DNA from: an uncultured Clostridia bacterium
GTDB taxonomy: Bacteria > Bacillota > Clostridia > Christensenellales > Borkfalkiaceae
Direction: 5' to 3'
Length of the DNA stretch: 64,000 nt
Assembly: GCA_937912025.1 (NCBI GenBank)
Contig: CALDOZ010000010.1
Coordinates: 4,710 to 68,709 of the forward strand
Shown: piece after piece, positions 1-64,000 of the stretch
Layout of the letters: each line of letters starts with the position of its first letter
Numbering within the stretch: position 1 is the first letter of the stretch
Notes under the pieces: model-generated
What the model was told of the DNA's origin: nothing
Databases searched by the model: none
What the model saw: the letters and a program-made list of their open reading frames with translations, nothing else
Program-made: the position numbers and the translations under genes

Positions 1-129
1 ATCCATAATAACCTATAGCAAGAAATGTTAAATTTAAAACAAAAATTGATATTTTAATTATAGTATAATGGTGGTAAAATTTCAATATAAATGATAAAAA
101 TTGTTTAAATAAAAATAAGGTGGTATAAA

Positions 130-1185
130 ATGTTAAATAATTTAACTCGCAAACGTAATGTGGAAACTTTTTCAATTTGTCCTGAAAATCCGACCGGGGC
201 TAAAGGTAATGGCGGTAGGGCGATTGAGGGCTCGGCATCGTATGCTTCAAGAGAGTTAGGCGTAGGGTGGAAAGTTAACCCTTATATCGTCATTGGCGCA
301 GGCAAAAAAGCCGTTTTAGCCGACGTTGAAGGGCAAGGCGCAATTAAACATATATGGATAACTGACGGAGCAAAAGCGGGTAGGTTATTAATTTTACGAA
401 TATATTTTGATGGTCAAAAAAATCCGTCTGTTAACGTTCCGCTATCAGATTTCTTTTTAAACTGCGATTATAAAGAGTTTAGGCAAATTTCAAGTTTGCC
501 AATTTGTTTTAATCCGGGTAAAGCAATGAATTCATATTTTGAAATGCCGTATTTTAAAAGTTTTAAAATTGAAATTGAAAATATAGATAACGTTGACTGC
601 CCTGTTTACTATCAAATTGATTGCGAACGCAAAGAAATTCCAAACGATAGTTTGTATTTTCACGCTCAGTTTAGAAGAGTTAATCCGTTGCCATATAAAG
701 AAGTGTATACAGTTTTAGACGGGGTTAATGGTAACGGCGTTTACGTTGGAACTTACCTTCATTGGAACGTAAAATCTAACGGTTGGTGGGGAGAAGGGGA
801 GTTTAAGTTTTATATAGACGGAGATAAAGAATTCCCTACGATTTGCGGTACGGGAACTGAAGATTATTTTTGTGGAGCGTATAATTTTGACGTTAAGGGT
901 AAATACGTTGAATATTCAACCGCTTATGCCGGATTAACAAAAGTTTGTGAAACAGATAATATATATAAGTCGCAACGCGGTTTTGATATGTATAGATTTC
1001 ATATTGTAGACCCTATTTATTTTAAAAATAATTTAAAAGTAACCGTTCAAGCGCTTGGTTGGAGAAGTGAAGGTCGCTACCTTCCGTTACAAGACGATAT
1101 TTCATCAGTTGCATATTGGTATAGTGACAATTTAAACGATTCATATATTGAAATGTTAAGTCCTAACGAACTTGAAATAGTTTAA
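130..1185 (+). CDS. DUF2961 / GH172-family glycoside hydrolase-like protein
   Basis: 351-aa ORF with an AAGGTGG SD about 7 nt upstream of the ATG. Hallmark DUF2961 motifs are present (ENPTG near the N-terminus, IKHIWIT, GTGTEDYFCG). Family call is from motif memory. Confidence 0.6.
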   Translation: MLNNLTRKRNVETFSICPENPTGAKGNGGRAIEGSASYASRELGVGWKVNPYIVIGAGKKAVLADVEGQGAIKHIWITDGAKAGRLLILRIYFDGQKNPSVNVPLSDFFLNCDYKEFRQISSLPICFNPGKAMNSYFEMPYFKSFKIEIENIDNVDCPVYYQIDCERKEIPNDSLYFHAQFRRVNPLPYKEVYTVLDGVNGNGVYVGTYLHWNVKSNGWWGEGEFKFYIDGDKEFPTICGTGTEDYFCGAYNFDVKGKYVEYSTAYAGLTKVCETDNIYKSQRGFDMYRFHIVDPIYFKNNLKVTVQALGWRSEGRYLPLQDDISSVAYWYSDNLNDSYIEMLSPNELEIV

Positions 1186-1268
1186 TCTAAAGAAAGTTAA
1201 TCTTTTTACTATCGTAAAAATCTTTGTAAAACTATCACAAAAATTTTTAAATTATAATAAATTAATGT

Positions 1269-1766
1269 ATGGTAGTTGATTTTGAAAGTGAAAGAGCCGT
1301 AGAATACGCTTTGAAATATTCTTTAAACGGCAACGATGAATATTATGATTTTACAAATATTGGTGGAGATTGCACCAATTTTGTTTCTCAATGCGTGTAC
1401 GCCAGTAGTGGTGTTATGAATTATACTAAAACGTTTGGCTGGTATTATAGTAGTGTAGGTCTTAGAAGTCCAGCGTGGACGGGTGTTGACGAGTTTTATA
1501 ATTTTATCGTAAACAATGCTAAAAACGGCGGTATAGGTAACGGAAACGGTCCTTTTGGCAAGGTGGTTGACGTTACAAACTCTAAACTTGGCGACGTAGT
1601 TCAACTTGCAAATAATGGTAATTATTTTCATAGCGCAATTATAGTTGGGTTTAACGGAAACGAACCGTTAGTTTGCGCAAGAACGTATAACGTTCGTAAT
1701 TATCCATTATTTAATTATAGTTTTGACAGTTTAAGATGTATTCGTATATTAGGAATAAGAAAATAA
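1269..1766 (+). CDS. Putative amidase-domain protein (Amidase_6-like, papain-fold)
   Basis: 165-aa ORF. It carries a GGDCTNFVSQCVYASSG Cys motif and a later YFHSAIIVG His motif, typical of the putative amidase domain family. No clear SD. Confidence 0.5.
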   Translation: MVVDFESERAVEYALKYSLNGNDEYYDFTNIGGDCTNFVSQCVYASSGVMNYTKTFGWYYSSVGLRSPAWTGVDEFYNFIVNNAKNGGIGNGNGPFGKVVDVTNSKLGDVVQLANNGNYFHSAIIVGFNGNEPLVCARTYNVRNYPLFNYSFDSLRCIRILGIRK

Positions 1767-1786
1767 CTTTTTAATTTGTATAAATA

Positions 1787-1831
1787 TAAAAGCGCTACTT
1801 TTACGTTGAGTAAAGTGTAGCGCTCTTTTTT
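1787..1831. terminator. Bidirectional rho-independent terminator between convergent genes
   Basis: Stem AGCGCTAC (1791-1798) pairs with GTAGCGCT (1817-1824). Flanked by an A-run and a T-run. Confidence 0.75.
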
Positions 1832-1892
1832 ATTGTTTAAAAATGTTAATGTAAAACTTTTTAATAAGGTCTTAATAAATTAATATAAAATT

Positions 1893-2405
1893 TTATGCTC
1901 TTAAAGTGTTATATACGTTATCTATTAAGGTAGTATTTAACGTTCTTCCCGTAATAGTTATACAATAGTTGTAATCAGATGACGGTATTATTAATTGTGT
2001 TTGGTAAAGTGTGGTAGAATATACCGAGTTAACCATGCTAATTTTTGTAACGTCTCTATCAAGTTGCTCAATTGTAACGCTTTGTACGTTAATACCTTGC
2101 GCTGAATACATAGGAGCAAGATTTTCATTAAAGTATTCTTCCGTCATATTTTTATATATGTTAGATTTTTGTTCGTACGTTACCGTGATATTTTCGTTTT
2201 CGTCAGGAGAAGTGATTATAACGATAGAACCGTTGGTAACAGTCCAGTCTTCAGGATACGCAAACGAAACTTCAAAGTCGTTTTCAAATTTCTTATAACC
2301 TTCGGGAATTTTGACTTGATTAAAAACAAAATCGCAAGAAGCCATGCAAAGCATTGAACAGATTAAAATAAGTAAGGTTGTAATTTTTGTTAAGATTTTT
2401 TTCAT
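1893..2405 (-). CDS. Lipoprotein, unknown function
   Basis: Signal peptide plus lipobox (MKKILTKITTLLILICSMLCMAS-C). GGAG SD upstream on the minus strand. Confidence 0.6.
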   Translation of the reverse strand: MKKILTKITTLLILICSMLCMASCDFVFNQVKIPEGYKKFENDFEVSFAYPEDWTVTNGSIVIITSPDENENITVTYEQKSNIYKNMTEEYFNENLAPMYSAQGINVQSVTIEQLDRDVTKISMVNSVYSTTLYQTQLIIPSSDYNYCITITGRTLNTTLIDNVYNTLRA

Positions 2406-2486
2406 TTTTTGTTACTCCATTGTGTGTTATTTGATAGTTATATTGTATAACAATTAAAATAAAAATACAATAGTATGATAAAAAAT

Positions 2487-3299
2487 TTACGTCTTGTTTT
2501 TAAATTTTCCTGGTGGAACACCGTAAAAAGATTTAAAAAGCCTATTAAAATAATAAATATCATCAAAATTAAGTTTGTCGGCAACTTCGCCTATTGTAAA
2601 TTCTCCGCTTTTTATTAGTTCGCTTGCTTTTCGCATTATTATATAATTTTTGTATTTAATTGGCGACATTCCCGTCGCATTATGAAATTTTTGCCTAAAA
2701 CTACTACTTGACATATTGCACATTTTAGCAAGACTATCAACGTTTATTTGTTCTAAATAGTTGTTTTCAATATAAATAATTCCAGCCGTAACGTCGCTAC
2801 GTTGATTTAACGTTTTATTTATAACTTCGCTTGATATTAGCGTTATAATTTCAAGTAAAATTGATTGACATTTCAATTTATACCCAAGTTTTGAATCGTT
2901 ATAAGTTTGAAGTAGCGAGTTGAAAAGTTTATAATACACCTTAAATTTATCGTTTAAAACTAAAGTTAAATTATCAAATAGCAATACTTCTTTTTCGTTT
3001 TGATATAAGTTAAAGTATATAGACGTAGCGCTGTTATTTTCAGTGTCCGTCCAACAACTTTTATACGTTACGTCGGGCGGTAGATATAAAATATCGCCAG
3101 GTTTTGCATATATAACTAAATTGTTGTTTAGTACAAATTTTGCATTTCCGTTTATTATATAATAAAAACGCTGAATGTTATATTGACCTTTTTTTCTAAT
3201 AGTATATTTTTTAATTTTATTATTGGGAGAATAAAAGGCTAAAATATCAACTATTTTGCATTCATTATTTAAAATTTGTTTTAATTTTTCTATATCCAT
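2487..3299 (-). CDS. AraC family transcriptional regulator (cupin sensor plus C-terminal HTH)
   Basis: 270 aa. N-terminal cupin-like segment (PGDILYLPPDVTY) and a C-terminal AraC HTH (SLAKMCNMSSSSFRQKFHNATGMSPIKYKNYIIMRKA...YYFNRLFKSFYGVPPGKF). Divergent from the operon starting at 3462. Confidence 0.85.
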   Translation of the reverse strand: MDIEKLKQILNNECKIVDILAFYSPNNKIKKYTIRKKGQYNIQRFYYIINGNAKFVLNNNLVIYAKPGDILYLPPDVTYKSCWTDTENNSATSIYFNLYQNEKEVLLFDNLTLVLNDKFKVYYKLFNSLLQTYNDSKLGYKLKCQSILLEIITLISSEVINKTLNQRSDVTAGIIYIENNYLEQINVDSLAKMCNMSSSSFRQKFHNATGMSPIKYKNYIIMRKASELIKSGEFTIGEVADKLNFDDIYYFNRLFKSFYGVPPGKFKNKT

Positions 3300-3304
3300 A
3301 ATAA

Positions 3305-3449
3305 AAACCTTAAAAGTGGCAATTCAATTTATAAGCGTTAACCTTAATTATAAAAATAACCTTATTTGTTAAATTGTACAAAAAATATATTATTTTGTCT
3401 ATTGTTTTTAACGCAATTTTATATTAAACTTTAATTACTTAATAAGGTT
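3305..3449. promoter_or_regulatory. AACCTTA repeat set in the araC/operon divergent control region
   Basis: Direct copies of AACCTTA at 3305-3311, 3339-3345 and 3357-3363. One inverted copy (TAAGGTT) at 3443-3449. Confidence 0.3.
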
Positions 3450-3461
3450 AAGGAGTATTTT

Positions 3462-4748
3462 ATGGAAAAATTAAAAATTGGTATAGTTGGTTTTGGGAAT
3501 TATAGTTTTCAATATATAAATATATGGTTAAACCATCCACTTATTGAAAAAGTAGTTGGCGCTGAGTTTTTAGACGATAGACGTAAGCAAGTAGAAGACG
3601 AGTATAAAATTAAAACGTACAAATCGTTTGACGAAATGCTTGAAAACGAGTCAGACCTTAACGCGGTTGCTATTTTCACGGGTAGGCACATGCACGGGCC
3701 TCAAGTTATTAAAGCGCTTAATATGGGTAAAAACGTTTTCTCGGCAGTACCAATGGCGGTTACTGAAGAAGAAATAGTTGAAATCTTGCGTTTGGTTGAA
3801 AAAACTCGCCTTACTTATATGATGGCGGAAACTTGTTATTATTTTCCGTGCGCGGTATGGTGTCGCGAACAATATAAGCAAGGTAAGTTTGGTAAATTCC
3901 AATACGGAGAATCACAATATTATCACGATATTTCAGATATGTTTAGCGCTTTTTACGCGTCTAACGTAAATACCGATAAAAGTTGGAAATGGTTTGCTGG
4001 TATTCCGCCTATGTATTATTCAACTCACTCAACATCAATGCTTTATTCAGTAATTAACGAGTATCCGGTAGAAGTATCGTGTTATGGTATAAGAGATACT
4101 TATAACGACGATATATACGGCGAAGATAAAAACGAGTGGGGCAATCCTTATTCAAATCAAACGTCAATAGTTAGAATGAGTGGTGGTGGCGTTGCAAGAA
4201 TAAACGAATTTAGACGTATTGGTACGACTAAACCGTCGTCGTATTTAAGTAGTTTATACGGCGATTTAGGCGGTTATGAATATAGCGGACAACAACATTT
4301 ATTTTCAAGAAACGTTGAAAACCCAAGAGAATTTTCTACTGAAGACGTTAGCGAACAAGTAAACACTTTTAAGTGGCTTGAAGATAGAAATAAAACGGAT
4401 ATTGATAAATCTCAATTAATTTTTGATTATAAATATCATTGCGGATTTTCGCCTTGTCAAAACTACAACCGTTTGCCTAAAAACTTTTTAACGTTTACAG
4501 AAAAGCAAAAGGAAAATTTTATGCACGGTCATAACGGTTCGCATATTTTATTGGTTGACGATTTTGTTCGCTCTGTTATAACGAAAAAATTACCGCCTGT
4601 TGACCCTTGGTTTGCGGCGTATTGCACGCTTACAGGAATATATGCGCATAAGAGTTCAATGATGGGTGGAGTTCCAGTTAAAATTCCAGACGTGGGACAT
4701 AAACCTGCTGATTGGGATTACATTGATTTTGACGAAATAAAATATTAA
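3462..4748 (+). CDS. Gfo/Idh/MocA family oxidoreductase (long form)
   Basis: AAGGAG SD. N-terminal Rossmann segment KIGIVGFGNY and general Gfo/Idh/MocA layout. 428 aa. Confidence 0.75.
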   Translation: MEKLKIGIVGFGNYSFQYINIWLNHPLIEKVVGAEFLDDRRKQVEDEYKIKTYKSFDEMLENESDLNAVAIFTGRHMHGPQVIKALNMGKNVFSAVPMAVTEEEIVEILRLVEKTRLTYMMAETCYYFPCAVWCREQYKQGKFGKFQYGESQYYHDISDMFSAFYASNVNTDKSWKWFAGIPPMYYSTHSTSMLYSVINEYPVEVSCYGIRDTYNDDIYGEDKNEWGNPYSNQTSIVRMSGGGVARINEFRRIGTTKPSSYLSSLYGDLGGYEYSGQQHLFSRNVENPREFSTEDVSEQVNTFKWLEDRNKTDIDKSQLIFDYKYHCGFSPCQNYNRLPKNFLTFTEKQKENFMHGHNGSHILLVDDFVRSVITKKLPPVDPWFAAYCTLTGIYAHKSSMMGGVPVKIPDVGHKPADWDYIDFDEIKY

Positions 4749-4749
4749 T

Positions 4750-4802
4750 GTTAACTTTGTCCATATAAACAATATGATTTTATATGGACAATTAACTTTT
4801 TA
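4750..4802 (+). terminator. Intra-cluster hairpin plus T-run after the first oxidoreductase gene
   Basis: Perfect 10-bp stem TGTCCATATA (4758-4767) with TATATGGACA (4781-4790). Outer GTTAA/TTAAC pairing. T-run at 4797-4801. Confidence 0.5.
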
Positions 4803-4813
4803 TAAAATATAAT
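4785..4813 (+). promoter_or_regulatory. Candidate sigma-A promoter for a near-leaderless transcript
   Basis: TGGACA (4785-4790), 17-nt spacer, TATAAT (4808-4813). The ATG at 4824 is only 10 nt past the -10, and there is no SD. Confidence 0.4.
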
Positions 4814-4823
4814 GAAATAAAAA

Positions 4824-5594
4824 ATGATAGATAGAATTAGTGTTTGCGTTGATATGATGTTTGCGCCGTCAACGTTTAATGAAAAATTAATTAGGTGCAA
4901 AAACTGTAATTTTAAAACTATTGAGTTTTGGAAATGGTCAAATAAAAATTTAAACGAAATAATTAATAGCAGTTTAAACGTTAGTATTTTTAACCTTGAT
5001 AGTAGTAACGATAAATTGTCTTACGACTTATCTCGCGGGATAATTAACGATGGTAGAGTTGACGATTTTATTTCAGCGCTAAATGAAAGTATTCCCGTAT
5101 ACAAAAAACTAAATGCTAAAGCAATGATTGTATTAATTGGTGAAAATGCTAATTATAGTGAAGAAAATTGTTTAAAGTGTTTATTAAAAGCAAAACCAAT
5201 TTTAGAAAAAGAGAACGTTAATTTAGTTATTGAACCATTAAACGCTACTGACCGCGTAGGGTATAGTATGCCGTATGTAGCCCCCGTTTTTGATTTAGTT
5301 AAAAAAGTAAATAGTAAACACGTTAAAGTTTTATACGATATTTATCATCAAAACGTTACGGGCGACTTTGACTTAGATAACGTTATTAAAAATTTAGAGT
5401 ATATCGGTCATTTTCACGTTGCCGACGCGCCTGGTAGACACGAACCGGGTAGCGCTAAAATTGATTACGTTAAAATTATAAATACCATTATAAAATTTGG
5501 GTATAAAAATTATATAGGTTTAGAATATCGCGCGACTAAGCGTGATGAAGATACTTTTGAATTTCTAAATGAATTAGTAAAATTTAAGGAGTAA
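4824..5594 (+). CDS. Hydroxypyruvate isomerase-like / xylose isomerase-like TIM-barrel protein
   Basis: 256 aa. Hyi-family features (N-terminal S-V-C-V-D-M-M-F, IEFWKW, LVIEPLN, GHFHVADAPGRHEPG, IGLEY). No SD. A TATAAT ends 10 nt upstream of the ATG. Confidence 0.7.
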   Translation: MIDRISVCVDMMFAPSTFNEKLIRCKNCNFKTIEFWKWSNKNLNEIINSSLNVSIFNLDSSNDKLSYDLSRGIINDGRVDDFISALNESIPVYKKLNAKAMIVLIGENANYSEENCLKCLLKAKPILEKENVNLVIEPLNATDRVGYSMPYVAPVFDLVKKVNSKHVKVLYDIYHQNVTGDFDLDNVIKNLEYIGHFHVADAPGRHEPGSAKIDYVKIINTIIKFGYKNYIGLEYRATKRDEDTFEFLNELVKFKE

Positions 5595-5596
5595 TT

Positions 5597-6673
5597 ATGT
5601 TTAAAGTATGTATTATCAGTTGTGGTATGATTGCCAACTCGGCGCATATACCAGCGTATAAAAGATTTAGTGATGATTTTGAAATTGTTGCAGTTTGCGA
5701 TATTAATGAAAAATCCGCAAAAGAAACTGCTCAAAATCACGGAATTTCTAAATACTATTTAGATGCTAAAACTATGCTTGACGAAGTTAAACCAGACCTT
5801 GTTTCTATATGCGTTCCTAACTGTTTTCATAAAGAATACGCTATAATGGCGCTTAAAGCAGGCGCAAACGTTTTATGCGAAAAACCACTTGCTTTTACTT
5901 ATAGCGACGCTGTAGAAATGTTTAACGTTGCTAAAGAATGTGGTAAAATTTTAATGGCTTGCCAAACAATGCGTTTTACTCCTGATAGAATTGCCGCTAA
6001 AAAATACATGCAAGCGGAAGGTGTTGGCGACGTTTATTACGGCGAAGTTGCAAGAATACGTCGTAGAGGTATACCATTTTGGGGCGCTTTCCATATTGAA
6101 AAGATTAGTAAAGGCGGAGCGTTTGTTGATATAGGCGTTCATATGCTTGACGCGCTTATCTACCTTATGGATAACCCTGAAGTTTTAAGCGTTACTGCAA
6201 CGACTATGCAAAACCATAAAGACGAAATAGGCTCTTTAGAAGGTAGTGGAGCGTTTACGGGCAACGTTTCAAACGCGAGAAAGTTTAATCCAGACGAAAT
6301 GGACGTTGAAGATTTTTCTTGCGGACTTATTAAGTTTAAAAACGGCGCAAATATCACTTTTAAAGTTGCTTGGGCGGCAAATATGCCAGAATATAACGAT
6401 ATTAAAATCGTAGGCAAAAAAGGTGGACTTTATTTACCTGAAGGTAAAATCTATTTTGGTGAAAAGGGTGAAAAAACTCTTGAAACAACGCCGTGTCCTT
6501 ACGATACGCCTTTTTCTGGTCACGTTTATATAATTGATAACTTTAGAAAGGTTTTAAAAGGCGAAGAGCAACCTATAGTTAAGCCTGAAGAAACTATTAA
6601 CGTATCTAAAATAATAGAAATGTTCTATAAATCGGCAAAACTCAAAAGAGAGGTTTATTTTGATGAAAATTAA
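5597..6673 (+). CDS. Gfo/Idh/MocA family oxidoreductase
   Basis: AAGGAG SD. CIISCGMIANSAHIPAY Rossmann start and the EKPLA motif (CEKPLAFT). 358 aa. Confidence 0.85.
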   Translation: MFKVCIISCGMIANSAHIPAYKRFSDDFEIVAVCDINEKSAKETAQNHGISKYYLDAKTMLDEVKPDLVSICVPNCFHKEYAIMALKAGANVLCEKPLAFTYSDAVEMFNVAKECGKILMACQTMRFTPDRIAAKKYMQAEGVGDVYYGEVARIRRRGIPFWGAFHIEKISKGGAFVDIGVHMLDALIYLMDNPEVLSVTATTMQNHKDEIGSLEGSGAFTGNVSNARKFNPDEMDVEDFSCGLIKFKNGANITFKVAWAANMPEYNDIKIVGKKGGLYLPEGKIYFGEKGEKTLETTPCPYDTPFSGHVYIIDNFRKVLKGEEQPIVKPEETINVSKIIEMFYKSAKLKREVYFDEN

Positions 6674-7766
6674 AAGCGTAATTATTGGTTTTTCTCATAT
6701 GCACGTTAACGAAGTTGCGTTATATATTAGCGAAAGGGAAGATATGGAACTTGTTGCCGTTGCCGATGCTGATAGCGGTAACGAGCAAATAGACGGCTAT
6801 CGTTATACTCAAAAATGGAATTTACAAAACGTTAAAGAAAAATACTGCTCTAACGTTTATGAAGATTTTAAAGTTATGCTTGACGAAGTTAAGCCTGACG
6901 TTGCGTTTATTTTAACTGAAAACTCGTTAAAACCGTATATAGTTGAAGAATGCGCTAAACGTAAAATTGACGTTTGTATTGAAAAACCTATGGCGGTTAG
7001 TTTAAGCGAGGCTAAAAAAATTAAAGAAAGCGTTGAAAAATACGGTATTACAGCGCTCGTTAACTGGCCTGTTGCGTGGAGACCTTACGTTCATAAAATG
7101 AAAAAGGCGCTTGATAGCGGTGTGGTAGGGAAGCCTATTAAACTTCGCTATATAAACGGTCATACAGGACCGCTTGGTAAAGGCGCTAAACATCGTGGCG
7201 TAAGCGAAAACGCCGAAGAAATGACTGACGAAGTTAGAAGTAAAACGTGGTGGCATAAGTCTGAGTACGGTGGTGGCGTGTATCTTGATATAGCGTGCTA
7301 CGGTTGTTATTTTGCCGATTGGTTTTTAACGGGTAACGCTAACTCGGTTGTGAGCGTAGGTAAAAATTTAAATACTCCTTTTGGAGATACGGACGACAAC
7401 TTTGGCGCTATTATTAGTTACGATAAGCAAATGGCGGTTATTGAAGGAACGTGGACTACTCCGCGCGTTGTTATTCCGTCAGGACCAATGCTTCTATGTG
7501 AAAACGGCGTAATTACTTGTACGGGTGGCGCTGAAAATATGCCAGACGTTAAAGTTTACGATATTTATGGTAACGAGATTGTTATTGACGACGTAAATAT
7601 GCACGTTAAATACAAAAATATGCCTAATATGTACGCCGAATTAAAAAACAATAATCAAGAAGTTTTCGAGATGGTTACTCTTGAAAAAAATATGGAAATT
7701 ATGGCGTTACTTGACGCTTGTATTGAAAGTTCAAAAAACGGTAAAAGCGAAAAAGTTTTAAAATAA
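6663..7766 (+). CDS. Gfo/Idh/MocA family oxidoreductase
   Basis: I prefer the ATG at 6663 (AGAGAGG SD 8 nt upstream) over the TTG at 6660. Overlaps the preceding gene by 11 nt. Carries the CIEKPMA motif. Confidence 0.75.
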   Translation: MKIKSVIIGFSHMHVNEVALYISEREDMELVAVADADSGNEQIDGYRYTQKWNLQNVKEKYCSNVYEDFKVMLDEVKPDVAFILTENSLKPYIVEECAKRKIDVCIEKPMAVSLSEAKKIKESVEKYGITALVNWPVAWRPYVHKMKKALDSGVVGKPIKLRYINGHTGPLGKGAKHRGVSENAEEMTDEVRSKTWWHKSEYGGGVYLDIACYGCYFADWFLTGNANSVVSVGKNLNTPFGDTDDNFGAIISYDKQMAVIEGTWTTPRVVIPSGPMLLCENGVITCTGGAENMPDVKVYDIYGNEIVIDDVNMHVKYKNMPNMYAELKNNNQEVFEMVTLEKNMEIMALLDACIESSKNGKSEKVLK

Positions 7767-7786
7767 AAAAGTATTTGAGGTATTAA

Positions 7787-9997
7787 ATGCTTACCTATAA
7801 TGATAGACTAAAAATTTTACGTCAAACTAAAATCGAGCATACTTTAGCAAAGAAAATACAAAACGGTTATACTGATCTTGACGATTTTGGTACTGTGCCA
7901 ATATCAGAAGGTTACGAAGTTATGCCGTGGTATAATAGCGCTAACGGAAGTTTTTACGGTTACGACGGAATGAGCGAAAACTTTTGTAGGGTAATTGATG
8001 CTCACGAACCGTACGTTGATGCTATGGAAATGCTTTGCGGTAGATGGCGAGATATGCTCGTTAACTATCGTGGCGACGTTCACTACGCACCTAATTGGTT
8101 AAAAAATAAACCCGAAGTAATGAAAGTGATGAGTAGCGCTGATACTCAGTTTAGTAAGCGTTGGGATGAGCAACGTTTTCCTTACGATCATTTGAAACCG
8201 TTGCAGAAAAAATATAATATTCAAACAGGTATTGACGGTGATGCTCATCTTGCTTGCGATTACTCTATCGGTTTTGAGTTAGGTTTTGGTGGACTACTTG
8301 AAAAAATTCGTAAATATCGCGATATTAACGTAAAAAATAAAGATTTTTATAATGCCGAAGAAAAGGTTGTTCTTGCTATAATTAGGTTTATAGATAGGCA
8401 TATCTTAAAAATTGAAGAAATGCTAAAAAGCGAAACAAGACCTGAAATTGTTACGTCGCTACAAGATATGCTAACTGCTTGTAAAAACGTAAGACTTAAT
8501 CCTCCTAAAACTTTTCACGAAGTGTGTCAATGGACGGCGTTTTTTAATTGCGCGTCAAGAATATATACTCGTGACGGCGCAGGTTTTCAACTTGACGCGC
8601 TTTTATATCCGTATTACCTTCGCGATAAAAAGGAAGGTATTTTAGATGATGAAAAGGCTAAATTTTTAATAGCGAATTTACTTTTAATTGATCCCCATTA
8701 TTATCAAATTTCTGGTGTTGACGAGTTTGATAACGATTTAACCAACGAGTTGTCTTATTTAATTTTAGATGCGGCGGACAGTATAAATATTGCTTGCAAC
8801 TTGACTGTTCGCGTACATGATAATTGTGACGCTAAGTTCTTTGATAAAGCCGTTTATTACCTTATTAAAAACAAAAACGGTTGGCCTAGATTTTGTAACG
8901 ATAAGGCGCTTTCAGAAGGTTATATGAAAAACGGTGTTGATAAAAAGACGGCGCGCGAACGCATTGCCGTAGGTTGTAATTGGATGTGTGTTCCGGGTAA
9001 GGAATTCCCTATGAACGATACCGTTAAAATAAACGTTGCAAAGGTTTTTTACGAAGCGTTTATGGAAATGAAAGACGAGCCCAATAAAAGTACGCAATTA
9101 TTATATGAGATTTTTGAAAAGCATCTTAAAATTGCAATTGACGTTACAGCGCAAGGTGTTAACTTGCATATTGATAATCAATGGCAAGTAACTCCTGAAC
9201 TCATCATGAATTTAATGATGAAAAACACTATTGAATTAGGTCAAGATATTTCTAAATGCGCCGAACTTTACACGGTTGGCGTGGACGGAGTTGGTCTTGC
9301 CGTTGTTGCTGATAGTTTTGCGGCGCTTAAAGTTAAGGTTGAAAATGAAAAAGTTCTTGATTGGAAAACTGTTTACGAGCAAATTGAAAACAATTTTGAA
9401 AACGAGCGTGTAAGACTTATTTTAAATTCAACTCCTAAATATTGTAGTGGAAATAGCGTTGCCGACGAATACGCTTTAAAATTAACTCAAACGTGGGTTA
9501 AAAACGTTAAAAATCAAAAAATGCCAAAAGGAAGACAGTTAATCCCGGGCTGGTTTAGTTGGGCAAGGTCGGTTGAATACGGCAAAACTGTCGGCGCTAC
9601 TCCTAACGGTCGCTTTGCAGGCACTCCCGTTTCACACGGCGCAAACCCAAACCCGCGTTTTAGAATAGACGGCGCTGCAACAGCGCAATCAAATGGTATA
9701 GCGTCAGTCCAATGTGGTTATGGTAATACCGCGCCTTTGCAAATTGAGTTTGACCCGCAAGTTGCCGAAGAAAACGGCGTTGCTATTATCGGCGCGTTTA
9801 TAAAAGGTCATTTTGCTAAAGGTGGAACGCTGATAAATATAAACGTTCTTGACGGTGATAAACTTTTAAAAGCGCATGAAAACCCAGATTTATATCCCGA
9901 TTTAGTCGTTAGAGTTACAGGATTTACCGCTTATTTTGCAACTTTATCTCCTGAATTTAGACAACTTGTCGTTGATAGATTTATTAAAGGTATGTAA
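7787..9997 (+). CDS. Glycyl radical enzyme, PFL-like fold, unknown substrate
   Basis: 736 aa with a GAGGT SD. C-terminal glycyl radical fingerprint VVRVTGFTAYFATLSPEFRQLVVDR (Gly712, nt 9920-9922). Candidate thiyl loop AVGCNWMCVPG (Cys397, nt 8975-8977). The Cys-to-Gly spacing of 315 aa equals that between Cys419 and Gly734 of E. coli PflB. Confidence 0.85.
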   Translation: MLTYNDRLKILRQTKIEHTLAKKIQNGYTDLDDFGTVPISEGYEVMPWYNSANGSFYGYDGMSENFCRVIDAHEPYVDAMEMLCGRWRDMLVNYRGDVHYAPNWLKNKPEVMKVMSSADTQFSKRWDEQRFPYDHLKPLQKKYNIQTGIDGDAHLACDYSIGFELGFGGLLEKIRKYRDINVKNKDFYNAEEKVVLAIIRFIDRHILKIEEMLKSETRPEIVTSLQDMLTACKNVRLNPPKTFHEVCQWTAFFNCASRIYTRDGAGFQLDALLYPYYLRDKKEGILDDEKAKFLIANLLLIDPHYYQISGVDEFDNDLTNELSYLILDAADSINIACNLTVRVHDNCDAKFFDKAVYYLIKNKNGWPRFCNDKALSEGYMKNGVDKKTARERIAVGCNWMCVPGKEFPMNDTVKINVAKVFYEAFMEMKDEPNKSTQLLYEIFEKHLKIAIDVTAQGVNLHIDNQWQVTPELIMNLMMKNTIELGQDISKCAELYTVGVDGVGLAVVADSFAALKVKVENEKVLDWKTVYEQIENNFENERVRLILNSTPKYCSGNSVADEYALKLTQTWVKNVKNQKMPKGRQLIPGWFSWARSVEYGKTVGATPNGRFAGTPVSHGANPNPRFRIDGAATAQSNGIASVQCGYGNTAPLQIEFDPQVAEENGVAIIGAFIKGHFAKGGTLININVLDGDKLLKAHENPDLYPDLVVRVTGFTAYFATLSPEFRQLVVDRFIKGM

Positions 9998-10011
9998 TTG
10001 AATATTAAGTA

Positions 10012-10047
10012 AAAAACAACTCTAATATTTTAGAGTTGTTTTTTTTA
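10012..10047 (+). terminator. Rho-independent terminator after the glycyl radical enzyme gene
   Basis: 11-bp stem AACAACTCTAA (10015-10025) with TTAGAGTTGTT (10030-10040). 4-nt loop and a T-run. Confidence 0.85.
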
Positions 10048-10194
10048 GTTTGTGCTTTTTAGCCGTTTGAAGTTTAATAACGTTATCAAATTAGAGTAAA
10101 GTTTTATTAAGAATATCGAAAATACTTAAAATGCATAAAATGCAATATTTTTATGCAGTAATTGCTTTTTTTAGGTAAAATTTTCATGTTATAC

Positions 10195-10223
10195 TTGAAA
10201 TGTTGGTTTTGGCGTGATATAAT
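10195..10223 (+). promoter_or_regulatory. uxuA promoter
   Basis: TTGAAA (10195-10200), 17-nt spacer, extended -10 TGaTATAAT (10215-10223). Confidence 0.6.
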
Positions 10224-10252
10224 TATAAAAACGTAAAGACTTTAAACAGTTT

Positions 10253-10271
10253 AATTGCAAACTTTGCAATT
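10253..10271. promoter_or_regulatory. 19-bp perfect palindrome (operator candidate) in the uxuA leader
   Basis: AATTGCAAA-C-TTTGCAATT, located between the -10 and the SD. Confidence 0.55.
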
Positions 10272-10310
10272 TAAAATAACGGCATTTGCCGAAAATGAGG
10301 TTAATTTATT

Positions 10311-11342
10311 ATGAAAATGACTTTTAGATGGTATGGCGAAAACGACTGTATTCCTTTAAACTACATCAAACAAATTCAAGGAATGACGGGTGTTGTTACC
10401 GCTGTTTACGACGAGCCTGTTGGTGCTGTTTGGCCACTCGAAAAACTTTTAAAACTCAAAAAACTTGCAAACGACGCTGGTTTAGAGATGGAAGTTATCG
10501 AGTCTGTTCCCGTTCATGAAGATATTAAACTTGGTAAGCCTACGCGTGATAAATATATTGAAGCGTACAAGCAAAATATTATAAACTGCGGTAAAGCGGG
10601 TGTTAAATGTATTTGCTATAACTTTATGCCTGTTTTCGACTGGCTTAGAACAAACCTTTATTTTAAGCATCCAGACGGTGCGACTTCGCTTTCATACTCT
10701 CACGAAGAACTTTTAAAATGCGATCCTCATAACCTTCATTTGCCAGGTTGGGACGAAAGTTATACTCAAGAAGAGCTTAACGGTCTTTTAGACGAGTATA
10801 AAAATATGACTCATGAAAAGTTGTTTGAAAATTTAGTGTATTTCTTAAACGCTATTATGCCAGCGTGTGACGAGGCTGACGTTGACATGGCTATTCACCC
10901 AGACGATCCACCATGGGATATGTTTAATCTTCCGCGTATTATTTGTAAAGAAAGTGATTACGATAGACTTTTTGCCGCTGTTCCTAACAAGCATAACGGT
11001 ATTACTTTCTGTACGGGTAGTTTAGGCGCGGGTAGATTTAACGACCTTCCTAAAATGGCTGGAATGTACGCTGACCGTATTTATTTTGCTCACCTTCGTC
11101 AATTAAAATATACCGGCGACGTTGATTTTTACGAAAACGGACATATGACGTACGCTGGTAATATTGATATGTACGGTATTGTAAAAGCGCTTGAAGATAA
11201 TGGATTTAAAGGTTATCTTCGTCCTGACCACGGCAGAAACGTTTGGGGAGAAGACGCTAAGCCTGGGTATGGTTTATATGATAGAGCAATGGGTGCTTGC
11301 TATCTTGCAGGCTTATTTGAAGCAGTTAAAAAAAATAAATAA
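10311..11342 (+). CDS. uxuA: Mannonate dehydratase
   Basis: The N-terminus MKMTFRWYGENDCIPLNYIKQIQGMTGVV is the classic UxuA start. 343 aa. GAGG SD. Confidence 0.9.
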   Translation: MKMTFRWYGENDCIPLNYIKQIQGMTGVVTAVYDEPVGAVWPLEKLLKLKKLANDAGLEMEVIESVPVHEDIKLGKPTRDKYIEAYKQNIINCGKAGVKCICYNFMPVFDWLRTNLYFKHPDGATSLSYSHEELLKCDPHNLHLPGWDESYTQEELNGLLDEYKNMTHEKLFENLVYFLNAIMPACDEADVDMAIHPDDPPWDMFNLPRIICKESDYDRLFAAVPNKHNGITFCTGSLGAGRFNDLPKMAGMYADRIYFAHLRQLKYTGDVDFYENGHMTYAGNIDMYGIVKALEDNGFKGYLRPDHGRNVWGEDAKPGYGLYDRAMGACYLAGLFEAVKKNK

Positions 11343-11366
11343 TTTTAGTTATATATAGGTGGTAAT

Positions 11367-11990
11367 ATGAAAATTTTGTTTTATGGTGATAGCATAACAG
11401 ATATGGATCGTAATCGTCAAGTAGAAGATTCTTTAGGTATTGGCTACGTTCGTTCTGTTGCCGATTATTTAGTTAGTGAAGATCCTATTAAATATAAAGT
11501 AATTAACCGTGGTATAAGCGGTAATAGAGTTGTTGACCTTTACGCAAGAATTAAAAGTGACGTGTGGAATATTGAGCCTGACGTTTTATCAATATATATT
11601 GGCGTCAACGATATTTGGCACGAAATTGATTACAATAATGGTGTGGACGTAGAAAGATTTGAAAAAGTATATAGAATGCTTATTGAAGATACTTTGAAAC
11701 GTTTACCAAATGTAAAATTTATTCTTGTTGCTCCGTTTGTAACACGTGGTACTGCAACTGAAAAATATTTAGATAAGTTTAACGACGTTTCTAAATATGA
11801 AGATGTTGTTGTTAAATTAGCAAAAGAATATAATTTTGCTTATATTACGTTGCAAGAAGATTTTGATAAAGCCGTTGAAAAATATGGCTCAGATATCGTT
11901 GTTAAAGATGGTGTTCATCCTTGTTTATACGGCGCTACTATTATCGCTAAAAAATGGGTTGAATGCTTTAAGAAAAATATTGATAAGTAA
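11367..11990 (+). CDS. SGNH/GDSL family hydrolase
   Basis: Block I KILFYGDSITD, block III GVNDIW, and a C-terminal DGVHP (DxxH). 207 aa. Confidence 0.8.
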   Translation: MKILFYGDSITDMDRNRQVEDSLGIGYVRSVADYLVSEDPIKYKVINRGISGNRVVDLYARIKSDVWNIEPDVLSIYIGVNDIWHEIDYNNGVDVERFEKVYRMLIEDTLKRLPNVKFILVAPFVTRGTATEKYLDKFNDVSKYEDVVVKLAKEYNFAYITLQEDFDKAVEKYGSDIVVKDGVHPCLYGATIIAKKWVECFKKNIDK

Positions 11991-11999
11991 GGAGATATT

Positions 12000-12830
12000 A
12001 TGAAATTACCATTTAAAATTGATTTAAGTGATAAAGTAGTTGCCATAACTGGCGCGGGTGGAATTATTTGTAGTGAATTTGCTAAGGCAATGGCTCAATG
12101 CGGTGCAAAAGTTGCTCTTTTAGACATTAATTACGACGCTGCTAAAGTGTACGCTGATGAAATTGGCGAAAATGCAATTGCAGTTAGATGTAACTGCCTT
12201 GATAAAGCAAGCATTGAAGAAGCAAAAAACGTTGTTAACGAAGCGTTTGGTCCAGTTAATATTTTAATTAACGGCGCTGGTGGTAACAATCCTAAAGCAA
12301 CTACCGATAATGAATATATGACTCCTGACTTAGATGGTGGTAAAACTTTCTTTGATATCGATGAAAAAGGTTTTAAATTCGTGTTTGACCTTAATATTAC
12401 TTCAGCCTTTTTAGTAACTCAAGTTTTTGCTAAAGATATGGTAAAAACGGGTGGTAACATTATTAACGTTTCGTCAATGAACGCTTTCCGTCCATTAACA
12501 AAAATTCCAGCGTACAGCGCTGCAAAAGCGGGCATATCTAACTTTACTGAATGGCTTGCCGTTCACTTTGCTCCTTGTAATATTCGTTGTAACGCTATCG
12601 CTCCTGGATTTTTCGTTACTAATCAAAACCGTGGTTTACTTTATAATGAAGATGGTACGCCAACTGCAAGAACGGGCAAGATTTTAAATGGAACTCCTAT
12701 GAAGAAGTTTGGTGAAATTTCTGACCTTATCGGCGCGCTTTTATGGCTTTCTTGCGATGATGCAAGTGGTTTCGTTACGGGTACTGTTATTCCTGTTGAC
12801 GGTGGTTTCTCTGCTTATAGTGGCGTTTAA
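12000..12830 (+). CDS. uxuB: SDR family oxidoreductase, probable D-mannonate (fructuronate) oxidoreductase
   Basis: TGAGGIIC cofactor motif, NGAGGN, and YSAAK catalytic motif. Sits in the uxuA neighbourhood. The gene symbol is inferred from context. Confidence 0.7.
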   Translation: MKLPFKIDLSDKVVAITGAGGIICSEFAKAMAQCGAKVALLDINYDAAKVYADEIGENAIAVRCNCLDKASIEEAKNVVNEAFGPVNILINGAGGNNPKATTDNEYMTPDLDGGKTFFDIDEKGFKFVFDLNITSAFLVTQVFAKDMVKTGGNIINVSSMNAFRPLTKIPAYSAAKAGISNFTEWLAVHFAPCNIRCNAIAPGFFVTNQNRGLLYNEDGTPTARTGKILNGTPMKKFGEISDLIGALLWLSCDDASGFVTGTVIPVDGGFSAYSGV

Positions 12831-12862
12831 TTTATAATTAAAATTTATTTTATAAATAATTT

Positions 12863-12898
12863 AAAACTCTACGAAATTCATTTTTGTAGAGTTTTTTT
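12863..12898 (+). terminator. Rho-independent terminator after the uxu cluster
   Basis: Stem AAAACTCTAC (12863-12872) with GTAGAGTTTT (12886-12895), plus a T-run. Confidence 0.8.
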
Positions 12899-12944
12899 GT
12901 TTATTTTATCCATTAATTGTAATATTTGATATGCTTTTAAAAAA

Positions 12945-12994
12945 ATAATTAAATAATTAAATAATTAAACTTTAATTAAAAAATAAATAATTAA
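12945..12994. repeat. ATAATTAA 8-bp iterons upstream of parA
   Basis: Three exact tandem copies at 12945-12968 and a fourth at 12987-12994. Two more (ATAATTAA ATAATTAT) lie at 14119-14134, across the stop codon of the partner gene. Confidence 0.45.
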
Positions 12995-13002
12995 AAAATG
13001 TA

Positions 13003-13031
13003 TTGACAAATGCGCATATGCGTATTATAAT
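13003..13031 (+). promoter_or_regulatory. parA promoter with a palindromic operator in the spacer
   Basis: Consensus TTGACA (13003-13008), 17-nt spacer, TATAAT (13026-13031). The spacer contains the perfect palindrome CGCATATGCG (13013-13022). Confidence 0.65.
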
Positions 13032-13070
13032 AAATTCAAGTTAAATTTTAATAAGTTAAAGGGGGTAATA

Positions 13071-13829
13071 ATGAAATCAATAGTTATTTTCAACCAAAAA
13101 GGTGGCGTAGGCAAAACGTCTACCGTCGTTAACTTGATGGCGGAACTTCATAACGCTGGCAAAAAAGTACTTGCGTTTGATTTAGACGGGCAAGGTAATC
13201 TTACAAAATTTTTACAAGCGCCTACAGAAGATAAAAATACTGTGCGTGAACTTTTACTTAAAGAGGCGACTTTTTCTGAAACTGTTCAGCATACTAAGTA
13301 TGGCGATCTTATTCCGGCAGACGAAGCGCTACAAGGCGAACTTTTACGATTTGCATCAATGCCTGCGTTTATATTGAGTTTAAAAAATATAGTCAAAAAT
13401 CTTGGTGGATACGACGTTGTTTTAATGGATTGTGCGCCTAGTCCTAACCAAATTACCGTTGCCGCTCTCGTTGCTGCAGACTATACTATAATTCCAACCG
13501 AAGCCGAATATTTTAGCGCGGACGGCGTTGCTAAACTTTATAATACTATCGAGCAAGTTAAACAGCTTAATGAAAGCCTTAAAGTTTTAGGTCTTTTAAT
13601 AGTTAAGTATAACGGTAGAAGAAGTTTAACATCACACATTGAAAAAGTGCTTAACGACGCTGCAACTCGCGTATTCAAAAGTAAAGTATTTAAAACTAAA
13701 ATTAGTTTTACGGTAGACGTTCCATCTTCTCAAGCGCTACATTTATCTGTTTCTGATTATAAAAAGAATTCAAAAGTGGCGGTTGATTACCGTAATCTTA
13801 CTAAAGAAATATTGGAGGATATTAAATAA
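13071..13829 (+). CDS. parA: ParA/Soj-family partition ATPase (small, type Ib-like)
   Basis: Deviant Walker A NQKGGVGKTST, then DLDGQGN, then Walker B VVLMDCAP. 252 aa with no N-terminal HTH. GGGGG SD. Confidence 0.9.
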   Translation: MKSIVIFNQKGGVGKTSTVVNLMAELHNAGKKVLAFDLDGQGNLTKFLQAPTEDKNTVRELLLKEATFSETVQHTKYGDLIPADEALQGELLRFASMPAFILSLKNIVKNLGGYDVVLMDCAPSPNQITVAALVAADYTIIPTEAEYFSADGVAKLYNTIEQVKQLNESLKVLGLLIVKYNGRRSLTSHIEKVLNDAATRVFKSKVFKTKISFTVDVPSSQALHLSVSDYKKNSKVAVDYRNLTKEILEDIK

Positions 13830-14122
13830 TGGCTAAAAAGCAATTTAATCTTGATAATTTATTTGCAGATACAATTAAAACTGAAGTTGAAACGGTTACT
13901 CCTATCGTAAAACCTGCTGAAACGGTAAATAATGACGTTAAAAAGGCAAAATCTAATAAGTCGGTACGTTCAATTTATATTGACGACGAACTTTGGAATG
14001 ATTTTATGGTTTACGTTAAATTAAACGGCGGTAAGACCGTTGAAGTTACTAATAACATTATTAAACGCGCGGTTGATGAAAATAGAGAAAAGATTGAAGC
14101 GTTTAAAAAACTTATGCAATAA
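13829..14122 (+). CDS. Small ParA partner protein, possible ribbon-helix-helix centromere binder
   Basis: 97 aa. The start overlaps the parA stop (TAATG) and has a GGAGG SD. The N-terminal half looks disordered and Lys-rich. The C-terminal half (RSIYIDDELWNDFMVYVKLNGG...NNIIKRAV) fits a strand-helix-helix pattern. Function is inferred. Confidence 0.5.
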   Translation: MAKKQFNLDNLFADTIKTEVETVTPIVKPAETVNNDVKKAKSNKSVRSIYIDDELWNDFMVYVKLNGGKTVEVTNNIIKRAVDENREKIEAFKKLMQ

Positions 14123-14152
14123 TTAAATAATTATTTGTGTTAAAATAATAAA

Positions 14153-14189
14153 GCGTTGTGATTTTTAAAAATTTCACAACGTTTTTTTA
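14153..14189 (+). terminator. Rho-independent terminator after the par module
   Basis: Stem CGTTGTGA (14154-14161) with TCACAACG (14174-14181), plus a T7 run. Confidence 0.8.
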
Positions 14190-14285
14190 TTGCGCGCGCT
14201 TGTATTATTTGACTATTTAAAATTAAATATGTTAAAATAATTGTACAAATATACTTGATTTGTAAACTTAAACTAATGGTGAATT

Positions 14286-15572
14286 ATGACTGATATTGAG
14301 ATGTATAACGCCCTTGGCGTTAGTAGTGAAGTTTATAACTTCGGCGAAAATATTATAAACGGGTTAAAAGAACGCTTTGATATAATTGATAAAATAGCAG
14401 AGTATAATCAAAACAAAGTGCTACTTGCTATGCAAAAAAATAAAGTTGACGCTCAATGTATGCAAGAGTCTACCGGCTACGGATACGATGACGTTGGTAG
14501 AGATAAACTCGAAAAAGTATATGCTGACGTTTTTCATACTGAAAGCGCTCTCGTTAGACCTCAAATTACTTGCGGTACTCACGCATTAACTATTGCGTTA
14601 TCGGCAAATTTATTACCTGGCGACGAACTATTATCTCCCGTAGGCAAGCCGTATGATACACTTGAAGAAGTTATTGGTATTAGACCTTCAACATGTTCGC
14701 TTAAAGAATATGGAGTTAGTTACAAGCAAGTAGACTTACTTTCTGATGGAACTTTTGATTATGAAAATATAAAAAAAGCCATAAACAAAAAAACAAAACT
14801 TGTAACAATTCAACGTTCAAAAGGTTATCAAACGCGTCCAACGTTTTCAATTGAGCAAATTGGTAATTTAATTAAGTTTGTAAAAGAAATTAAACCTGAC
14901 GTAATTGTTATGGTTGATAACTGCTACGGCGAATTCGTTGAAAAAATTGAACCAAGCGACGTTGGCGCTGATATGACGGTTGGTTCTCTTATTAAAAATC
15001 CGGGTGGTGGACTTGCTCCAATCGGCGGATACATTTGCGGACGTAAAGACTTAGTTGATAGATGCGCTTATCGCTTAACTTCGCCAGGTCTTGGCGCGGA
15101 AGTTGGCGCTACTCTTGGCGTGCTTCCTAGATTTTATCAAGGATTTTTTATGGCTCCAACAGTTACTGCGGGAGCGTTAAAAGGAGCAATTTTCGCTGCA
15201 AATGTTTATGAAAAGTTAGGGTTTAAGGTTGTTCCTAACTCTACTGAGGAACGTCACGACATTATTCAAGCGGTTGAACTTAAAAGCGCCGAAGGTATGT
15301 GCGCTTTCTGTAAGGGTATTCAATACGCCGCACCCGTTGATAGTTACGTTACGCCTGTACCAAGCGAAATGCCTGGATATGATAGCGACGTTATTATGGC
15401 GGCAGGCGCGTTTGTTCAAGGATCTTCAATCGAACTTTCGGCAGACGGTCCTATTCGTGAGCCTTTTGCGGTATATTTCCAAGGCGGAATAACTTGGTAT
15501 CACGCAAAACTTGGAATACTTAAATCACTTCAAGAAATGCTTAACGCTAATTTGCTTGAACTTCAAACGTGA
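14286..15572 (+). CDS. Methionine gamma-lyase family / aluminium-resistance (YnbB-like) PLP enzyme
   Basis: 428 aa. The overall pattern (ITCGTHALT, TIQRSKGY with the PLP Lys, IKNPGGGLAP) is typical of the YnbB family. Ends in TGA. Confidence 0.75.
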   Translation: MTDIEMYNALGVSSEVYNFGENIINGLKERFDIIDKIAEYNQNKVLLAMQKNKVDAQCMQESTGYGYDDVGRDKLEKVYADVFHTESALVRPQITCGTHALTIALSANLLPGDELLSPVGKPYDTLEEVIGIRPSTCSLKEYGVSYKQVDLLSDGTFDYENIKKAINKKTKLVTIQRSKGYQTRPTFSIEQIGNLIKFVKEIKPDVIVMVDNCYGEFVEKIEPSDVGADMTVGSLIKNPGGGLAPIGGYICGRKDLVDRCAYRLTSPGLGAEVGATLGVLPRFYQGFFMAPTVTAGALKGAIFAANVYEKLGFKVVPNSTEERHDIIQAVELKSAEGMCAFCKGIQYAAPVDSYVTPVPSEMPGYDSDVIMAAGAFVQGSSIELSADGPIREPFAVYFQGGITWYHAKLGILKSLQEMLNANLLELQT

Positions 15573-15671
15573 TTTAAATTTTTTAATAGTAAAATTTTAA
15601 ACTTATTTTCATTTTAAAATCAATTTACATTATTAAAAAATTATAAAAAATCACAGTTGGAGGAATTTAAT

Positions 15672-16733
15672 ATGTTTATATTCTCATTAGTAGCGCTTTT
15701 AGCATGGAGTGGTTCTGACTTGTTTTCAAAAATGGGCACTTTAGAAAACGATAAAAATAGCCATTGGAAAGTAGTTTTCGCGGTTGGTTTTATCATGGGT
15801 ATTCACTTTTTAATTACTTTAATAGGTGGAGCAATTATTGATAGCACCGTAGGAATAGACAACGTTCCTGATTTTGTAGGTAGTTTATTTTATACAGACT
15901 TTCAGCTTTCTGATTTTCTAATTTACTTGCCAGTTGCAGCGCTTTATATACTTGCAATGGTGTTTGGTTATATTGGTTTAAGATATATTGAACTTTCAAT
16001 CTCTTCACCAATTTGTAACTGTTCAGGTTCACTTGCTCTTTTAATTTGCGCAATTATTTGGTGGGGCGACTTAACTTTAGATATCGGTTCTATTATAGGT
16101 GTTATTTTAATTACAATAGGTATAGTAACGTTAGGTTTTGTTGAAAATGGTGAAGACGACGAATTAAAAGTTTTAAGAAGACAAGAAAGCAATAAAAAAT
16201 ACGTTAAAACAATTTGGGCTTTACTTTTACCTATAATTTATTTAGTTATCGATGCGTTAGGAACGGTTGGCGACGAACTTTTATTTTCAATACATAGATG
16301 TTTAGATTGTGGCGAACTTTTCTGGATACACGACGTTTGCGGTAATTGTGGACTTCCTCATACTGAAGATATGTTAGACGCTACCGGCATTATTACCGAT
16401 TATGCTTCAAATTCAGCATTTGAACTTACTTTCTTTTTACTTGCCGTATTTGCGTTTATATGGGTTAAATTTGTTAAAAAAGATACGTTATTTGATAAGC
16501 AAAACAAATTTTTATACCTTGGTGGTTTTTGTGAAACGATAGGTCAAATATTCTATATGGCAGTTATGTTTGGCGATTATAGCGTTGGTATGGTTATAAT
16601 TTCAGCGTACTGTGTACTTTCGCTTTTATGGAGTAGATTAGTTATTAAAGAAAAATTATCTTTAAAACATTACGCAACTATTTCTGTGACCATAATTGGT
16701 ATAATATTACTTGGAATTTTTAGTCCTGTTTAA
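15672..16733 (+). CDS. EamA/DMT-like multi-pass membrane protein with an inserted CxxC-x14-CxxC loop
   Basis: I prefer the ATG at 15672 (GGAGG SD at 15659-15663) over the TTG at 15657. About 10 hydrophobic segments. A Cys4 insert lies at nt 16299-16349. Confidence 0.6.
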   Translation: MFIFSLVALLAWSGSDLFSKMGTLENDKNSHWKVVFAVGFIMGIHFLITLIGGAIIDSTVGIDNVPDFVGSLFYTDFQLSDFLIYLPVAALYILAMVFGYIGLRYIELSISSPICNCSGSLALLICAIIWWGDLTLDIGSIIGVILITIGIVTLGFVENGEDDELKVLRRQESNKKYVKTIWALLLPIIYLVIDALGTVGDELLFSIHRCLDCGELFWIHDVCGNCGLPHTEDMLDATGIITDYASNSAFELTFFLLAVFAFIWVKFVKKDTLFDKQNKFLYLGGFCETIGQIFYMAVMFGDYSVGMVIISAYCVLSLLWSRLVIKEKLSLKHYATISVTIIGIILLGIFSPV

Positions 16734-16744
16734 AAGGAGATTAT

Positions 16745-17707
16745 ATGAAAATAACTGTACTTGGTTGTGGTAGATGGGGTAGTTTTATTACTTGGTATTT
16801 ATCTTCAAACGGTCATAACGTTACTGAGTGGGGACGTGAAGGCGGAAAATCATATACCGTATTAAAACAAACTGGTAAAAACGAATACGTTACTTTAGAT
16901 AAAAACGTCACTCTTACGTCTGATTTACAAAGCGCAGTTAGTAACTCTGAACTTATTGTCGTATCAGTTTTGAGTCAATCGCTTAGATCGGTTTTAACTG
17001 AGTTAGTTAAATATAAAAGTAAAAACGTCCCCGTATTATTATGTATGAAAGGTCTTGAAGAAAATACGGGTAAAAGACTATCGCAAATAGCCGTTGAGTG
17101 CGGAATTGATAAAAATTACGTTGCCGTGTGGTTAGGTCCTGGTCATATTCAAGAATTTTTAAAAGGTAGACCTAATTGCATGGTTATTGATAGTGAAAAT
17201 TATGACCTTACCGTAAAACTTGCCGACGCTTTAAGAAGCGATTTAATACGTTTTTATTATGGTGACGATCTTATCGGTAACGAAATAGGCGCTGCCGCTA
17301 AAAACGTTATGGGTATTGCCGCTGGTATGCTTGACGGTGGTGGTTATACTTCGCTTAAAGGCTCGTTAATGGCTCGTGGAGCAAGGGAAATTTCGCGTTT
17401 AATTAAAAAAATGGGCGGAAACGAACTTTCCGCTTACGGTTTATGTCATTTAGGTGATTATGAAACGACGTTATTTTCAGACTACTCGCATAATAGAAAT
17501 TACGGCATTTCACTTATTAAGAACGACACGTTTATAAAAACTGCCGAAGGCGTTCAAACTTGTAAAGCGCTTAAACTTTTAGGCGAGAAATACGGGGAAG
17601 AATTGCCCATTGTAAATGCCGTTTATTCTATAATTTATCAAAATAAAAACCCGCGTGAAATGTTTAATTTATTGTTTTCAAGAAGTTCACGCAAAGAATT
17701 TTCATAA
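16745..17707 (+). CDS. gpsA: NAD(P)H-dependent glycerol-3-phosphate dehydrogenase
   Basis: KITVLGCGRWGS Rossmann start and NEIGAAAKNVMGIAAGM motif. 320 aa. AAGGAG SD. Confidence 0.85.
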   Translation: MKITVLGCGRWGSFITWYLSSNGHNVTEWGREGGKSYTVLKQTGKNEYVTLDKNVTLTSDLQSAVSNSELIVVSVLSQSLRSVLTELVKYKSKNVPVLLCMKGLEENTGKRLSQIAVECGIDKNYVAVWLGPGHIQEFLKGRPNCMVIDSENYDLTVKLADALRSDLIRFYYGDDLIGNEIGAAAKNVMGIAAGMLDGGGYTSLKGSLMARGAREISRLIKKMGGNELSAYGLCHLGDYETTLFSDYSHNRNYGISLIKNDTFIKTAEGVQTCKALKLLGEKYGEELPIVNAVYSIIYQNKNPREMFNLLFSRSSRKEFS

Positions 17708-17711
17708 AAGC

Positions 17712-17746
17712 AAAAAATCGCGTAACTTGCTGGTTACGCGATTTTA
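17712..17746. terminator. Bidirectional terminator between gpsA and nagB
   Basis: 13-bp stem AAAATCGCGTAAC (17714-17726) with GTTACGCGATTTT (17733-17745). Confidence 0.85.
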
Positions 17747-17764
17747 AATTTTATTATAATTAAA

Positions 17765-18493
17765 TTATTTTGAAAGTTTTGATGCAGCCGCTTTATCAAT
17801 AACGATATAGCAGTTAGGGTGAAGTTGAAGTACCGATGCTGGAACTTTTTCTGTTACAGGACCTTCAACGGTTGCTTTTATGGCGTCTGCTTTATTAGCG
17901 CCTGAAGCAATTAATAAAATTGCTTTAGAGTTCATAACGTTTTTAATACCCATTGAAATTGCTTGAGTTGGAACTTCGTCAATACTATTAAAGAAACGAG
18001 CGTTATCTTTAATTGTGTTTTCAGTAAGGTCAACAACGTGAGTAACCGAGCCAAACGGAGTGTTTGGTTCGTTAAAACCGATATGACCGTTAGAGCCTAT
18101 ACCAAGAACTTGAATATCAACTGATAAACCAGCAAGTTTAGCATTGTATCTATTACATTCAGCAACTATATCGTCACATTTACCGCAAGGAAGGTCAGTG
18201 TTGTTAAGGTCGATATCAATGTGATTAAATAAATTATTTCTCATAAATTCAACGTAACTTTGTTCATCGCCAACGCCTTGACCAATATATTCGTCAAGGT
18301 TAACCGATTTAACGTTTTTATAAGAAACGTTACCTTTTTTATAATCTTCAATCATACATTTGTATAGACCAATAGGGGTAGAACCTGTTGCTAAACCTAA
18401 AATAGCATCGTTTTTTGAAGTTACAACTTCTTTCATTACTTCATAAGCTTTTGCGCTCATTTCGTCGTAATTTTCAGCAATAATAATTTTCAT
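17765..18493 (-). CDS. nagB: Glucosamine-6-phosphate deaminase
   Basis: MKIIIAENYDEMS..., LGLATGSTP, LGIGSNGHIGFNEP. 242 aa. Confidence 0.92.
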   Translation of the reverse strand: MKIIIAENYDEMSAKAYEVMKEVVTSKNDAILGLATGSTPIGLYKCMIEDYKKGNVSYKNVKSVNLDEYIGQGVGDEQSYVEFMRNNLFNHIDIDLNNTDLPCGKCDDIVAECNRYNAKLAGLSVDIQVLGIGSNGHIGFNEPNTPFGSVTHVVDLTENTIKDNARFFNSIDEVPTQAISMGIKNVMNSKAILLIASGANKADAIKATVEGPVTEKVPASVLQLHPNCYIVIDKAAASKLSK

Positions 18494-18524
18494 AATACAC
18501 CTCGTAATTCATTAATAAAGTTGC

Positions 18525-18581
18525 AAGCACAAACGTGCTTAAATCTTTTTTTATTATAAACCTTAAATTTTTTAAAGTCAA
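18525..18581 (-). promoter_or_regulatory. nagB promoter plus leader palindrome
   Basis: On the minus strand: TTGACT (18576-18581), 17-nt spacer, TATAAT (18553-18558). Palindrome AAGCAC-N4-GTGCTT at 18525-18540, downstream of the -10. Confidence 0.55.
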
Positions 18582-18586
18582 TAGAG

Positions 18587-19258
18587 TTAATCGTTTAAAT
18601 TCCAGTTTATTTGTTCTTTATTTAATTTTTTTAATATGTCGTTTGTTTTAGAAAACGGTTTAGAGCCCCAAAAACCGTTATAACACGATAATGGAGAAGG
18701 GTGCGCGCTTTCTATTATATAATGGCGCGACGTGTCAATAAGTTTCTTTTTAGCCCTAGCGTTACCACCCCAAAGTATAAACACGATAGGTTCTTTTCTA
18801 TCTGATAAAATTTTAATAACTTCGTCGGTAAACCATTGCCAACCGCAGTCTTTATGGCTGTTTGCTTGACCTTGACGAACGGTTAACGTCGTGTTTAATA
18901 GTAAAACGCCTTCTTTAGCCCACTTTATAAGTTCGCCCGATTTTGGCTCAGGTATATTCAAGTCGCTATTTAATTCTTTAAAAATATTTTTAAGAGAAGG
19001 TGGAAATTTAACTCCGCTTGGTACGGAAAAAGAAAGCCCCTCCGCTTGACCTTCTTCGTGATATGGGTCTTGACCTAAAATAACCGCTTTAACGTCGTTA
19101 TAGTCAGTTTCCTTAAAACATCTAAAAATGTTATACATATTAGGATAAATCGTTCTACAAGAGTATTCTGCTTTTAAAAACTCACGGATTTTAAGATATT
19201 TTTCGTCGCTAAATAAAGGGGCTAACAAATCGTCCCAACAATTATCAAATTTAACCAT
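18587..19258 (-). CDS. ung: Uracil-DNA glycosylase
   Basis: VILGQDPYH catalytic motif, LLLNTTLTV, and ESAHPSPLS. 223 aa. Confidence 0.92.
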   Translation of the reverse strand: MVKFDNCWDDLLAPLFSDEKYLKIREFLKAEYSCRTIYPNMYNIFRCFKETDYNDVKAVILGQDPYHEEGQAEGLSFSVPSGVKFPPSLKNIFKELNSDLNIPEPKSGELIKWAKEGVLLLNTTLTVRQGQANSHKDCGWQWFTDEVIKILSDRKEPIVFILWGGNARAKKKLIDTSRHYIIESAHPSPLSCYNGFWGSKPFSKTNDILKKLNKEQINWNLND

Positions 19259-19520
19259 AAATCACCTCAATAGATATTTTAACACGAATTTAATATAAAT
19301 GCAACGCCAATTTTTAACCTATAAAAGTGAAAATAAAATAAAATTTTTTTAACGTTTAAATTTTAGATTTTTGGTAAATATATTATATATATTTAGAAAT
19401 TTGCTCCTATCTTTATATATAATATATAGAAAAGAAAGTTTTAAAAAACTGTTTACTTTTTTTATTTATTGAGTTAAAATAAACAAGTGCAAAAATTATT
19501 TACTAACGTAGGAGGAAGTT

Positions 19521-21041
19521 ATGCTTGCAAAAGTTAAAAGTTTTGCTTTATATGGTTTAGACGGTTTTTTAGTTGACGTTGAATGTGACGTTGCTAACGG
19601 TATGCCGTCGTTTGAAATCGTAGGACTTCCCGATACCGCGGTTAAAGAAGCAAAAGAGCGTGTGCGCTCGGCAATTAAAAATAGCGGTAAAAAATTTCCT
19701 ACTACAAAACTAACTATTAACCTTGCCCCTGCCGACGTTAAAAAGGGTGGCGCGTATTTTGATTTAGCCATTGCCGTTGGAATTTTAAAAGCGTCGTCAG
19801 GTGAAATATCAAACGATATATCAAGTTACGTTATACTTGGCGAACTATCGCTTGACGGAACGCTTAGAGAAGTAAAGGGAATACTTCCTATGTTAATTTC
19901 GGCAAAGTCGCTTGGTTTTACTAACTTTATAATACCGTCTGCAAATAAAAAAGAAGCAAGTTTTATTGGCGGTATAAAAATTTACGCGCTTGATAACTTA
20001 AAAGATACCGTTGACTTATTGGCAGGAATAAAAGAATTTAAAGAAGTTGATACGTCAAGTTACGTTAGCGGTCAAGCAAGTAACGTTTACGATACGGATA
20101 TGTCGCTCGTTAAAGGTCAAAGTTTTGCAAAACGCGCGCTAGAAGTTGCCGTTGCCGGTGGACATAATATGCTAATGATGGGCCCTCCCGGTTCTGGTAA
20201 AACTATGCTTGCTAAATGCATTCCTACCATTATGCCCGATATGAGTTTTGACGAAGCGCTTGAAACAACTAAAATTCATAGCGTTGCAGGACTTATTGGT
20301 AAAGAAGAAGGTATTGTTTATCGCCGTCCGTTTATGACTCCGCACCATACCGCGTCAAGCGTATCTATTATAGGTGGCGGACCAAACGCAACTCCCGGTA
20401 TTATTAGTCTTGCAAATAACGGCGTATTGTTTTTAGATGAAATGCCTGAATATCCGCGCTCGGTGTTAGAATGTTTACGTCAACCTCTTGAAGATAGGGT
20501 TGTTACCGTTTCAAGAGCGCGCGTATCGGTAGAATATCCTGCAAACTTTATTTTATGTGGAAGTATGAATCCTTGTCCTTGTGGAAATTACGGCTCTAAA
20601 GATAAAGAGTGTAAGTGTTCGGCAAGTTCAATTTCAAAATATCGCGCTAAAATTTCAGGGCCTTTACTTGATAGAATAGACCTTCAAATAAACGTTGATA
20701 GCGTAAGTTATACCGACCTTGTGTCAAACGGCGAGGAAGAAACTAGCGAAGTTGTAAGAGAGCGCGTTAATTGGGCGCGTAAAATTCAACGCGAACGTTT
20801 TAAGGATGAGAAAATTAATACCAACTCTGAAATGGGCGAAAAACACATTAAAAAATATTGTAAGTTGTCGCCTGAGTGTGAAGAGATATTAAAAACTTCG
20901 TTTATTTCCTTAGGACTTTCGGCAAGAGCGCGTAGTAGAATTATAAAGGTAGCAAGAACTATTGCAGACCTTGATTTTTCAGATAATATATCAGAAAAGC
21001 ATTTACTTGAAGCAATAGGATATAGAAGTAACGAGGTTTAG
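19521..21041 (+). CDS. comM: YifB/ComM family Mg-chelatase-like AAA+ ATPase
   Basis: N-terminal Lon-like domain, Walker A GPPGSGKTMLA, and GVLFLDEMPE. 506 aa. AGGAGG SD. Confidence 0.92.
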   Translation: MLAKVKSFALYGLDGFLVDVECDVANGMPSFEIVGLPDTAVKEAKERVRSAIKNSGKKFPTTKLTINLAPADVKKGGAYFDLAIAVGILKASSGEISNDISSYVILGELSLDGTLREVKGILPMLISAKSLGFTNFIIPSANKKEASFIGGIKIYALDNLKDTVDLLAGIKEFKEVDTSSYVSGQASNVYDTDMSLVKGQSFAKRALEVAVAGGHNMLMMGPPGSGKTMLAKCIPTIMPDMSFDEALETTKIHSVAGLIGKEEGIVYRRPFMTPHHTASSVSIIGGGPNATPGIISLANNGVLFLDEMPEYPRSVLECLRQPLEDRVVTVSRARVSVEYPANFILCGSMNPCPCGNYGSKDKECKCSASSISKYRAKISGPLLDRIDLQINVDSVSYTDLVSNGEEETSEVVRERVNWARKIQRERFKDEKINTNSEMGEKHIKKYCKLSPECEEILKTSFISLGLSARARSRIIKVARTIADLDFSDNISEKHLLEAIGYRSNEV

Positions 21042-21042
21042 T

Positions 21043-22119
21043 ATGAAAAATAATGAACTTGCTTTAATATTTTTAGATGGACTACTAAATCTTGATTATA
21101 AACATAAAAGAGCAATAATAAATTTATACGACGACGTATCTCAAATTTTTACAAATCCCGACGAGGCGTGTTACTATTTAAAAGAAAACATTTCAACGGC
21201 GTCCGCTAATACGTTCGTTTCGGCAATTCATAATAATTTTGTTGACGTTTTAGTTAAAAAATATCAAGAAAGGGGAATAACCGTTATAACGGAAGAAAGC
21301 GAAGGTTATCCAACTGAACTTTATCCGCTTTCTTTTAGACCAATATGTTTATACGCGCTTGGTAACGTTAAACTTTTAAATTCTAATAAAAAGTTTTCAA
21401 TAGTAGGCTCAAGAAAAACTGCGCCACATATATTAAAATTAACTGAAAGTATTGCAAGCGACTTATCTAAAAATGAAATAGTTATCGTTACGGGCGTAGC
21501 AAACGGCGGAGATAAGTCGGCTATAAAAGGCGCGCTCGAAAGCGGTAATATAATTTGCGTTTTAGCGTCTGGTCATGATTTTATTAAAAGTGAAGCTAAT
21601 CGTGATATTATTGAAAAAGTAATTGCAAGCGGTTTAGTTATAAGCGAATATCCACCAGAGGTTCCGCCTAAAAACTATCATTATCCAATTAGAAATAGAA
21701 TAATCGCAGGGCTTTCTAGCGGTACTCTTATAGTAAGTGGAACGGTAACTAGCGGAGCAAGACACACCGCTGATTATGCTCTCGATTACGGCAAAGAAGT
21801 TTTTGCTTTTCCGTACGGAATAGGCGACTTAACTGGCGAACTTTGTAATAACTTAATTAAAGACGGCGCGCATTTAGTAGTCAACGTTAAAGACGTTAGC
21901 GAAGTTATGGGTTACGCGCTTAACGAGAGTAAAAAGGTGCGACTAACTAAAGAAGAAAGTGAAGTTTATAACTTAATAATTGAAGGGGTTAAATCACCCG
22001 ACCAACTATCTATTAAATTAGATAAAAAAATTTACGAAGTCGTTCCAATTTTAACAACGTTAGAACTTAAAGGCGTTGTAGTAAAAAATAATTCAAACGA
22101 GTATACTGCAATTAAGTAG
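21043..22119 (+). CDS. dprA: DNA-processing protein DprA
   Basis: IVGSRK...GVANGGD...RNRIIAGLS motifs. Conserved comM-dprA-topA synteny. Confidence 0.9.
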   Translation: MKNNELALIFLDGLLNLDYKHKRAIINLYDDVSQIFTNPDEACYYLKENISTASANTFVSAIHNNFVDVLVKKYQERGITVITEESEGYPTELYPLSFRPICLYALGNVKLLNSNKKFSIVGSRKTAPHILKLTESIASDLSKNEIVIVTGVANGGDKSAIKGALESGNIICVLASGHDFIKSEANRDIIEKVIASGLVISEYPPEVPPKNYHYPIRNRIIAGLSSGTLIVSGTVTSGARHTADYALDYGKEVFAFPYGIGDLTGELCNNLIKDGAHLVVNVKDVSEVMGYALNESKKVRLTKEESEVYNLIIEGVKSPDQLSIKLDKKIYEVVPILTTLELKGVVVKNNSNEYTAIK

Positions 22120-22146
22120 AAAATTGACTATAATATGGAGAATTAA

Positions 22147-24441
22147 ATGCAACTAATTATTGTAGAATCACCTAAAAAAGCAAAAACAATTGAGCGTTTT
22201 TTAGACGGAAAATATAAAGTTTTAGGTAGTGGTGGCCACGTTCGAGGCTTACCTGAAAAACGTTTTGGCGTAGACGTTGACGATAATTTTACACCAACTT
22301 ACGTTATAGAACCTAAACAAAAAAAACTTGTTGAAGAATTGAAAAAATATTCCGATAAAGCAGAACTTGTTTATCTTGCAACCGACCCTGATAGAGAAGG
22401 CGAAGCAATTGCTTGGCATCTTTACGAAGTTTTAGGTATAAAAGGTAAAACTCACCGTATTAAATTTAACGAAATTAGCGAAAAGGCAGTTCGCGCCGCT
22501 ATTAAAGAACCTTGTAAAATCGACTATAATTTAGTAGACAGTCAACAAGCAAGACGTATTTTAGATAGAATAGTGGGTTATAAACTTTCTCCTTTTGTTA
22601 GAACGAGAGTTAAAGACGGCGAATCTGCCGGTAGAGTTCAATCAGTTGCAGTAAGACTTGCCGTTGAACTTGAAAGAAAAATTTTAAATTTCGTTCCCGA
22701 AGAATATTGGTTTATTACCGCTAAACTTAAAGCGCCTGATAATAAATCGGAATTAAAAGTTGTTTTAAACGATAAAAACGGTAAAAAATTCCGCCCGTCA
22801 AACGAAAGTGAAGCGTTGGCGGTTGAAAACGCTTGCAAAATAAATAATTTTATTGTTAAAGACGTTAAAAAGGGCGTGTCAAAATCGCACGCGTTACCGC
22901 CGTTTACTACGTCAACAATGCAACAAGACGCGTCAAGTAAGTTAGGTCTTTCAGCGCCACAAGTAATGCAACTTGCTCAGCATTTATACGAAGGTATTGA
23001 AACTTCGCGCGGACATCTTGCGTTAGTTACTTATATTAGAACTGATAGTACTAGAATTTCTTCCGACGCGCAAAAAGAAGCGCTTAACTATATAGAAAAG
23101 AATTTTGGTAAAGAATACTGTCCTAATAAACCGAACGTGTATTCGACTAAAAAGAACGCTCAAGACGCGCACGAGGCAATTCGCCCGATAGATATTTCTA
23201 TTACGCCTGAAAGCGTTAAAGATATTCTTGATAAAAACCATTATAAACTTTATAGATTGATATACGAAAGATATCTTGCTTCTCAAATGGCTGAAGCGCA
23301 ATTTTACTCAATGCAAATCTTAGTAAATGCAGGCGAGTACGGTTTTAAAGCAAGCGGTAAAAGCGTTAAGTTTAAAGGCTATACGGCAGTTTACGATTAC
23401 GTTGCGGGTAAAACTGACGACGATATTGAAGTAAATAAACTTCTTCCAGATATGAATGCTGGCGACGAGTTGAAGTTGATTTTAACTGAAAAAAAAGGTA
23501 AAGACGGTAATCCGTCGCTTGAACAAAAATTTACCAAGCCACCCGTTCGCTATACCGACAGTACGCTTGTAAAAGCAATAGAAGAAAACGGTATTGGTAG
23601 ACCGTCGACTTACGCAACGATTATTGGAACTTTAACGAAACATAAATATATCGTTAGAGAAGGTAAGTATTTGAAGCCAACTCAAATTGCCTTTGACGCA
23701 ACCGACTTACTCGTTAAATATTTTTCAGACGTTATGGACGTTGGTTTTACTGCTAAAATGGAAGATAAACTCGACTACGTTGCCGAAGGTAACGAAGATT
23801 GGAGAACTACCGTTGCCGATTTTTATAAGCCGTTTATGGCTGAACTTAAAATTGCAATGAGCGATAACGGTGAACCTACCGATATTCCTTGCGATTATTG
23901 CGGTACTTTACTTATGAAAAAGCAAGGTAGATTTGGTGAGTTTTTAATTTGTCCTGAATGCAAAAAGACAAAAAACCCTAACGATAAAGTATCTAAAATT
24001 AAATGTCCTAATTGCGATGATTTTATGATAGAAAAAGACGGTAAGTTTGGTAAGTATTTATCGTGTGAAAAGTGCGGAATTAAAATGCAAGAAGGCGACA
24101 CAATCGCAAAAGAGCGTTGCTCGTGCGGTTCGGTAATGATTGTAAAAACTGGTAAGTTTGGTAAGTATTGTAAATGTGCTAGTTGTAACGCAACAAAAAG
24201 CATCTCGGAACTTGTAGGAGTTTGTCCTATTTGCCATAAACCAGCGCAAAAAATGTTATCTAAAAAAGGTACGGTATATTACGGTTGTTCTGGATATCCA
24301 AGTTGTAATTTTAGAAGTTGGGACGTTCCAACGGGTGAAATGTGTCCAACGTGCGGAAATTATCTCATTGAAAAAGACGGAAAAATTAAGTGTTCAGATA
24401 AAAAATGTAATTATACGGTAGAACTTAAGGAGAATAAGTAA
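22147..24441 (+). CDS. topA: DNA topoisomerase I with five C-terminal zinc ribbons
   Basis: TOPRIM start [25 protein letters not shown], and catalytic-Tyr region THLYEG...YIRTDS. Five CxxC...CxxC modules lie between nt 23890 and 24420. Confidence 0.95.
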
Positions 24442-24442
24442 T

Positions 24443-24982
24443 ATGAATATGGAATTTCGTGGTACTACTATTTGCGCCGTTAAGAAAAACGGTATGACGG
24501 CAATTGCCGGTGACGGTCAAGTAACTTTCGGTCAAAACGTAGTATTTAAAAATAACGCGGTAAAAGTTAGAAGAATTTACGGTGGAAACGTAGTAGTAGG
24601 ATTTGCAGGCTCAGTTGCCGATGCGTTTTCTCTCACTGAAAGATTTGAAGAAATGCTCAATAAATTTTCAGGCAATTTAATGCGTAGCGCTGTTTCTCTT
24701 GCTGAACTTTGGCGTGAAGATAAAGTTGGTAGAAAACTTGAAGCAATGATGATTTGCGCCGATAAAGATACTTTACTTATCGTATCAGGTAGCGGTGAAG
24801 TTATAGAGCCGGACGGTGGGGTATGCGCTATTGGTAGCGGTGGAAATTACGCGCTTGCCGCAGGTCTTGCGCTTTACAACGAAACTGATTATGAAGCCGA
24901 CGTTATCGCTCAAAAAGCATTAAAAATAGCAAGTAGCATTTGCATTTTTACTAACGACAATATTATCGTTGAAAAAGTTTAA
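24443..24982 (+). CDS. hslV: ATP-dependent protease subunit HslV (ClpQ)
   Basis: A short propeptide, then TTICAV...GDGQVTFG. 179 aa. Confidence 0.92.
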
Positions 24983-24994
24983 GGGGGAACTAAT

Positions 24995-26302
24995 ATGAAT
25001 TTATCTCCAAGAGAAATTGTTCAAGAACTTGATAAGTTTATTATAGGTCAAAATCCTGCTAAACGCGCGGTAGCAATTGCGCTTCGTAATAGGTATAGAA
25101 GAAGTCAATTATCTCCAGCGTTAAGAGAAGAAATTACGCCTAAAAATATTATAATGAAAGGTCCAACAGGCGTTGGTAAAACTGAAATTGCCCGTAGACT
25201 TGCAAAACTCGTTGGCGCTCCGTTTGTAAAAGTTGAAGCGACTAAATATACTGAAGTCGGATACGTTGGTAGAGACGTAGAGTCAATGATTCGCGACCTT
25301 GTTGAGTGTAGCGTTAGACTTGTTAAAGACGAGCAAATGAAAATTGTTGAAGCAAAAGCAACGGCAATAGCGGAAAAGAAAGTCGTTAAACTTTTAGTAG
25401 ACGCTAAAATTAACGAAAAGGGTGAAACTCCACAAGAAGTTTTCGAACGTCAAATTTTAGACGATTATAGAGAAGGCAAACTTAACAAAACGTTAATTGA
25501 AATGCAAGTTGTTGACAAACCTAAACAACTTGATATTATGGCGGGCGTAGGTGCTGAAATTAATCTCGGCTCTATTTTTGGCGATATTATGCCTAAAAAG
25601 ACAAAAAAGAGAAAAGTTACCGTTGAAGAAGCAACTAAAATTATAATTGCTGAAGAAAGCGATAAACTTATCGACGTTGAAGCGGTTAACACTGAAGGCG
25701 TGCGTAGAGCAGAGCAAGAAGGTATTATTTTTATCGACGAAATTGATAAAATTGCTTCAAAAGCAAATAAGGGCGGAGCGGACGTTTCAAGAGAAGGCGT
25801 TCAGCGTGATATACTTCCAATCGTTGAAGGTAGCACGGTTATGACAAAATACGGACCTATTAAAACGGATTATATTTTATTTATCGCGGCAGGAGCATTC
25901 CACGTTTCTAAGGTTGAAGATTTAATACCTGAACTTCAAGGTCGTTTTCCAATTAAAGTTGAACTTTCAAGTTTAACTAAAGATGATTTTATTAAAATTC
26001 TTACAATGCCACAAAACGCAATTACGCTTCAGTATAAAACGTTATTGCTCGTTGATAATATCGACTTGAAATTTACAAGCGAAGCAATTGAGTATATTGC
26101 TGAAGTTGCCGTTGAAATGAATTTAACAAGCGAAGATATCGGCGCAAGACGTCTTCATACCGTTATGGAAAATTTACTTGAAGATATTTCCTTTAACGCA
26201 GGCGGAGATATTCCTTTAACAACGGTTACTGTTGACGAAAAATACGTTCGTGAACATTTAAATTCAGATAGTCAACGCAATCTCAAAAAATATATACTTT
26301 AA
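24995..26302 (+). CDS. hslU: ATP-dependent protease ATPase subunit HslU (ClpY)
   Basis: LSPREIVQELDKFIIGQ, Walker A GPTGVGKTEIARRLA, and GIIFIDEIDKI. 435 aa. Confidence 0.93.
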   Translation: MNLSPREIVQELDKFIIGQNPAKRAVAIALRNRYRRSQLSPALREEITPKNIIMKGPTGVGKTEIARRLAKLVGAPFVKVEATKYTEVGYVGRDVESMIRDLVECSVRLVKDEQMKIVEAKATAIAEKKVVKLLVDAKINEKGETPQEVFERQILDDYREGKLNKTLIEMQVVDKPKQLDIMAGVGAEINLGSIFGDIMPKKTKKRKVTVEEATKIIIAEESDKLIDVEAVNTEGVRRAEQEGIIFIDEIDKIASKANKGGADVSREGVQRDILPIVEGSTVMTKYGPIKTDYILFIAAGAFHVSKVEDLIPELQGRFPIKVELSSLTKDDFIKILTMPQNAITLQYKTLLLVDNIDLKFTSEAIEYIAEVAVEMNLTSEDIGARRLHTVMENLLEDISFNAGGDIPLTTVTVDEKYVREHLNSDSQRNLKKYIL

Positions 26303-26311
26303 GGTGAAACT

Positions 26312-27556
26312 ATGATAAACATACCAAAAGGAACTAAAGACGTATTACCAAGTGAAAGTTATAAGTGGCACTATATAGAAAATACCGCTCGTGAAGTTGC
26401 GTCTATATTTAATATTAAAGAAATAAGAACTCCTACTTTTGAGCATACAGAGTTATTTTTAAGGGGCGTTGGCGATACGACTGATATCGTTAACAAAGAA
26501 ATGTATACCTTCCTTGACAAAGGTAATAGAAGTATAACCTTAAAGCCTGAAGGAACGGCAGGCGTTGCTCGCGCCTTTATTGAAAACGGTTTATATAGTA
26601 GCGCTATGCCACTTAAAACGTATTATATTACCCCCGTTTTTCGTTATGAAAGACCACAAGCGGGTAGACTTCGCGAACACCACCAATTTGGAGTAGAGTT
26701 TTACGGTTCAGATTGCGCTAACATTGACGCGGAAGTTATTTTAACCGCTTATACCTTACTTACTAAGTTGGGTTTACAAGTTGAGCTTAATATAAATAGT
26801 ATGGGTTGTAAAACTTGTAGGGCGGAATACAATAAAGCGCTTAAAGAGTTTTTAAGCGACAATATTGACGATATGTGTCCTACTTGTAAAGATAGATACA
26901 ATAAAAACCCGCTTAGAATTTTAGACTGCAAAGAAGAAAATTGTAAAAAACTTACTTTAAACGCTCCTAAAATCGTTGATTACTTATGCGACGATTGTAA
27001 AAAGCATTTTGAAGATTTACAAAACTGTCTTGCATCCGCTGGGCTTAGTTATAAAATCAATCCGTTTATCGTTCGCGGTCTTGATTACTATACCAAAACC
27101 GTATTTGAGTTTGTAACAAATGCCCTTGGTTCGCAAGGAACTGTATGTGGTGGCGGAAGATACGATGGGTTAATTGAGCAAATTGGCGGAAAGTCTATTC
27201 CTGGCGTTGGTTTTGGTATGGGGCTTGAAAGAGTTTTAATGTTAATGGAGGCTGTAAACGCCCCAATTCCACAAGATAAAGGCGTTAAAGTGTATTTTGC
27301 TACAATGGGCGAAAAGCCGTATTTAAAGGCGTTTGAAGTGGTTAACACGTTAAGAACTAAGGGTATAAGCGCTGAAATTGATCATATGTCAAGAAGTTTT
27401 AAAGCTCAATTTAAGTATGCGGACAAGATAAACGCCGAGTACGTTATTGCTATCGGCGACAACGAACTTGAAAAGGGTAGCGTTTCTCTTAAACGTATGA
27501 GTGACGGCGTAGAAACTGAAATTTTAATTAACGATATCGTAAATTACAATTTTTAA
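26312..27556 (+). CDS. hisS: Histidine--tRNA ligase
   Basis: PKGTKDVLP start, RPEGTA-like LKPEGTAG, and class II motifs FRYERPQAGRLREHHQFG and GGGRYDGL. 414 aa. Only 9 nt downstream of hslU. Confidence 0.93.
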   Translation: MINIPKGTKDVLPSESYKWHYIENTAREVASIFNIKEIRTPTFEHTELFLRGVGDTTDIVNKEMYTFLDKGNRSITLKPEGTAGVARAFIENGLYSSAMPLKTYYITPVFRYERPQAGRLREHHQFGVEFYGSDCANIDAEVILTAYTLLTKLGLQVELNINSMGCKTCRAEYNKALKEFLSDNIDDMCPTCKDRYNKNPLRILDCKEENCKKLTLNAPKIVDYLCDDCKKHFEDLQNCLASAGLSYKINPFIVRGLDYYTKTVFEFVTNALGSQGTVCGGGRYDGLIEQIGGKSIPGVGFGMGLERVLMLMEAVNAPIPQDKGVKVYFATMGEKPYLKAFEVVNTLRTKGISAEIDHMSRSFKAQFKYADKINAEYVIAIGDNELEKGSVSLKRMSDGVETEILINDIVNYNF

Positions 27557-27603
27557 GTTATGAATAATTAAAAATATTTTAATAATAACTATTAGGAGGA
27601 AAT

Positions 27604-27930
27604 ATGAGTAATAACGTAGTAATTTTAAACTCTAATAATTTTGACGAGTTTATTTCAAATCAAGCAATTCCCGTATTAGTGGATTTTTGGGCTAATTGGT
27701 GTATGCCTTGTAAAATGCAAGCGCCAACGCTTGACGAGTTAGCAAACGATTTGCAAGGTAAAGCGGTTATTGCAAAAGTAAACGTAGACGAATGCGAAGA
27801 TTTAGCAATAAAATATAAAGTAAACGCTATTCCGTATCTTGCCGTGTTTAAAAATGGAAAATTTGTTGAAAATAAAGTAGGGTTATCAAGTAAAGAGCAG
27901 TTAAAATCGTTGCTTGAAAAATATATGTAA
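27604..27930 (+). CDS. trxA: Thioredoxin
   Basis: 108 aa. VLVDFWANWC-MP-CKM active site and a conserved AIPYL(cis-Pro) segment. AGGAGG SD. Confidence 0.9.
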   Translation: MSNNVVILNSNNFDEFISNQAIPVLVDFWANWCMPCKMQAPTLDELANDLQGKAVIAKVNVDECEDLAIKYKVNAIPYLAVFKNGKFVENKVGLSSKEQLKSLLEKYM

Positions 27931-27964
27931 AAAAAGACGGTGCTATCGTTAGCACCGTCTTTTA
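27931..27964. terminator. Bidirectional terminator between trxA and the lipid kinase gene
   Basis: 12-bp stem AAAGACGGTGCT (27933-27944) with AGCACCGTCTTT (27951-27962). Confidence 0.85.
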
Positions 27965-27985
27965 TCTTTTTGATTGAGTTTATTA

Positions 27986-28894
27986 TTAGTTTGGAATACC
28001 AAACTTAATTGCTTTATTTAAAATTTCAACTTCAAATTCCTTACCTGAAACTATTTCGCCGTCAATACAAACGTCAAACTCTTTGTTAGAATAAACTTTT
28101 ACTTTAGAAGAACGGCGATATTCCAAAAGTTTATTAATTCGCTTATTGTCTAAGTGTTCGCCTTTTTTATATACCCCTATAAGCGAAATTAAATTGAACA
28201 CGTTTGTTGGTTTGACAAGACAAATTTCCATAAGACCGTCGTCAATAACGTAACGAGGCGCGCATTTATATTTACCGCCAACGTAAGCGCCGTTAGCGAG
28301 AGTACATAATAAAAGTTTGCCGTTAGGGTTTAATATTTCGCCGTTAACTTCTACAGTAATGTCGTTAACAGTCGCTTTAAAAAGCGCCGCAATAATACCA
28401 AGAGTGTAGGCGTTTTGCGTTCTATTATTTTTGAGTTTATTGGCAACTTTACAAACGTACGCTTCAAAACCAAAGTTCGTTACGTTTAAAGAGTATAAAT
28501 CGTTAACCTTAATAACGTCTATCTCTTTATTTTTTGAATTTAAAAGTTTTTCTAAATTATTAAAACTGTTTATATCGCCAATAGATTTTACAAAATCGTT
28601 ACCGCTACCGCAAGGGTATAAAGATACGCTTGCATTATCGTAACCAACAACGCCGTTTACAACTTCATTAAGCGTTCCGTCGCCACCGCAAGCGTAGAAA
28701 CGAACTTCACCCGAGTAGTTTTTTAAATACTCGCGTGTAAATTCAGTGGCATCGCGCTGGTGGTCAGTTTGGTGAATTTCAATATCGTAATTATTAATAT
28801 ACGATTTTAAATCTGTGCTTATTTTATCGTATGAATTTTTTATGCCTGCTTTAGGGTTAATAATAAAAACGTGTTTCATCAAAAAATTATCCAT
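27986..28894 (-). CDS. Diacylglycerol/lipid kinase family protein (YegS/DagK-like)
   Basis: IINPKAG..., ACGGDGTLNEVVNG, and YPCGSGNDF motifs. The start is uncertain: either the ATG at 28894 or the internal ATG at 28879 (MKHVFIINP). Neither has a good SD. Confidence 0.82.
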   Translation of the reverse strand: MDNFLMKHVFIINPKAGIKNSYDKISTDLKSYINNYDIEIHQTDHQRDATEFTREYLKNYSGEVRFYACGGDGTLNEVVNGVVGYDNASVSLYPCGSGNDFVKSIGDINSFNNLEKLLNSKNKEIDVIKVNDLYSLNVTNFGFEAYVCKVANKLKNNRTQNAYTLGIIAALFKATVNDITVEVNGEILNPNGKLLLCTLANGAYVGGKYKCAPRYVIDDGLMEICLVKPTNVFNLISLIGVYKKGEHLDNKRINKLLEYRRSSKVKVYSNKEFDVCIDGEIVSGKEFEVEILNKAIKFGIPN

Positions 28895-28968
28895 TGTACA
28901 TTTTTAAGTAAATTTTAACACTATAATAAATAATAGTCAAATATTATTAAAAATTTTTTTAAAAACTC

Positions 28969-29024
28969 TTGACAAAAAATTTTTTTTAGTTTATTATTTT
29001 GTTAATGAGAATGATTATCATTAG
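28969..29024 (+). promoter_or_regulatory. perR-rbr promoter with a Fur/PerR-type box
   Basis: TTGACA (28969-28974), 17-nt spacer, TATTAT (28992-28997). An imperfect AT-rich inverted repeat TTAATGAGAATGATTATCATTAG (29002-29024) follows immediately downstream. Confidence 0.55.
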
Positions 29025-29047
29025 CAATAAAGATAAAGGAGGGTAAA

Positions 29048-29449
29048 ATGCGTAAAACGCTACAAAAAGAAGCAGTGCTAAAAGCAGTGCTTGAAAGTTG
29101 TGATCATCCTAATGCCGAGGCTGTATATATAAGAAGTAAAGCATATTATCCATCAATATCATTTGCTACGGTGTATAGAGCGCTTACAAGCCTCTCAAAC
29201 GAAGGTAAAATTTTAAAAATCTCTTGTCCTATGGGTGATAGGTTTGATAAAACTTTACATCCTCACGTTCACCTTAAGTGTTCGTGTTGTGGGGGAGTTA
29301 GCGATTTATTAGGTGTTAACGTTTTTGACGTTAAAAATGCAATAGAAACGTACAATGAAATTAAAATTGAGAAAATTGATTTTTTAGTTACGGGCGTGTG
29401 CAGGCAATGTAATAGTAATTTAAGCGAAAATTTCGCTAAATATAAATAA
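29048..29449 (+). CDS. perR: Fur family transcriptional repressor, PerR-like
   Basis: 133 aa with a winged-helix N-terminus. HxH and two CxxC pairs (HPHVHLKCSCCG ... CRQCN). Located upstream of rubrerythrin. The PerR assignment is contextual. Confidence 0.8.
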   Translation: MRKTLQKEAVLKAVLESCDHPNAEAVYIRSKAYYPSISFATVYRALTSLSNEGKILKISCPMGDRFDKTLHPHVHLKCSCCGGVSDLLGVNVFDVKNAIETYNEIKIEKIDFLVTGVCRQCNSNLSENFAKYK

Positions 29450-29472
29450 ATTAACACTAAAGGAGAAATATT

Positions 29473-30006
29473 ATGGAACTTAAAGGTACAAAAACTGAAA
29501 AAAATTTAATGGAAGCATTTGCAGGCGAAAGCCAAGCGCGTAATAAATACACATATTTTGCAAGCGTTGCTAAAAAAGAAGGTTATGAACAAATTGCAGA
29601 ATTTTTCTTAAAAACTGCTGATAACGAAAAAGAACACGCTAAGCTTTGGTTTAAAGCGTTAGATGGTATTGGTAATACTGCTCAAAACCTTGTTGCCGCC
29701 GCTGAAGGCGAACACGGCGAATGGACTGATATGTACGTTAGAATGGCTAACGAAGCCGAAGAAGAAGGTTTTAAAGCTATTGCCGCTCAATTTAGAGCAG
29801 TTGCTAAAGTAGAAAAAGAACACGAAGAAAGATACCAAGCGCTTTTAAAAAATATTCAAGAAAACAAAGTTTTTGAAAAAGAAGGCGTTGTTGTTTGGGA
29901 ATGCAGAAATTGCGGACATCTTCATATTGGAACTTCTGCTCCTAAGGTATGTCCTGTATGCGTACACCCACAAAGTTATTTTGAAGTAAGAAAACAAAAT
30001 TATTAA
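29473..30006 (+). CDS. rbr: Rubrerythrin
   Basis: Ferritin-like ExxH pairs ([18 protein letters not shown]). C-terminal rubredoxin-like domain CRNCGH...CPVC. Confidence 0.93.
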
Positions 30007-30041
30007 TTTATAATTTTAAAATAATTTATCCTTAGTAAAGG

Positions 30042-30087
30042 CGAGTAGTTATTACGTTTAAACGTTGCGTAATCAACTACTCGTTTT
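30042..30087 (+). terminator. Rho-independent terminator after rubrerythrin
   Basis: 9-bp stem CGAGTAGTT/AACTACTCG, plus inner ATTACG/CGTAAT pairing and a T4 run. Confidence 0.8.
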
Positions 30088-30119
30088 ATATATATTGTTT
30101 TAATTTTTTTGTTTGCATC

Positions 30120-30148
30120 TTGAAATTTTTAGCGCGTTATGTTAAAAT
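30120..30148 (+). promoter_or_regulatory. Promoter of the 30.2-35.6 kb eight-gene operon
   Basis: TTGAAA (30120-30125), 17-nt spacer, extended -10 TGtTAAAAT (30140-30148). Confidence 0.5.
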
Positions 30149-30213
30149 GAAAATGTATTGAAATATTTTGATAAAAATATTGTAATATAATAAATTTGTT
30201 ATAAAAAATAATT

Positions 30214-30399
30214 ATGTATATTCCTCAAAACGCAGAAATTTTATTAAGTGTAATCAACACGTTACTTAGAGATAAATATAGTTCAATCTATGACTTATGC
30301 GACTATGAAGACGTAGATTTTAATTTAGTTAATTGTAAACTTGAAAGTGTTGGGTACGTTTATAACGAAAAAACAAATTCTTATATTTTAAAGGATTAG
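30214..30399 (+). CDS. DUF4250-like small protein
   Basis: 61 aa. The LLSVINTLLRDKYSS...DLC pattern is typical of DUF4250. No SD. Confidence 0.55.
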   Translation: MYIPQNAEILLSVINTLLRDKYSSIYDLCDYEDVDFNLVNCKLESVGYVYNEKTNSYILKD

Positions 30400-30400
30400 T

Positions 30401-31429
30401 ATGAAGAAATTTAAATTAACAATTATAAGCATTTTATTACTAATATTTTCTTTTATGGCTATGGCTTGTGAAGATGAGCACGTTCATACCTATAGTGATA
30501 CGTATTCTTATAACGACGTTTACCATTGGTATGCTGCAACGTGCGAGCATTCTGAACTTCGAGACGATCGTTTTAAACACGAATATAATTTTAATTACGA
30601 ATGTATCGTTTGCGGGTATAAACATACGCATTCTTTTGATAATGACGACAAATGTATTTGTGGAGAAGTTAAAGATGGTAATTCTCAAGAACAACCGCCT
30701 GTTGAAATAACTTCGCTTGATAATAAAACGTTTAAATTAAAGTCCGTTATCGTTAGCGATGAAGACGGAACAAATTGGGAAAGACACAATGTTGGAACAA
30801 ATAATTACACTGTAGATAATTATAATTTAACTTTCTTAGGTAACGGAGTTGGCTACTGTAATTTTGGCTCTCCTATTGATTATAAAATTGCATACGTTGA
30901 ACAAGAAAAATTAGTTACTGTAAAAGTTGAGAGTGACGGGGTTGACGTCAATCAATATACTAATACTGCCGAATACAAAAAAACAACGAAAACTTACCTT
31001 GGAGAAATAAAAAACGGGCAATTAGAATTATTTACAACCATTTTAAACAAACCTACCGGCATAACTAAAAAATACACTTACGTTTTCGTTTGTGATGCGG
31101 AGAATACTTTAACCGCTCAAGATTATCCTTATCTTTATAATTATTTTATAGGTGAATATACAACTAAGATTAACGATACTACAAGTTACGTTGACGTTAC
31201 CGTTAAAGAAAACAATAAAGCAGACTATATCCAATATAGTTATAATGGTAGCGAATATACGCCAACCGTTTATAGCGACTGTACGGCAATTTTAACAAGT
31301 ATGAAATCTAATAACGAGTATTATTACGTTATAAGATTATATTACGTTAACCGCCTTAACGCACTTGTAAACGTGGAAATTAAATTTAAACTTAACGGTC
31401 AATGCGTTAATTTTACGGAGAAAGTATGA
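30401..31429 (+). CDS. Lipoprotein with N-terminal Cys/His-rich module, unknown function
   Basis: Signal peptide and lipobox (LLLIFSFMAMA-C). Followed by an H/C-rich stretch (HVHTY...HWYAATCEHSE...CIVCGYKHTH...CICGE). 342 aa. Confidence 0.6.
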   Translation: MKKFKLTIISILLLIFSFMAMACEDEHVHTYSDTYSYNDVYHWYAATCEHSELRDDRFKHEYNFNYECIVCGYKHTHSFDNDDKCICGEVKDGNSQEQPPVEITSLDNKTFKLKSVIVSDEDGTNWERHNVGTNNYTVDNYNLTFLGNGVGYCNFGSPIDYKIAYVEQEKLVTVKVESDGVDVNQYTNTAEYKKTTKTYLGEIKNGQLELFTTILNKPTGITKKYTYVFVCDAENTLTAQDYPYLYNYFIGEYTTKINDTTSYVDVTVKENNKADYIQYSYNGSEYTPTVYSDCTAILTSMKSNNEYYYVIRLYYVNRLNALVNVEIKFKLNGQCVNFTEKV

Positions 31430-32319
31430 AAAAAGGCTTAATTGTTGTTAACGCGTATTGTAATATTCCGTCAATGCTTAATCAAAGCGTTAGACTCAAA
31501 GAAGAGTTTGAAAGACTTGGCGTTAACGTTGACGTAGTTAAAAACGGATATAACTTATTTTTAGATAGCGACGGTAATATATCTGGTGATATTGATAGTT
31601 ACGATTTTTGTATTTATCTTGATAAAGATAAGTATTTTGCCGAACTTTTACAAAGAAAGGGTATAAGAACGTTTAATAAAATTTCTTCGATAACAACTTG
31701 CGACGATAAGATGCTTACTCAAATTGCACTATGTAATATTAACGTTAAAATGCCAAAGACTTTTTATGCTCCGCTAAATTATTCAAATTGTGAAGTTGGC
31801 GTCGATGAGTTAAAAAAAGTAAGTGACGCGCTTAAATTTCCGCTAGTTGTTAAACTTAGTTATAGTTCGCTTGGGAAAGGCGTTTTTAAAGTTGATAATA
31901 TTGAAGATTTTTATAAAATTGTAAACGCAAATAAAAATAGCGCCAAACTTTATCAAGAATACGTTAGTTCAAGTTATGGTAAAGACGTAAGAATTATTTG
32001 TATAGGTAAAAAATACTTATGCGCGATGCTTAGAAAATCAACGACTGATTTTCGTTCTAACGCTGAACTTGGCGGAGTGGGCTATGAATATAATCCGCCA
32101 AAAGAATTTATTGAAGTTGCTGAGAAAATTGCCGACGTTTTAGATCTTGATTATATGGGTGTTGATTTAATGTTTGGCAAAGATAACGAGCCTATTTTAT
32201 GTGAAGTAAATTCTAACGCGTTTTTCGGCGTAATGGAAAAGGTTTCTAAAGTAAACGTTGCAAAAGCATACGCAAACTACGTTATTAGTCAAGTGTATTG
32301 TAAGGAGAATTTATTATGA
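31426..32319 (+). CDS. RimK-type ATP-grasp ligase
   Basis: 297 aa. ATP-grasp pattern (FPLVVKLSYSSLGKGVFKV, QEYV..., GKDVRIICIG, DLDYMGVDLMF, EVNSNA). ATGA overlap with the upstream gene. Confidence 0.75.
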   Translation: MKKGLIVVNAYCNIPSMLNQSVRLKEEFERLGVNVDVVKNGYNLFLDSDGNISGDIDSYDFCIYLDKDKYFAELLQRKGIRTFNKISSITTCDDKMLTQIALCNINVKMPKTFYAPLNYSNCEVGVDELKKVSDALKFPLVVKLSYSSLGKGVFKVDNIEDFYKIVNANKNSAKLYQEYVSSSYGKDVRIICIGKKYLCAMLRKSTTDFRSNAELGGVGYEYNPPKEFIEVAEKIADVLDLDYMGVDLMFGKDNEPILCEVNSNAFFGVMEKVSKVNVAKAYANYVISQVYCKENLL

Positions 32320-32768
32320 TAATTGATAAACTTGAAAATTTAAGTAGATATGATTACGTTCCAAACGTATCTAAAGCGGTTGAATTTATAAAAAACAACG
32401 ATTTGTTAACTCTTGATTGTGGTAAGTATGACCTTGGCGACGAGTGTTTTGTTAACGTTAGCGAATACTTGACCAAAGAAGAGGATGAAGACGGTATCGA
32501 ACTTGAAGCGCACGTTGAATATCTTGATATTCAATTTACCGTTTTAGGTAGCGAAATGCTTTATTATCAAGCTATAGAACTTGGAGAAAGTATAATTGAT
32601 TACAATAAAAAGAAAGATATAGAATTTTTCACTTCCGCGTGGGCTAATTCTCTTTGTCTATACGCTGGCAATTTTGCTTTAATATTTCCTAACGATTTAC
32701 ACGCTGGCGGGTTTGTTGCAGATAGCGAAGAAAAGGTAAAGAAATTTGTATTTAAACTTAAAATATAA
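32316..32768 (+). CDS. YhcH/YjgK/YiaL (DUF386) family protein
   Basis: 150 aa. MIIDKLENLSRY... start and the H.EY.DIQ pattern (AHVEYLDIQF). ATGA overlap with the upstream gene. Confidence 0.7.
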   Translation: MIIDKLENLSRYDYVPNVSKAVEFIKNNDLLTLDCGKYDLGDECFVNVSEYLTKEEDEDGIELEAHVEYLDIQFTVLGSEMLYYQAIELGESIIDYNKKKDIEFFTSAWANSLCLYAGNFALIFPNDLHAGGFVADSEEKVKKFVFKLKI

Positions 32769-33232
32769 TGGAAAAAACAAACGTAATGCGTCTATTAGAC
32801 GTAACTAGTATAGAGTATTTTGCATTTGAATACAGTAGCGAAATAACTGACGGGAAATTGGTTGCTAGGGCTTTAAATGAAGATGAAAATTGCGTTTTTA
32901 AAACGCTTGTCACGGTTGCTCCTACAAAAAATTATTACGTTTTCGTAATTCCGGTTAACTGCACGCTTAATCTAAAAAAAGCGGCAAAAGTAGTAAATGA
33001 AAAATCAATAGAAATGCTCAAACAAAAAGACTTGTTACCGCTTACTGGGTATATTCACGGCGGTTGCTCGCCAATAGGTATGAAAAAGCCTTTTAAGACG
33101 GTTATTAACGATACTGCGGAACTTTTTGATTATATTTACGTTTCCGCTGGCAAGGTTGGTAAGCAAATAAAAATAAACGCTAACGACCTTGCAAGTTATA
33201 TTGGTGCAAGTTTTTTTGATATTACTGATTAA
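32768..33232 (+). CDS. ybaK: Cys-tRNA(Pro)/Cys-tRNA(Cys) deacylase YbaK
   Basis: 154 aa. KTNVMRLLD start, FKTLV, and GYIHGGCSPIG motif. TAATG overlap with the upstream gene. Confidence 0.85.
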   Translation: MEKTNVMRLLDVTSIEYFAFEYSSEITDGKLVARALNEDENCVFKTLVTVAPTKNYYVFVIPVNCTLNLKKAAKVVNEKSIEMLKQKDLLPLTGYIHGGCSPIGMKKPFKTVINDTAELFDYIYVSAGKVGKQIKINANDLASYIGASFFDITD

Positions 33233-33233
33233 A

Positions 33234-34067
33234 ATGAAGAAAAACGACGTAAACAATACAATAAAAAGTGGCGAAAACGTTAAAAATTACGGAGTGTTAA
33301 AGACGTGCGTATTACTTTTAGCGTTTATAATAGCCTATGCTATTTCGCTATATCTAAATGGATTAAATGAAACTAATAGAAAATTGATTTTATTAGTTGC
33401 TTTTGGCGTGGTTGGTTTTTTATTGTTTTACGTTGTTTATTATTTGGCTTATTTTATTAGTTTTTTATCGCTTAAACGTAAGGCGAAGAAACTTTCAAAC
33501 AACGTTATAAATTGCGACGACGAACTTGCCGAATATTTTAACGGTGACGACGTTTATTTTAAATATAAAGGCGAACTTACTTTAAAAAATAATCTATCTA
33601 ATTTTGCTACTAAAATTTCTCAAACTATGAACGATATAGCATCAAAATATAGTCAAGAAAGTGAGTATGCATACGTTAATTATACCGTTTACGACGCGTT
33701 AGATATTTTTGGAAACGCAATAAATTATTTACATAACGGTATTGATAAATATTTTAAAGGCTTAAATTTGCAAAATTGGTCGTTTATCAATTTGAAAGGC
33801 GTTATAGAAAAAAGTTTAGACGATAATAAAATTGAAGAACTTGCGGTAACGGGGGAAGAGTCGTCCGCTTTTAAAAAGTTTTTTACTAATGTAAAAAATA
33901 AAATAGTTGATAAAAGTAAAAAAATAGGTAATTATATTATTAGCGCTCCATTAACCTCCCTTTTAAACGACGTACTCGTATTCGTTGCGGGTGAAGGTTT
34001 TAGAGTTTTTAGCAAAAACGGAAAGAAACCAAAAACTAAAAAGGCGGTAGAAAACAATAATGAATGA
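33234..34067 (+). CDS. Membrane-anchored protein, unknown function
   Basis: I prefer the ATG at 33234 (MKKNDVNN), 1 nt after the ybaK stop, over the ATG at 33189 inside ybaK. Two N-terminal TM segments, then a Lys-rich soluble region. Confidence 0.55.
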   Translation: MKKNDVNNTIKSGENVKNYGVLKTCVLLLAFIIAYAISLYLNGLNETNRKLILLVAFGVVGFLLFYVVYYLAYFISFLSLKRKAKKLSNNVINCDDELAEYFNGDDVYFKYKGELTLKNNLSNFATKISQTMNDIASKYSQESEYAYVNYTVYDALDIFGNAINYLHNGIDKYFKGLNLQNWSFINLKGVIEKSLDDNKIEELAVTGEESSAFKKFFTNVKNKIVDKSKKIGNYIISAPLTSLLNDVLVFVAGEGFRVFSKNGKKPKTKKAVENNNE

Positions 34068-34821
34068 TTTTTTATCTCTTTTAAGTGACGTTTTAAGCGT
34101 TTTTAGTATTGTTGGTTTTGTAGTTTTAGGGTTTTCTATCGCTGTAAAATCATTTACAGTAAAAACTATTAAAAAAATTCAAGACGCGTCTGACGTTAAT
34201 TATTTATCAATTGATTATACTAAGCGTGGCGAGTGTGATAAAATAATTGAAAACGTTAAAATTGACGTTGATAAATATTTGCAACAATCAGATAACGTTA
34301 ACAAAATAAAAAAGCGCAATAAAAGGCGTAAATTTTTTAAACTCAAACAACTTGACGAGCCTAATATTGACGTAAATATTAAAGGAATATTTTTTGATTA
34401 TATAAAAAATCTTGCAAAAGTATTTTACGGCGACGATGCCGAAGACGTATTTTTAAAATTTTCAGAAAAAGAGATTTTTTATATTTTGAATACTTTAAAA
34501 GAACGTTTAATTGTTATTTTAGACAGCACTAAAATAATTTGGCTTAAACAAATAAAAATTGCCGTAATTTTACATTTTTTTAACCTTTATTCTAACTTTA
34601 CTAAAAGTAAAATCGGCGTAACCTTTTTTATCGTTAAAGGAGTGCTTGATTTTTGTTTAAAAGTGGCGTCTATATTCTCTCCAACAAGCATAAGTAAACG
34701 CCTAATTAACGGTATAAGTAGTAAAAATTTGAAAGATATAATAGTTCAAACGGTTATTACGGTAGTTGGTAAAGAACTATCGGTTATATATCAAAATAAA
34801 CAGTTGTTATCAAGAAAATAA
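34060..34821 (+). CDS. Membrane-anchored protein, unknown function
   Basis: 253 aa. Overlaps the previous gene by 8 nt. One N-terminal TM segment, a KR-rich patch (KKRNKRRKFFKLK), and a hydrophobic C-terminal half. Confidence 0.5.
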   Translation: MNDFLSLLSDVLSVFSIVGFVVLGFSIAVKSFTVKTIKKIQDASDVNYLSIDYTKRGECDKIIENVKIDVDKYLQQSDNVNKIKKRNKRRKFFKLKQLDEPNIDVNIKGIFFDYIKNLAKVFYGDDAEDVFLKFSEKEIFYILNTLKERLIVILDSTKIIWLKQIKIAVILHFFNLYSNFTKSKIGVTFFIVKGVLDFCLKVASIFSPTSISKRLINGISSKNLKDIIVQTVITVVGKELSVIYQNKQLLSRK

Positions 34822-34823
34822 TT

Positions 34824-35603
34824 ATGTTATACGAAAAAGCTGCAGATAAAAATTATTACTTTTTATTAGACGAAAGAAAATGCGATTACTGTAAATTTAG
34901 CGTTGCTCCGCATTGTCATGATAGTATAGAATTTTTAATAATAGAAAAGGGTAGTGTGTTAACTTCAGTTAACGGAGTTTCTCGAACGCTATGTGAAAAT
35001 TCAATTGCGTTTATTGATAGTTATGATATACATTCCTATTATGCTACTGAGTTGTCTAGTTATGTTCTAGTTTTTTCAAAGGAATATTGTAGGCTTTTTT
35101 CAGAGGCTGAGTACACGTTTAATAATTTTATAACGTTAAATGCTGATGCGTTTAATAAAATTTTAAATACCGTTAAAAATTTTTACGCAAACTATAATGA
35201 TAATAAAAATAATAGGTATTTAGTTGAAAGTTTATCTTCATTTATTATGGGAGTATTGCTTCAAAACGAAACTACCATAACAAAAAATAAAGATAAAACT
35301 AAAGAAGTTATGGTTGAAGTTTTAAATTATATTAACGATAATTTTGATAAAGAAATTGATATGCCGAGCGTTGCTAATGAGTTTGGATATACTCCTAACT
35401 ATTTTTCTAATATTTTTAATAAGTTTACAAAAATGTCGTTTAACGACTACGTTAACTTAATAAGATATAAAAAAGCGCTTAAAATATTAAAAAATAACGT
35501 TCATAACTATTCAATAACCGATATTGCGTTTAGTTGTGGTTTTGGTAGTATGAATACTTTTTATAGAACGAAGAAAAAATTTGAAAATACACAAAAATCG
35601 TAA
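34824..35603 (+). CDS. AraC family transcriptional regulator
   Basis: 259 aa. Cupin-like N-terminus (HCHDSIEFLIIEKG) and a C-terminal AraC HTH (ANEFGYTPNYFSNIFNKFTKMSFNDY...GFGSMNTFYR). Confidence 0.8.
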   Translation: MLYEKAADKNYYFLLDERKCDYCKFSVAPHCHDSIEFLIIEKGSVLTSVNGVSRTLCENSIAFIDSYDIHSYYATELSSYVLVFSKEYCRLFSEAEYTFNNFITLNADAFNKILNTVKNFYANYNDNKNNRYLVESLSSFIMGVLLQNETTITKNKDKTKEVMVEVLNYINDNFDKEIDMPSVANEFGYTPNYFSNIFNKFTKMSFNDYVNLIRYKKALKILKNNVHNYSITDIAFSCGFGSMNTFYRTKKKFENTQKS

Positions 35604-35640
35604 AATTTGACATAAAAATGATAATATAAGAAATGAAAAG

Positions 35641-35689
35641 AAAAACTCCTTTTGGTATACTCTAATTACAAACCGAAAGGAGATTTTTT
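35641..35689 (+). terminator. Terminator hairpin whose 3-prime arm is the SD of the next gene
   Basis: 10-bp stem CTCCTTTTGG (35646-35655) with CCGAAAGGAG (35673-35682), including one G-U pair. 17-nt loop. A5 before the stem and T6 (35684-35689) after it. The ATG at 35690 follows directly. Confidence 0.6.
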
Positions 35690-36967
35690 ATGAAACAAAT
35701 TAAAGTTGTATGCGTTGGCGCAGGTAATAGAGGTATTAATTATTGTAAATATGCCTTAAGTTATCCTGAAAAAATGAAAGTTATTGCAATAGTTGACCCA
35801 AATAAAATTCACCGCGATCAATTTGCTTTAAGTCACGATATTCCTAATGATTTAAGATTTAATTACGTTGAAGACTTTTTAAATGCTAAAATAGAATGCG
35901 ACCTTGTAATTAACGCTACTATTGATAATTTACACTATGAAACGACTATGCCGTTACTTGAAGCAGGTTATAACGTTTTGATGGAAAAACCAGTTACTGC
36001 CGATGTTAACGAACTTTTAAGTTTAAAAAATACTGCAATTAACAAAGGTGTAAACTTATTCGTTTGCCACGTTTTAAGATACACTCCATTCTATAAAAGC
36101 ATTAAACGCCACATTTTAGACGGTGAAATTGGTAAAATTAAATCAATTTACATGGCAGAACACGTTGGCGTAAACCACTATTGCGAAAGTTACGTTGTTG
36201 GTAAATGGCGTAGTGAAAAAGAATGCGGTTCGGGATTTTTGCTTGCAAAATCTTGTCACGACCTTGACTTAATGTGCTGGTTTAACAATGAAACCGTTCC
36301 TAATAAAATCGTAAGTTTTGCAGATAGAAAAACGTTCATTCCTGAAAATGCTCCTGAAGGGCATACTGATAGATGCTGTACTTGTCCTTGTGAACCAACT
36401 TGTAAATATTCAATGATTCGTCAAATGAAAGACCCTAAATCTATGACGGGTAGAATTAAACTTGATATTGATAAACCAATGAACGAAGTTACTATTGATG
36501 ATATTATTGAGCAAACAAATAAAAGTAACTACGGTAAATGCGTATTTGAAAATAAAGACTTGGTTGACCGTCAAAATATTATCGTTAAGTTTGAAAACGG
36601 TTCGGTTGGAACGTTTGACCTTATAGGCTCATGCGCAAAGGGTGAAAGATATTTACATATCGTTGGTGAAGACGGTGAAATTATTGGTACGCACGGTTCA
36701 AATAAATACACGGTAAGAAAATTCGATTATTCAACGTTTACGTATTCTGACGTTGAGTACGACGTTTCAAAAAATATTTCAAGTGGACACGGCGGTGGCG
36801 ACTTTGGTTTAGTTGGTGAACTTCTTAATTACTTAAATGGCGATAGAAGTTCAATTTCTATTACTAGCATTGAAGATAGCGTTAATGGTCATCTTTGCGT
36901 TTACGGCGCGGAAAAATCAAGAAAAGAAGACGTTATCGTTGACTTTAAAAAAGAATACAATATTTAA
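35690..36967 (+). CDS. Gfo/Idh/MocA family oxidoreductase with a Cys-cluster insert
   Basis: KVVCVGAGNRG Rossmann start and MEKPV motif. Contains the insert DRCCTCPCEPTCKYS (nt 36374-36403). AAGGAG SD. Confidence 0.8.
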   Translation: MKQIKVVCVGAGNRGINYCKYALSYPEKMKVIAIVDPNKIHRDQFALSHDIPNDLRFNYVEDFLNAKIECDLVINATIDNLHYETTMPLLEAGYNVLMEKPVTADVNELLSLKNTAINKGVNLFVCHVLRYTPFYKSIKRHILDGEIGKIKSIYMAEHVGVNHYCESYVVGKWRSEKECGSGFLLAKSCHDLDLMCWFNNETVPNKIVSFADRKTFIPENAPEGHTDRCCTCPCEPTCKYSMIRQMKDPKSMTGRIKLDIDKPMNEVTIDDIIEQTNKSNYGKCVFENKDLVDRQNIIVKFENGSVGTFDLIGSCAKGERYLHIVGEDGEIIGTHGSNKYTVRKFDYSTFTYSDVEYDVSKNISSGHGGGDFGLVGELLNYLNGDRSSISITSIEDSVNGHLCVYGAEKSRKEDVIVDFKKEYNI

Positions 36968-36993
36968 AAATGCACGTTAACTTTGATGTAAAT

Positions 36994-37036
36994 AAGCGTA
37001 TTTTCCTTTTTTTAGGAATTTACGCTTTTTTATTTT
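36994..37036 (+). terminator. Rho-independent terminator after the 425-aa oxidoreductase gene
   Basis: Stem AAGCGTA..TTCCT with AGGAA..TACGCTT (7 bp plus 5 bp around a 2-nt mismatch), followed by a T-run. Confidence 0.6.
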
Positions 37037-37066
37037 AAATATTTTAGTTTTTTTGCGTTATTAGTA

Positions 37067-37095
37067 TTTACAAAAACTACATTTTGTGTTAAAAT
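37067..37095 (+). promoter_or_regulatory. Candidate pflA promoter
   Basis: TTTACA (37067-37072), 17-nt spacer, extended -10 TGtTAAAAT (37087-37095). The spacer holds the inverted repeat ACAAAA-N6-TTTTGT (37070-37087). Confidence 0.45.
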
Positions 37096-37141
37096 TACAT
37101 ATACTGAGCAAAAAAGTGCAAAATGTTGTGTGGAGGCAATT

Positions 37142-37867
37142 ATGGAAGGTAAAATTCATTCCGTTTTTTCAGGCGGTACGGTTGACGGTCCGGGAATACG
37201 TTTCGTTGTCTTTATGCAAGGTTGTCCGTTAAGGTGCAAGTATTGTCATAATCCTGACAGTTGGCTCGTTCAAGACGGGGAAGTTCGCACAGTTAGCGAC
37301 TTAACTAATGAAATTATTAAATACCGCAATTATTTTGGCGAAAAAGGCGGGTTGACGGTTTCTGGCGGAGAACCGCTCGTTCAAATTGATTTTGTTATTG
37401 AACTTTTAAAAACGGTAAAGCGTTATGGAATAAATACCGCGGTTGATACGTCTGGTTACTTGTTTAAAATTGACGATGAACATACGTTAAAAAAATATCA
37501 AGAACTTGATAAGTATTGCGACCTTTATTTGTTAGATATTAAACATATTGACGATGATAAACATAAGCAACTTACCGGTGTTACAAATAAAAACACTTTA
37601 AACTATGCTAAATGGCTTAGCGATAGGGGAAGTAAAGTTTGGATAAGGCACGTTTTAGTTCCAAATTATACTGATAATGACGAAGACCTTATAAAACTTT
37701 CAAACTTTATTAAAACGCTTAAAAACGTTGAAAAAGTAGAAGTTTTGCCATATCATACTATGGGTATTGTCAAATATAAAAATTTAGGGTACGACTATCC
37801 GCTTAAAGACGTTCCTGCTCCTACTAAAGAAAGGGTACTTAACGCAAAGAAAATTTTAGGTGTATAA
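37142..37867 (+). CDS. pflA: Pyruvate formate-lyase activating enzyme (radical SAM)
   Basis: I prefer the ATG at 37142 (GGAGG SD at 37132-37136) over the GTG at 37130. GKIHSVFSGGTVDGPGIRFVVFMQGCPLRCKYCHNPD is the canonical PflA N-terminus with a Cx3Cx2C motif. Confidence 0.93.
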   Translation: MEGKIHSVFSGGTVDGPGIRFVVFMQGCPLRCKYCHNPDSWLVQDGEVRTVSDLTNEIIKYRNYFGEKGGLTVSGGEPLVQIDFVIELLKTVKRYGINTAVDTSGYLFKIDDEHTLKKYQELDKYCDLYLLDIKHIDDDKHKQLTGVTNKNTLNYAKWLSDRGSKVWIRHVLVPNYTDNDEDLIKLSNFIKTLKNVEKVEVLPYHTMGIVKYKNLGYDYPLKDVPAPTKERVLNAKKILGV

Positions 37868-38187
37868 TGTTAAACGATAATAATTACAAAGAAAATCTTA
37901 AAGGGTTACAAGTTTTAGAAGTTAGTGGCGAAGGTTGCGCTAATTGCATTTCGCTTATGCCAATGCTTTACAGTGTTGTTAGCGCTCGTAACGACGTTGA
38001 ACTCGTCCATTTTGAACTTGACGAAAATTCTAATAAATTCGCTAGCGAATATAACATTGATAGAGTTCCTACCGTTTTACTTTTAGACGATGGAAAAGAA
38101 ATTGCAAGGGTAGTCGGTTTTCAGCCCGAAGAAGTGTTCGAAATTTGGCTCGATTATAAAATTGACGAGTATAAAAAGTCAAAATAA
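37867..38187 (+). CDS. Thioredoxin-fold protein (C-A-N-C motif)
   Basis: 106 aa. EVSGEGCANCISL CxxC motif and a RVPTV cis-Pro-like segment. The start overlaps the pflA stop (TAATG). AGGTG SD. Confidence 0.7.
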   Translation: MLNDNNYKENLKGLQVLEVSGEGCANCISLMPMLYSVVSARNDVELVHFELDENSNKFASEYNIDRVPTVLLLDDGKEIARVVGFQPEEVFEIWLDYKIDEYKKSK

Positions 38188-38256
38188 TAATTAACTTTTT
38201 ATTTGTAATAAAAATGTTTAAAATTTTAAAATAAAAACGTAATTTTTTAAGTATTA

Positions 38257-38306
38257 TGTTGCAAATGCAACACTTATTTGAAAAATAATATGTTATTATT
38301 TATATA
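38257..38306 (+). promoter_or_regulatory. Candidate pflB promoter with an upstream palindrome
   Basis: Palindrome TGTTGCA-AA-TGCAACA (38257-38272), just upstream of TTGAAA (38278-38283), 17-nt spacer, TATATA (38301-38306). Confidence 0.4.
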
Positions 38307-38340
38307 GAAAAAGAAAATTAAGTCTTAAGGAGAGTTAAAA

Positions 38341-40374
38341 ATGAAAAATTACAAAGGTTGGGAAGGTTTTATTCCCGGCAAATGGTCTGATGATGAAGTT
38401 AACGTAAGAGATTTCATTCAAAAAAACTACGCTCCATACGAAGGTGATGATAGTTTCCTTGCTCCTGCAACCGAAGCAACTAAACAACTTTGGAAGGAAG
38501 TAATGGAATTAAGCGCTAAAGAAAGAGCAAACAACGGCGTTCTTGACGCTGACACAAAAGTTGTATCAACTCTTACAAGTCACGGTCCTGGATATATTAA
38601 TAAAGACCTTGAAACAATCGTTGGTCTTCAAACTGATGCTCCGTTCAAACGTTCGCTTCAACCGTTTGGTGGTATTAAAATGTCATCGCAAGCGCTTGAA
38701 ATGTATGGATATCAAGTTGATCCGTTGGTTACTGAAATTTTCACTAAATATCGTAAAACTCATAACGACGGTGTATTTGATGCTTATACTCCAGAAATGC
38801 GCGCATGCCGTTCTTCACACATCTTAACAGGTCTTCCTGATACTTACGGTCGTGGTAGAATTATCGGTGACTATAGACGTGTTGCTCTTTACGGTGTAGA
38901 TTATCTTATTAAGAAAAAAGAAGAAGATAAACTTCTTATTTGCGGAGAAATGACTCCTGATAAGATTAGAAACAGAGAAGAAATTTCTGAACAAATTAAG
39001 GCATTAAAAGGTCTTAAAGAAATGGCTAAAATTTACGGTTGTGACATTAGCGAGCCAGCAACTACTGCTAAAGAAGCAATTCAAGCGGTATACTTCGGTT
39101 ACCTTGGCGCTGTAAAAGACCAAAACGGCGCGGCAATGTCTATCGGTCGTACTTCTACTTTCCTTGATATTTATATTGAAAGAGACCTTAAAAACGGCGT
39201 TATTACCGAAAGCGAAGCGCAAGAATATATGGATCACTTCATTATGAAACTTCGTATGGTAAGATTTATGAGAATTCAATCTTACAACGAACTTTTCTCA
39301 GGTGATCCTACTTGGGTTACTGAAGCGATTGGTGGTATGGGTGTTGACGGTAGAACTTTAGTTACTAAAAACTCTTTCCGTGTTCTTCACACTCTTATTA
39401 ACCTTGGTCCTGCTCCAGAACCAAACCTTACGGTTTTATGGTCTAAAAATCTTCCTGCAAATTTCAAAAAATTCTGCGCTAACGTTTCTATCAAAACGTC
39501 TGCTATCCAATATGAAAGTGATGACCTTATGAGACCTGAAATGGGTGACGATTACGGTATTGCTTGTTGCGTATCTTGTATGAAGATTGGTAAAGACATG
39601 CAATTCTTCGGCGCTCGCGCTAACCTTGCAAAGTGCTTACTTTACGCTATTAACGGTGGTAAAGACGAATTAATGAAGGATAAAGTTACAGGCAAACCAA
39701 TGCAAGTTGGTCCTAAGTTTGAAGCCATTACTTCTAACGAAGCTCTTGACTTTAACGAAGTTATGGATAAATATACTCAAATGATGGAATGGCTTGCCGG
39801 TGTATACGTTAACGCTCTTAACCTTATCCACTACATGCACGATAAATACGCTTACGAAGCAATTGAAATGGCTCTTCATGATTCTAATGTTAGAAGATTC
39901 TTTGCTACCGGTGTTGCAGGTCTTTCTTGCGTTGCAGACTCACTTTCGGCTATTAAATATGCTAAAGTATACCCAATTAGAAATGAAGACGGTATCGTTG
40001 TTGACTTCAAGATTGAAGGTGAATTCCCTAAATACGGCAATAATGACGATAGAGTTGACGAACTTGCAGTTACTCTTGTTAAAAAGTTCATGAATATGAT
40101 TAGAACTCACTATACTTATAGAGATTCTGTTCCAACAATGTCAATTCTTACTATTACTTCAAACGTAGTTTACGGTAAAAAGACTGGTAATACTCCTGAT
40201 GGTAGACGCGCAGGCGAACCTCTTGCTCCTGGTGCAAATCCAATGCACGGTAGAGATACTCACGGCGCTCTTGCTTCACTTGAATCAGTTGCAAAATTAC
40301 CATACGAATATTCTAGAGACGGTATTTCTAATACGTTCTCAATTACACCTGAATCATTAGGTAAAGACGATTAA
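38341..40374 (+). CDS. pflB: Formate C-acetyltransferase (pyruvate formate-lyase), large catalytic subunit lacking the glycyl-radical segment
   Basis: 677 aa. Strongly PflB-like throughout. Active-site IACCVSCM (Cys409/Cys410, nt 39565-39570). Ends ...[13 protein letters not shown], just before the position where the Gly-radical domain begins in one-piece PFLs. Confidence 0.93.
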
Positions 40375-40402
40375 TATAATAATATATAATAGGAGGTTTA
40401 TT

Positions 40403-40636
40403 ATGTCTCAAAAAGTTGATAATTTAGTTAATATGTTAGATGCTTATTGCGCTAATGGTGGACATCACCTTAACGTAAACGTTTTCAATCGTGATACGCT
40501 TTTAGACGCTCAAAAACATCCTGAAAAATACCCACAACTCACTATTAGAGTTTCTGGTTACGCTGTAAACTTTATTAAGCTTACAAAAGAACAACAGGAT
40601 GACGTAATTTCTCGTACAATTCACGAGTCGATGTAA
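40403..40636 (+). CDS. Stand-alone glycyl-radical subunit of PFL (GrcA-like, 77 aa)
   Basis: Own AGGAGG SD 7 nt upstream, and a different reading frame from pfl[55 protein letters not shown] is the PFL C-terminal radical domain (Gly52, nt 40556-40558). Confidence 0.9.
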
Positions 40637-40637
40637 T

Positions 40638-40667
40638 AAAAAAGGGGTGTATTTGCACCCCTTTTTC
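40638..40667 (+). terminator. Rho-independent terminator after the PFL small subunit
   Basis: GC-rich stem AAAAGGGGTG with CACCCCTTTT, 6-nt loop, and a T-run. Confidence 0.88.
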
Positions 40668-40689
40668 AAATATTATTAGTAGGTTAATT

Positions 40690-41499
40690 ATGTATAAACT
40701 TGGTTTGAATTTTGAACACGTTAAGGTAGCGTCAAAAGAAAATAACTTAAGCGTGTTTGACGTGCTTAAAAAAATTAAAATGTACGGTGTTTCTTCCTTA
40801 GACGTTAACGTTTGCGACGTTATGGATAATACTAACTATCGCGCTGACGTGTTGCGCTCAGGTTTAAGTATTGATTGCGTTTTTCACAAGGGTGATTACG
40901 GTCATAGCGACAATATTGGATACGAACTTTCTATGATAGATTTTTGCGCTGAACATAATATTAGAAACATTATGCTTTTAACTGAATTTATCAAAAGCGG
41001 TGATAATGAATTAGAGTATAATACTCTACTTAAAAAGAATTTGCGTAGAATTGTAAAGTACGCGTCAAATTTCAATATTAAAGTTGGTATTGAGAATTTT
41101 GGTAAAGAGTTAAGTCCATTTTCAACTATTGATAAATGTTTAGACGTTTTAAAATCAGTTAAAGGTTTAGGTTTAATTTACGATAGTGGCAATTTCTTGC
41201 TTGCTGGGGAAAATCCTATTGATGCGGTAAAAACGCTAATGCCGTACATTCAGCGCGTTCATATTAAAGATAGAACGTATACGGAAGTGGAAGGTTCTCC
41301 AATGCAAATTTCTATTGATGGCAAGAAAACGTACACAACTACTTTAGGTCAAGGCAATAGTTTTATAAAAGAAGTTGTTAATCTTGTAAAAGATAGTTAT
41401 GAAACGATTGATTTTGTTATGGAGTTTGATTTCACAAAACTAAATATCACTAATAATATTTTAGACTCGGCAACTTATTTTTCTACGGAGATTGATTAA
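40690..41499 (+). CDS. Sugar phosphate isomerase/epimerase (xylose isomerase-like TIM barrel)
   Basis: 269 aa. Pattern IGIENF, YDSGNF, and VHIKD is typical of the AP-endonuclease-2/xylose-isomerase-like TIM family. Confidence 0.65.
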   Translation: MYKLGLNFEHVKVASKENNLSVFDVLKKIKMYGVSSLDVNVCDVMDNTNYRADVLRSGLSIDCVFHKGDYGHSDNIGYELSMIDFCAEHNIRNIMLLTEFIKSGDNELEYNTLLKKNLRRIVKYASNFNIKVGIENFGKELSPFSTIDKCLDVLKSVKGLGLIYDSGNFLLAGENPIDAVKTLMPYIQRVHIKDRTYTEVEGSPMQISIDGKKTYTTTLGQGNSFIKEVVNLVKDSYETIDFVMEFDFTKLNITNNILDSATYFSTEID

Positions 41500-41500
41500 A

Positions 41501-42001
41501 ATGGCTAAGTATAAAAAAATTGTAGAGCCTTTAATTGAGGCTCTTAAAGATTATAATGCCGTTAACGTTGATTATGGTAACGACCAAGTAGTTGGCGTTG
41601 CAAACGACGTAAACGGTTGCGACCTTGTAGTTTACATAAACGCTAAAGAAATTACGGTAACTTTTGGTTATCATTCCGCCGTTTTTAGTAAAGAAGACGT
41701 TGATGGCGTAATTACTCATTGTAAAAATATTTTAAGTGGTGAATACGCGTCGGTTGAGTTTTTCTCGGGCGAAAAAAAGTTGTTTGGCGGTTTAAGACAG
41801 TCTTCAACGTGCAAATTTAAAACGGTAGACGACGTGTTAAATTGTTACGCAAGCGGAGATGAGGGCGTATTTAATAACATTACTAATTTTATTAAAAATA
41901 ATCAAGTAAACGTTATGGCGATTAGTTTTGATAATAAAGTTAGCACTCTCGTATCGGTAAACTATAAGGATAATGAATTTAAGTTAGATATTTTAAAATA
42001 A
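41501..42001 (+). CDS. Hypothetical protein
   Basis: I prefer the ATG at 41501 (GGAG at 41487-41490) over the TTG at 41492. 166 aa with no recognisable motif. Confidence 0.5.
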   Translation: MAKYKKIVEPLIEALKDYNAVNVDYGNDQVVGVANDVNGCDLVVYINAKEITVTFGYHSAVFSKEDVDGVITHCKNILSGEYASVEFFSGEKKLFGGLRQSSTCKFKTVDDVLNCYASGDEGVFNNITNFIKNNQVNVMAISFDNKVSTLVSVNYKDNEFKLDILK

Positions 42002-42003
42002 TT

Positions 42004-42741
42004 ATGTTAGGTGTTGTAGTTAACGCGCTTTCCGTTATAGTTTGCTCATTAATTGGATTGTGCTGTAAAAAAATTATAAATGAAAGAATAGAAAATACCG
42101 TAATGCAAGCGCTCGGCGTATGCGTTTTGCTTATTGGTATTATAGATGCTATAAATCCAGTTTCGGGAACGTCTGGAATTTTAGTTTTACTTATAAGTTT
42201 TGCTGTTGGCGGAGCGATTGGTAGTGCTATTAATATTCAAAAAGGTCTTGATAATTTAGGTGTAATTTTTGAAAAGAAACTTTTAGGAAAGTTTACAAAA
42301 AAGGCAAGCGAAAGTTCAAATATTACCCAAAAGAACCCTACAAATCACAATTTCGCCGAAGGTTTTGTTCAAGCAACTATGGTCTTTTGCGTAGGCGCTA
42401 TGACGATATACGGCAGTATTTCCGCAGGTCTTGGCGATAATAAAACTTTACTTATAAAATCTGTGCTTGACGGTGTTGTTGCGCTTTTATTAACGGTTAA
42501 ATACGGTATAGGCGTATCTTTTGCGGCGTTACCTATACTTGTAATTCAAGGCGCATTTGCGTTGCTTGCTGGTAGCGTTGGTGAATTTTTAAATTCAAGT
42601 ATTACTTTTAGACAAGAACTTTCCGCTATTGGCGGTGTAATCGTAATGATGATTGGGCTTAACTTATTAGAAGTTAAAAAAATCCCCGTTGCAAATATGC
42701 TTCCTGCTTTACTTGGCGCGTGTTATTACTTAATATTTTAA
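42004..42741 (+). CDS. DUF554 family membrane protein
   Basis: 245 aa. The MLGVVVNALSVIVCSLIG start and multi-pass hydrophobic profile are typical of YdfK/YqgA-like DUF554. Confidence 0.7.
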   Translation: MLGVVVNALSVIVCSLIGLCCKKIINERIENTVMQALGVCVLLIGIIDAINPVSGTSGILVLLISFAVGGAIGSAINIQKGLDNLGVIFEKKLLGKFTKKASESSNITQKNPTNHNFAEGFVQATMVFCVGAMTIYGSISAGLGDNKTLLIKSVLDGVVALLLTVKYGIGVSFAALPILVIQGAFALLAGSVGEFLNSSITFRQELSAIGGVIVMMIGLNLLEVKKIPVANMLPALLGACYYLIF

Positions 42742-42790
42742 TTTTTTAAACGTGGTTGGCGATTTTTAGTAAATTTTAATATAATGTACT

Positions 42791-43573
42791 ATGGAAATTT
42801 TTGATTTACATAGCGACGTTTTAACTGCAACTAATAACCCGTATGAAGTTTTAAAAGGTTATTCTAGTAACGTTACCGTTTGTACTGCAATTTATAAAGG
42901 TAATTTAACCGATAATCAATTTATAAGTAAGGTTAATGAATTTTATAAAAACAATCCAATCAACGCAAAATTATGTTTTGAAGACGTTGGGTATTATAAT
43001 ATTTGCGACGAGCAAATTATATCGTATAATCCGTTATACGTTCAACTAACGTATAACGATGAAAACAAGTACGGGTATGGCTGTAACTATAATTTACCTC
43101 TAAAACAATTAGGCGTTAATTTTGTTAAAAAACTATATAAAAACGGTATATACGTTGACTTGGCGCACCTATCTAAAAAGGGTGCGCTATCAGTTTTAGA
43201 AAATACCGATAAGGTTATTTGTTCTCATACGCTTTTTAAACAAGTGTATAATCATAAACGAAATATCGACGAAGACGTTATTAAAGGTATAATTAATCGT
43301 GGCGGTATTATCGGCGCTTGTTTAGTTGGTTATTTTGCAGGGAAGAGTCAATCGCTCAGTGAATTTGTTAACCACGTCGATTATTTTATTCAAAAGTTTG
43401 AAGATAACAATTTAGCGATTGGTACTGATTTTTTTGGCACGGATATTTTTATAGGCGACGTTGATAACTACAATAAATTCGAAGTAATAATTAATGCGAT
43501 TTTAAATAAAGGATATACTAAAAGTACTTTACAAAAAATTTTGTATAAAAATGCTAAAAAAATATTAAAATAG
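42791..43573 (+). CDS. Short M19 (renal dipeptidase-like) family metallopeptidase
   Basis: 260 aa. Ligand-like positions are retained: FDLHSD (HxD), CFEDVG, DLAHLS, ICSHT, GTDFFG. HKRNIDEDVIKGIINRGGIIG resembles the M19 core. Shorter than typical members. Confidence 0.55.
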   Translation: MEIFDLHSDVLTATNNPYEVLKGYSSNVTVCTAIYKGNLTDNQFISKVNEFYKNNPINAKLCFEDVGYYNICDEQIISYNPLYVQLTYNDENKYGYGCNYNLPLKQLGVNFVKKLYKNGIYVDLAHLSKKGALSVLENTDKVICSHTLFKQVYNHKRNIDEDVIKGIINRGGIIGACLVGYFAGKSQSLSEFVNHVDYFIQKFEDNNLAIGTDFFGTDIFIGDVDNYNKFEVIINAILNKGYTKSTLQKILYKNAKKILK

Positions 43574-43706
43574 TCGATTTTTACATAAAAAACAGCATTT
43601 TTTTAACAAAAAAATTAAAAAACGTCTTGTAAAATATATAATTATAGTATATAATAAATATATAAAATGTACGTTAGTAACCATATTAGTACGTTTGGAG
43701 TTTATT

Positions 43707-45581
43707 TTGCAAAACGACTTAGCCAATTATTTATTTCATCAAGGAACAAATTACAACGCTTACGATTATCTTGGGGCGCACTATGCCGTTAACAATGATA
43801 AAAGTGGCGTTGTTTTTCGTGTGTGGGCTCCTAACGCTATTAGCGTGTCGGTAATTGGTGATTTTTGCTCGTGGGATTATAATAAATATCCAATGAACAA
43901 ACTTAACGACCAAGGTGTTTGGGAGTTATTTGTTGAAGGGCTTAAAGAGTACGACGTATATAAGTACGCCATTAAAGGCAAAAGCGGTAGAATTGTAAAT
44001 AAAGCAGACCCTTATGCGTTTTTTTCTGAAAATCCGCCGTATACCGCGTCTAAAATATATTCGCTTGACGGTTATAATTGGCAAGACGATGAATATTTTA
44101 AAAATATAAAAGATAAAAATCATTTAAAAAGCCCTATAAACATTTATGAAGTTAATCTTGCTTCGTGGAAGAGAAAAGATAATGGCGACTATTATACTTA
44201 CGAAGAATTAAAAGTCGAACTTGTTAAATACGTTGTAGATATGGGTTATACACACGTTGAATTTATGCCCGTTTCAGAATATCCGTTTGACGGTTCGTGG
44301 GGGTATCAAGTTACGGGTTATTACTCAATAACTTCGCGCTTTGGTAATCCTAAGCAGTTTATGGATTTAGTTAACGAGTTCCACCTAAATAATATCGGCG
44401 TAATAGTTGACTGGGTTCCCGCGCATTTTCCAAAAGACGAACACGGTTTATATGAGTTTGACGGTCAGCCACTATATGAGTATCAAGGGTTAGATAGGCA
44501 AGAAAATGAAAATTGGGGCACTAGATATTTTGACCTTGGGCGACCTGAAATTCAAAGTTTTTTAGTGTCTAATGCAAACTTCTTGTTTAGCAAATTCCAT
44601 ATCGACGGTATTAGGGTTGATGCGGTAGCGTCTATGCTGTATCTTGATTATGACAAGCGTCCTGGGCAGTGGGTGCCAAACGAGTATGGTGAAAATATAA
44701 ATTTAGAAGCGATAGCGTTCTTCCATAAACTTAATAAAGCAGTGTTTGAACGATATCCGTACGCTTTAATGATTGCCGAAGAGTCCGCCGCTAAAGTTAA
44801 AATTACAGGTAGGGTTTGCGACGGTGGTTTAGGATTTAATTTCAAGTGGAATATGGGTTGGATGAACGACGTTTTATCGTATATGAGCGTTGACCCGTTG
44901 TTTAGAAAAGGTAGTCATAATAAACTAACTTTTTCGTTAATGTACGCTTTTAGTGAAAATTTCGTGCTTCCTATATCGCACGACGAAGTAGTGCACGGTA
45001 AAAAGTCTTTACTTGATAAAATGCCCGGTACTTATGAGCAAAAATTTGCTAATAATAGAGCGTTTTTATCATTTATGATGGCTCACCCCGGTAAAAAATT
45101 AACTTTTATGGGTGAGGAGTTTGGTCAGTTTAAAGAGTGGAATTACGAAGAGGGTATAGAGTTTTTTATGACTGTTTATCCGCTTCATTATAAGCTTCAA
45201 CAATTTTATAAAAAAGTTAATAACGTTTATAAAAATCAAAAAGCGCTATATTCTATTGACGATAGTTGGAGTGGTTTTGAATGGCTTGACGCCGATAATA
45301 GCGCAAATAACGTAGTAGCGTTTAATAGGCATTCTGGCGATGGGGAAGAAATTGTTGTTATTGTAAGTTTTAACGGAGCGCCTATTAATAATTATAAATT
45401 AGCAGTTAATGGTAAAAGATACGAGCGTATACTTAATTCTGACGATAAAGAATTTGGCGGTAATGGTTTAACTAGAAAGAACGTATATAATTTAAAACGC
45501 AATCGTGGTAATGGTAAAAAATATTTGCTTAAAATCGACATGCCGCCGCTCACTGCTGTTTATTTAAAAAAGGTTTTGTAA
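43707..45581 (+). CDS. glgB: 1,4-alpha-glucan branching enzyme
   Basis: I prefer the TTG at 43707 (GGAG at 43697-43700, 6-nt spacer) over the TTG at 43695. GH13 motifs DWVPAHF, GIRVDAVASM, IAEES, and ISHDEVVHGK. Confidence 0.92.
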   Translation: MQNDLANYLFHQGTNYNAYDYLGAHYAVNNDKSGVVFRVWAPNAISVSVIGDFCSWDYNKYPMNKLNDQGVWELFVEGLKEYDVYKYAIKGKSGRIVNKADPYAFFSENPPYTASKIYSLDGYNWQDDEYFKNIKDKNHLKSPINIYEVNLASWKRKDNGDYYTYEELKVELVKYVVDMGYTHVEFMPVSEYPFDGSWGYQVTGYYSITSRFGNPKQFMDLVNEFHLNNIGVIVDWVPAHFPKDEHGLYEFDGQPLYEYQGLDRQENENWGTRYFDLGRPEIQSFLVSNANFLFSKFHIDGIRVDAVASMLYLDYDKRPGQWVPNEYGENINLEAIAFFHKLNKAVFERYPYALMIAEESAAKVKITGRVCDGGLGFNFKWNMGWMNDVLSYMSVDPLFRKGSHNKLTFSLMYAFSENFVLPISHDEVVHGKKSLLDKMPGTYEQKFANNRAFLSFMMAHPGKKLTFMGEEFGQFKEWNYEEGIEFFMTVYPLHYKLQQFYKKVNNVYKNQKALYSIDDSWSGFEWLDADNSANNVVAFNRHSGDGEEIVVIVSFNGAPINNYKLAVNGKRYERILNSDDKEFGGNGLTRKNVYNLKRNRGNGKKYLLKIDMPPLTAVYLKKVL

Positions 45582-45641
45582 TATTACCTTAATTTTTTGA
45601 AAAATGCCGTTAATAACGGTTTATATGATACGGAGGATTTT

Positions 45642-46826
45642 ATGTTATCCAAAAAACAATGTATTGCAATGTTACTTGCAGGCGGTCAGGGAAGCCGTTT
45701 GTACACACTCACTAATAAAATTGCAAAACCTGCAGTTTCATTCGGTGGTAAGTATAGAATTATAGACTTTCCGCTTAGCAACTGTGTAAATTCGGGTATT
45801 GATACCGTTGGCGTTCTTACTCAATACCAACCGCTTATACTTAACGAGTATATCGGTAACGGACAACCGTGGGACTTAGATAGAAACTTCGGTGGCGTTC
45901 ATATTCTTTCGCCGTATCAAGCAAAAGAAGGCTCTGAATGGTATAAAGGTACCGCAAACGCTATTTATCAAAACTTATACTTTATTAAGCGTTACGCTCC
46001 TGAATACGTTTTAATTTTATCGGGCGACCATATTTATAAAATGGATTACTCTAAAATGCTTGAACAACATATTTTAACTGACGCTGATTGTACTATTGCC
46101 GCTATTAACGTGCCTATTGAAGAAGCGTCGCGTTTTGGTATTTTAAACGTTAATGAAGACGGGGAAATTTACGAGTTTGAAGAAAAACCTAAACAACCTA
46201 AAAGCACTCTCGCATCAATGGGTATTTATATCTTCAAAGCCGAAAAACTTTATAAATATTTAGAAGAAGACGATAAAATCGAAGGCTCTAAAAACGACTT
46301 TGGTGGTGACGTTTTACCAAGAATGTTATCTAAGGGCGAAAAGATGATGTCGTACGAATTTAAAGGTTATTGGAAAGACGTTGGAACTATATCTTCACTT
46401 TATGAAGCGAATATGGATCTTCTAGGCGATATTCCTAACCTTGATATTGACGATAGGTCGTGGGTTATTCGTTCAAGAAACCCAATTGCTCCACCTCATT
46501 ATATAAGCGATACTGCAAGAGTAGTTAACTCGGCGATAATTTCAGGCTGTGAAATTGAAGGAACGGTAGAAAATTCAGTACTTTCGCACAACGTTATCGT
46601 TGAAAATGGCGCTATCGTTAAAAACAGCGTTGTTTTTGCTGGTTCTATTATAAAAAGTGGCGCTGTCGTTGAAAATTCTATTATTGACGAAAACGCGGTT
46701 ATTTGCGAAAACGCTATAATAGGAAAGAAAAATACTGACAATAAAATTGCCGTTGTTGGTAGAGAAATTGTAATTTCGGCAGGTAAAGTTGTTGAGCCTG
46801 GCGCAATTATAGAAAAAAATATATAA
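45642..46826 (+). CDS. glgC: Glucose-1-phosphate adenylyltransferase
   Basis: I prefer the ATG at 45642 (GGAGG SD) over the TTG at 45597. [31 protein letters not shown], and a C-terminal left-handed beta-helix. Confidence 0.93.
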
Positions 46827-46838
46827 GGAGGTAAAGTT

Positions 46839-47951
46839 ATGAATGCATTAGGTCTTGTTTTTTCAAATATACATGATAGAAGCGTTCCTGAACTCACTCA
46901 GGAAAGAACTATGGGTTCAATACCGTTTTGCGGTAGATACCGTTTAGTTGACTTTACCTTATCTAATATGGTAAATTCCGGCGTTGCCAAGGTTGGAGTT
47001 ATTACTAAAAGCAATTATCAATCTCTTATGGATCATATTGGCTCTGGTAAAGATTGGGACTTAGCAAGAAGACAAGGAGGTCTTCATATTTTACCGCCGT
47101 TTGGTTTAAAAGGTAACGTTTTATACAATACTCGTCTTGAAGCGTTAAGAGGCGCGCAAAACTTTTTAAGGCGTTCTGATGAAGAATACGTTATTATGTC
47201 TGACTGTGATACCGTATGCAATATGGACTATGATAAAATTTTAAGATATCATACACACGTTAACGCCGATATTACAGTGGTTTACGTTAAAAAAGATGCA
47301 GGCGAACTTAAAGACGTTCAAGGCAAAATTATCGTTGAACCTAATCTTGACGGTAGAATTACTGAAATTTCAATAGATCCTAGCGTTGAAGGTGAGGTTA
47401 AATACTCAACTAACGTTTATATTTTAAAAAGAACGCTATTATTAACGTTAATTAACGATGCGATTTCTCACGGTTATTCTCACTTTGGTAAAGACGTTTT
47501 AGTTAGAAACGTTAATAATTTAAGAATTTTCGGTTACGAGCATTGCGGTTATTTCGTTGCTATAAATTCGCTTTACGGTTACTATAAAGAATCGCTTAAA
47601 TTCCTTGATAGAAAGGTTAGAGATGAAATTTTTAGAACTGTTGACGTGTTTACAAAAGTTAAAGATAGCGCTCCAACGAGATACGGCGCTAATTCGGTTA
47701 TTAAAAACTCTCTTATTGCCGACGGTTGCGTTATTGAAGGTGCGGTAGAAAATTCTATTATTTTCCGTGGTGTTAAAATAGCAAGGGGAGCGGTTGTTAA
47801 AAATTCTATAGTAATGCAAGGCTCTATCGTTGGTGAAAACGCTCAACTCAATTGTATAATTACAGATAAGAGTGTAGTTATAAAAGATAAACGCGTGCTT
47901 TCAGGTTGTGAAACGCATCCGTTCTATATTAGCAAAAACAATATAATTTAA
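46839..47951 (+). CDS. glgD: Glucose-1-phosphate adenylyltransferase regulatory subunit GlgD
   Basis: 370 aa. A GlgC paralogue lacking the GGxGxRL loop (it starts LVFSNIHDR...GGRYRLVDF). In the Bacillota glgBCDAP order. Confidence 0.88.
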   Translation: MNALGLVFSNIHDRSVPELTQERTMGSIPFCGRYRLVDFTLSNMVNSGVAKVGVITKSNYQSLMDHIGSGKDWDLARRQGGLHILPPFGLKGNVLYNTRLEALRGAQNFLRRSDEEYVIMSDCDTVCNMDYDKILRYHTHVNADITVVYVKKDAGELKDVQGKIIVEPNLDGRITEISIDPSVEGEVKYSTNVYILKRTLLLTLINDAISHGYSHFGKDVLVRNVNNLRIFGYEHCGYFVAINSLYGYYKESLKFLDRKVRDEIFRTVDVFTKVKDSAPTRYGANSVIKNSLIADGCVIEGAVENSIIFRGVKIARGAVVKNSIVMQGSIVGENAQLNCIITDKSVVIKDKRVLSGCETHPFYISKNNII

Positions 47952-48082
47952 TAGCAATTTTGCTAAACTTTATTTTGGGCTTGATAATAATTAAATAGTT
48001 TACGCTTAATTGTTATGTAGTAGATATAACAAAACCGAGTTACGTTTTTCGTAGCCCGAGTTTTGTTTTTAAAGGAGAATAT

Positions 48083-49543
48083 ATGGGTAAAAACAGTATA
48101 AAAATTCAAAAGAAAAACAGTATTTTATTCGTAGCGTCTGAATGTAATCCTTTTGCAGGGACGGGCGGTCTTGCCGACGTTATCGGTTCGCTTCCTAAGG
48201 CTCTTGCAAATAACTGCAATTTCGACGTTAGAGTTGTTGCTCCGCTTTATAAAGATTTTGCAACGGAATATCGTGATAAATTAAAATTTGTTACTAATTT
48301 TAACGTACCGCTTTCTTGGAGAAATCAATATTGTGGAATTTTCACTTATACGTTAAATAACGTAATTTTCTATTTTATTGATAACGAATATTATTTTAAG
48401 AGAGACGGTTTATACGGTTATTTTGACGATGGCGAACGTTTTGCTTATTTTTCTAAAGCAACTGTTGAAATGCTTAAAGTTATTGATTTTTATCCTAATA
48501 TAATGCATTGTCACGATTGGCAAACGGCTATGTCTATCGTTTACCTTAAAACGTTATTTAACGGCGTAAAAGGTTATAATGATATAAAAACCATATTTAC
48601 AATTCATAATATTGAATATCAAGGCAAATACGGTAAAGACCAACTTGGCGATTTATTTGGAATAGGTAACGAGTACTTAGACGTTTTAGAGTACGACGGT
48701 TGCTTAAACTTGATGAAAGGCGCAATGGTATTAGCTGATAAAGTTTCTACCGTTAGTCCAACTTACGCTAGTGAAATTAAGTATGATTTCTTCTCGCACG
48801 GTCTTTCTACAATTACTCAAGCATTTGAAGGTAAAACGCTTGGTATTTTAAACGGCATTGACGAGAGTTTGTTTGACCCTAGAACAAATAAATCATTGTT
48901 TAGTAGTTACGACGTTGATAATTTACAAGGTAAGTCGGTTTGCAAAAAAGAATTACAAAAAATGCTTAACTTACCAGAGCGTGACGTGCCTTTAATTTCA
49001 ATGATTTCAAGATTAGTTGCGCATAAAGGGTTAGACTTAGTTAAAGCCGTTGTCGACGAGTTATTGTGCGAAGACGTTCAACTTGTTATTTTAGGCAAGG
49101 GTGAAGCGCAATACGAGGAATTTTTTAAATATATTCAAGAGCGTTACCCAAATAAATGTCGCGCGATAATAGCGTATAATAGAGATTTGTCTACTAAAAT
49201 TTATTCGGGCTCAGATATGTTTTTAATGCCGTCTAAACAAGAGCCGTGCGGACTTTCTCAAATGATGGCGGCAAAATACGGCACCGTACCTATCGTTAGA
49301 AAAACGGGTGGCCTTGCCGACAGTATTACGCCGTATAATCGCGATAAAGAAAACGGTATAGGATTTAATTTTGAAAATTATAACGCGCACGAAATGCTTT
49401 TTGTTATTAAAGATGCTATTTACACTTATCAAAATAAGGATGAATGGCTTAAAATAATGAAAAGAGCAATGAACACGGATTTTTCTTGGCAAAAATCCGC
49501 AAAAGTGTACGAACTTATATATAATGAACTTTTAAGGAGTTAA
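48083..49543 (+). CDS. glgA: Glycogen synthase
   Basis: ILFVASECNPFAGTGGLADV, HCHDWQT, and PSKQEPCGLSQM motifs. 486 aa. Confidence 0.93.
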   Translation: MGKNSIKIQKKNSILFVASECNPFAGTGGLADVIGSLPKALANNCNFDVRVVAPLYKDFATEYRDKLKFVTNFNVPLSWRNQYCGIFTYTLNNVIFYFIDNEYYFKRDGLYGYFDDGERFAYFSKATVEMLKVIDFYPNIMHCHDWQTAMSIVYLKTLFNGVKGYNDIKTIFTIHNIEYQGKYGKDQLGDLFGIGNEYLDVLEYDGCLNLMKGAMVLADKVSTVSPTYASEIKYDFFSHGLSTITQAFEGKTLGILNGIDESLFDPRTNKSLFSSYDVDNLQGKSVCKKELQKMLNLPERDVPLISMISRLVAHKGLDLVKAVVDELLCEDVQLVILGKGEAQYEEFFKYIQERYPNKCRAIIAYNRDLSTKIYSGSDMFLMPSKQEPCGLSQMMAAKYGTVPIVRKTGGLADSITPYNRDKENGIGFNFENYNAHEMLFVIKDAIYTYQNKDEWLKIMKRAMNTDFSWQKSAKVYELIYNELLRS

Positions 49544-49544
49544 A

Positions 49545-51977
49545 ATGAACAATAAAGTTATGACAACAAAAGATGCAGAAGAACTTTTATCGGGTAAATT
49601 ATCAAGATATTTTGGTATAACCTTTGCCGAGGCAACACCCGAGCAAATGTATAAAGCCGTTGCAATGACGGTTAGAGATATTTTACTTGAAAAGCGTAAA
49701 AGTTATCATCAAAAAGTAAAAAACGCGCAAGGCAAAAGAGTTTACTATCTTTGCATGGAATTTTTACTTGGTAGATCGCTTAAAAATAACGTATATAATC
49801 TTGGAATTGAAGATCAACTTGGTAAAGTTTTAAAATCAAACGGTTTTGATTTAGAAGATTTATACGAACTTGAACCGGACGCTGGTTTAGGTAACGGCGG
49901 TCTTGGTAGACTTGCTGCGTGCTATATGGACGGTTTAGCAACGCAAGATTTACCAGCAATGGGTTACTCAATTAGATACGAATATGGTTTATTTAAACAA
50001 AAAATAGTCGATGGTTGGCAAATGGAACTTCCTGACGTTTGGCTTCCTGGTGGCGAAGTTTGGCTTACTCAACGTTTAGATAAGGCTTTCCGCGTTAAAT
50101 TCGACGGTAGAATTTTAGAAGATTGGACTGAAAACGGAATGAAAGTACGTCAAGTTGATTGTACTGAAATCGAGGCTATTCCTTACGATATGATGATATC
50201 TGGTAAAGATAGCGAAGCTGTTTCAATTTTACGTTTATGGGCGGCAAGAAGCGTTGAAAACTTCGATATGGCTTCCTTCTCGCAAGGTAATTATATGGAA
50301 AGTATGCGCCATAATAACGAGGCTGAACTTATTAGCAAGGTGTTATATCCGTCGGATAACCATTTTGAAGGTAAATCGCTTAGACTTAAACAACAATATT
50401 TTCTTGTTTCAGCAAGTTTACAAAATATTTTAACAGACCATTATTCAAGATATAAAACTTTAACTAATTTGCACGAAAAAGTTGCTATTCATATTAACGA
50501 TACGCACCCTGCGCTTTGCGTTCCTGAGCTCATGCGTATTTTAATGGACGACTACGGCTTCACATGGGATGATGCATGGCATATAGTAGTTAATACTATT
50601 GCTTATACTAACCATACCGTTATGCCGGAAGCGCTTGAAAAATGGAATGAAGATTTAATTGAACGCCGTCTGCCTCGTATTTATTCTATAATTAAAGAAA
50701 TTAACCAACGTTTCTGCGGTTTGATGTGGGATAAATTCCCAGGCTCTTGGGATAAGATTGAAAGAATGGCAATTTTAAGTCACGGTCAAGTTAGAATGGC
50801 AAATCTTTCAGTTATTGGATCACATAAAGTAAACGGCGTATCGGCGCTCCACAGCGATATAATAAAACAAAGCGTATTTAAAGATTTTGGCGAAGTATAT
50901 CCTGAAAGATTTACTAACGTTACTAACGGTATTGCGCACAGAAGATGGCTTTGTCAATCAAATAAAGAACTGTCATCATTAATTTGCGACCTTATTGGCG
51001 ACGGTTTTATTAAAAACGGCGCTGAACTTGAAAAACTTAAAGGTTACGTTGACGACCAAGAAGTTCTTAAAAAACTTAACGAAATTAAGAATATTAAAAA
51101 ATCTCAACTTTGCGATTATTTAAAGAAAAAACGCAATATTGATATTAATCCTAACACGTTGTTCGACGTTCAAGCAAAACGCTTACACGAATATAAACGT
51201 CAACTTTTAAACGCGTTGAATATCATTTCTATTTATAACGACTTAAAAGAAAATCCTGACCTTCCTATTCAACCTAAAACGTTTATTTTCGCAGCGAAAG
51301 CAGCGCCAGGTTATTATCTTGCTAAGCAAATAATTAAACTTATTTGCTATTTAGCAGAAGATATCAATAACAATCCTAACAAAAAAATTAGAGAAAAACT
51401 TAAAGTAGTTTATATTGAAGACTACAACGTTTCTATTGCCGAAAAATTAATGCCTGCAGCCGAAGTTTCAGAGCAAATTTCAATGGCTGGTAAAGAGGCG
51501 AGTGGTACTGGTAACATGAAGTTCATGATTAACGGCGCGCTTACTATCGGTACTCTTGACGGCGCTAACGTTGAAATGCACGGACTTGTTGGCGATGATA
51601 ATATATTCATTTTTGGTCTTAAAGCAAACGAAGTTGACGCGTTATGGCAACGTGGTTACAATGCTAGCGAGTTTTATAATAATAACCCACGTCTTAAAAA
51701 GGTTATTGACGCGCTTAGAATTGGCTTTAACGGTGAAAGTTTCAATATGATAGCAGACTATCTCGTTTCTCAACGAGGTATTGCAGACCCATATATGTGT
51801 ATGGCTGACTTTAACGACTATCTTCTTGAAAGAAGCAAACTTGAAAAAGTTTACCAAGATAAAATTTCTTGGGCTAAAAAATCCCTTATCAATATTTCGT
51901 GCGCTGGTTTCTTTGCTGCTGATAGGGCAATTATGGAATACGCTAACGATATTTGGGATTTAAAAGTTATTAAATAA
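49545..51977 (+). CDS. glgP: Glycogen/maltodextrin phosphorylase
   Basis: 810 aa. GLGNGGLGRLAAC, and the PLP Lys region EASGTGNMKFMINGALTIGTLDGANVE. Confidence 0.93.
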   Translation: MNNKVMTTKDAEELLSGKLSRYFGITFAEATPEQMYKAVAMTVRDILLEKRKSYHQKVKNAQGKRVYYLCMEFLLGRSLKNNVYNLGIEDQLGKVLKSNGFDLEDLYELEPDAGLGNGGLGRLAACYMDGLATQDLPAMGYSIRYEYGLFKQKIVDGWQMELPDVWLPGGEVWLTQRLDKAFRVKFDGRILEDWTENGMKVRQVDCTEIEAIPYDMMISGKDSEAVSILRLWAARSVENFDMASFSQGNYMESMRHNNEAELISKVLYPSDNHFEGKSLRLKQQYFLVSASLQNILTDHYSRYKTLTNLHEKVAIHINDTHPALCVPELMRILMDDYGFTWDDAWHIVVNTIAYTNHTVMPEALEKWNEDLIERRLPRIYSIIKEINQRFCGLMWDKFPGSWDKIERMAILSHGQVRMANLSVIGSHKVNGVSALHSDIIKQSVFKDFGEVYPERFTNVTNGIAHRRWLCQSNKELSSLICDLIGDGFIKNGAELEKLKGYVDDQEVLKKLNEIKNIKKSQLCDYLKKKRNIDINPNTLFDVQAKRLHEYKRQLLNALNIISIYNDLKENPDLPIQPKTFIFAAKAAPGYYLAKQIIKLICYLAEDINNNPNKKIREKLKVVYIEDYNVSIAEKLMPAAEVSEQISMAGKEASGTGNMKFMINGALTIGTLDGANVEMHGLVGDDNIFIFGLKANEVDALWQRGYNASEFYNNNPRLKKVIDALRIGFNGESFNMIADYLVSQRGIADPYMCMADFNDYLLERSKLEKVYQDKISWAKKSLINISCAGFFAADRAIMEYANDIWDLKVIK

Positions 51978-52044
51978 TTTTGTTAATTTTACTTATTAAT
52001 TAAATTAATTTTTAATTAAATAATGTAAACAGGTAAAACTATTT

Positions 52045-53853
52045 ATGAATTTGTACTATAATCCGCTTGATAAAAATTGCAAATTGCCGTTAGGCGCTAT
52101 TATGGAAGGTGAAAACTCTCATATTACTATAACGGCAAGCGCAAGCGACGTTAAGTTGTTTATTCGTAGCGACAAAACGGGTGATTTGTTAATTTTAAAG
52201 GGCGAAAAATTTAACGACAAGTTTAAATTTCAATTAAATAATTTAAAAGTTGGGCTATACTGGTACGTTTTTGAAATTGACGGTTACGTTTACGGTAGAG
52301 ATGACGATTTAAATCTTATTTTAGAAGATAATTTAAAATGGTATCAACTTATCGTTTATGATAAATCTTATAAAGTGCCTAATTGGTTTAAGGGTGGTAT
52401 AATTTATCAAATTTTTCCAGATAGGTTTTGCAAAGATGGAAAAACTCCTAAACTTGAAAAAGGTAAGGTTTTAAGAAATTGGGGAGAGCAACCGTATTAT
52501 AAACCTAATAAAGAAGGTAAAATGTTAAATAACGACTTCTTTGGCGGTAACTTTAAAGGTGTTGAAAGTAAACTTAGTTACCTTAAAGATTTAGGCGTTA
52601 CGGCAATATATTTAAACCCCATAACAGCGTCATATTCTAATCATAGGTACGACACGAGCGACTATTTAAAAATTGATAGTTTGCTTGGTGATGATAGCGA
52701 CTTTAAGCGTTTAACCGATAAAGCAAAAAGTTTAGGTATAACCATTATTTTAGACGGTGTTTACAATCATACGGGTGATGATAGCGTATACTTTAATAAA
52801 TACGGCAATTACGACACTATAGGCGCGTATCAGTCTAAAAATTCGCCGTACTACGATTGGTATATTTTTGAAAAATTTCCAAACAAATACAAGTGTTGGT
52901 GGGATATTTTAATTTTACCAACTATAAATAAAGACTCCGCCCAGTTTGAAGACTTTATTACTGGTGACGGTGGAGTTTTAGAAAAATATTTAAATTTAGG
53001 CGCTGGCGGGTTTAGGCTTGACGTTGTGGACGAATTGCCGTCGCGTTTTGTTAAAAAAATTAGAAATAAAATTAAAAGTCAAAATGAAAATTCAATTTTG
53101 ATTGGCGAAGTTTGGGAAGATGCTACTAATAAAATAGCCTACGATACAAGAAAAGAGTACTTTTTAGGTTTAGAACTCGATTCTGTTATGAATTATCCTT
53201 TAAAAAACGCTATAATCGACTACGTTTTAAATAAAAATTCACTTGGATTAAAGCGTACGGTAATAGAGCAAATAAACAACTATCCTAAACAAGCGCTTGA
53301 TTCGTTAATGAATATTTTAGATACGCACGACACCGCTAGAATTTTAACTGTGCTTGGTCGTGATAAAATTCCTAAAAACCGTAATGAAATGGCTCTTTCA
53401 ACGCTTAGCGAAAGTCAACTTGAAATTGCAAAAAAACGTTTATTTATTTCGGCAATTTTACAGTTTACTTTATACGGCGTTCCAAGTATTTATTATGGCG
53501 ATGAAGTTGGATTACAAGGCGAGTCCGACCCATTTAATAGAGCGTGTTTTCCTTGGGGTAATGAAGATAAAGAAATTTATTCTTTTTATAAAAAAATAAC
53601 TCAAATTAGGCGTGATAACAATATATTTATTGACGGCGATGTTGAAATAATTACCGCTGATAACGGATTGTTTGTATTTAAACGCGTAAAGGATAACGAA
53701 GAATTATACGTCGCTGTTAACGTAAATGAATACAAGTACGATATTTTACTAAATAACAATGCTACCGAACTTTTTTCGGGGCAAGTTGATAAAAAATTTA
53801 CTATTGAAAAATTTGGCTTTAAAATTATTAAAAGCAACGAGGCAACACTATGA
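52045..53853 (+). CDS. GH13 alpha-amylase family enzyme (neopullulanase/cyclomaltodextrinase-like)
   Basis: IYQIFPDRF, DGVYNHTG, GFRLDVVDEL, IGEVWED, and LDTHDTAR conserved regions I-IV. 602 aa. Ends in TGA. Confidence 0.85.
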   Translation: MNLYYNPLDKNCKLPLGAIMEGENSHITITASASDVKLFIRSDKTGDLLILKGEKFNDKFKFQLNNLKVGLYWYVFEIDGYVYGRDDDLNLILEDNLKWYQLIVYDKSYKVPNWFKGGIIYQIFPDRFCKDGKTPKLEKGKVLRNWGEQPYYKPNKEGKMLNNDFFGGNFKGVESKLSYLKDLGVTAIYLNPITASYSNHRYDTSDYLKIDSLLGDDSDFKRLTDKAKSLGITIILDGVYNHTGDDSVYFNKYGNYDTIGAYQSKNSPYYDWYIFEKFPNKYKCWWDILILPTINKDSAQFEDFITGDGGVLEKYLNLGAGGFRLDVVDELPSRFVKKIRNKIKSQNENSILIGEVWEDATNKIAYDTRKEYFLGLELDSVMNYPLKNAIIDYVLNKNSLGLKRTVIEQINNYPKQALDSLMNILDTHDTARILTVLGRDKIPKNRNEMALSTLSESQLEIAKKRLFISAILQFTLYGVPSIYYGDEVGLQGESDPFNRACFPWGNEDKEIYSFYKKITQIRRDNNIFIDGDVEIITADNGLFVFKRVKDNEELYVAVNVNEYKYDILLNNNATELFSGQVDKKFTIEKFGFKIIKSNEATL

Positions 53854-56021
53854 ATATAACACAGAAAATTTGTCAGGAATTTAATTTAACCGAAGAACAT
53901 ACTAACAACGTTATTTCTTTACTTGACGAGGGTAATACCATTCCGTTTATAGCGCGTTACAGAAAAGAACTTACCGGTCATATTGACGACCAAGTTTTAC
54001 GTTCTTTATCTGAAAGGCTTACTTATTTAAGAAATCTTGATAAACGTAAAGACGACGTTCAAAAAACTATCGCCGAACAAGGTAAACTCAACGACGATAT
54101 TGTACTTGCGTTATCTAAAGCGGAAACTTTAACTGAAGTTGAAGATATTTACCGCCCGTATAAACAAAAGAAAAAAACTCGCGCTACCGTGGCTATTTCA
54201 AAGGGGCTTTCTCCACTTGCCGATATTTTACTTTCTCAAGATAAAAACGGCGAGCCAGCAGAAGTTGTTGCGGAAAAATATATTAACGAAGAACTTGGTG
54301 TAAATTGTGTTAAAGACGCTATTTTAGGCGCTAGCGATATAATCGCCGAAATTGTTAGTGATAACGCCGAACTTAGAAAAAAATTACGTTATTTATTTAT
54401 TAAAGTTGGCGTTTGCTCGTCTACTTTTACAAAAGGTCTTGATGAAAACGACGAAAAAGCAGGCGTATACGCTATGTATAAAGATTTTAGCGAACCTGTT
54501 TCTCAATTAAAATCTCATAGAGTTCTTGCTTTAAATAGAGGCGAAAAAGAAGACGCGTTAAAGGTAAAACTTACTATTGACGATAATTTTGCTTGCTCTA
54601 TTTGTGAAGGTTTCTTCGTTAAAGGCGAAAGTCCTTATAAGCAAATTATAAAAGATGCTTGCGCCGATGCTTATGACCGTTTAATTAAACCGTCAGTTGA
54701 AAGGGAAGTTAGAAATCTCTTAACTGAAAAAGCGCAAGAAAAAGCAATAAAATTATTTGAAGAAAACCTTAAACCGTTACTTATGGCAGCACCGCTTAAA
54801 GGTAAAATCGTTATGGGTTTTGACCCTGGTATTAGAACGGGTTGCAAAATTGCCGTTGTTGACGAAACGGGTAAAGTTTTAGATAAAACGGTAGTTTATG
54901 CAACGAAAGAAAGCGAAAGCGATAAAGAAAAATCAAGAAAAATTCTTAAAGAACTTATAAATAAATATAACGTTGACGTAATTTCTATTGGTAACGGTAC
55001 TGCGTCTAAAATTTCCGAAATTTTTATTGCCGACCTTATTAAAGAATACGCTGGAAAAGTTTCGTATATAGTTGTAAGCGAAGCGGGCGCGTCAGTATAT
55101 TCAGCGTCTGAACTTGGCGCTAAGGAATTCCCTGATTTTGACGTTTCAGAGCGTTCGGCAGTATCAATTGCGCGTCGTTTACAAGATCCGCTTGCCGAAC
55201 TTATTAAAATTGACCCAAAATCAATCGGTGTTGGTCAATATCAACACGATATGCCTGAAGCAAGGCTTGATGAAGTTTTAAGCGGTGTTTTAGAAGACTG
55301 CGTTAATACGGTTGGCGTTGACTTAAATACGGCGAGCGTTCCGCTTTTATCTCACGTTGCAGGGCTTAACAGCGGTATTGCCAAAAATATTGTTGAGTAT
55401 CGCGAAAAGAACGGTAAGTTTACGTCGAGAAAACAACTTTTAAAGGTTGCTAAACTTGGCGAAAAAGCCTATACGCAATGCGCAGGTTTCTTGCGAATTG
55501 TTGGTGGCGAGAATATTCTTGACAACACGGCGGTACATCCAGAATCTTACGAGGGAGCGCAAAAACTTTTAAAATTGTTCGGCTATACCGACGATAACGT
55601 TAAAGCGTTTGAACTTCAAGACCTTAAAGAAAAAATTGCTAAACGCGGTTATAAACTCGTTGCCGAAGAAGTAGGTCTTGGCGAAGAAACGTTAAAAGAC
55701 GTTGCCGACGAACTTGTTAAACCGGGTAGAGACGTAAGAGACACGTTACCAAAACCAATTCTTCGCTCTGATATTTTTGAACTTGAAGACTTAAAAGAAG
55801 GTATGATATTAAACGGCACGGTTAGAAACGTTACGGCGTTTGGCGCGTTCGTTGATATAAGCGTACATCAAGACGGTTTAGTTCATATTTCTGAACTTTC
55901 AGATAAATTCGTTTCAAATCCGTCAGACGTTGTAAAAGTAGGTCAACAAGTAAAAGTTAAAGTTTTAAGCGTAGACATAAAGCGTAAAAGAATTGCGCTT
56001 ACAATGAAAGGTTTATCTTAA
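53850..56021 (+). CDS. tex: Tex-like transcription accessory protein (S1 domain)
   Basis: 723 aa. IPFIARYRKE start region, YqgF-like GxDPGxRTGCK, HhH region, and a C-terminal S1 domain. ATGA overlap with the upstream gene. Confidence 0.92.
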   Translation: MNITQKICQEFNLTEEHTNNVISLLDEGNTIPFIARYRKELTGHIDDQVLRSLSERLTYLRNLDKRKDDVQKTIAEQGKLNDDIVLALSKAETLTEVEDIYRPYKQKKKTRATVAISKGLSPLADILLSQDKNGEPAEVVAEKYINEELGVNCVKDAILGASDIIAEIVSDNAELRKKLRYLFIKVGVCSSTFTKGLDENDEKAGVYAMYKDFSEPVSQLKSHRVLALNRGEKEDALKVKLTIDDNFACSICEGFFVKGESPYKQIIKDACADAYDRLIKPSVEREVRNLLTEKAQEKAIKLFEENLKPLLMAAPLKGKIVMGFDPGIRTGCKIAVVDETGKVLDKTVVYATKESESDKEKSRKILKELINKYNVDVISIGNGTASKISEIFIADLIKEYAGKVSYIVVSEAGASVYSASELGAKEFPDFDVSERSAVSIARRLQDPLAELIKIDPKSIGVGQYQHDMPEARLDEVLSGVLEDCVNTVGVDLNTASVPLLSHVAGLNSGIAKNIVEYREKNGKFTSRKQLLKVAKLGEKAYTQCAGFLRIVGGENILDNTAVHPESYEGAQKLLKLFGYTDDNVKAFELQDLKEKIAKRGYKLVAEEVGLGEETLKDVADELVKPGRDVRDTLPKPILRSDIFELEDLKEGMILNGTVRNVTAFGAFVDISVHQDGLVHISELSDKFVSNPSDVVKVGQQVKVKVLSVDIKRKRIALTMKGLS

Positions 56022-56069
56022 AAAATATTAAGCATATGCATATTTTTAATTTAATATTAATAGTATGTA

Positions 56070-56098
56070 TTGACAATTTTAAATAAATTTGGTATTAT
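56070..56098 (+). promoter_or_regulatory. acpP promoter
   Basis: Consensus TTGACA (56070-56075), 17-nt spacer, extended -10 TGgTATTAT (56090-56098). Confidence 0.65.
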
Positions 56099-56125
56099 TA
56101 ATAAAACCAAGGAGGATTATGTAAA

Positions 56126-56353
56126 ATGAATACTTTTGAAAAAGTAAAAGATATGTTAGTAGAAAAACTTGGCATTGCGCCTGAAAAAATCACTCTTGAA
56201 AGTGAGATCATTAAAGACCTCGGCGCTGACTCGCTTGACCTTGTTGAAATGTTACTTACAATGGAAGAAAATTTCGGCATCACAATTTCTGATGAAGAAA
56301 CTGAAAACATTTCTACCGTTCAAGATATCGTTAATATTATTGATAAAAAGTAA
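56126..56353 (+). CDS. acpP: Acyl carrier protein
   Basis: 75 aa with the DLGADSLDLVE phosphopantetheine-Ser motif. Strong sigma-A promoter and terminator flank it. Confidence 0.9.
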   Translation: MNTFEKVKDMLVEKLGIAPEKITLESEIIKDLGADSLDLVEMLLTMEENFGITISDEETENISTVQDIVNIIDKK

Positions 56354-56355
56354 TT

Positions 56356-56383
56356 AAAAAGCCACGAAATCGTGGCTTTTTTG
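56356..56383 (+). terminator. Rho-independent terminator after acpP
   Basis: Stem AAAAAGCCACG with CGTGGCTTTTT, and a 4-nt loop. Confidence 0.88.
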
Positions 56384-56396
56384 CTTGTGGGTTATT

Positions 56397-58088
56397 ATGA
56401 AAGTTAGTGAAATAAAATATAATCGTTATAACGTTGAAAATTTAATAAAAGAATATAATAACGCAACTTTAAAGATAAATAGCGCAAGTAACGTTAATGA
56501 AGTTTTAGATATAAGAAACGAGTTAATTAACCACGTTGTTGAACTTGATACTGCTTATAACTTAGCGTATATTCGTTGGTCGCTTAACACAAGCGATAGT
56601 TTTTACGCAAATGAAAAAAGATATTATGAAGAAAATATTCCTTTAATTTCACAAAGCAAAAGCGAGTATATTAAAAGTTTAATAAGTAGCAAATATATTA
56701 ACGAGTTAAAGTCGGTTTTACCTAAAACGCTTTTTGACGTTTACGAGTGTTTACTTAAAAGTGAAGATCCTAAAATTGCAAATTACGTTATTGAAGAGAA
56801 CTTAGAAATTTCTAAATATTCCGATTTTATGAGTGCGCTTACCGTTGAGTTTGACGGGCATGTTATACCTTTTACCATCTTAAAAAAATATATGGTAGAT
56901 AGCGATAGAAACGTTAGAAAACGCGCTTATAATTCGCTTGGTACCGCCCTTAATAAAAACGCTACTTTTTTAGATGAAAACTTTAAAAATTTAGTGGAAA
57001 TCCGCACTAAAATGGCTAAAAAATTAGGTTATGATAATTTTGTAAAACTAGGCTACTTTAGAATGAATAGAATTTGTTATGGAAGTAGTGAAATTGAAAA
57101 GTTTAGAAATAACGTTATAAAATATATCGTGCCTAGCGTTTGTAGTATTAAAAACACAATTGCAAAAAACCTTAACGTTGATAAATTAAAACTCTACGAT
57201 AACGATACCGTTTTAAGTAACGATAGCGTAAAAACTAAAAAACAAGGCGTTGAACTTTTTAAACTTGGTAGTGAAATTTATTCGCTTATGAGTAAAGAAA
57301 CGGGCGAATTTTTCGCTATGATGATTGAAAACGAAGCCTTTGATTGCTTATCAAGAAAAAACAAGTGGGGCGGAGGTTATGAAACTGAGTTAAAAAAATA
57401 CGGCCAGCCGTTTATTTTAGCAAACTTTAATAATTCTTCTCAAGACGTTGACGTATTAACTCACGAAGCAGGTCACGCTTATGCAAGTTACGTTATGAAT
57501 AAAAACGGCGCTGATCTTGAAATTGGTCTTCCTTGTATGGACGTTGCCGAAACTCATTCAATGAGTATGGAATTCTTTTGCTATAAATATTTAGACAAAA
57601 TTTTTGGCTATGATACAAACAAATATAAACTTAAACATTTTACGGACAGTTTTTGTTTTATTCCTTACGGTGTGATGGTTGACGCTTTTCAAGAAGAAGT
57701 ATATAAAAATTTTTTTGAAAGTCCGTCTTGGCGTAAGAACAAATGGAAAGAACTTGAAAAAGTATTCCGTCCGTATATGGATAGCGACGGTATACCTTAC
57801 CTTGAACAAGGCGGGAGATGGCAATACCAAATGCATATTTACGAAAGTCCTTTTTACTATATCGATTACGCTATTGCGCAAATTACAGCGTTGCAGTTTT
57901 TGTTTTTATCGCTTGAAGATTACGATTTGGCGTTTAAAAAATATAACGAGTTTATTTCGTACGGTTGTGATTTTAACTATATCGAAATTTTACAAAAAAT
58001 AGGCTTAAAATCTCCGTTTGACGAAGACTTAATTAAAGATATTGCTCAAAAATCGTTGCAGTTATTCGACAAATTGTTTTTAATTTAG
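56397..58088 (+). CDS. M3 family oligoendopeptidase (PepF-like)
   Basis: I prefer the ATG at 56397 over the TTG at 56385, which abuts the acpP terminator T-run. Zinc motif THEAGHAY. 563 aa. Confidence 0.85.
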   Translation: MKVSEIKYNRYNVENLIKEYNNATLKINSASNVNEVLDIRNELINHVVELDTAYNLAYIRWSLNTSDSFYANEKRYYEENIPLISQSKSEYIKSLISSKYINELKSVLPKTLFDVYECLLKSEDPKIANYVIEENLEISKYSDFMSALTVEFDGHVIPFTILKKYMVDSDRNVRKRAYNSLGTALNKNATFLDENFKNLVEIRTKMAKKLGYDNFVKLGYFRMNRICYGSSEIEKFRNNVIKYIVPSVCSIKNTIAKNLNVDKLKLYDNDTVLSNDSVKTKKQGVELFKLGSEIYSLMSKETGEFFAMMIENEAFDCLSRKNKWGGGYETELKKYGQPFILANFNNSSQDVDVLTHEAGHAYASYVMNKNGADLEIGLPCMDVAETHSMSMEFFCYKYLDKIFGYDTNKYKLKHFTDSFCFIPYGVMVDAFQEEVYKNFFESPSWRKNKWKELEKVFRPYMDSDGIPYLEQGGRWQYQMHIYESPFYYIDYAIAQITALQFLFLSLEDYDLAFKKYNEFISYGCDFNYIEILQKIGLKSPFDEDLIKDIAQKSLQLFDKLFLI

Positions 58089-58180
58089 CAAAAACAGTTT
58101 TAAAAATTAAATATTAGTTAATAATTAGGTGGCAGAGTTTATTAAAAATATTGCATATTTTAATAAACTGTGTTAAAATA

Positions 58181-58226
58181 GAACGTGTATTAAGTTAATT
58201 AGTTAAAACACGTTCTTTATTTTTTA
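58181..58226 (+). terminator. Terminator-like hairpin between the M3 peptidase gene and ftsK
   Basis: Stem GAACGTGT (58181-58188) with ACACGTTC (58208-58215), a long 19-nt loop, then a TTTATTTTTT run. Confidence 0.55.
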
Positions 58227-58250
58227 ATTAGTTCACTAAAGGAGTTTATT

Positions 58251-61250
58251 TTGAGTAACGGCGTTAAACCTAAAAATAGCGACACAAAGTTTTTTACAAT
58301 AGAATTTTTTGGCGTTACGCTCATAATTACCTCGGTATTGCTTTTAGTATGTCTACTATTTGGTAAAGACGTACTTTTCGTTATCGGCGAAGAAGTTCAG
58401 TATTTCTTGCTTGGGGTTTTTGGATACTTTTCGTATCCGCTTTTAACGTGCTTAATTTACGTTGGGTTTATGCTTTTATTTGGTAAAAAGATTATAAAAT
58501 CTAACTTAAAGGGTAAAGTTATCGTTGCGATTGCTTTCGTAACGTTGCTACTTTGCTTGCTTACCGCCATTACTTCGTTAAAAGAAAGCGGTACGTTTGC
58601 TAATTACGTTGGTTATGGTTATAAATCAGGTCGCAACGGTTTAGCAGGCGTTGTAGCAGGTGGCGCTCTTTTTTCTATAATTACCTATCCTTTCGTAGCG
58701 TATTTATCGTACGTTGGCGCTATTATAGCCTTTTCGTTATGCATAGTTTTGCTTTTATACGTCGTTGTTAAGCGCGGTAAAAAACAAAAAGCAACTACGG
58801 TTGAAAGGGAATATCCAGGCACTATAACAACGAATGCAACTACTAACGGCGTAAATTCAACAACTAACGGCGTTAACGTAAACGGTACGACGGTAAACGC
58901 TAACCAAGGCGGATACGTTAACACCAATCAAACGTTAAACGGTAACGTGGTAGGTCAAACGGGTGTAAACGGCGGTTATAATCAAACGGGAGTTAATAAC
59001 GGGTACAACCAAAATACAAACGGTTATAATCAAGGTGGAAACGTTAATTATAATGGTTACTTAAATAACGGTTACGTTAATCCATACGACGGTAATAGGT
59101 ATGATTCAAACAACTATAAGCCAACGCCTGAAGAAGAAGCAAAACGCCGTGAAGGTATGCGAATTTTATACGGTCAACAACCGTTTACTTATTCAACGGC
59201 ATACGGTAACACTGTAAATGGTGATAGAGTTAGAGTTGATAACGTTAACGTAAACGGAACTGTTGACGGAACTACTGGCGTAAACGGCGTTTCTAAACCT
59301 ATTTTGAAAAATGACGTTAAGCCAACTTTTGATTATCGTGACACTACCACTGAAGGCGAAGTAACAACGGTTAATCTATACGGCGACGATGACGACGATA
59401 CTACCGTTATAGGTTCTGGCGATACTACTACCGACGAGTTTGACGACGATACGACTACTATTGACGATACTACAACTGACGACGATACTACTATCGATAC
59501 CGAAACTTCAACAACGACGTCGTTCTTTAATAATTTACGCAAAAAGCAAGATAAACCTATCGTTGACGTAAAACCTAACGATAAACCTATCAATAAGCCG
59601 ATTATTAGTGGCGATACTACCACGGGTGATAGTACGGTAGACGATACTCAAACTACGAAAGTAGAGCCAAAACTTTTAGGCAATATTATTGAAAATATGC
59701 CTATAAATTATAAATATAATCCACCGCCAATATCGTTATTTAAGACTATCGATAATTCACAAAACAATTTTGAAAACGAAATATTTAAAAACGACATTAA
59801 AGGCAAAATTTTAACAACCTTAAAAACGTTTGGTGTTGATACAACTATTGCAAACGTATTCCGTGGACCTGCGGTAACTCGTTTTGATATAGTCGTTCCG
59901 CCGGCAATGTCAATGTCACGCATTGTTAAATTAGCGGACGATTTAAATTTAAGAATTGCCGCTAAAAGCGCAATAAGAATGGTTGCTCCCGTTCCAAACA
60001 CTTCGTATATCGGTATTGAAGTTCCAAACCAAAAAGCAGATAGCGTAAGTTTAAAAGATATTATTTCTTCGGACGGGTTTATCGATACTCCACCATTTTC
60101 GCTTTTCTTTGCGTTTGGTAAAGATATTATTGGTAATCCCGTATCTCTCAATCTTGCTGATATGCCTCACGTTCTTATTTCAGGTACAACGGGTTCTGGT
60201 AAGAGTGTATGTCTTAACTCAATGATTTTGAGTATGGTTAGTAAGTACGGACCTGACCAATTAAGATTTGTAATAGTTGACCCTAAGCAAGTTGATTTTG
60301 AGCCGTTTAGAGATTTACCGCATATGATGTTTAACACCATTATTGATAACAATCTCGCGCTTTGTAACTCAATGCTTACTTGGGCGGTTGACGAAATGGA
60401 AAAACGATACGCCATTTTAAAAGCAAGTAAAAGTAAAAACATTGGCGACTATAACCGCCGAGCAGTTCAAAATAAAGAACGCATTATGCCAAGAATTGTT
60501 ATTATTATCGACGAGTTTGCCGATTTAATGATGAGAGATAAAAAGGGTATAGGCGAAAAGATTTGTTTACTTGCGCAAAAATCACGCGCTGCCGGTATTC
60601 ACCTTGTTCTTGCCGCTCAAAGACCGTCTGCGGACGTTGTTAACGGTCCTATTAAAGCCAATCTTCCAGCAAGACTTGTATTTAGAGCAAGTTCGCATAT
60701 TGATTCTTCAGTTAGCCTTGGTGAAACGGGTGCTGAAAAACTTCTCGGCAAAGGCGACTGTTTATACAAAACGGGCGGTATGCTCAATACAGAACGCGCT
60801 ATGGGCGCATTTGTGTCTGACGACGAACTTTACGATATTGTTGAATACGTTTCTAAAAATAACGTTGCATATTACGACCATAACGCTTGGGCTAAAATTA
60901 AATCACGCGTTGAGGCGGACTCTGTTGACAGTTCAACTACAACTCCGTCAACTTCGGGCGGTGGCTCGCCGGTAACGGTAAGAGAAGGCGTTATGATAAA
61001 CGGTGTTCCCGAAGTTTACGTTAAAGCAATGAAAGTTGGTTTTGATTACGGCGGAATTTCAACGTCGTCGTTGCAACGTAGATTAGGACTTGGTTATCCT
61101 AAAGCGGCAAAAGTTGTCGATTGGCTTGTGGATAACGGATATTTATCGGTTGATTCTACTCACGGTAAAAAACAATTATTAATTACAAAAGAAGAATTTG
61201 ACGAAAAATTTTCTCAAATTGATGATGAGGACAACGTTGACGAAGGTTAA
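58251..61250 (+). CDS. ftsK: DNA translocase FtsK/SpoIIIE with long low-complexity linker
   Basis: TTG start with an AAGGAG SD and 6-nt spacer. N-terminal TM domain. Motor domain with Walker A GTTGSGKSV and IIIDEFADL. C-terminal gamma winged helix (SSLQRRLGLGYPKAAKVVDWL). Confidence 0.93.
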   Translation: MSNGVKPKNSDTKFFTIEFFGVTLIITSVLLLVCLLFGKDVLFVIGEEVQYFLLGVFGYFSYPLLTCLIYVGFMLLFGKKIIKSNLKGKVIVAIAFVTLLLCLLTAITSLKESGTFANYVGYGYKSGRNGLAGVVAGGALFSIITYPFVAYLSYVGAIIAFSLCIVLLLYVVVKRGKKQKATTVEREYPGTITTNATTNGVNSTTNGVNVNGTTVNANQGGYVNTNQTLNGNVVGQTGVNGGYNQTGVNNGYNQNTNGYNQGGNVNYNGYLNNGYVNPYDGNRYDSNNYKPTPEEEAKRREGMRILYGQQPFTYSTAYGNTVNGDRVRVDNVNVNGTVDGTTGVNGVSKPILKNDVKPTFDYRDTTTEGEVTTVNLYGDDDDDTTVIGSGDTTTDEFDDDTTTIDDTTTDDDTTIDTETSTTTSFFNNLRKKQDKPIVDVKPNDKPINKPIISGDTTTGDSTVDDTQTTKVEPKLLGNIIENMPINYKYNPPPISLFKTIDNSQNNFENEIFKNDIKGKILTTLKTFGVDTTIANVFRGPAVTRFDIVVPPAMSMSRIVKLADDLNLRIAAKSAIRMVAPVPNTSYIGIEVPNQKADSVSLKDIISSDGFIDTPPFSLFFAFGKDIIGNPVSLNLADMPHVLISGTTGSGKSVCLNSMILSMVSKYGPDQLRFVIVDPKQVDFEPFRDLPHMMFNTIIDNNLALCNSMLTWAVDEMEKRYAILKASKSKNIGDYNRRAVQNKERIMPRIVIIIDEFADLMMRDKKGIGEKICLLAQKSRAAGIHLVLAAQRPSADVVNGPIKANLPARLVFRASSHIDSSVSLGETGAEKLLGKGDCLYKTGGMLNTERAMGAFVSDDELYDIVEYVSKNNVAYYDHNAWAKIKSRVEADSVDSSTTTPSTSGGGSPVTVREGVMINGVPEVYVKAMKVGFDYGGISTSSLQRRLGLGYPKAAKVVDWLVDNGYLSVDSTHGKKQLLITKEEFDEKFSQIDDEDNVDEG

Positions 61251-61265
61251 CGGCAATTTTACACA

Positions 61266-62615
61266 ATGGATAAATACGCTATTTCTAAAACTAAAAAAAT
61301 TGGCTTAATTTCACTCGGTTGTGATAAAAACCGTGTTGATAGTGAAAAAGCGCTTGCTATTGTCAATGAAAATGCTGTAATAACTAATGATATTTCTAAC
61401 GCCGAAGTTATTATTATCAATTCTTGCGCATTTTTAGAAAGCGCGCGCCGTGAAGCGATAAATACAGTTATTGAATGTAACGAGTATAGAAAGACGGGTA
61501 AACTTGAAAAAATTGTTTTAACAGGTTGCTTGCCCGAAAAGTTTATTGACGAACTTTTTGAAGAATTTACGGAAGTAGACGTTTTTTTAGGATATAAAGA
61601 TTACGATTTGCTTTTTGAAGCGCTTGAATTATCTTACGTTAGCGGTCAAAGGGTAAATTTTGTAAAAAAACTTCAAAATTTTACAAAAAATAAAAGAATA
61701 CTGACAACACCTTGTCACTATTATTATCTTAAAATAGCAGACGGGTGCAACAATAAGTGTACTTACTGTTTAATTCCTAAAATTCGTGGAAAGTATTTTT
61801 CAACGCCGATTGAAGAACTTGTTAAAGAAGTTGAAAATTTAGGCTACGTTAAAGAACTTATATTGGTTGCTCAAGACGTAACTCGTTACGGCATTGATTT
61901 ATACGGTAAGCCAATGCTCGTTGAACTTATAAAACAATTATCTTCGCTTGACTACGTTGAAAGCATTAGATTGCTTTATTGTTATCCTGATATGATAACT
62001 GATGACCTTATTGAAGAAATTAGCGCTAACGATAAAGTTATTAAATATCTTGATATTCCACTTCAACACTCAGCGTCTAACGTGTTAAAACGCATGAATA
62101 GAAAGGGTAATAGTCAAACTTACTTGGCGCTTATTAATAAACTTAGAGATAAAATACCTAACGTTTCGTTAAGGTCAACGTTTATTGCTGGTTTTCCTGG
62201 TGAAACTGAAGAAGATTTTAACGAACTTGTAAACTTTATAAAACTTGCAAAATTTACAAATTGCGGATTTTTTGCTTATTCGCGTGAAGAGGGAACGCCT
62301 GCGTATAAATTACCAAACCAAATAGACGAAGACGTTAAGCAAAAAAGAGTAAAAAAATTATATTCTGTTCAACGTAATATTTGTAAAAAAACACAAAAAA
62401 ACTACGTTGGAAAAACTATTACCGTTTTATGCGACGGTGTTGATTATGAAAAACAGTCCTTTTACGGTCGCGCCTATTTTAGCGCGCCTGATATTGACGG
62501 TAAAGTATATTTTAGTAGTGACGACGTAATAAACCAAGGCGAATATTACGACGTTTATATTGAAAATTTTGACGAATACGACTTGTATGGGAGGGTTACT
62601 AATGAACTTACCTAA
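61266..62615 (+). CDS. rimO: Ribosomal protein S12 methylthiotransferase RimO
   Basis: MTTase N-domain (ISLGCDKN), radical SAM DGCNNKCTYCLIP, and a C-terminal TRAM domain. ftsK-rimO-pgsA-cinA synteny. Confidence 0.88.
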   Translation: MDKYAISKTKKIGLISLGCDKNRVDSEKALAIVNENAVITNDISNAEVIIINSCAFLESARREAINTVIECNEYRKTGKLEKIVLTGCLPEKFIDELFEEFTEVDVFLGYKDYDLLFEALELSYVSGQRVNFVKKLQNFTKNKRILTTPCHYYYLKIADGCNNKCTYCLIPKIRGKYFSTPIEELVKEVENLGYVKELILVAQDVTRYGIDLYGKPMLVELIKQLSSLDYVESIRLLYCYPDMITDDLIEEISANDKVIKYLDIPLQHSASNVLKRMNRKGNSQTYLALINKLRDKIPNVSLRSTFIAGFPGETEEDFNELVNFIKLAKFTNCGFFAYSREEGTPAYKLPNQIDEDVKQKRVKKLYSVQRNICKKTQKNYVGKTITVLCDGVDYEKQSFYGRAYFSAPDIDGKVYFSSDDVINQGEYYDVYIENFDEYDLYGRVTNELT

Positions 62616-63201
62616 TAAACTTTCACTTTTAAGAATATGTTTAATTCCGTTAATGCTTATAACTTTTTACGTTGAAGCGTTACCGATTAGATTTATAATA
62701 ACGGCAGTAGTTTTTGCTTTGGCGGCGTTTACCGATTTTTTAGACGGCTATATTGCTCGTAAATACAATATGGTTACTGATTTTGGTAAATTTATAGACC
62801 CAATTGCTGATAAAATACTCGTTTTAAGCGCGTTTGTAATTATGCTTACAAATCCAATTATTTTATCAGGACCTTTAGGTTGTACCTTTGGCGCGGTTAT
62901 TGGTGGCGTTGGCGTTACTATTATAGTTGCGCGTGAAATGACGGTATCAGTTCTTAGAATGATTGCCGCTGAAAAAGGAATTGTTTTGGCTGCTGAAAAA
63001 ATTGGAAAACTAAAAACCTTGGTTACCGATTTTGCAATAATTTTACTTTTCATTACCGCTGAATTAATTTGTTTAGGAACAGTTTACCTTGTATTTTATT
63101 ATATTTCTCTTGCTCTTTACATAATTTCGGTAATTTTAACTATTTATTCGGGTATTTTCTACCTTGTTAAGAATAAGGAATTATTTAAACAATGCAAGTA
63201 A
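62602..63201 (+). CDS. pgsA: CDP-diacylglycerol--glycerol-3-phosphate 3-phosphatidyltransferase
   Basis: I prefer the ATG at 62602 (GGGAGGG SD) over the ATG at 62560 inside rimO. NKLSLLRI start and DFLDGYIARK...GKFIDPIADK CDP-alcohol transferase motif. Confidence 0.9.
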   Translation: MNLPNKLSLLRICLIPLMLITFYVEALPIRFIITAVVFALAAFTDFLDGYIARKYNMVTDFGKFIDPIADKILVLSAFVIMLTNPIILSGPLGCTFGAVIGGVGVTIIVAREMTVSVLRMIAAEKGIVLAAEKIGKLKTLVTDFAIILLFITAELICLGTVYLVFYYISLALYIISVILTIYSGIFYLVKNKELFKQCK

Positions 63202-64000
63202 AAATTGTCTTTTTAACTCATCAAAATAACGAATTATTTAGCGACAAAAACATCTTTGCACTCAAAAAAATACGCAATTTCGTTGAATGTGAAGAAGTTG
63301 TTAAAATTGATTTTAAAAATAATTTAAAAGAGTATTTTAATAGTAAAGTTGGTAATTATTTAATCGTTACAGATACTAATAATTATTCTTACGTTTTAAA
63401 GTCAATTAAAGAAATACATAGCGATAACTTAACTATTAACGCCGTTTCTTACGATAATAATTTTGATGAAAATTTGAGTAAACTATATTTTATTAAATCT
63501 TCGTGCGATTATTATAAACTTTTTAACGTAGACGGTAATTTAATTGATAATTTACTTGTTAAGTTTAACGTTGATTATACATTTAAAAACGTAGACGGCG
63601 ATACTTTACTAAAAATTGATTATAAAGGCTATTCCTTAGAAGAAATTGATAATTTTAGAAAAATATTTCTCAGTGAGTTTGGCGATAAAATTTATGCAAC
63701 TCAAGACGTTTTACCGCAAAATTTATTAGTAGACATTTTAAAAATTAGGGGCGCTAAAATTTCCGTTGCGGAGTCGTTTACGGGCGGTAATTTATCGGCG
63801 TCGATAATATCTGTATCTGGAGCAAGTAGCGTTTTTTACGAAGGTCAAGTCGTTTACAACGAAATGGCAAAAGCGTCTAGATTAGGCGTTAAAACAACAA
63901 CTTTAAAAGAGTATAAGCCCGTAAGTAAGCAAGTAGCGTATGAAATGTGTCTTGGTTTATTAAAAAGCGGTAAATGTGATATTGCAATATCAACAACGGG
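63192..64000 (+). CDS. cinA: CinA-like protein (C-terminal PncC/nicotinamide-nucleotide amidase domain), truncated by the window end
   Basis: Not in the supplied ORF track because it runs off the window. I translated it by hand from the ATG at 63192 and found no stop through 64000. ISVAESFTGGNLSASIISVSGASSVFYEG matches the CinA C-terminal domain. The N-terminal ~170 aa lacks the usual MoCF-type motifs. Confidence 0.75.
   Translation, partial: MQVKIVFLTHQNNELFSDKNIFALKKIRNFVECEEVVKIDFKNNLKEYFNSKVGNYLIVTDTNNYSYVLKSIKEIHSDNLTINAVSYDNNFDENLSKLYFIKSSCDYYKLFNVDGNLIDNLLVKFNVDYTFKNVDGDTLLKIDYKGYSLEEIDNFRKIFLSEFGDKIYATQDVLPQNLLVDILKIRGAKISVAESFTGGNLSASIISVSGASSVFYEGQVVYNEMAKASRLGVKTTTLKEYKPVSKQVAYEMCLGLLKSGKCDIAISTT

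Follow-up and report, generated by a model that had tools for sequence, protein, structure and literature searches.

What does a glycyl radical enzyme (GRE) do in an operon of Gfo/Idh/MocA (GFO) dehydrogenases and a xylose-isomerase-like TIM barrel? The question arises from a locus in the window, by which we mean the whole 64,000-nucleotide stretch of DNA analyzed here, from an uncultured Clostridia bacterium. The sequence-only reading knew of no described pathway that couples such a module to a GRE and, in agreement with that, a June 2026 review of the GRE superfamily and full-text literature searches revealed no pathway in which a GRE is coupled with Gfo/Idh/MocA or TIM-barrel enzymes. Our preferred reading, to which we give a probability of about 50%, is that this conserved operon, under AraC control, serves to break down a neutral ring compound derived from carbohydrate, with the GRE performing radical C–O cleavage. 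The conservation of the operon in gut Clostridia, together with a GRE that is without the catalytic Glu of all known radical dehydratases, suggests an anaerobic carbohydrate pathway not described so far.

Operon Architecture and Surroundings

The open reading frames lie where the sequence-only reading had placed them, an AraC-family regulator at 2487..3299 on the minus strand (HTH_AraC, Pfam E 2e-17, and HTH_18) being divergent from five plus-strand genes at 3462-9997, and Pfam matches agree with the families that it had assigned. The five genes encode GFO1, an atypical Gfo/Idh/MocA protein of 428 aa (3462..4748; Pfam GFO_IDH_MocA, 2.5e-15); a xylose-isomerase-like TIM barrel of Hyi/OtnI/IolO-like type (4824..5594; AP_endonuc_2, 4.8e-27); GFO2, a putative DgpA-like NAD-dependent sugar/glycoside oxidoreductase (5597..6673; GFO_IDH_MocA, 2.8e-28); GFO3, a Gfo/Idh/MocA oxidoreductase (6660..7766; GFO_IDH_MocA, 9.4e-16) that probably starts with the ATG at 6663; and the GRE of 736 aa (7787..9997; PFL-like, 2.5e-87, and Gly_radical, 4.4e-13). 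The intergenic distances of 75, 2, −14, and 20 nt bear out the head-to-tail operon. The divergent intergenic region of 162 nt (3300..3461) is the presumed promoter/operator; reading its sequence, we found an AGGAG ribosome-binding site upstream of GFO1 and identified no operator, and the promoter-like sites at the operon are consensus matches only.

A strong, intrinsic-terminator-like hairpin on the plus strand (10011..10044; 15-bp stem, 4-nt loop, and T-run), 14 nt past the GRE stop codon, closes the operon and stands between the GRE and uxuA. A separate promoter-like site was matched for uxuA. The flanking genes named in the sequence-only reading were found by profile matches: DUF2961/GH172 upstream (130-1185), and UxuA (10311-11342) and an SDR-type D-mannonate oxidoreductase (uxuB; 12000-12830) downstream. 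However, two other ORFs separate GH172 from AraC, the uxu genes lie behind the terminator, and neither are conserved partners of the cluster among the orthologous loci compared.

Conservation of the Gene Order

At least 15 other Clostridia genomes share the gene order of the operon but differ in the genes that flank it, and the arrangement AraC / GFO1-TIM-GFO2-GFO3-activase-GRE is present in Qingrenia yutianensis and other genomes. The window AraC is 35% identical to the regulator in the same position in Q. yutianensis, and its type also lies beside the cluster in loci L001, L005, L012, L013, L016, and L023. Of 17 loci encoding a GRE with 64% or higher identity to the window GRE, a GFO gene stands directly upstream of the activase–GRE pair (or of the GRE) in 15, all 15 being GFO3-like by best match; GFO3 is the gene most tightly linked to the activase and the GRE. 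The flanks of these loci are unrelated, no family accounting for more than 4 of the 106 ORFs there, and as the same order is seen in other genera with unrelated flanks, the gene arrangement is not a product of chance. Glycoside hydrolases and transporters in the flanks vary between genomes and give no consistent clue to the substrate.

Up to five GFO genes occur in tandem at related loci, and 70 of the 72 GFO ORFs near related GREs share the GRE strand. TIM, GFO1, and GFO2 were found together without any GRE in locus L090, and the cluster really consists of two sub-modules, TIM+GFO1+GFO2 and GFO3+activase+GRE. The solitary occurrence of the first sub-module could suggest mere adjacency of GRE and GFO/TIM genes without a common pathway, a view that is hardly credible against start and stop codons that overlap or nearly abut, an order kept across genera, the shared strand, and the position of GFO as the top neighbor family across distant phyla (see below).

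A GRE Clade with a Divergent Thiyl Loop

The GRE has the motifs IAVGCNWMC (Cys loop) and RVTGFTAYF (Gly loop), with Cys397 as the predicted thiyl site and Gly712 as the predicted radical site. In profile searches it scored below the cut-off of every NCBIfam GRE family, and identity to the best PDB match is about 20–25%. The predicted structure has the GRE fold (TM 0.65–0.71), with the Cys and Gly loops modeled at low confidence. The thiyl loop reads C-N-W and not C-x-E, and in an alignment with glycerol dehydratase, H154, W399, and D411 of the GRE correspond to His164, Glu435, and Asp447. The patterns [GAV]C[NHS]W...PGxE and R[VI]TGF were present in 81/81 GRE relatives examined, which have C-[N/H/S]-W as the thiyl-loop motif and come from more than 10 phyla. 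By its motifs, the window GRE belongs to a large uncharacterized "C-x-W" clade with a single conserved Cys, outside any characterized GRE clade. The novelty claimed earlier for the module is therefore not refuted, since the GRE falls outside characterized clades and the review and literature searches revealed no such pathway.

The genome neighborhoods of GRE relatives, a comparison that the sequence-only reading had suggested, revealed a conserved cluster: among 130 same-strand neighbors in 41 distant clade loci, GFO_IDH_MocA was the most frequent family (23) and AP_endonuc_2 the next (8). TIM–GFO fusion proteins adjoin clade GREs, and the clade includes one activase–GRE fusion protein. Genes for sugar ABC transporters, ROK, PfkB, and PMI are also found beside clade GREs.

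According to published work, C-x-E is kept by all characterized GRE 1,2-eliminases and isomerases, none of which has a link to GFO enzymes. As judged from the alignment, the loss of this Glu argues against the textbook eliminase mechanism, and a plain analogy to an eliminase acting on a keto-sugar is therefore not secure. Source annotations of "formate acetyltransferase" or "pyruvate formate lyase family protein" would instead make the GRE a formate acetyltransferase/keto-acid formate-lyase using pathway-derived pyruvate or 2-ketobutyrate. We consider this extremely improbable: the GRE reaches only 78.5 bits with TIGR01255 (cut-off, 994) and has no Cys–Cys pair, and a genuine PFL (1083 bits) and PflA are encoded elsewhere in the window.

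Activase Absence and Selection

A dedicated radical-SAM activase lies between GFO3 and the GRE in most loci sharing the order; an activase adjoins the GRE in 61 of 77 related loci, and the cognate activase of orthologous loci passes TIGR02494. The 20-nt gap between GFO3 and the GRE in the window holds no activase, an absence not remarked on in the sequence-only reading. With the cognate activase of Qingrenia as the tblastn query, the sole match in the window was PflA (31% identity), which is encoded at 37130..37867 on the plus strand, 27 kb from the GRE (TIGR02493, 307.6 bits vs. a cut-off of 231.75); the window encodes no other glycyl-radical activase. The dedicated activase appears to have been lost in this genome, so that the GRE would have to be activated in trans, either by PflA or by an activase encoded outside the window. 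PflA is a candidate for this role, an uncertain one because the Gly loop of the GRE (RVTGFTA) differs from that of PflA's partner PFL/GrcA3 (RVSGYAV).

The empty gap, together with the occurrence of TIM+GFO1+GFO2 without a GRE, would also fit a GRE that is a decaying relic of activase deletion, with only the GFO/TIM genes still functioning. However, in comparison with a 98%-identical activase-less relative, the dN/dS of the GRE is 0.052 (83 synonymous and 19 nonsynonymous differences), and that of the three GFO genes between the same two genomes is 0.03–0.05; the GRE is under strong purifying selection despite the absent activase. An activase-less relative with 82% identity likewise has an intact GRE ORF, the window GRE retains all clade-invariant residues, the activase has been independently lost in L011 too, and PflA is at hand in the window, all of which make a relic very unlikely.

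The Dehydrogenases and the TIM Barrel

The Pfam match of GFO1 covers only the N-terminal Rossmann domain, its PDB matches are weak, and it is without the catalytic Lys, E-T-C replacing E-K-P (E123-T124-C125, invariant in nine orthologues). GFO2 matched DgpA structures over the full length (9m3d, 5.7e-53; 7xr9, 1.2e-52) and, with a conserved EKP motif at residue 95 and a conserved D-x3-H region, resembles at the sequence level this glycoside 3-oxidoreductase. GFO3 has EKP at residue 108. The TIM barrel, earlier called Hyi-like, is loosely similar to Hyi but reaches only 128.7 bits against the TIGR03234 cut-off of 353 (OtnI, 105.6 vs. 325) and is below all family cut-offs. Its PDB matches include 3ngf, TM0416, YgbM, and the 3-keto-glucoside 4-epimerase YcjR, its metal tetrad E137/D172/H198/E234 is invariant in eight orthologues, and it shows weak similarity to the IolO type (5-keto-L-gluconate epimerase; 9.5e-18).

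The IolO-type similarity is also consistent with a GRE that cleaves a C–C bond, opening the ring of a GFO-made diketo or α-hydroxyketone intermediate or cleaving that intermediate; the GRE would then represent a new lyase class and not a C–O eliminase. GFO-type dehydrogenases make di-oxidized rings in the Thermotoga inositol route, and the tandem GFO genes could give such rings; without the C-x-E base, a reaction different from 1,2-elimination would be in keeping, and uxuA/uxuB, which handle 5-keto-hexonates, lie downstream. On the other hand, C–C cleavage of the PFL type needs a Cys–Cys pair where the clade conserves a single Cys, the equivalents of the dehydratase His164 and Asp447 are kept, and uxuA/uxuB are cut off by the terminator and are not conserved neighbors. 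We regard C–C cleavage as possible, if unlikely.

Proposed Pathway

The pathway that we infer around radical C–O cleavage would begin with a sugar, glycoside, anhydro-sugar, or cyclitol. In Module I (TIM barrel, GFO1, and DgpA-like GFO2), a ring hydroxyl would undergo NAD-dependent oxidation and the resulting keto-sugar a metal-dependent isomerization or epimerization. Module II (GFO3 and GRE, plus the dedicated activase in most other genomes) would carry out a step beyond the reach of ionic chemistry, our best guess being radical C–O cleavage on a sugar or cyclitol ring. The chemistry put forward in the sequence-only reading, C–O, C–C, or C–X cleavage of a keto-sugar, polyol, or aglycone made by the dehydrogenases, is likewise plausible. 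With the radical installed on Gly712, Cys397 would take a substrate hydrogen, and the C–O bond would next be cleaved by dehydration or by ether/ring opening. His154 may serve as the acid on the leaving group, like His164 in glycerol dehydratase, while Trp399 in the usual Glu's place probably stacks on the ring and the clade-specific Glu406 is a candidate base; as the Cys and Gly loops are modeled at low confidence, the roles of W399 and E406 are guesses. The GFO enzymes could either produce the GRE substrate or use up its keto product. Oxidized sugars can normally undergo β-elimination without radicals, and the proposal therefore does not explain the reason for a GRE.

Comparison with Known Systems

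C-glycoside deglycosylation by DgpA/DgpBC resembles the window operon in combining GFO dehydrogenases, including the DgpA matched by GFO2, with xylose-isomerase-like TIM barrels. The 3-keto-glycoside routes (Escherichia coli YcjQRS and Bacteroides BT2156-2160) show the same pairing, and YcjR is weakly similar to the window TIM barrel. Unlike the window operon, none of these contains a GRE; the window TIM barrel is Hyi/OtnI-like and not detectably DgpB-like, no DgpC-like small subunit was seen, and all NCBIfam 3-dehydrogenase models are far below cut-off. Inositol clusters (IolG/IolX/IolW with IolE/IolI; Thermotoga IolM/IolN/IolO) also have multiple Gfo/Idh/MocA and TIM-barrel enzymes, and the window cluster has weak IolG and IolO matches, with TM0416 as the second-best PDB match of the TIM barrel. 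However, all Iol models are far below cut-off in the cluster, the annotated genes of the cluster and its neighborhood included none that is IolD-, IolN-, IolB-, or IolC-like, and no inositol pathway is known to use a GRE.

Among GREs, the best PDB sequence match is Archaeoglobus fulgidus PFL2 (2f3o; E 3.6e-48), the function of which is debated and which, like the window GRE, is without an assigned reaction; its Cys loop, G-C-V-E, differs and the identity is low. YbiW/PflD, found in gut bacteria, are the only characterized GREs acting on a sugar ring and convert 1,5-anhydroglucitol-6-P and 1,5-anhydromannitol-6-P to 1-deoxyfructose-6-P ("anhydroglycolysis"). With this GRE-based route established, the window GRE could be a similar isomerase that opens an anhydro-sugar at its ether ring, such as that of unphosphorylated 1,5-anhydroglucitol, 1,5-anhydromannitol, or 1,5-anhydrofructose, the GFOs interconverting anhydro-hexitols/anhydrofructose or processing the 1-deoxy-ketose product. 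Both enzymes are among its top fold matches (PFL2-type fold, TM about 0.7), local similarity around the Cys loop is highest to PflD (8yjo, E 2e-9), and 1,5-anhydro-D-fructose reductases are among the PDB matches of GFO2 (E about 1e-14). Such an isomerase is nevertheless distinctly unlikely: C-x-E is retained in YbiW/PflD, where its Glu binds the substrate C2-OH, whereas the window GRE has Trp there, overall identity is only about 20%, and their loci carry PTS and aldolase genes whereas the window cluster has Gfo/Idh/MocA and TIM-barrel genes and no PTS, aldolase, or phosphate-related genes.

Our reading of radical C–O cleavage finds its closest parallel in the B12-independent glycerol dehydratase and 1,2-propanediol dehydratase (1r8w, 5i2g, and 9rco), the top fold and sequence matches of the GRE. 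The window GRE differs from these in having Trp399 for Glu435 and in scoring 269 bits against the cut-off of 678 for the dehydratase model TIGR01774, and its cluster in being without microcompartment or aldehyde dehydrogenase genes. The dehydratase His164 and Asp447 have conserved counterparts in H154 and D411, and the dehydratase activases are of the TIGR02494 type, as in the orthologous loci.

Results

A five-gene operon ending in a glycyl radical enzyme

The sequence-only reading had described five plus-strand genes running away from a divergent AraC regulator, and the ORF list matched this layout exactly: an AraC-family gene on the minus strand (2487-3299) and, on the plus strand, GFO1 (3462-4748), a xylose-isomerase-like TIM barrel (4824-5594), GFO2 (5597-6673), GFO3 (6660-7766) and the 736-aa glycyl radical enzyme (GRE; 7787-9997). 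The family assignments were likewise confirmed by Pfam and NCBIfam, GFO1 to GFO3 being the three Gfo/Idh/MocA proteins in gene order. The gaps within the run are 75, 2, -14 and 20 nt and the divergent AraC/GFO1 intergenic region is 162 nt; the regulator has a C-terminal double helix-turn-helix (PF00165, 2.3e-17; PF12833, 3.2e-16). A promoter-like TGGACA-17-TATAAT (4785-4813; near-consensus, 11/12) falls within the 75 nt that separate GFO1 from the TIM barrel; it may represent a promoter inside the operon or a coincidental match in AT-rich sequence.

An intrinsic-terminator-like hairpin with a 15-bp stem and a T-run (10011-10044) follows the GRE stop codon, and a promoter-like site of its own precedes uxuA. 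On this basis the five genes appear to form one unit, and uxuA (10311-11342), a GDSL esterase gene (11367-11990) and uxuB, encoding an SDR-type mannonate oxidoreductase (12000-12830), another. uxuA/uxuB and the upstream DUF2961/GH172 gene (130-1185) were considered as pathway partners and rejected as conserved ones: nearly all related loci lack them, and uxuA lies behind the terminator. Between the GH172 and AraC genes lie a short Amidase_6-domain ORF (165 aa; 1269-1766) and a 170-aa minus-strand ORF without a family match (1893-2405). The remaining window is ordinary low-GC Clostridia chromosome, with topA, hslVU, hisS, a glycogen operon and Tex. At 30214-34821 it contains seven tightly packed plus-strand genes of unclear function, encoding DUF4250 (61 aa), a 342-aa protein without a Pfam match, a RimK-type ATP-grasp protein, DUF386/YhcH, a YbaK-like tRNA-editing domain protein, and 292-aa and 253-aa proteins without a Pfam or NCBIfam match.

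The catalytic motif of the GRE

The GRE combines PFL-like (PF02901, 2.5e-87) and glycyl radical (PF01228, 4.4e-13) domains. Its Gly loop, R709-V-T-G712-F, fits RVxG[FWY] and is the same in the 120 closest homologues, and R[VI]TGF was found in all 81 GREs of the loci fetched from other genomes. The Cys loop, IAVGC397NW399MCVPGKE406, is also unchanged in these 120 homologues. Its C397 lines up with Cys433 of glycerol dehydratase (GD) and with the corresponding Cys in 2f3o and in PflD, and is invariant in our alignment A1. A HMMER alignment to GD paired H154 with His164, D411 with Asp447, C397 with Cys433 and W399 with Glu435; the alignment around H154 is gap-free (query 150 to chain 160), and H154 is invariant in A1. 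In GD, His164 is the active-site residue that gives a proton to the leaving group. The GRE has its radical machinery intact and shares the His and Asp of dehydratases, the base being replaced by Trp.

The C-x-E motif that defines eliminases and isomerases is absent, the Glu position being occupied by W399. By contrast, C-x-E, whose Glu hydrogen-bonds the hydroxyl of the substrate, is kept in each of the six C-O eliminases, in CutC and the C-S lyases, and in the isomerases HplG, YbiW and PflD (PMC13450708); GD, PD, HypD, IslA and HpsG are among the enzymes covered. The GRE also stayed under the cut-off of every curated GRE family, scoring well below the eliminase models (TIGR01774, 269.5 bits vs 678; HypD, 187 vs 1100; CutC, 131 vs 1050; HpsG, 196 vs 1000) and far under those of the HpfG, PFL, HPAD and IAD models. 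That the enzyme is a true formate-lyase, as its database label 'formate acetyltransferase' has it, is poorly supported, and motif and score rule the label out: there is a single conserved Cys (G-C-N-W) and no adjacent Cys-Cys pair as in PflB and TdcE, and the match to TIGR01255 reached 78.5 bits vs a cut-off of 994. With the domains and radical motifs present and both C-x-E and Cys-Cys absent, the protein is a genuine GRE on an eliminase-like scaffold that lacks the motif defining eliminases and isomerases as well as the Cys pair of formate-lyases.

The closest solved relatives were A. fulgidus PFL2, GD and PflD (E 1e-46 to 1e-48). The last of these bears on a rival reading, in which the GRE performs an unphosphorylated version of the anhydro-sugar ring opening by YbiW/PflD; such an enzyme would have W399 at the position where YbiW and PflD have Glu. 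The AlphaFold model of the GRE (mean pLDDT 69, pTM 0.76) fell below 50 at the Cys loop (395-412), the Gly loop (710-713) and residues 612-649, and because of this poor loop confidence we used it for confirming the fold and not for inspecting the active site. A fold search with the model retrieved GREs exclusively, all PFL2-type enzymes being about equal (TM 0.65-0.71, 16-22% identity).

The Trp is widespread. We surveyed 1.84 billion representative proteins, and in the 127 of the best 150 clusters where the Cys-loop position could be aligned, C-x-W (57/127) was about as frequent as C-x-E (60/127). Glu406 (C+9) is conserved along with the Trp; enzymes with C-x-E vary at this position. The pattern [GAV]C[NHS]W...PGxE was present in 81/81 GREs of the fetched loci.

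Conservation of the gene cluster

More than 120 GRE homologues at 75-80% identity, all of ~737 aa, come from Clostridia and Oscillospiraceae genomes and from the isolate Qingrenia yutianensis. In the last (locus L001), the order is AraC, then GFO1-TIM-GFO2-GFO3-activase-GRE, with overlapping start and stop codons; the activase is at 9250-10017 and the GRE at 10001-12214. We scanned one genome per species and obtained 80 loci with full-length GREs at 36-75% identity, assigned their ORFs by BLAST comparison with the proteins of the window, and clustered them. They span Clostridia, Bacteroidota, Planctomycetota, Verrucomicrobiota, Kiritimatiellae, Spirochaetes, Chloroflexota, Ignavibacteriota, a Burkholderiales MAG and Bathyarchaeia. 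Of the 17 loci with a GRE at least 64% identical, 15 have a GFO gene immediately before activase-GRE (or before the GRE itself), and in all 15 its best match is GFO3. The complete seven-gene set, arranged identically or with slight rearrangement, was found in L001, L012, L013, L016, L023, L086 and L088.

GFO ORFs near clade GREs share the strand of the GRE in 70 of 72 cases, and among the same-strand neighbours of the distant loci (36-56% GRE identity) GFO_IDH_MocA was by far the top family (23/130 ORFs), followed by AP_endonuc_2 (8/130). Single proteins fusing a xylose-isomerase-like TIM barrel to a Gfo/Idh/MocA domain adjoin activase-GRE in distant members (L044, 7122-9044; L046; L052). The flanks of the close orthologues outside the cluster are unrelated, with no Pfam family exceeding 4 of the 106 flanking ORFs; the commonest were CBM_4_9 (four ORFs), then FAD_oxidored, PfkB and GDSL (three ORFs each). 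That the GRE and the GFO/TIM genes are unrelated neighbours is thus poorly supported: recurrent neighbours with unrelated flanks, and fusions beside the GRE, mean that the association of the GRE clade with Gfo/Idh/MocA and TIM-barrel proteins is a conserved feature and no accident of the window. The same heterogeneity of the flanks meant that no substrate could be called from them. Across the clade, neighbours of carbohydrate type included sugar ABC transporters, ROK, PfkB, PMI/cupin and GH families.

Some loci carry additional genes. A URO-D/MtaA-like gene lies just downstream of the GRE in L063, L066, L071 and L079 (from Ignavibacteriota, a Cytophagia MAG and unclassified bacterial MAGs), followed by a sugar-type ABC transporter in three of the four (L066, L071, L079), and MttB-family genes occur in two further distant loci (alignment A4). 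These neighbours hint that some clade members handle methylated substrates. In L088, a GDSL esterase gene (10214-11188) separates GFO1 from the TIM barrel, and two SDR genes and one for a type I dehydroquinase come after the GRE (genes at 17123-19275); in the window, too, a GDSL esterase gene is found, between uxuA and uxuB.

The loci suggest that the operon is composite. In close orthologues the invariant core is GFO3-activase-GRE. Locus L090 encodes AraC and TIM-GFO1-GFO2, with a GFO1 homologue 50% identical to ours and no GFO3, activase or GRE in the locus. In relatives from other phyla (GRE identity down to ~45%), GFO2-like and GFO3-like genes still precede activase-GRE in L020-L022, L024 and L031, and in L030 and L045 two GFO2-like genes and one GFO3-like gene do so. 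From these three observations the operon reads as two modules joined together, the first comprising TIM, GFO1 and GFO2 and the second GFO3, activase and GRE.

The dehydrogenases and the TIM barrel

GFO2 matched DgpA, the C-glycoside/glycoside 3-oxidoreductase, over its whole length (residues 2-349; 9m3d, 5.7e-53; 7xr9, 1.2e-52) and retains the catalytic E-K-P at residue 95, a similarity suggesting a DgpA-like dehydrogenase. As for Dgp partners, the PDB matches of the TIM barrel contain no DgpB entry, and the ORF list has no small DgpC-like ORF within the operon. GFO3 also retains E-K-P, with weak structural relatives. In GFO1, E123-T124-C125 stands in place of E-K-P and is invariant in nine orthologues, so the catalytic Lys is missing; a Rossmann domain was detected, the C-terminal half is barely recognisable, and several His and Cys residues are invariant. 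GFO1 may be no conventional dehydrogenase. A GH109-like NAD-dependent glycosidase was considered and rejected, as the precomputed PF21252 marks are faint on its homologues (E 0.03-0.08) and absent for the window protein.

The best curated matches of the TIM barrel, hydroxypyruvate isomerase (TIGR03234, 128.7 bits vs 353) and 2-oxo-tetronate isomerase (NF043033, 105.6 vs 325), were below the equivalog cut-offs. The metal tetrad Glu-Asp-His-Glu is kept (E137, D172, H198, E234), and the PDB relatives are keto-sugar/keto-acid isomerases or epimerases (3ngf, TM0416, YgbM/OtnI and the 3-keto-glucoside 4-epimerase YcjR), as expected of a metal-dependent isomerase or epimerase.

The missing activase

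A radical-SAM activase of 255 aa adjoins the GRE in 61 of 77 related loci, and those of Qingrenia and L088 pass TIGR02494, the glycyl-radical activating enzyme model. One representative protein, P0132 (1052 aa), is a natural activase-GRE fusion, with radical-SAM at residues 1-287 and a C-N-W GRE at residues 313-1027. The 20-nt gap between GFO3 and GRE in the window (7766-7787) leaves no cognate activase between them. The gene is likewise missing in L084 and L085, a 98%- and an 82%-identical relative, and independently in L011, where a 253-aa ORF considered as activase proved to be a metallo-beta-lactamase-fold protein. A tblastn search of the 64-kb window with the Qingrenia activase matched PflA only.

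A lost activase could mean that the GRE is a decaying relic. The ORF is intact, however, and dN/dS against L084 is 0.052 (83 synonymous and 19 non-synonymous differences), similar to the 0.03-0.05 of the three GFO genes; the 0.42 of the TIM barrel comes from only ~7 differences and is uninformative. The GRE is under strong purifying selection although it has no local activase, and a relic is poorly supported.

The sole activase in the 64 kb, PflA (37130-37867; TIGR02493, 307 bits vs a cut-off of 232), is 27 kb from the GRE and part of a separate pyruvate formate-lyase (PFL) locus. The Gly loops of the two systems differ, RVTGFTA in the GRE vs RVSGYAV in the PFL/GrcA3 chain. The specificity of the PFL activase is thought to hinge on this loop, but the Tyr-to-Phe change is tolerated, which makes activation of the GRE in trans by PflA possible.

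This second glycyl-radical locus (34824-41499) comprises AraC, a Gfo/Idh/MocA gene (35690-36967), PflA, thioredoxin (37867-38187), a genuine pyruvate formate-lyase and a TIM-barrel gene (40690-41499). The 677-aa large chain of the lyase (38341-40374; TIGR01255, 1083 bits) ends inside the glycyl-radical domain, the remainder being a separate 77-aa chain of GrcA3 type (40403-40636; NF038360, 160.8 bits vs 158) that has a ribosome-binding site of its own. By these model matches, 38341-40636 encodes a naturally split PFL, likewise flanked by GFO and TIM genes.

Discussion

We propose, at a probability of about 40%, that the C-x-W GREs form a new functional class, acting alongside Gfo/Idh/MocA dehydrogenases to carry out an undescribed radical reaction on the ring of a sugar, keto-sugar or cyclitol in an anaerobic carbohydrate pathway. 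In the likeliest scheme, the substrate would be a neutral sugar-derived ring, oxidised, isomerised and reduced by the GFO enzymes and the TIM barrel, and the GRE would cleave a C-O bond by dehydration or by ether/ring opening. Trp399 might stack on the ring and His154 act as the acid, with Glu406 or the substrate's own acidity replacing the missing base. The GFO enzymes could act either before or after the GRE. In a rival reading, the GRE would cleave a C-C bond of a di-oxidised ring. Oxidised sugars usually beta-eliminate without radicals; the chemical need for a GRE is therefore unexplained, a real weakness of the C-O cleavage proposal.

If true, the class would be neither the C-x-E eliminases/isomerases nor the Cys-Cys formate-lyases, decarboxylases or X-succinate synthases, and the pathway would be present in Clostridia of the human and ruminant gut and in over ten further phyla, including Bathyarchaeia. 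Relatives in the clade come from human, Hadza, ruminant and sediment genomes of more than 10 phyla. GREs give anaerobes chemistry otherwise requiring oxygen or B12, and to our knowledge every newly assigned GRE clade (CutC, HypD, IslA, YbiW/PflD) has revealed a gut-relevant pathway. Solving the function of this one would widen the chemistry of the superfamily by one reaction type and probably reveal a carbohydrate, from the diet or from plants, that anaerobes of the gut consume via an unmapped route. The clade is a strong enzyme-discovery lead, and cultured hosts (Qingrenia yutianensis, Neglectibacter timonensis SN17 and Enterocloster lavalensis KCTC 15153) make the question testable.

Full-text searches of the literature outside subscription journals, covering among others the 40 top-ranked of 198 papers from 2025-2026 that mention GREs, gave no description of the cluster or of a C-x-W GRE, and the June 2026 review of the superfamily contains no GRE tied to Gfo/Idh/MocA enzymes (PMC13450708). 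The component families are all known, and GRE-based sugar catabolism is already exemplified by YbiW and PflD; what appears new is the setting of a large, phylogenetically wide and uncharacterised GRE clade, in which the catalytic motif is altered and the pathway context is novel.

What the first reader, a model, noticed from the sequence alone, without database searches (positions are those of the whole stretch)
7787..9997. Orphan, short glycyl radical enzyme with a G-C-N-W-M-C thiyl loop and no adjacent activase
Seen in the sequence:
- 736 aa, which is shorter than most PFL-fold radical enzymes I know (roughly 750-850 aa).
- The radical fingerprint RVTGFTAYF...L....RQLVVDR is intact (Gly712).
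- Exactly 315 residues upstream lies AVGCNWMCVPG (Cys397, Cys401). This is the same Cys-to-Gly distance as E. coli PflB Cys419-Gly734.

The characterised dehydratase/lyase-type enzymes (glycerol and propanediol dehydratases, CutC, HypD, IslA, as I recall them) carry G-C-V-E, with a catalytic Glu two residues after the Cys. PFL carries C-C. This protein has neither. It has Asn-Trp after the Cys and a second Cys at +4, which hints at a different proton or thiyl relay.

No radical SAM activase is encoded in this operon. The only one in 64 kb is pflA, 27 kb away, which would have to serve both the split PFL and this enzyme.
Basis: partly seen in the sequence, partly recalled or inferred. Interest (0 to 1): 0.6.

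Follow-up and report, generated by a model that had tools for sequence, protein, structure and literature searches.

The report
Trp-loop glycyl radical enzyme, activase lost
This gene encodes an intact oxygen-sensitive radical enzyme from a widespread but unstudied branch that has tryptophan where characterised relatives have a catalytic glutamate. Its lineage has deleted the dedicated activating gene that sits next to it in almost all other bacteria, so a foreign activase encoded elsewhere in the genome must switch it on.

Summary
The sequence observations hold. There is a 736-aa PFL-fold glycyl radical enzyme (GRE) with Gly712 in RVTGFTAYF and Cys397 in GCNWMC. Cys397 aligns with the catalytic Cys of solved dehydratases.

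- **Trp399, not Cys401, is the feature.** Trp at Cys+2 marks a broad uncharacterised clade (26 of 95 aligned GRE sequences). Cys401 is replaced by A/S/N/G in relatives of 35-52% identity, so a two-Cys relay is unsupported.
- **The enzyme is not naturally orphan.** In 69 of 73 species loci with readable upstream sequence, a dedicated 255-270 aa activase is present, usually between the last Gfo/Idh/MocA gene and the GRE. The window's clade (four assemblies) deleted it cleanly. At least two other lineages did too.
- **The GRE is still under purifying selection.** dN/dS is 0.05-0.10 and both radical motifs are intact.
- **PflA is not the only activase.** The genome has five GREs and five activases. 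The only unpaired activase is a standalone 264-aa gene on another contig. Its orthologues track the activase-less clade, which makes it the likeliest activator.

The operon also encodes a DgpA-like glycoside 3-dehydrogenase, two other dehydrogenases and a TIM-barrel isomerase. This points to radical chemistry on a 3-keto or anhydro sugar. The substrate is unknown.

The parts
2487..3299 (-). AraC-family regulator, transcribed divergently from the operon
   Evidence: Pfam HTH_AraC and HTH_18. The same divergent AraC gene is present in orthologous operons.
3462..4748 (+). Gfo/Idh/MocA oxidoreductase, 428 aa (only the N-terminal Rossmann domain is recognised)
   Evidence: PF01408, 2.5e-15. 47-61% identical orthologues sit at the same operon position.
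4824..5594 (+). Xylose-isomerase-like TIM-barrel protein (Hyi/OtnI-like), 256 aa
   Evidence: PF01261, 4.8e-27. All NCBIfam hits are below cut-off: hydroxypyruvate isomerase, 2-oxo-tetronate isomerase, 5-keto-L-gluconate epimerase. PDB relatives include the 3-keto-D-glucoside 4-epimerase 6wn6.
5597..6673 (+). DgpA-like Gfo/Idh/MocA glycoside 3-dehydrogenase, 358 aa
   Evidence: Full-length match to DgpA and DgpA1 (7xr9, 9m3d), E 1e-52 to 6e-53. DgpA oxidises C3 of C- and O-glycosides (PMC11239390, PMC9939296, abstracts).
6660..7766 (+). Gfo/Idh/MocA oxidoreductase, 368 aa; the conserved core partner of the GRE
   Evidence: Pfam. Found at 46-70% identity immediately upstream of activase+GRE in most of the 80 species loci.
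7767..7786 (+). 20-nt junction with a GAGG ribosome-binding site; this is where orthologous operons carry the cognate activase gene
   Evidence: Sequence. The activase lies between these two genes in L023, L029, L030, L032 and 68 species loci. No remnant of it is left.
7787..9997 (+). Glycyl radical enzyme, 736 aa, Cys-x-Trp clade
8972..8998 (+). Cys loop G396-C397-N-W399-M-C401-V-P-G404
   Evidence: Aligned to the catalytic Cys loop of 1r8w, 2f3o and 8yjo. GCNWMC is invariant in 120 close homologues. C-x-W is conserved through the wider clade, but Cys401 is not.
9911..9937 (+). Gly loop R709-V-T-G712-F-T-A-Y-F717
   Evidence: Pfam Gly_radical. RVTGFTAYFA is invariant in 120 homologues and in all activase-less copies.
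10011..10044 (+). Terminator-like hairpin (15-bp stem plus T run) that closes the operon after the GRE
37130..37867 (+).
   Evidence: It is 31-32% identical to the cognate activases, the lowest of the four candidates.

Best explanation
The gene encodes a functional glycyl radical enzyme of an uncharacterised orthologue group. The group belongs to a wider GRE clade whose thiyl loop reads G-C-x-W instead of the C-X-E of eliminases, isomerases and decarboxylases or the C-C of formate-lyases.

**Operon.** It is the last gene of an AraC-controlled operon. The conserved core of that operon is Gfo/Idh/MocA dehydrogenase, then activase, then GRE. Here it is extended by a DgpA-like glycoside 3-dehydrogenase, a third dehydrogenase and a Hyi-like TIM-barrel isomerase.

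**Most likely chemistry (inferred).** The Gly712 radical generates a Cys397 thiyl radical, which abstracts a hydrogen from a sugar-like substrate. This is probably a 3-keto or anhydro sugar, or a glycoside-derived intermediate, made or consumed by the NAD-dependent partners. C-O cleavage or rearrangement then proceeds without the usual glutamate base.

**Activation (shown).** The dedicated activase that precedes the GRE in nearly all orthologous operons was deleted in the ancestor of the window's clade. No cognate-type activase remains in the genome. The GRE has nevertheless stayed under strong purifying selection with both radical motifs intact.

**Activation (inferred).** A non-cognate activase activates it in trans. 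The best candidate is the standalone 264-aa PFL2-type activase at G000:C35:1399-2193(-). It is the only unpaired activase in a genome with five GREs and five activases, and its orthologues occur with the activase-less clade.
For: **GRE identity and catalytic Cys:**

**Clade-wide C-x-W:**
- 26 of 95 aligned GRE sequences (92 full-length representatives plus the query and two close homologues) have Trp at Cys+2; 60 have Glu.
- The 2026 GRE review describes C-X-E in all eliminases and isomerases and two Cys only in PFL and TdcE. It describes no C-x-W class (PMC13450708).

**Cognate activase present in orthologues:**
- Qingrenia yutianensis, a same-genus genome, a same-order genome and a 79% homologue all carry it.
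- Among 74 full-length species loci, 68 have it directly upstream and L064 has it 1.2 kb upstream.

**Loss of the activase:**
- Window, P0002 (98%), P0003 (82%) and P0004 (80%) form one activase-less clade.
- L090/L093/L102 and L107 are further independent losses.
- No cognate-type activase (best hit no more than 50% identity, and only partial) exists anywhere in G000 or G041-G044, against 70% in control genomes.
- The junctions are clean.

**Selection:** dN/dS is 0.05 (dS 0.21) against L031 and 0.10 (dS 1.47) against L034. The motifs are intact in all activase-less copies.

**Inventory of this genome:**
- GREs: PFL, this GRE, C22, C3 and NrdD.
- Activases: PflA, C22, C3, NrdG and the orphan on C35.

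**The orphan activase:**
- It is the in-genome activase closest to the cognate family, at 39-43% identity.
- It has no orthologue above 47% identity in 40 relatives, including G001, which keeps the operon activase.
- Its 72-97% orthologues are all standalone with the same Mem_trans neighbour.
- One of them (72%) comes from the same sample, at similar coverage (2.87 vs 2.95), as the activase-less P0003 operon.
- It is itself under purifying selection, with dN/dS 0.13-0.19.

**Sugar context:**
Against:
- The orphan activase is only 39-43% identical to the cognate activases. Its nearest partnered relatives (57%) serve a C-X-E GRE with a different Gly loop, RVSGFSD.
- The other activase-less genomes (G041-G044) have no orthologue of it, so it is not a general solution.
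- Known cross-activation is limited to GREs with near-identical Gly loops (PMC13450708 section 2.5). No other GRE in this genome shares RVTGFTA.
- The MAG is 94.5% complete, so a cognate activase could in principle lie in unassembled sequence.
- Substrate and reaction are inferred from gene neighbourhood only.
Confidence: 0.6

Rival explanations
1. PflA, 27 kb downstream in the window, activates both the PFL and this GRE.
For: It is the only activase on this contig and is intact with CX3CX2C. E. coli PFL-AE is known to activate a second enzyme, TdcE (PMC13450708).
Against: That cross-activation involves identical Gly loops (RVSGYAV). Here the loops are RVSGYAV for the PFL and RVTGFTA for this GRE. 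PflA is the activase least similar to the cognate family, at 31-32%. Three PFL2-type activases, one of them unpaired, exist in the genome.
Confidence: 0.08
2. One of the activases paired with the two other short GREs (contigs C22 and C3) moonlights on this GRE, and the C35 activase serves something else.
For: Both are intact PFL2-type activases, 32-37% identical to the cognate family. The other activase-less genomes (G041-G044) have 2-6 other activases and no C35-type orthologue, so some non-cognate activase must suffice there.
Against: Their own GREs have quite different Gly loops (RVSGWNA, RVWGWSG) and C-W-E thiyl loops. They are less similar to the cognate activases than the C35 gene is. 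This reading leaves the conserved standalone C35 activase without any client GRE in the genome.
Confidence: 0.17
3. After losing its activase the GRE is catalytically dead: a decaying relic, or a protein with a non-radical role.
For: No dedicated activase is present, and no cognate-type activase exists anywhere in the assembly.
Against: dN/dS is 0.05-0.10 across a clade that diverged to dS 1.47 after the presumed single loss. The reading frame is full length. Gly and Cys loops are invariant in every activase-less copy from at least three independent losses. The operon partners are also conserved (dN/dS 0.14 for the adjacent dehydrogenase).
Confidence: 0.08
4. The cognate activase is present but lies in the roughly 5% of the genome that is not assembled.
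For: The MAG is 94.5% complete in 55 contigs.
Against: The operon junction is contiguous, and the gene's ancestral slot is empty in four independent assemblies of the clade. Four other activase-less genomes also lack it genome-wide.
Confidence: 0.05

Closest known systems
GRE isomerases YbiW and PflD (1,5-anhydroglucitol-6-P and 1,5-anhydromannitol-6-P ring opening; PDB 8id7, 8yjo, 8id0)
   Same: PFL2-type fold (TM about 0.79-0.80). phmmer E 1e-45 to PflD. Carbohydrate context. Single catalytic Cys aligned with Cys397. Dedicated PFL2-type activase in the ancestral operon.
   Different: About 20% identity. YbiW and PflD keep the C-X-E glutamate that deprotonates the substrate C2-OH (PMC13450708), whereas here it is Trp. 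Their partners are kinases and aldolases acting on phosphosugars, whereas here they are Gfo/Idh/MocA dehydrogenases and a TIM-barrel isomerase, with no kinase in the operon.
B12-independent glycerol and 1,2-propanediol dehydratases and the other GRE 1,2-eliminases (1r8w, 5i2g, HypD 6vxc, CutC)
   Same: Best structural matches (TM 0.80-0.81) and best sequence matches with 2f3o. Asp411 aligns with the Asp that follows the Cys loop in glycerol dehydratase.
   Different: The Glu of C-X-E is replaced by Trp399. The score against the PFL2/glycerol-dehydratase subfamily model TIGR01774 is 269.5 bits against a cut-off of 678. The protein is 40-100 residues shorter.
Pyruvate formate-lyase and TdcE (two-Cys loop)
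   Different: PFL has adjacent Cys418-Cys419. Here the second Cys is at +4 and is not conserved in the wider clade. PFL matches only the C-terminal third (E 2e-19). TIGR01255 scores 78.5 bits against a cut-off of 994.
DgpA-type oxidative (C-)glycoside deglycosylation systems (DgpA plus TIM-barrel DgpB/C)
   Same: The operon's 358-aa dehydrogenase matches DgpA over its full length (E 1e-52). A xylose-isomerase-like TIM-barrel gene is adjacent.
   Different: No described Dgp system includes a GRE; no paper in the library mentions DgpA together with glycyl radical. The TIM-barrel protein is Hyi/OtnI-like and is not shown to be DgpB/C-like.

Membership tests
Glycyl radical enzyme superfamily (PFL-like branch) | PFL-like barrel domain plus C-terminal glycyl radical domain | tested here: met
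   PF02901 2.5e-87 and PF01228 4.4e-13. AF2 model has TM about 0.8 to solved GREs.
Glycyl radical enzyme superfamily (PFL-like branch) | Gly loop RVxG[FWY] with the radical glycine | tested here: met
   RVTGF with Gly712. Invariant in 120 homologues.
Glycyl radical enzyme superfamily (PFL-like branch) | Catalytic Cys on the Cys loop | tested here: met
   Cys397 aligns with the catalytic Cys of 1r8w, 2f3o and 8yjo. This column is Cys in all 95 aligned GRE sequences. Its 3D proximity to Gly712 could not be measured because no model coordinates were returned.
Glycyl radical enzyme superfamily (PFL-like branch) | Dedicated radical-SAM activase encoded alongside | tested here: not met
   Absent from this operon and from three other assemblies of the clade. 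Present in 69 of 73 orthologous species loci with readable upstream sequence, so the family has one and this lineage lost it.
GRE 1,2-eliminases and GRE isomerases | C-X-E motif: Glu two residues after the catalytic Cys, hydrogen-bonded to the substrate hydroxyl | tested here: not met
   The position is Trp399, invariant across the clade. Motif definition from PMC13450708.
GRE 1,2-eliminases and GRE isomerases | Score above the curated cut-off of the PFL2/glycerol-dehydratase model or any equivalog model | tested here: not met
   TIGR01774 scores 269.5 against 678.2. HypD, CutC, HpsG, HpfG and PRK09983 are all far below cut-off.
Formate-lyases (PFL, TdcE) | Adjacent Cys-Cys on the Cys loop | tested here: not met
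   The loop is G-C-N-W-M-C. The second Cys is at +4 and is variable in the clade.
GRE decarboxylases and X-succinate synthases | Accessory small subunits, and match to the equivalog models | tested here: not met
   No small-subunit ORFs are called in the operon. HPAD and indoleacetate decarboxylase models score 86-100 bits against cut-offs of 1100-1150. BSS and MASS are weak PDB hits.
Catalytically active GRE in this organism | Installation of the glycyl radical by some activase in vivo | not testable with these tools
   Only indirect evidence: purifying selection and the presence of four candidate activases.

The most novel reading that the evidence does not exclude
The Cys-x-Trp proteins are a further functional class of glycyl radical enzymes. 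They would act on substrates pre-oxidised by their obligate Gfo/Idh/MocA partner, such as a 3-keto or anhydro sugar released by oxidative deglycosylation. On this reading the substrate's own carbonyl, and not a glutamate-assisted ketyl, drives the radical C-O cleavage or rearrangement. The clade-specific invariant Glu471 may be a relocated acid/base. In addition, at least three independent deletions of the dedicated activase with retention of a selected GRE would be natural evidence that GRE activases are much more promiscuous in vivo than the few in-vitro studies suggest.
Probability: 0.25. Interest if true: 0.75.

Novelty: new variant of a known kind. Interest (0 to 1): 0.55.

Why it matters
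Every characterised PFL-like GRE that is not a formate-lyase uses the Cys-X-Glu loop. A large clade from gut and rumen bacteria with Cys-X-Trp has no assigned reaction. Its fixed association with sugar-type dehydrogenases, here including a DgpA-like glycoside 3-dehydrogenase, makes an undescribed anaerobic carbohydrate or glycoside step directly testable.

This locus also adds something of its own. The dedicated activase has been lost repeatedly while the enzyme stays under selection. GRE-activase specificity is acknowledged as poorly understood and is a practical bottleneck for reconstituting GREs. Natural cases of non-cognate activation, with a named candidate activase, give a defined pair to test.

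Tried and rejected
- **Relocated cognate activase.** The C35 orphan activase was tested as a relocated copy and rejected. It is only 39-43% identical to cognate activases, while the GRE is 70-77% identical to its orthologues. It also has two extra ferredoxin-like Cys motifs.
- **C35 orthologue in other activase-less genomes.** Searched for and not found, so the pairing is specific to the window's clade.
- **What the orphan activase's nearest partnered relatives serve.** They serve a 707-aa C-X-E GRE (GCNE, RVSGFSD), so there is no link to the Trp clade.
- **Cys401 as a PFL-like second Cys.** Rejected on conservation.
- **Literature.** Searches for a characterised GRE with Gfo/Idh/MocA, inositol, DgpA or anhydro-sugar partners found only the YbiW/PflD work via the 2026 review. 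Nothing on a C-x-W GRE was found.
- **Placing residues in 3D.** Glu471, Asp411 and Trp399 could not be located because the structure tool returns no coordinates. By alignment, Glu471 falls on Thr or Leu of 2f3o and 1r8w, in a loop after the long helix, which is not a known active-site position.
Full report
**Observation**

The ORF at 7787-9997 (+) encodes 736 aa. AVGCNWMCVPG starts at residue 394, giving Cys397, Trp399 and Cys401. RVTGFTAYF starts at 709, giving Gly712. The Cys-to-Gly spacing is 315.

Pfam finds a PFL-like domain (2.5e-87) and a Gly_radical domain (4.4e-13). All NCBIfam models, including the PFL2/glycerol-dehydratase subfamily model (269.5 bits against a cut-off of 678), are far below their cut-offs.

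In phmmer alignments to solved structures, Cys397 pairs with the catalytic Cys of the G-C-V-E loop of glycerol dehydratase (1r8w), A. fulgidus PFL2 (2f3o) and PflD (8yjo). Trp399 pairs with their glutamate, and Asp411 pairs with the Asp that follows the loop in glycerol dehydratase.

An AlphaFold2 model built from 37 homologues (pLDDT 82.8, pTM 0.87) matches GRE eliminases and isomerases at TM about 0.8 and roughly 20% identity. No single known enzyme stands out as closest. The sequence-level observations are therefore all correct.

**The loop**

- In 120 homologues of 75-98% identity, the loop GCNWMC[VI]PG[KR] and RVTGFTAYFA are invariant.
- An alignment was made of 95 GRE sequences: 92 full-length representatives at 50% clustering, plus the query and two close homologues.
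  - 26 have Cys-x-Trp, where x is N, H, Q, F, P or G.
  - 60 have Cys-x-Glu.
  - 9 have something else.
- Trp at +2 is thus the hallmark of a broad clade.
- Cys401 is replaced by A, S, N or G already at 35-52% identity, so the proposed second-Cys relay has no support.
- Only six positions separate the Trp clade from the Glu clade. One is Glu471, which is 100% conserved in the Trp clade and 3% in the Glu clade. Its position in 3D could not be checked.
- The 2026 review of the superfamily states that all eliminases and isomerases keep C-X-E, and that only PFL and TdcE have two Cys. It notes that whole clades remain unassigned and describes no C-x-W class (PMC13450708).
- Earlier notes of this scan had flagged the same 'Trp-loop' clade in other genomes. 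I re-derived the point independently here.

**The operon**

| Coordinates | Strand | Product | Evidence |
|---|---|---|---|
| 2487-3299 | - | AraC regulator, divergent | |
| 3462-4748 | + | Gfo/Idh/MocA protein, 428 aa | |
| 4824-5594 | + | Hyi/OtnI-like TIM barrel, 256 aa | |
| 5597-6673 | + | Gfo/Idh/MocA enzyme, 358 aa | |
| 6660-7766 | + | Gfo/Idh/MocA enzyme, 368 aa | |
| 7787-9997 | + | GRE, 736 aa | |
| 10011-10044 | + | Terminator-like hairpin | |

- The 358-aa enzyme matches DgpA, the C/O-glycoside 3-oxidoreductase of gut bacteria, over its full length at E 1e-52 (PMC11239390 and PMC9939296).
- The TIM barrel has distant relatives among 3-keto-glucoside epimerases.
- Across 80 species loci the invariable core is the 368-aa dehydrogenase, an activase and the GRE.

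**'No activase'**

*Within the window.* The claim is true for the operon and for the contig apart from PflA.

*In orthologues.* A 255-270 aa radical-SAM activase sits between the 368-aa dehydrogenase and the GRE, usually overlapping both. This is seen in:
- Qingrenia yutianensis (77% GRE identity);
- a same-genus genome and a same-order genome;
- a 79% homologue.

*Across species loci.* Among 74 loci with a full-length GRE:
- 68 have the activase directly upstream;
- L064 has it 1.2 kb upstream, with one gene inserted between;
- one has too little upstream sequence to tell;
- four lack it.

*Independent losses.*
- The window, the 98% homologue (L031), the 82% homologue (L034) and the 80% homologue (L145) all lack it. 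The three placed on the GRE tree form one clade.
- L090/L093/L102 and L107 are separate losses.
- The junctions are clean; here it is 20 nt with a GAGG ribosome-binding site.
- A genome-wide search finds no cognate-type activase in G000 or in the four other activase-less genomes. The best hits are no more than 50% identical and only partial, whereas control genomes give 70%.

This is loss, not relocation.

**Is the GRE still used?**

- dN/dS is 0.05 against the 98% homologue (dS 0.21) and 0.10 against the 82% homologue (dS 1.47).
- The adjacent dehydrogenase gives 0.14.
- Every activase-less copy keeps both radical loops.

A dead relic is therefore unlikely.

**Who activates it?**

This genome encodes five GREs and five activases.

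| GRE | Activase | Paired? |
|---|---|---|
| PFL, window contig C10 | PflA, adjacent | yes |
| This GRE, window contig C10 | none adjacent | no |
| 708-aa GRE on C22 (loop GCWE) | adjacent on C22 | yes |
| 672-aa GRE on C3 (loop ACWE) | adjacent on C3 | yes |
| NrdD on C9 | NrdG on C30 | no other NrdD or NrdG in the genome |
| none | 264-aa activase at C35:1399-2193(-) | no |

By elimination, the only unpaired GRE and the only unpaired activase go together. Further points about the C35 activase:
- It has the CX3CX2C motif and two ferredoxin-like motifs.
- Among the genome's activases it is closest to the cognate family, at 39-43% identity. The C22 and C3 activases give 32-38% and PflA gives 31-32%.
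- It has no orthologue above 47% identity in 40 relatives, including the same-genus genome that keeps the operon activase.
- Its 72-97% orthologues are all standalone and are followed by the same Mem_trans gene.
- The 72% orthologue comes from the same sample as the activase-less 82% operon, at nearly the same coverage (2.87 vs 2.95).
- It is under purifying selection, with dN/dS 0.13-0.19.

Against this pairing:
- Its partnered relatives at 57% serve a C-X-E GRE.
- The other activase-less genomes do not have it.
- Documented cross-activation involves near-identical Gly loops, and no other GRE here shares RVTGFTA.

I put about 0.45 on this specific activase. I put about 0.75 on 'functional and activated in trans by some non-cognate activase'.

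**Mechanism**

What is shown is fold, loops, selection and context. What is inferred is the following:
- The Gly712 radical passes to the Cys397 thiyl, which abstracts hydrogen from a sugar-like substrate linked to the NAD-dependent partners.
- C-O cleavage or rearrangement then occurs without the glutamate base.
- A substrate carbonyl installed by a dehydrogenase is an attractive reason why the glutamate became dispensable, but this is speculation.

**Verdict**

This is a real, intact member of an uncharacterised Cys-x-Trp GRE clade.
- 'Short' is typical of the family.
- The 'second Cys' is not a conserved feature.
- 'Orphan' is a secondary loss of a normally adjacent cognate activase.
- PflA is the least likely of four in-genome candidate activators.

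Noticed in passing
window 38341-40636: The PFL next to PflA is split. A 677-aa ORF (38341-40374) ends before the glycyl radical domain. A separate 77-aa ORF (40403-40636) carries RVSGYAV, like a GrcA-type spare radical domain. The genome search reports one TAA inside the frame. It was not determined whether this is a true split, an assembly error or a pseudogene.
   Followed up: partly
G000:C35:290-2193 (outside the window); L047, L049, L050: The standalone 264-aa activase is always followed, after about 115 nt, by a Mem_trans (auxin-efflux-carrier family) transporter gene. The pair is conserved at 72-97% identity. The GRE operon in the window has no transporter gene of its own.
   Followed up: partly
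window 9197-9199 (Glu471 of the GRE): Glu471 (in VTPELIMNL) is invariant in all 26 Cys-x-Trp sequences and is Glu in only 3% of Cys-x-Glu GREs. It is the only clade-specific acidic residue found. Its position relative to the active site is unknown.
   Followed up: partly
G000:C22:31779-34800 and G000:C3:59967-62844 (loci L021, L022): There are two further short GREs (708 and 672 aa). Each has its own activase and an AraC regulator. Their loops are G-C-W-E and A-C-W-E, and their Gly loops have Trp after the glycine (RVSGW, RVWGW). Both appear uncharacterised.
   Followed up: no
L064:6640-7995: In the sister lineage of the activase-less clade, a 451-aa ORF is inserted between the activase and the GRE. 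This may be a rearrangement that preceded the loss.
   Followed up: no
window 5597-6673: The 358-aa Gfo/Idh/MocA enzyme is a full-length DgpA relative (E 1e-52 to 7xr9 and 9m3d). High-identity copies (66-72%) occur in only about a quarter of the orthologous operons. The others carry a 39-42% relative at that position.
   Followed up: partly
window 13071-14122: A ParA/MinD-type ATPase (AAA_31) and a 97-aa ORF with no family match sit between metabolic genes. They may be a remnant of a mobile or plasmid partition module.
   Followed up: no
whole genus (G001-G024): Only 2 of 25 genomes of the genus carry this GRE operon. The window's copy is closer to copies from other Clostridia (77-82%) than to the same-genus copy (72%). 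This suggests horizontal acquisition.
   Followed up: partly

Follow-up and report, generated by a model that had tools for sequence, protein, structure and literature searches.

A probable heteromeric pyruvate formate-lyase with its radical glycine encoded on a separate small subunit

Results

Gene organization at the locus

The window, a 64-kb stretch of DNA from an uncultured Clostridia bacterium, carries four consecutive forward-strand genes that encode a pyruvate formate-lyase (PFL) in two pieces, its activating enzyme, and a thioredoxin-like protein (Table 1). The first, pflA, opens a conserved operon of the order pflA, thioredoxin-like gene, catalytic body, and small subunit. Its open frame begins with a GTG at 37130, the ATG at 37142 is its likely start, and its product contains the Pfam domains Radical_SAM and Fer4_12. 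The thioredoxin-fold protein reached none of the NCBIfam thioredoxin cutoffs. Inspection of the sequence showed that the body ORF closes with ...SLGKDD and a stop codon, and its frame meets TAA, TAA, and TAG within the spacer that follows. The frame of the small ORF is shifted by +1 from that of the body (40403 − 38341 = 2062).

TABLE 1 Features of the pfl locus in window coordinates
Feature	Position	Strand	Evidence or remark
pflA, PFL-activating radical-SAM enzyme	37142..37867	+	TIGR02493 PFLA equivalog, 307.6 bits (cutoff, 231.75)
Thioredoxin-fold gene, 106 aa, CANC motif	37867..38187	+	Pfam Thioredoxin, 39.7 bits
PFL catalytic body, 677 aa	38341..40374	+	Last residue equivalent to E. coli D678; without radical glycine
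Active-site Cys-Cys codons TGT TGC, C409/C410	39565..39570	+	E. coli equivalents C418/C419
Intercistronic spacer, 28 nt	40375..40402	+	AGGAGG at 40391-40396, ATG 6 nt later
Small subunit, 77 aa, detached glycine-radical domain	40403..40636	+	ATG 40403; NF038360 GrcA3 match
Gly52 codon, predicted radical glycine in RVSGYAV	40556..40558	+	E. coli Gly734 equivalent
Intrinsic terminator, hairpin and U run	40639..40666	+	MFE −17.3 kcal/mol, z-score −5.26, 0/200 shuffles as stable

The terminator behind the small ORF, which marks the end of the operon, was found by folding; a terminator scan had missed the hairpin. At the junction between body and small ORF there is no terminator-like element. A promoter scan returned 17 sites against 12.2 ± 4.1 expected, which is background level, and no promoter was assigned. 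All four genes are probably cotranscribed as a single unit, with the terminator as its end.

A preliminary description of this DNA had reported a 677-aa body and a 77-aa radical ORF separated by a stop, a frame change, a Shine-Dalgarno (SD) sequence, and a new ATG, and all of its coordinates were confirmed. The active-site cysteine codons were read directly, the AGGAGG of the 28-nt spacer stands at the distance given in Table 1, and codon 52 of the small ORF aligns with E. coli Gly734. The two ORFs total 754 aa, and alignment bears out the further claim that together they are colinear with one-piece PFL. The last body residue corresponds to D678 of E. coli PFL and residue 7 of the small ORF to N684, with the small ORF aligning to residues 684 to 759. 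Apart from the added methionine, the two pieces neither lose nor duplicate residues relative to the E. coli enzyme.

The catalytic body

On its own, the body reaches 1083.3 bits with TIGR01255, above the equivalog cutoff of 994.2, and matches profile positions 2 to 663 of 744. It aligns with E. coli PFL (1h16) at 991 bits over residues 9 to 678. The active-site cysteines lie within IACCVS. In nine aligned joined split PFLs, the pyruvate-site residues W325, F423, and R426 are invariant together with C409/C410. Pfam recognizes a PFL-like domain and only the first half of Gly_radical in the body; positions 2 to 48 of that profile fall at the body C terminus and positions 52 to 106 in the small ORF, so that one domain is cut in two. 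The RVxGY glycine that in a PFL is looked for on the same polypeptide lies on the separate 77-aa ORF, and the cognate radical-SAM activase, PflA, is encoded nearby.

The small subunit

Against NCBIfam, the small ORF exceeds the cutoff of the GrcA3 model NF038360 by a narrow margin (160.8 bits; cutoff, 158), its residues 2 to 77 matching profile positions 3 to 78 of 78. It stays below the cutoffs of GrcA/YfiD TIGR04365 (95.5 bits; cutoff, 170), where the match covers only residues 15 to 77 at profile positions 64 to 126, and of GrcA2 NF008341 (104.5 bits; cutoff, 145). Homologues of the small ORF carry the GrcA annotation in NCBI records.

The NCBI family name, "autonomous glycyl radical cofactor GrcA3," suggests that the small ORF might be a spare part of the GrcA/YfiD type for a one-piece PFL elsewhere, with the truncated body inactive or otherwise employed. 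Some small-gene copies are indeed unlinked to any PFL, and the genome is visible only as the 64-kb window, beyond which a one-piece PFL may be encoded. We nevertheless hold this reading to be improbable. The body surpasses the PFL equivalog cutoff despite its truncation and keeps the active-site cysteines and pyruvate-site residues named above (C409/C410, R426, F423, and W325), and it is 66 to 97% identical across more than 130 species, always beside the small gene and pflA. Moreover, the small protein begins exactly where the body ends, leaving no overlap or redundancy of the kind found between GrcA and PFL, and the 64-kb window holds no other PFL; the sole other glycyl radical enzyme (GRE) in it is 29% identical and of the PFL2/dehydratase type.

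Among 81 small ORFs, the motif RVSGYAVNF is near-invariant, and conservation of this degree extends over the full length of the protein, N-terminal helix included. The median pN is 0.11 against a pS of 0.85, the latter being saturated, and dN/dS, where estimable, is about 0.06. These values indicate strong purifying selection on the small ORF. The start codon is ATG in 80 of the 81 loci, and an SD sequence of at least 5 nt precedes it in 65, mostly at a spacing of 6 to 10 nt. In the same set, body and small ORF are separated by −4 to 479 nt, and frame offsets of 0, 1, and 2 occur at 20, 21, and 25 loci. The ATG, the SD sequence, the variable gaps, and the equal use of all three frames indicate that the small ORF initiates translation independently.

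Adjacent ORFs that are colinear with one-piece PFL could in principle be joined into a single 750-aa polypeptide by programmed recoding, through frameshift or stop read-through, but this appears very improbable. Three body-frame stops stand in the spacer, and gaps and frame offsets that vary this widely leave no single recoding mechanism that could be conserved; what is conserved instead is a strong SD sequence with an ATG.

Conservation and distribution

The 120 nearest body homologues, drawn from many independent assemblies, are truncated at an identical point, and all are 677 to 678 aa long with the single exception of one of 700 aa. In a first scan, 64 of 65 loci with an upstream PFL body showed a truncated body and a separate small ORF, as did 71 of 71 in a second scan; the two scans together, minus 4 duplicates, give 131 distinct species-level split loci, and a fused arrangement was met at one locus only. 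Across the 131 loci, the independently initiated small ORF is 76 to 84 aa long. A stop/SD/ATG junction of the same type is kept in Christensenellales-like metagenome-assembled genomes (MAGs), Lachnospiraceae, Ruminococcus, Erysipelotrichaceae, Coriobacteriia, Gastranaerophilales, and one Sphaerochaetaceae MAG. Cultured strains with split loci are Lancefieldella rimae ATCC 49626, Thomasclavelia spiroformis, Lachnotalea sp., and Fannyhessea vaginae DSM 15829, and complete genomes with the split include CP091735.1, OZ007012.1, and CP136953.1. The split arrangement is not unique to the window genome. A search with the body among representatives clustered at 50% was uninformative on this state, split and one-piece PFLs sharing clusters.

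Another 24 fetched loci carry a small gene with no PFL body within 3.5 to 4 kb, so that members of this family may also act as unlinked spare parts. Extra unlinked copies of the small gene also occur, one of them behind rubrerythrin (locus L002).

Recurrence of the same architecture at 131 independent species-level loci excludes chance, and its conservation in well over a hundred species marks it as a real enzyme architecture and not a broken gene. The proposal that this is an evolved two-subunit enzyme rather than a pseudogene or artefact gains strong support from the conserved truncation point, the stop/SD/ATG junction, and the low pN relative to pS. Beyond the mere presence of a stop codon, nothing speaks for an artefact of sequencing or assembly, or for a pseudogene of recent origin, and we find either scarcely credible: proteins identical to the body (P0121) and to the small ORF (P0002) are present in other public assemblies, the exact stop position is common to 120 independent homologues, and both parts are under purifying selection. 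The preliminary description had further allowed that close relatives might all carry a one-piece gene. The opposite was found, as relatives at 86 to 97% identity are all split and one-piece forms occur only at 76 to 80%.

Structure model and relation to one-piece enzymes

A model of the two pieces joined as a single chain reached a pLDDT of 93.8 and a pTM of 0.93 and superimposes on E. coli PFL (2pfl_A) with a TM score of 0.97 and a root mean square deviation of 1.2 Å. The joined pieces are predicted to give a complete PFL fold with its ten-stranded barrel, in which the small subunit contributes, in order, a helix, a strand, a helix, the glycine hairpin, and a helix. The break falls in a loop between helices 670 to 673 and 678 to 694. 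The chain is artificial and one-piece homologues were in the alignment, so the model speaks to compatibility of the pieces and not to their association. A first joined model, built on a shallow, near-redundant, block-diagonal alignment, had a pLDDT of 43.9 and was discarded.

In a tree of bodies, tail-less split (T1) and one-piece (FU) sequences together make up a single clade in 100 of 100 bootstraps, and neither state is monophyletic in any of the 100 replicates. This mixing implies that the state flipped at least twice among sequences that are 76 to 87% identical. The junctions of split and one-piece relatives are colinear, the sequence compared against being SLGKDDISTRADNLV. On the tree, split and one-piece forms have interconverted inside the window's own clade, which is new here. 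A second clade consists of tailed bodies, is entirely split (79% bootstrap), and keeps conserved tails after the break. A metal clamp formed by a Cys-rich body tail and a Cys-rich end of the small subunit was considered but finds no support as a general trait, as only locus L047 has both.

The nesting of one-piece forms among split forms argues that the split is dispensable for function and may give no advantage, and near-neutral fission is equally compatible with the interconversion among close relatives. On such an account, the two proteins would form a stable obligate complex whose break was tolerated and not selected, with no benefit for exchange or repair. The mixed clade, the colinear junctions, and the position of the break in a loop all fit this account, and we regard it as a serious possibility, if somewhat short of an even chance. 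It sits less easily with the retention of the split over very deep divergences (several phyla), the all-split tailed clade with its conserved post-break tails, and the additional unlinked small-gene copies, including that behind rubrerythrin.

The thioredoxin-like gene also covaries with the split. Wherever the upstream sequence of a window-type split locus is long enough, this gene sits between pflA and the body (17 of 17). It is missing in all six one-piece close relatives examined, a pattern that neutral fission does not lead one to expect, and is missing as well in loci L082-L168. Its products keep the motifs CAxC and G(F/Y)QPEEIL..W. That a CAxC thioredoxin-like gene travels with the tail-less split operon is new here and makes it a candidate accessory gene of that operon.

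Discussion

The locus very probably encodes a natively heteromeric PFL. The body would provide the full PFL barrel with its Cys-Cys site, lacking only the final strand of the barrel, the loop with the glycine, and the helix at the C terminus, and the small ORF, translated from its own SD sequence and ATG, would supply these three elements. The amphipathic helix at the N terminus of the small subunit probably docks onto the body. PflA would abstract the hydrogen from Gly52 on the small subunit, after which the glycine loop would come to lie beside Cys410/Cys409 and catalysis would proceed as in one-piece PFL, pyruvate and CoA giving acetyl-CoA and formate. We infer the association of body and small subunit, the activation on the small subunit, and the activity itself.

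Whether detachment brings an advantage, for example by allowing the free domain to be activated without a domain flip or by limiting replacement after oxygen cleavage to 77 residues, is a matter of speculation. In its fullest form, the idea treats the detached domain as a mobile, exchangeable radical cofactor, and we consider this doubtful as it stands. PflA would activate the domain free in solution, sidestepping the domain-flip problem of one-piece GREs, and the domain would then dock through its helix. Cleaved copies would be replaced from a pool, to which unlinked genes in oxidative-stress operons, that of L002 for example, would add in some genomes. Each lineage would have its own helpers for the exchange cycle: the CAxC thioredoxin-like protein where the operon is tail-less, and body tails that are acidic or Cys rich in the other clade.

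No GRE is more widespread than PFL, a central node in anaerobic carbon flow. Two long-standing puzzles concern its glycine: the access of the activase to a residue that is buried in the barrel, and the way in which cells deal with oxygen cleavage there. A separate 8.7-kDa radical domain allows activation, binding, exchange, and damage to be studied piece by piece, and many anaerobes of the gut, mouth, and vagina now provide an obligate counterpart to the "spare part" idea attached to GrcA. One of them, F. vaginae, has the same split PFL architecture as the window, and its PFL has been put forward as a drug target. In this species, grcA and pflB rank first and third among the most strongly down-regulated genes listed, changing in the same direction (PMC11979175), and the formate that the organism secretes is abolished by about 90% with the PFL inhibitor hypophosphite (PMC12208373), which lends indirect support to the activity of a split PFL. 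With the labels "formate C-acetyltransferase" and "GrcA" on the two genes, metabolic reconstructions, homology filters that rely on a C-terminal RVSG, and pseudogene callers can misjudge such loci.

The split PFL is only partly new. Literature searches retrieved no description of a natively split PFL and no paper with "GrcA3," broader searches giving only work on GrcA/YfiD, but NCBI holds the GrcA3 model and the PDB holds truncated bodies, so that the value of the finding is tempered by what curators and structural biologists evidently know already. The match to NF038360 runs end to end; compared by model name only, that name implies a spare part and is silent on an obligate subunit. PDB chain 38la_A ("Formate acetyltransferase") breaks off at the same place, with ...SLGKED, and reaches a score of 1133 bits against the window body, and 38lb_A bears a Coriobacteriia-type tail with a C terminus 100% identical to that of F. 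vaginae DSM 15829 PflB. Both are truncated bodies from species other than that of the window, 38lb being from F. vaginae. They are missing from a fold library with entries to 2026-04-08 and so were probably released later; the literature search turned up no associated paper, and the PDB sequence set contains no GrcA3-like chain.

The nearest studied relatives are E. coli PflB with GrcA (YfiD) and phage T4 Y06I, likewise small stand-alone homologues of the PFL C terminus with the RVSGY glycine. The PFL-activating enzyme activates a GrcA-type small protein, which makes up the missing part of the active site in a PFL body devoid of its own radical loop (PMC8683613, PMC13450708). In E. coli, however, the partner of GrcA is a full-length PFL that loses its C terminus only after oxygen cleavage, whereas the window body is genetically truncated, which leaves the small protein as the sole source of the radical domain. 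GrcA has 127 aa and needs a disordered N terminus of about 60 aa for binding. The 77-aa window protein, whose alignment with the GrcA structure 6owr begins at chain residue 67, lacks that region and starts instead with a predicted helix equivalent to PFL 679 to 694. Engineered E. coli tPFL(1-695), which receives its entire radical domain in trans from YfiD, is a biochemical precedent for a two-piece PFL and reaches wild-type-level activity once activated (Andorfer et al. 2021; PMC8683613), but it binds YfiD weakly and is poorly activated (PMC8683613), so that tight binding of the split pieces cannot be assumed. That pair is artificial and is cut 17 residues further downstream than the natural split; the helix 679 to 694 carried by the natural small piece may supply the affinity missing there. 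Multisubunit GREs such as benzylsuccinate synthase (alpha-beta-gamma) and 4-hydroxyphenylacetate decarboxylase also combine large catalytic with small subunits. In those enzymes the large subunit keeps the radical glycine, and the small ones are Fe-S or regulatory proteins of unrelated origin (PMC13450708), whereas at the window locus the radical domain is itself the small subunit.

Anatomy of the split locus

The pyruvate formate-lyase (PFL) locus of the window is made up of a catalytic ORF (the body) and a separate small ORF that carries the radical glycine, and the preliminary description of the ORFs, the spacer, the Shine-Dalgarno (SD) sequence, the ATG, and the RVSG motif matches the sequence exactly. 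Pfam divides a single Gly_radical domain between the two, with profile positions 2 to 48 at the C terminus of the body and 52 to 106 in the small ORF. Gly52 aligns with Gly734 of Escherichia coli PFL. In the same alignment the last body residue falls on D678 and small-ORF residue 7 on N684, showing that the break is colinear, with neither loss nor duplication. Folding revealed a strong intrinsic terminator 3' of the small ORF (−17.3 kcal/mol; z, −5.3) and none between the body and the small ORF. A near-perfect inverted repeat, TGTTGCAAATGCAACA (38257 to 38272, + strand), was picked up by a terminator scan within the 153 nt that separate the thioredoxin-like gene from the body; it could equally be an operator site.

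Features of the split PFL locus, of the second glycyl radical enzyme, and of the Fannyhessea vaginae locus
Feature	Position	Strand	Remarks
pflA			upstream of body; TIGR02493, 307.6 bits
Thioredoxin-fold gene	37867-38187	+	unusual CANC motif; between pflA and PFL body
PFL body	38341-40374	+	677-aa ORF; IACCVSCM present; end ...SLGKDD-TAA
Active-site Cys codons (IACCVSCM)	39565-39570	+	read in sequence
Spacer body/small ORF			28 nt, A+T-rich
AGGAGG in spacer	40391-40396		6 nt 5' of ATG 40403
Small ORF	40403-40636	+	77 aa; +1 frame relative to body; RVSG52YAV
Second glycyl radical enzyme	7787-9997	+	one-piece, 736 aa; complete Gly_radical domain
GFO/IDH/MocA oxidoreductase	6660-7766		neighbour of second enzyme
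Mannonate dehydratase	10311-11342		neighbour of second enzyme
F. vaginae DSM 15829 PFL body	L170 1569-3725		718 aa
F. vaginae DSM 15829 small ORF	L170 3768-4010		80 aa
F. vaginae DSM 15829 pflA	L170 4035-4919		

Conservation and translation of the two genes

All but one (700 aa) of the body's 120 best database homologues, which stem from numerous independent assemblies, measure 677 to 678 aa; the 120 best of the small ORF are nearly all stand-alone proteins of 76 to 80 aa. Two scans of contigs from one genome per species gave at least 588 and at least 536 confirmed relatives, from which 160 loci were kept and classified (L-numbers denote these homologous loci of other genomes). The junction recurs in relatives: among loci with an upstream PFL body, 64 of 65 from one scan and 71 of 71 from the other have a body without the radical segment, followed by a separate small ORF. 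Once four doubly fetched loci are removed, this makes 131 distinct split loci against one fused locus (L045). According to record titles, the hosts include Christensenellaceae-type and Scatosoma metagenome-assembled genomes (MAGs), Lachnospiraceae, Ruminococcus, Erysipelotrichaceae, Coriobacteriia, Gastranaerophilales, and one Sphaerochaetaceae MAG, and cultured strains include Lancefieldella rimae ATCC 49626, Thomasclavelia spiroformis, Lachnotalea sp., and F. vaginae DSM 15829. The split locus is not a lesion, and the central proposal of the preliminary description, an evolved two-gene PFL, holds.

In a Candidatus Ornithomonoglobus MAG (L057), two PFL-body genes lie head to head (2 to 1678, − strand; 1950 to 3941, + strand), one of which runs off the contig end; a small ORF is found only behind the + strand body, overlapping its stop by 4 nt.

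The small ORF starts with ATG in 80 of 81 loci and is preceded by an SD sequence of at least 5 nt in 65 of 81, mostly 6 to 10 nt upstream. The gap to the body spans −4 to 479 nt, with frame offsets of 0, 1, and 2 in 20, 21, and 25 loci. This pattern is consistent with independent initiation and excludes conserved frameshifting or read-through. In a set of eighteen 77-aa orthologues, the median pN is 0.11, pS is saturated at 0.85, and dN/dS is approximately 0.06 where estimable; the protein is near-invariant from VDNLV..LD.Y onward. Judged from these sequence comparisons, translation of the small ORF is independent, and the ORF is under selection.

Two split architectures and their one-piece relatives

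The split PFL of the window is of a tail-less type, with a body that terminates in ...LGK(D/E)(D/E) and the operon order pflA, thioredoxin-fold gene, body, small ORF. In the second type the order is body, small ORF, pflA, and the body runs 11 to 51 residues past the break into a tail with a conserved (D/E)xVFxGDLDI(D/E) motif (L019 to L080 and L082 to L161; e.g., L029 3657 to 3698 and L170 about 3560 to 3725). This motif is often trailed by Cys motifs (GCCE; CxxxxC...P(T/N)L(F)EGLD; DCACEAD in Coriobacteriia). The small ORF of one Gastranaerophilales locus (L047) ends in GNSCGC.

A profile search with joined sequences retrieved many one-piece PFLs of 748 to 754 aa with 76 to 80% identity to the window, so that the tailed type, at 66 to 72%, is more distant. 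Junctions of one-piece and split forms are colinear, e.g., SLGKDDISTRADNLV, and the one-piece linkers at the break position are short and variable (KDANSRCV, KDDISTRA, KEERV, and ESAVEKA). In neighbour-joining of the body region, tail-less and one-piece forms make up one clade in 100 of 100 bootstraps, with one-piece PFLs (L045 3 to 1013, + strand; database proteins P0391 to P0510) nested within the tail-less split forms, and the tailed type is monophyletic in 79 of 100. Neither the tail-less nor the one-piece group is monophyletic in any replicate, which, on this simple distance-based tree, implies at least two state changes within the clade of the window. These changes at the break loop would indicate either that fission recurred or that re-fusion came after a fission.

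The thioredoxin-fold gene, which scores under every NCBIfam thioredoxin cutoff and conserves CAxC and G(F/Y)QPEEIL..W, is present in all 17 tail-less loci with enough upstream sequence. Neither this gene nor the small ORF occurs in six of six one-piece close relatives, where pflB directly follows pflA, and the gene is absent from L082 to L168 (tailed and one-piece loci). Because these counts are phylogenetically non-independent, its apparent association with the tail-less split operon is only a lead.

Small glycine-radical genes also occur without a PFL body within 3.5 to 4 kb, in 24 loci (L002, L028, L078, and 21 more). In L002 (3436 to 4234) a rubrerythrin gene ends 28 nt before the small gene and sufB is nearby, an oxidative-stress setting, and in L028 the small gene adjoins a Crp-family regulator. 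The second glycyl radical enzyme of the window shares only 29% identity with the PFL body and falls under every NCBIfam cutoff (best, PFL2-3 subfamily, 269.5 versus 678.2 bits); given its neighbours, it may act on a sugar derivative.

Structure model of the joined chain

With a shallow alignment, the joined sequence was modelled at a pLDDT of 43.9; a later alignment enriched with one-piece and more distant homologues gave 93.8 and a pTM of 0.93 for the 754 aa. This model superimposes on E. coli PFL with TM scores of 0.97/0.96 and an RMSD of 1.2 Å. The break maps to the short loop that connects helices 670 to 673 and 678 to 694, so that the small subunit would comprise a helix, a barrel strand, a helix, the glycine hairpin, and the C-terminal helix. 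The prediction shows compatibility of the two pieces with a whole PFL, not association of the chains.

Relation to known systems

The small ORF matches NCBIfam NF038360, "autonomous glycyl radical cofactor GrcA3," end to end (160.8 against a cutoff of 158) and falls under the GrcA and GrcA2 cutoffs. The PDB sequence set contains two "Formate acetyltransferase" entries, 38la, whose chain A ends in ...SLGKED, and 38lb, whose chain A has a C terminus identical to that of F. vaginae PflB; both are absent from the fold library of entries released to 2026-04-08, and the sequence set holds no GrcA3-like chain. Split PFL is apparently under structural study already. In F. vaginae, grcA (−17.96-fold) and pflB (−14.31-fold) rank first and third among the down-regulated genes listed in a transcriptome (PMC11979175), and the species secretes formate, which 1 mM hypophosphite, a PFL inhibitor, lowers by about 90% (PMC12208373).

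No description of a natively split PFL was found in the literature searched, and a glycyl radical enzyme review of June 2026 covers nothing beyond YfiD/GrcA, presented as the part that repairs full-length PFL after cleavage by oxygen (PMC13450708). Repair or exchange of a detached radical subunit is plausible as a conjecture, and near-neutral fission, a split without such a rationale, is a serious alternative. The locus encodes an evolved two-gene PFL, a widespread and partly catalogued variant of a known system. Apparently new are the way split and one-piece forms intermingle, the companion gene of thioredoxin type, the conserved tails on second-clade bodies, and the small genes unlinked to a PFL body. 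The nearest experimental precedent for the natural split is engineered E. coli PFL(1-695) with YfiD, which bind weakly and show full activity once activated (PMC8683613).
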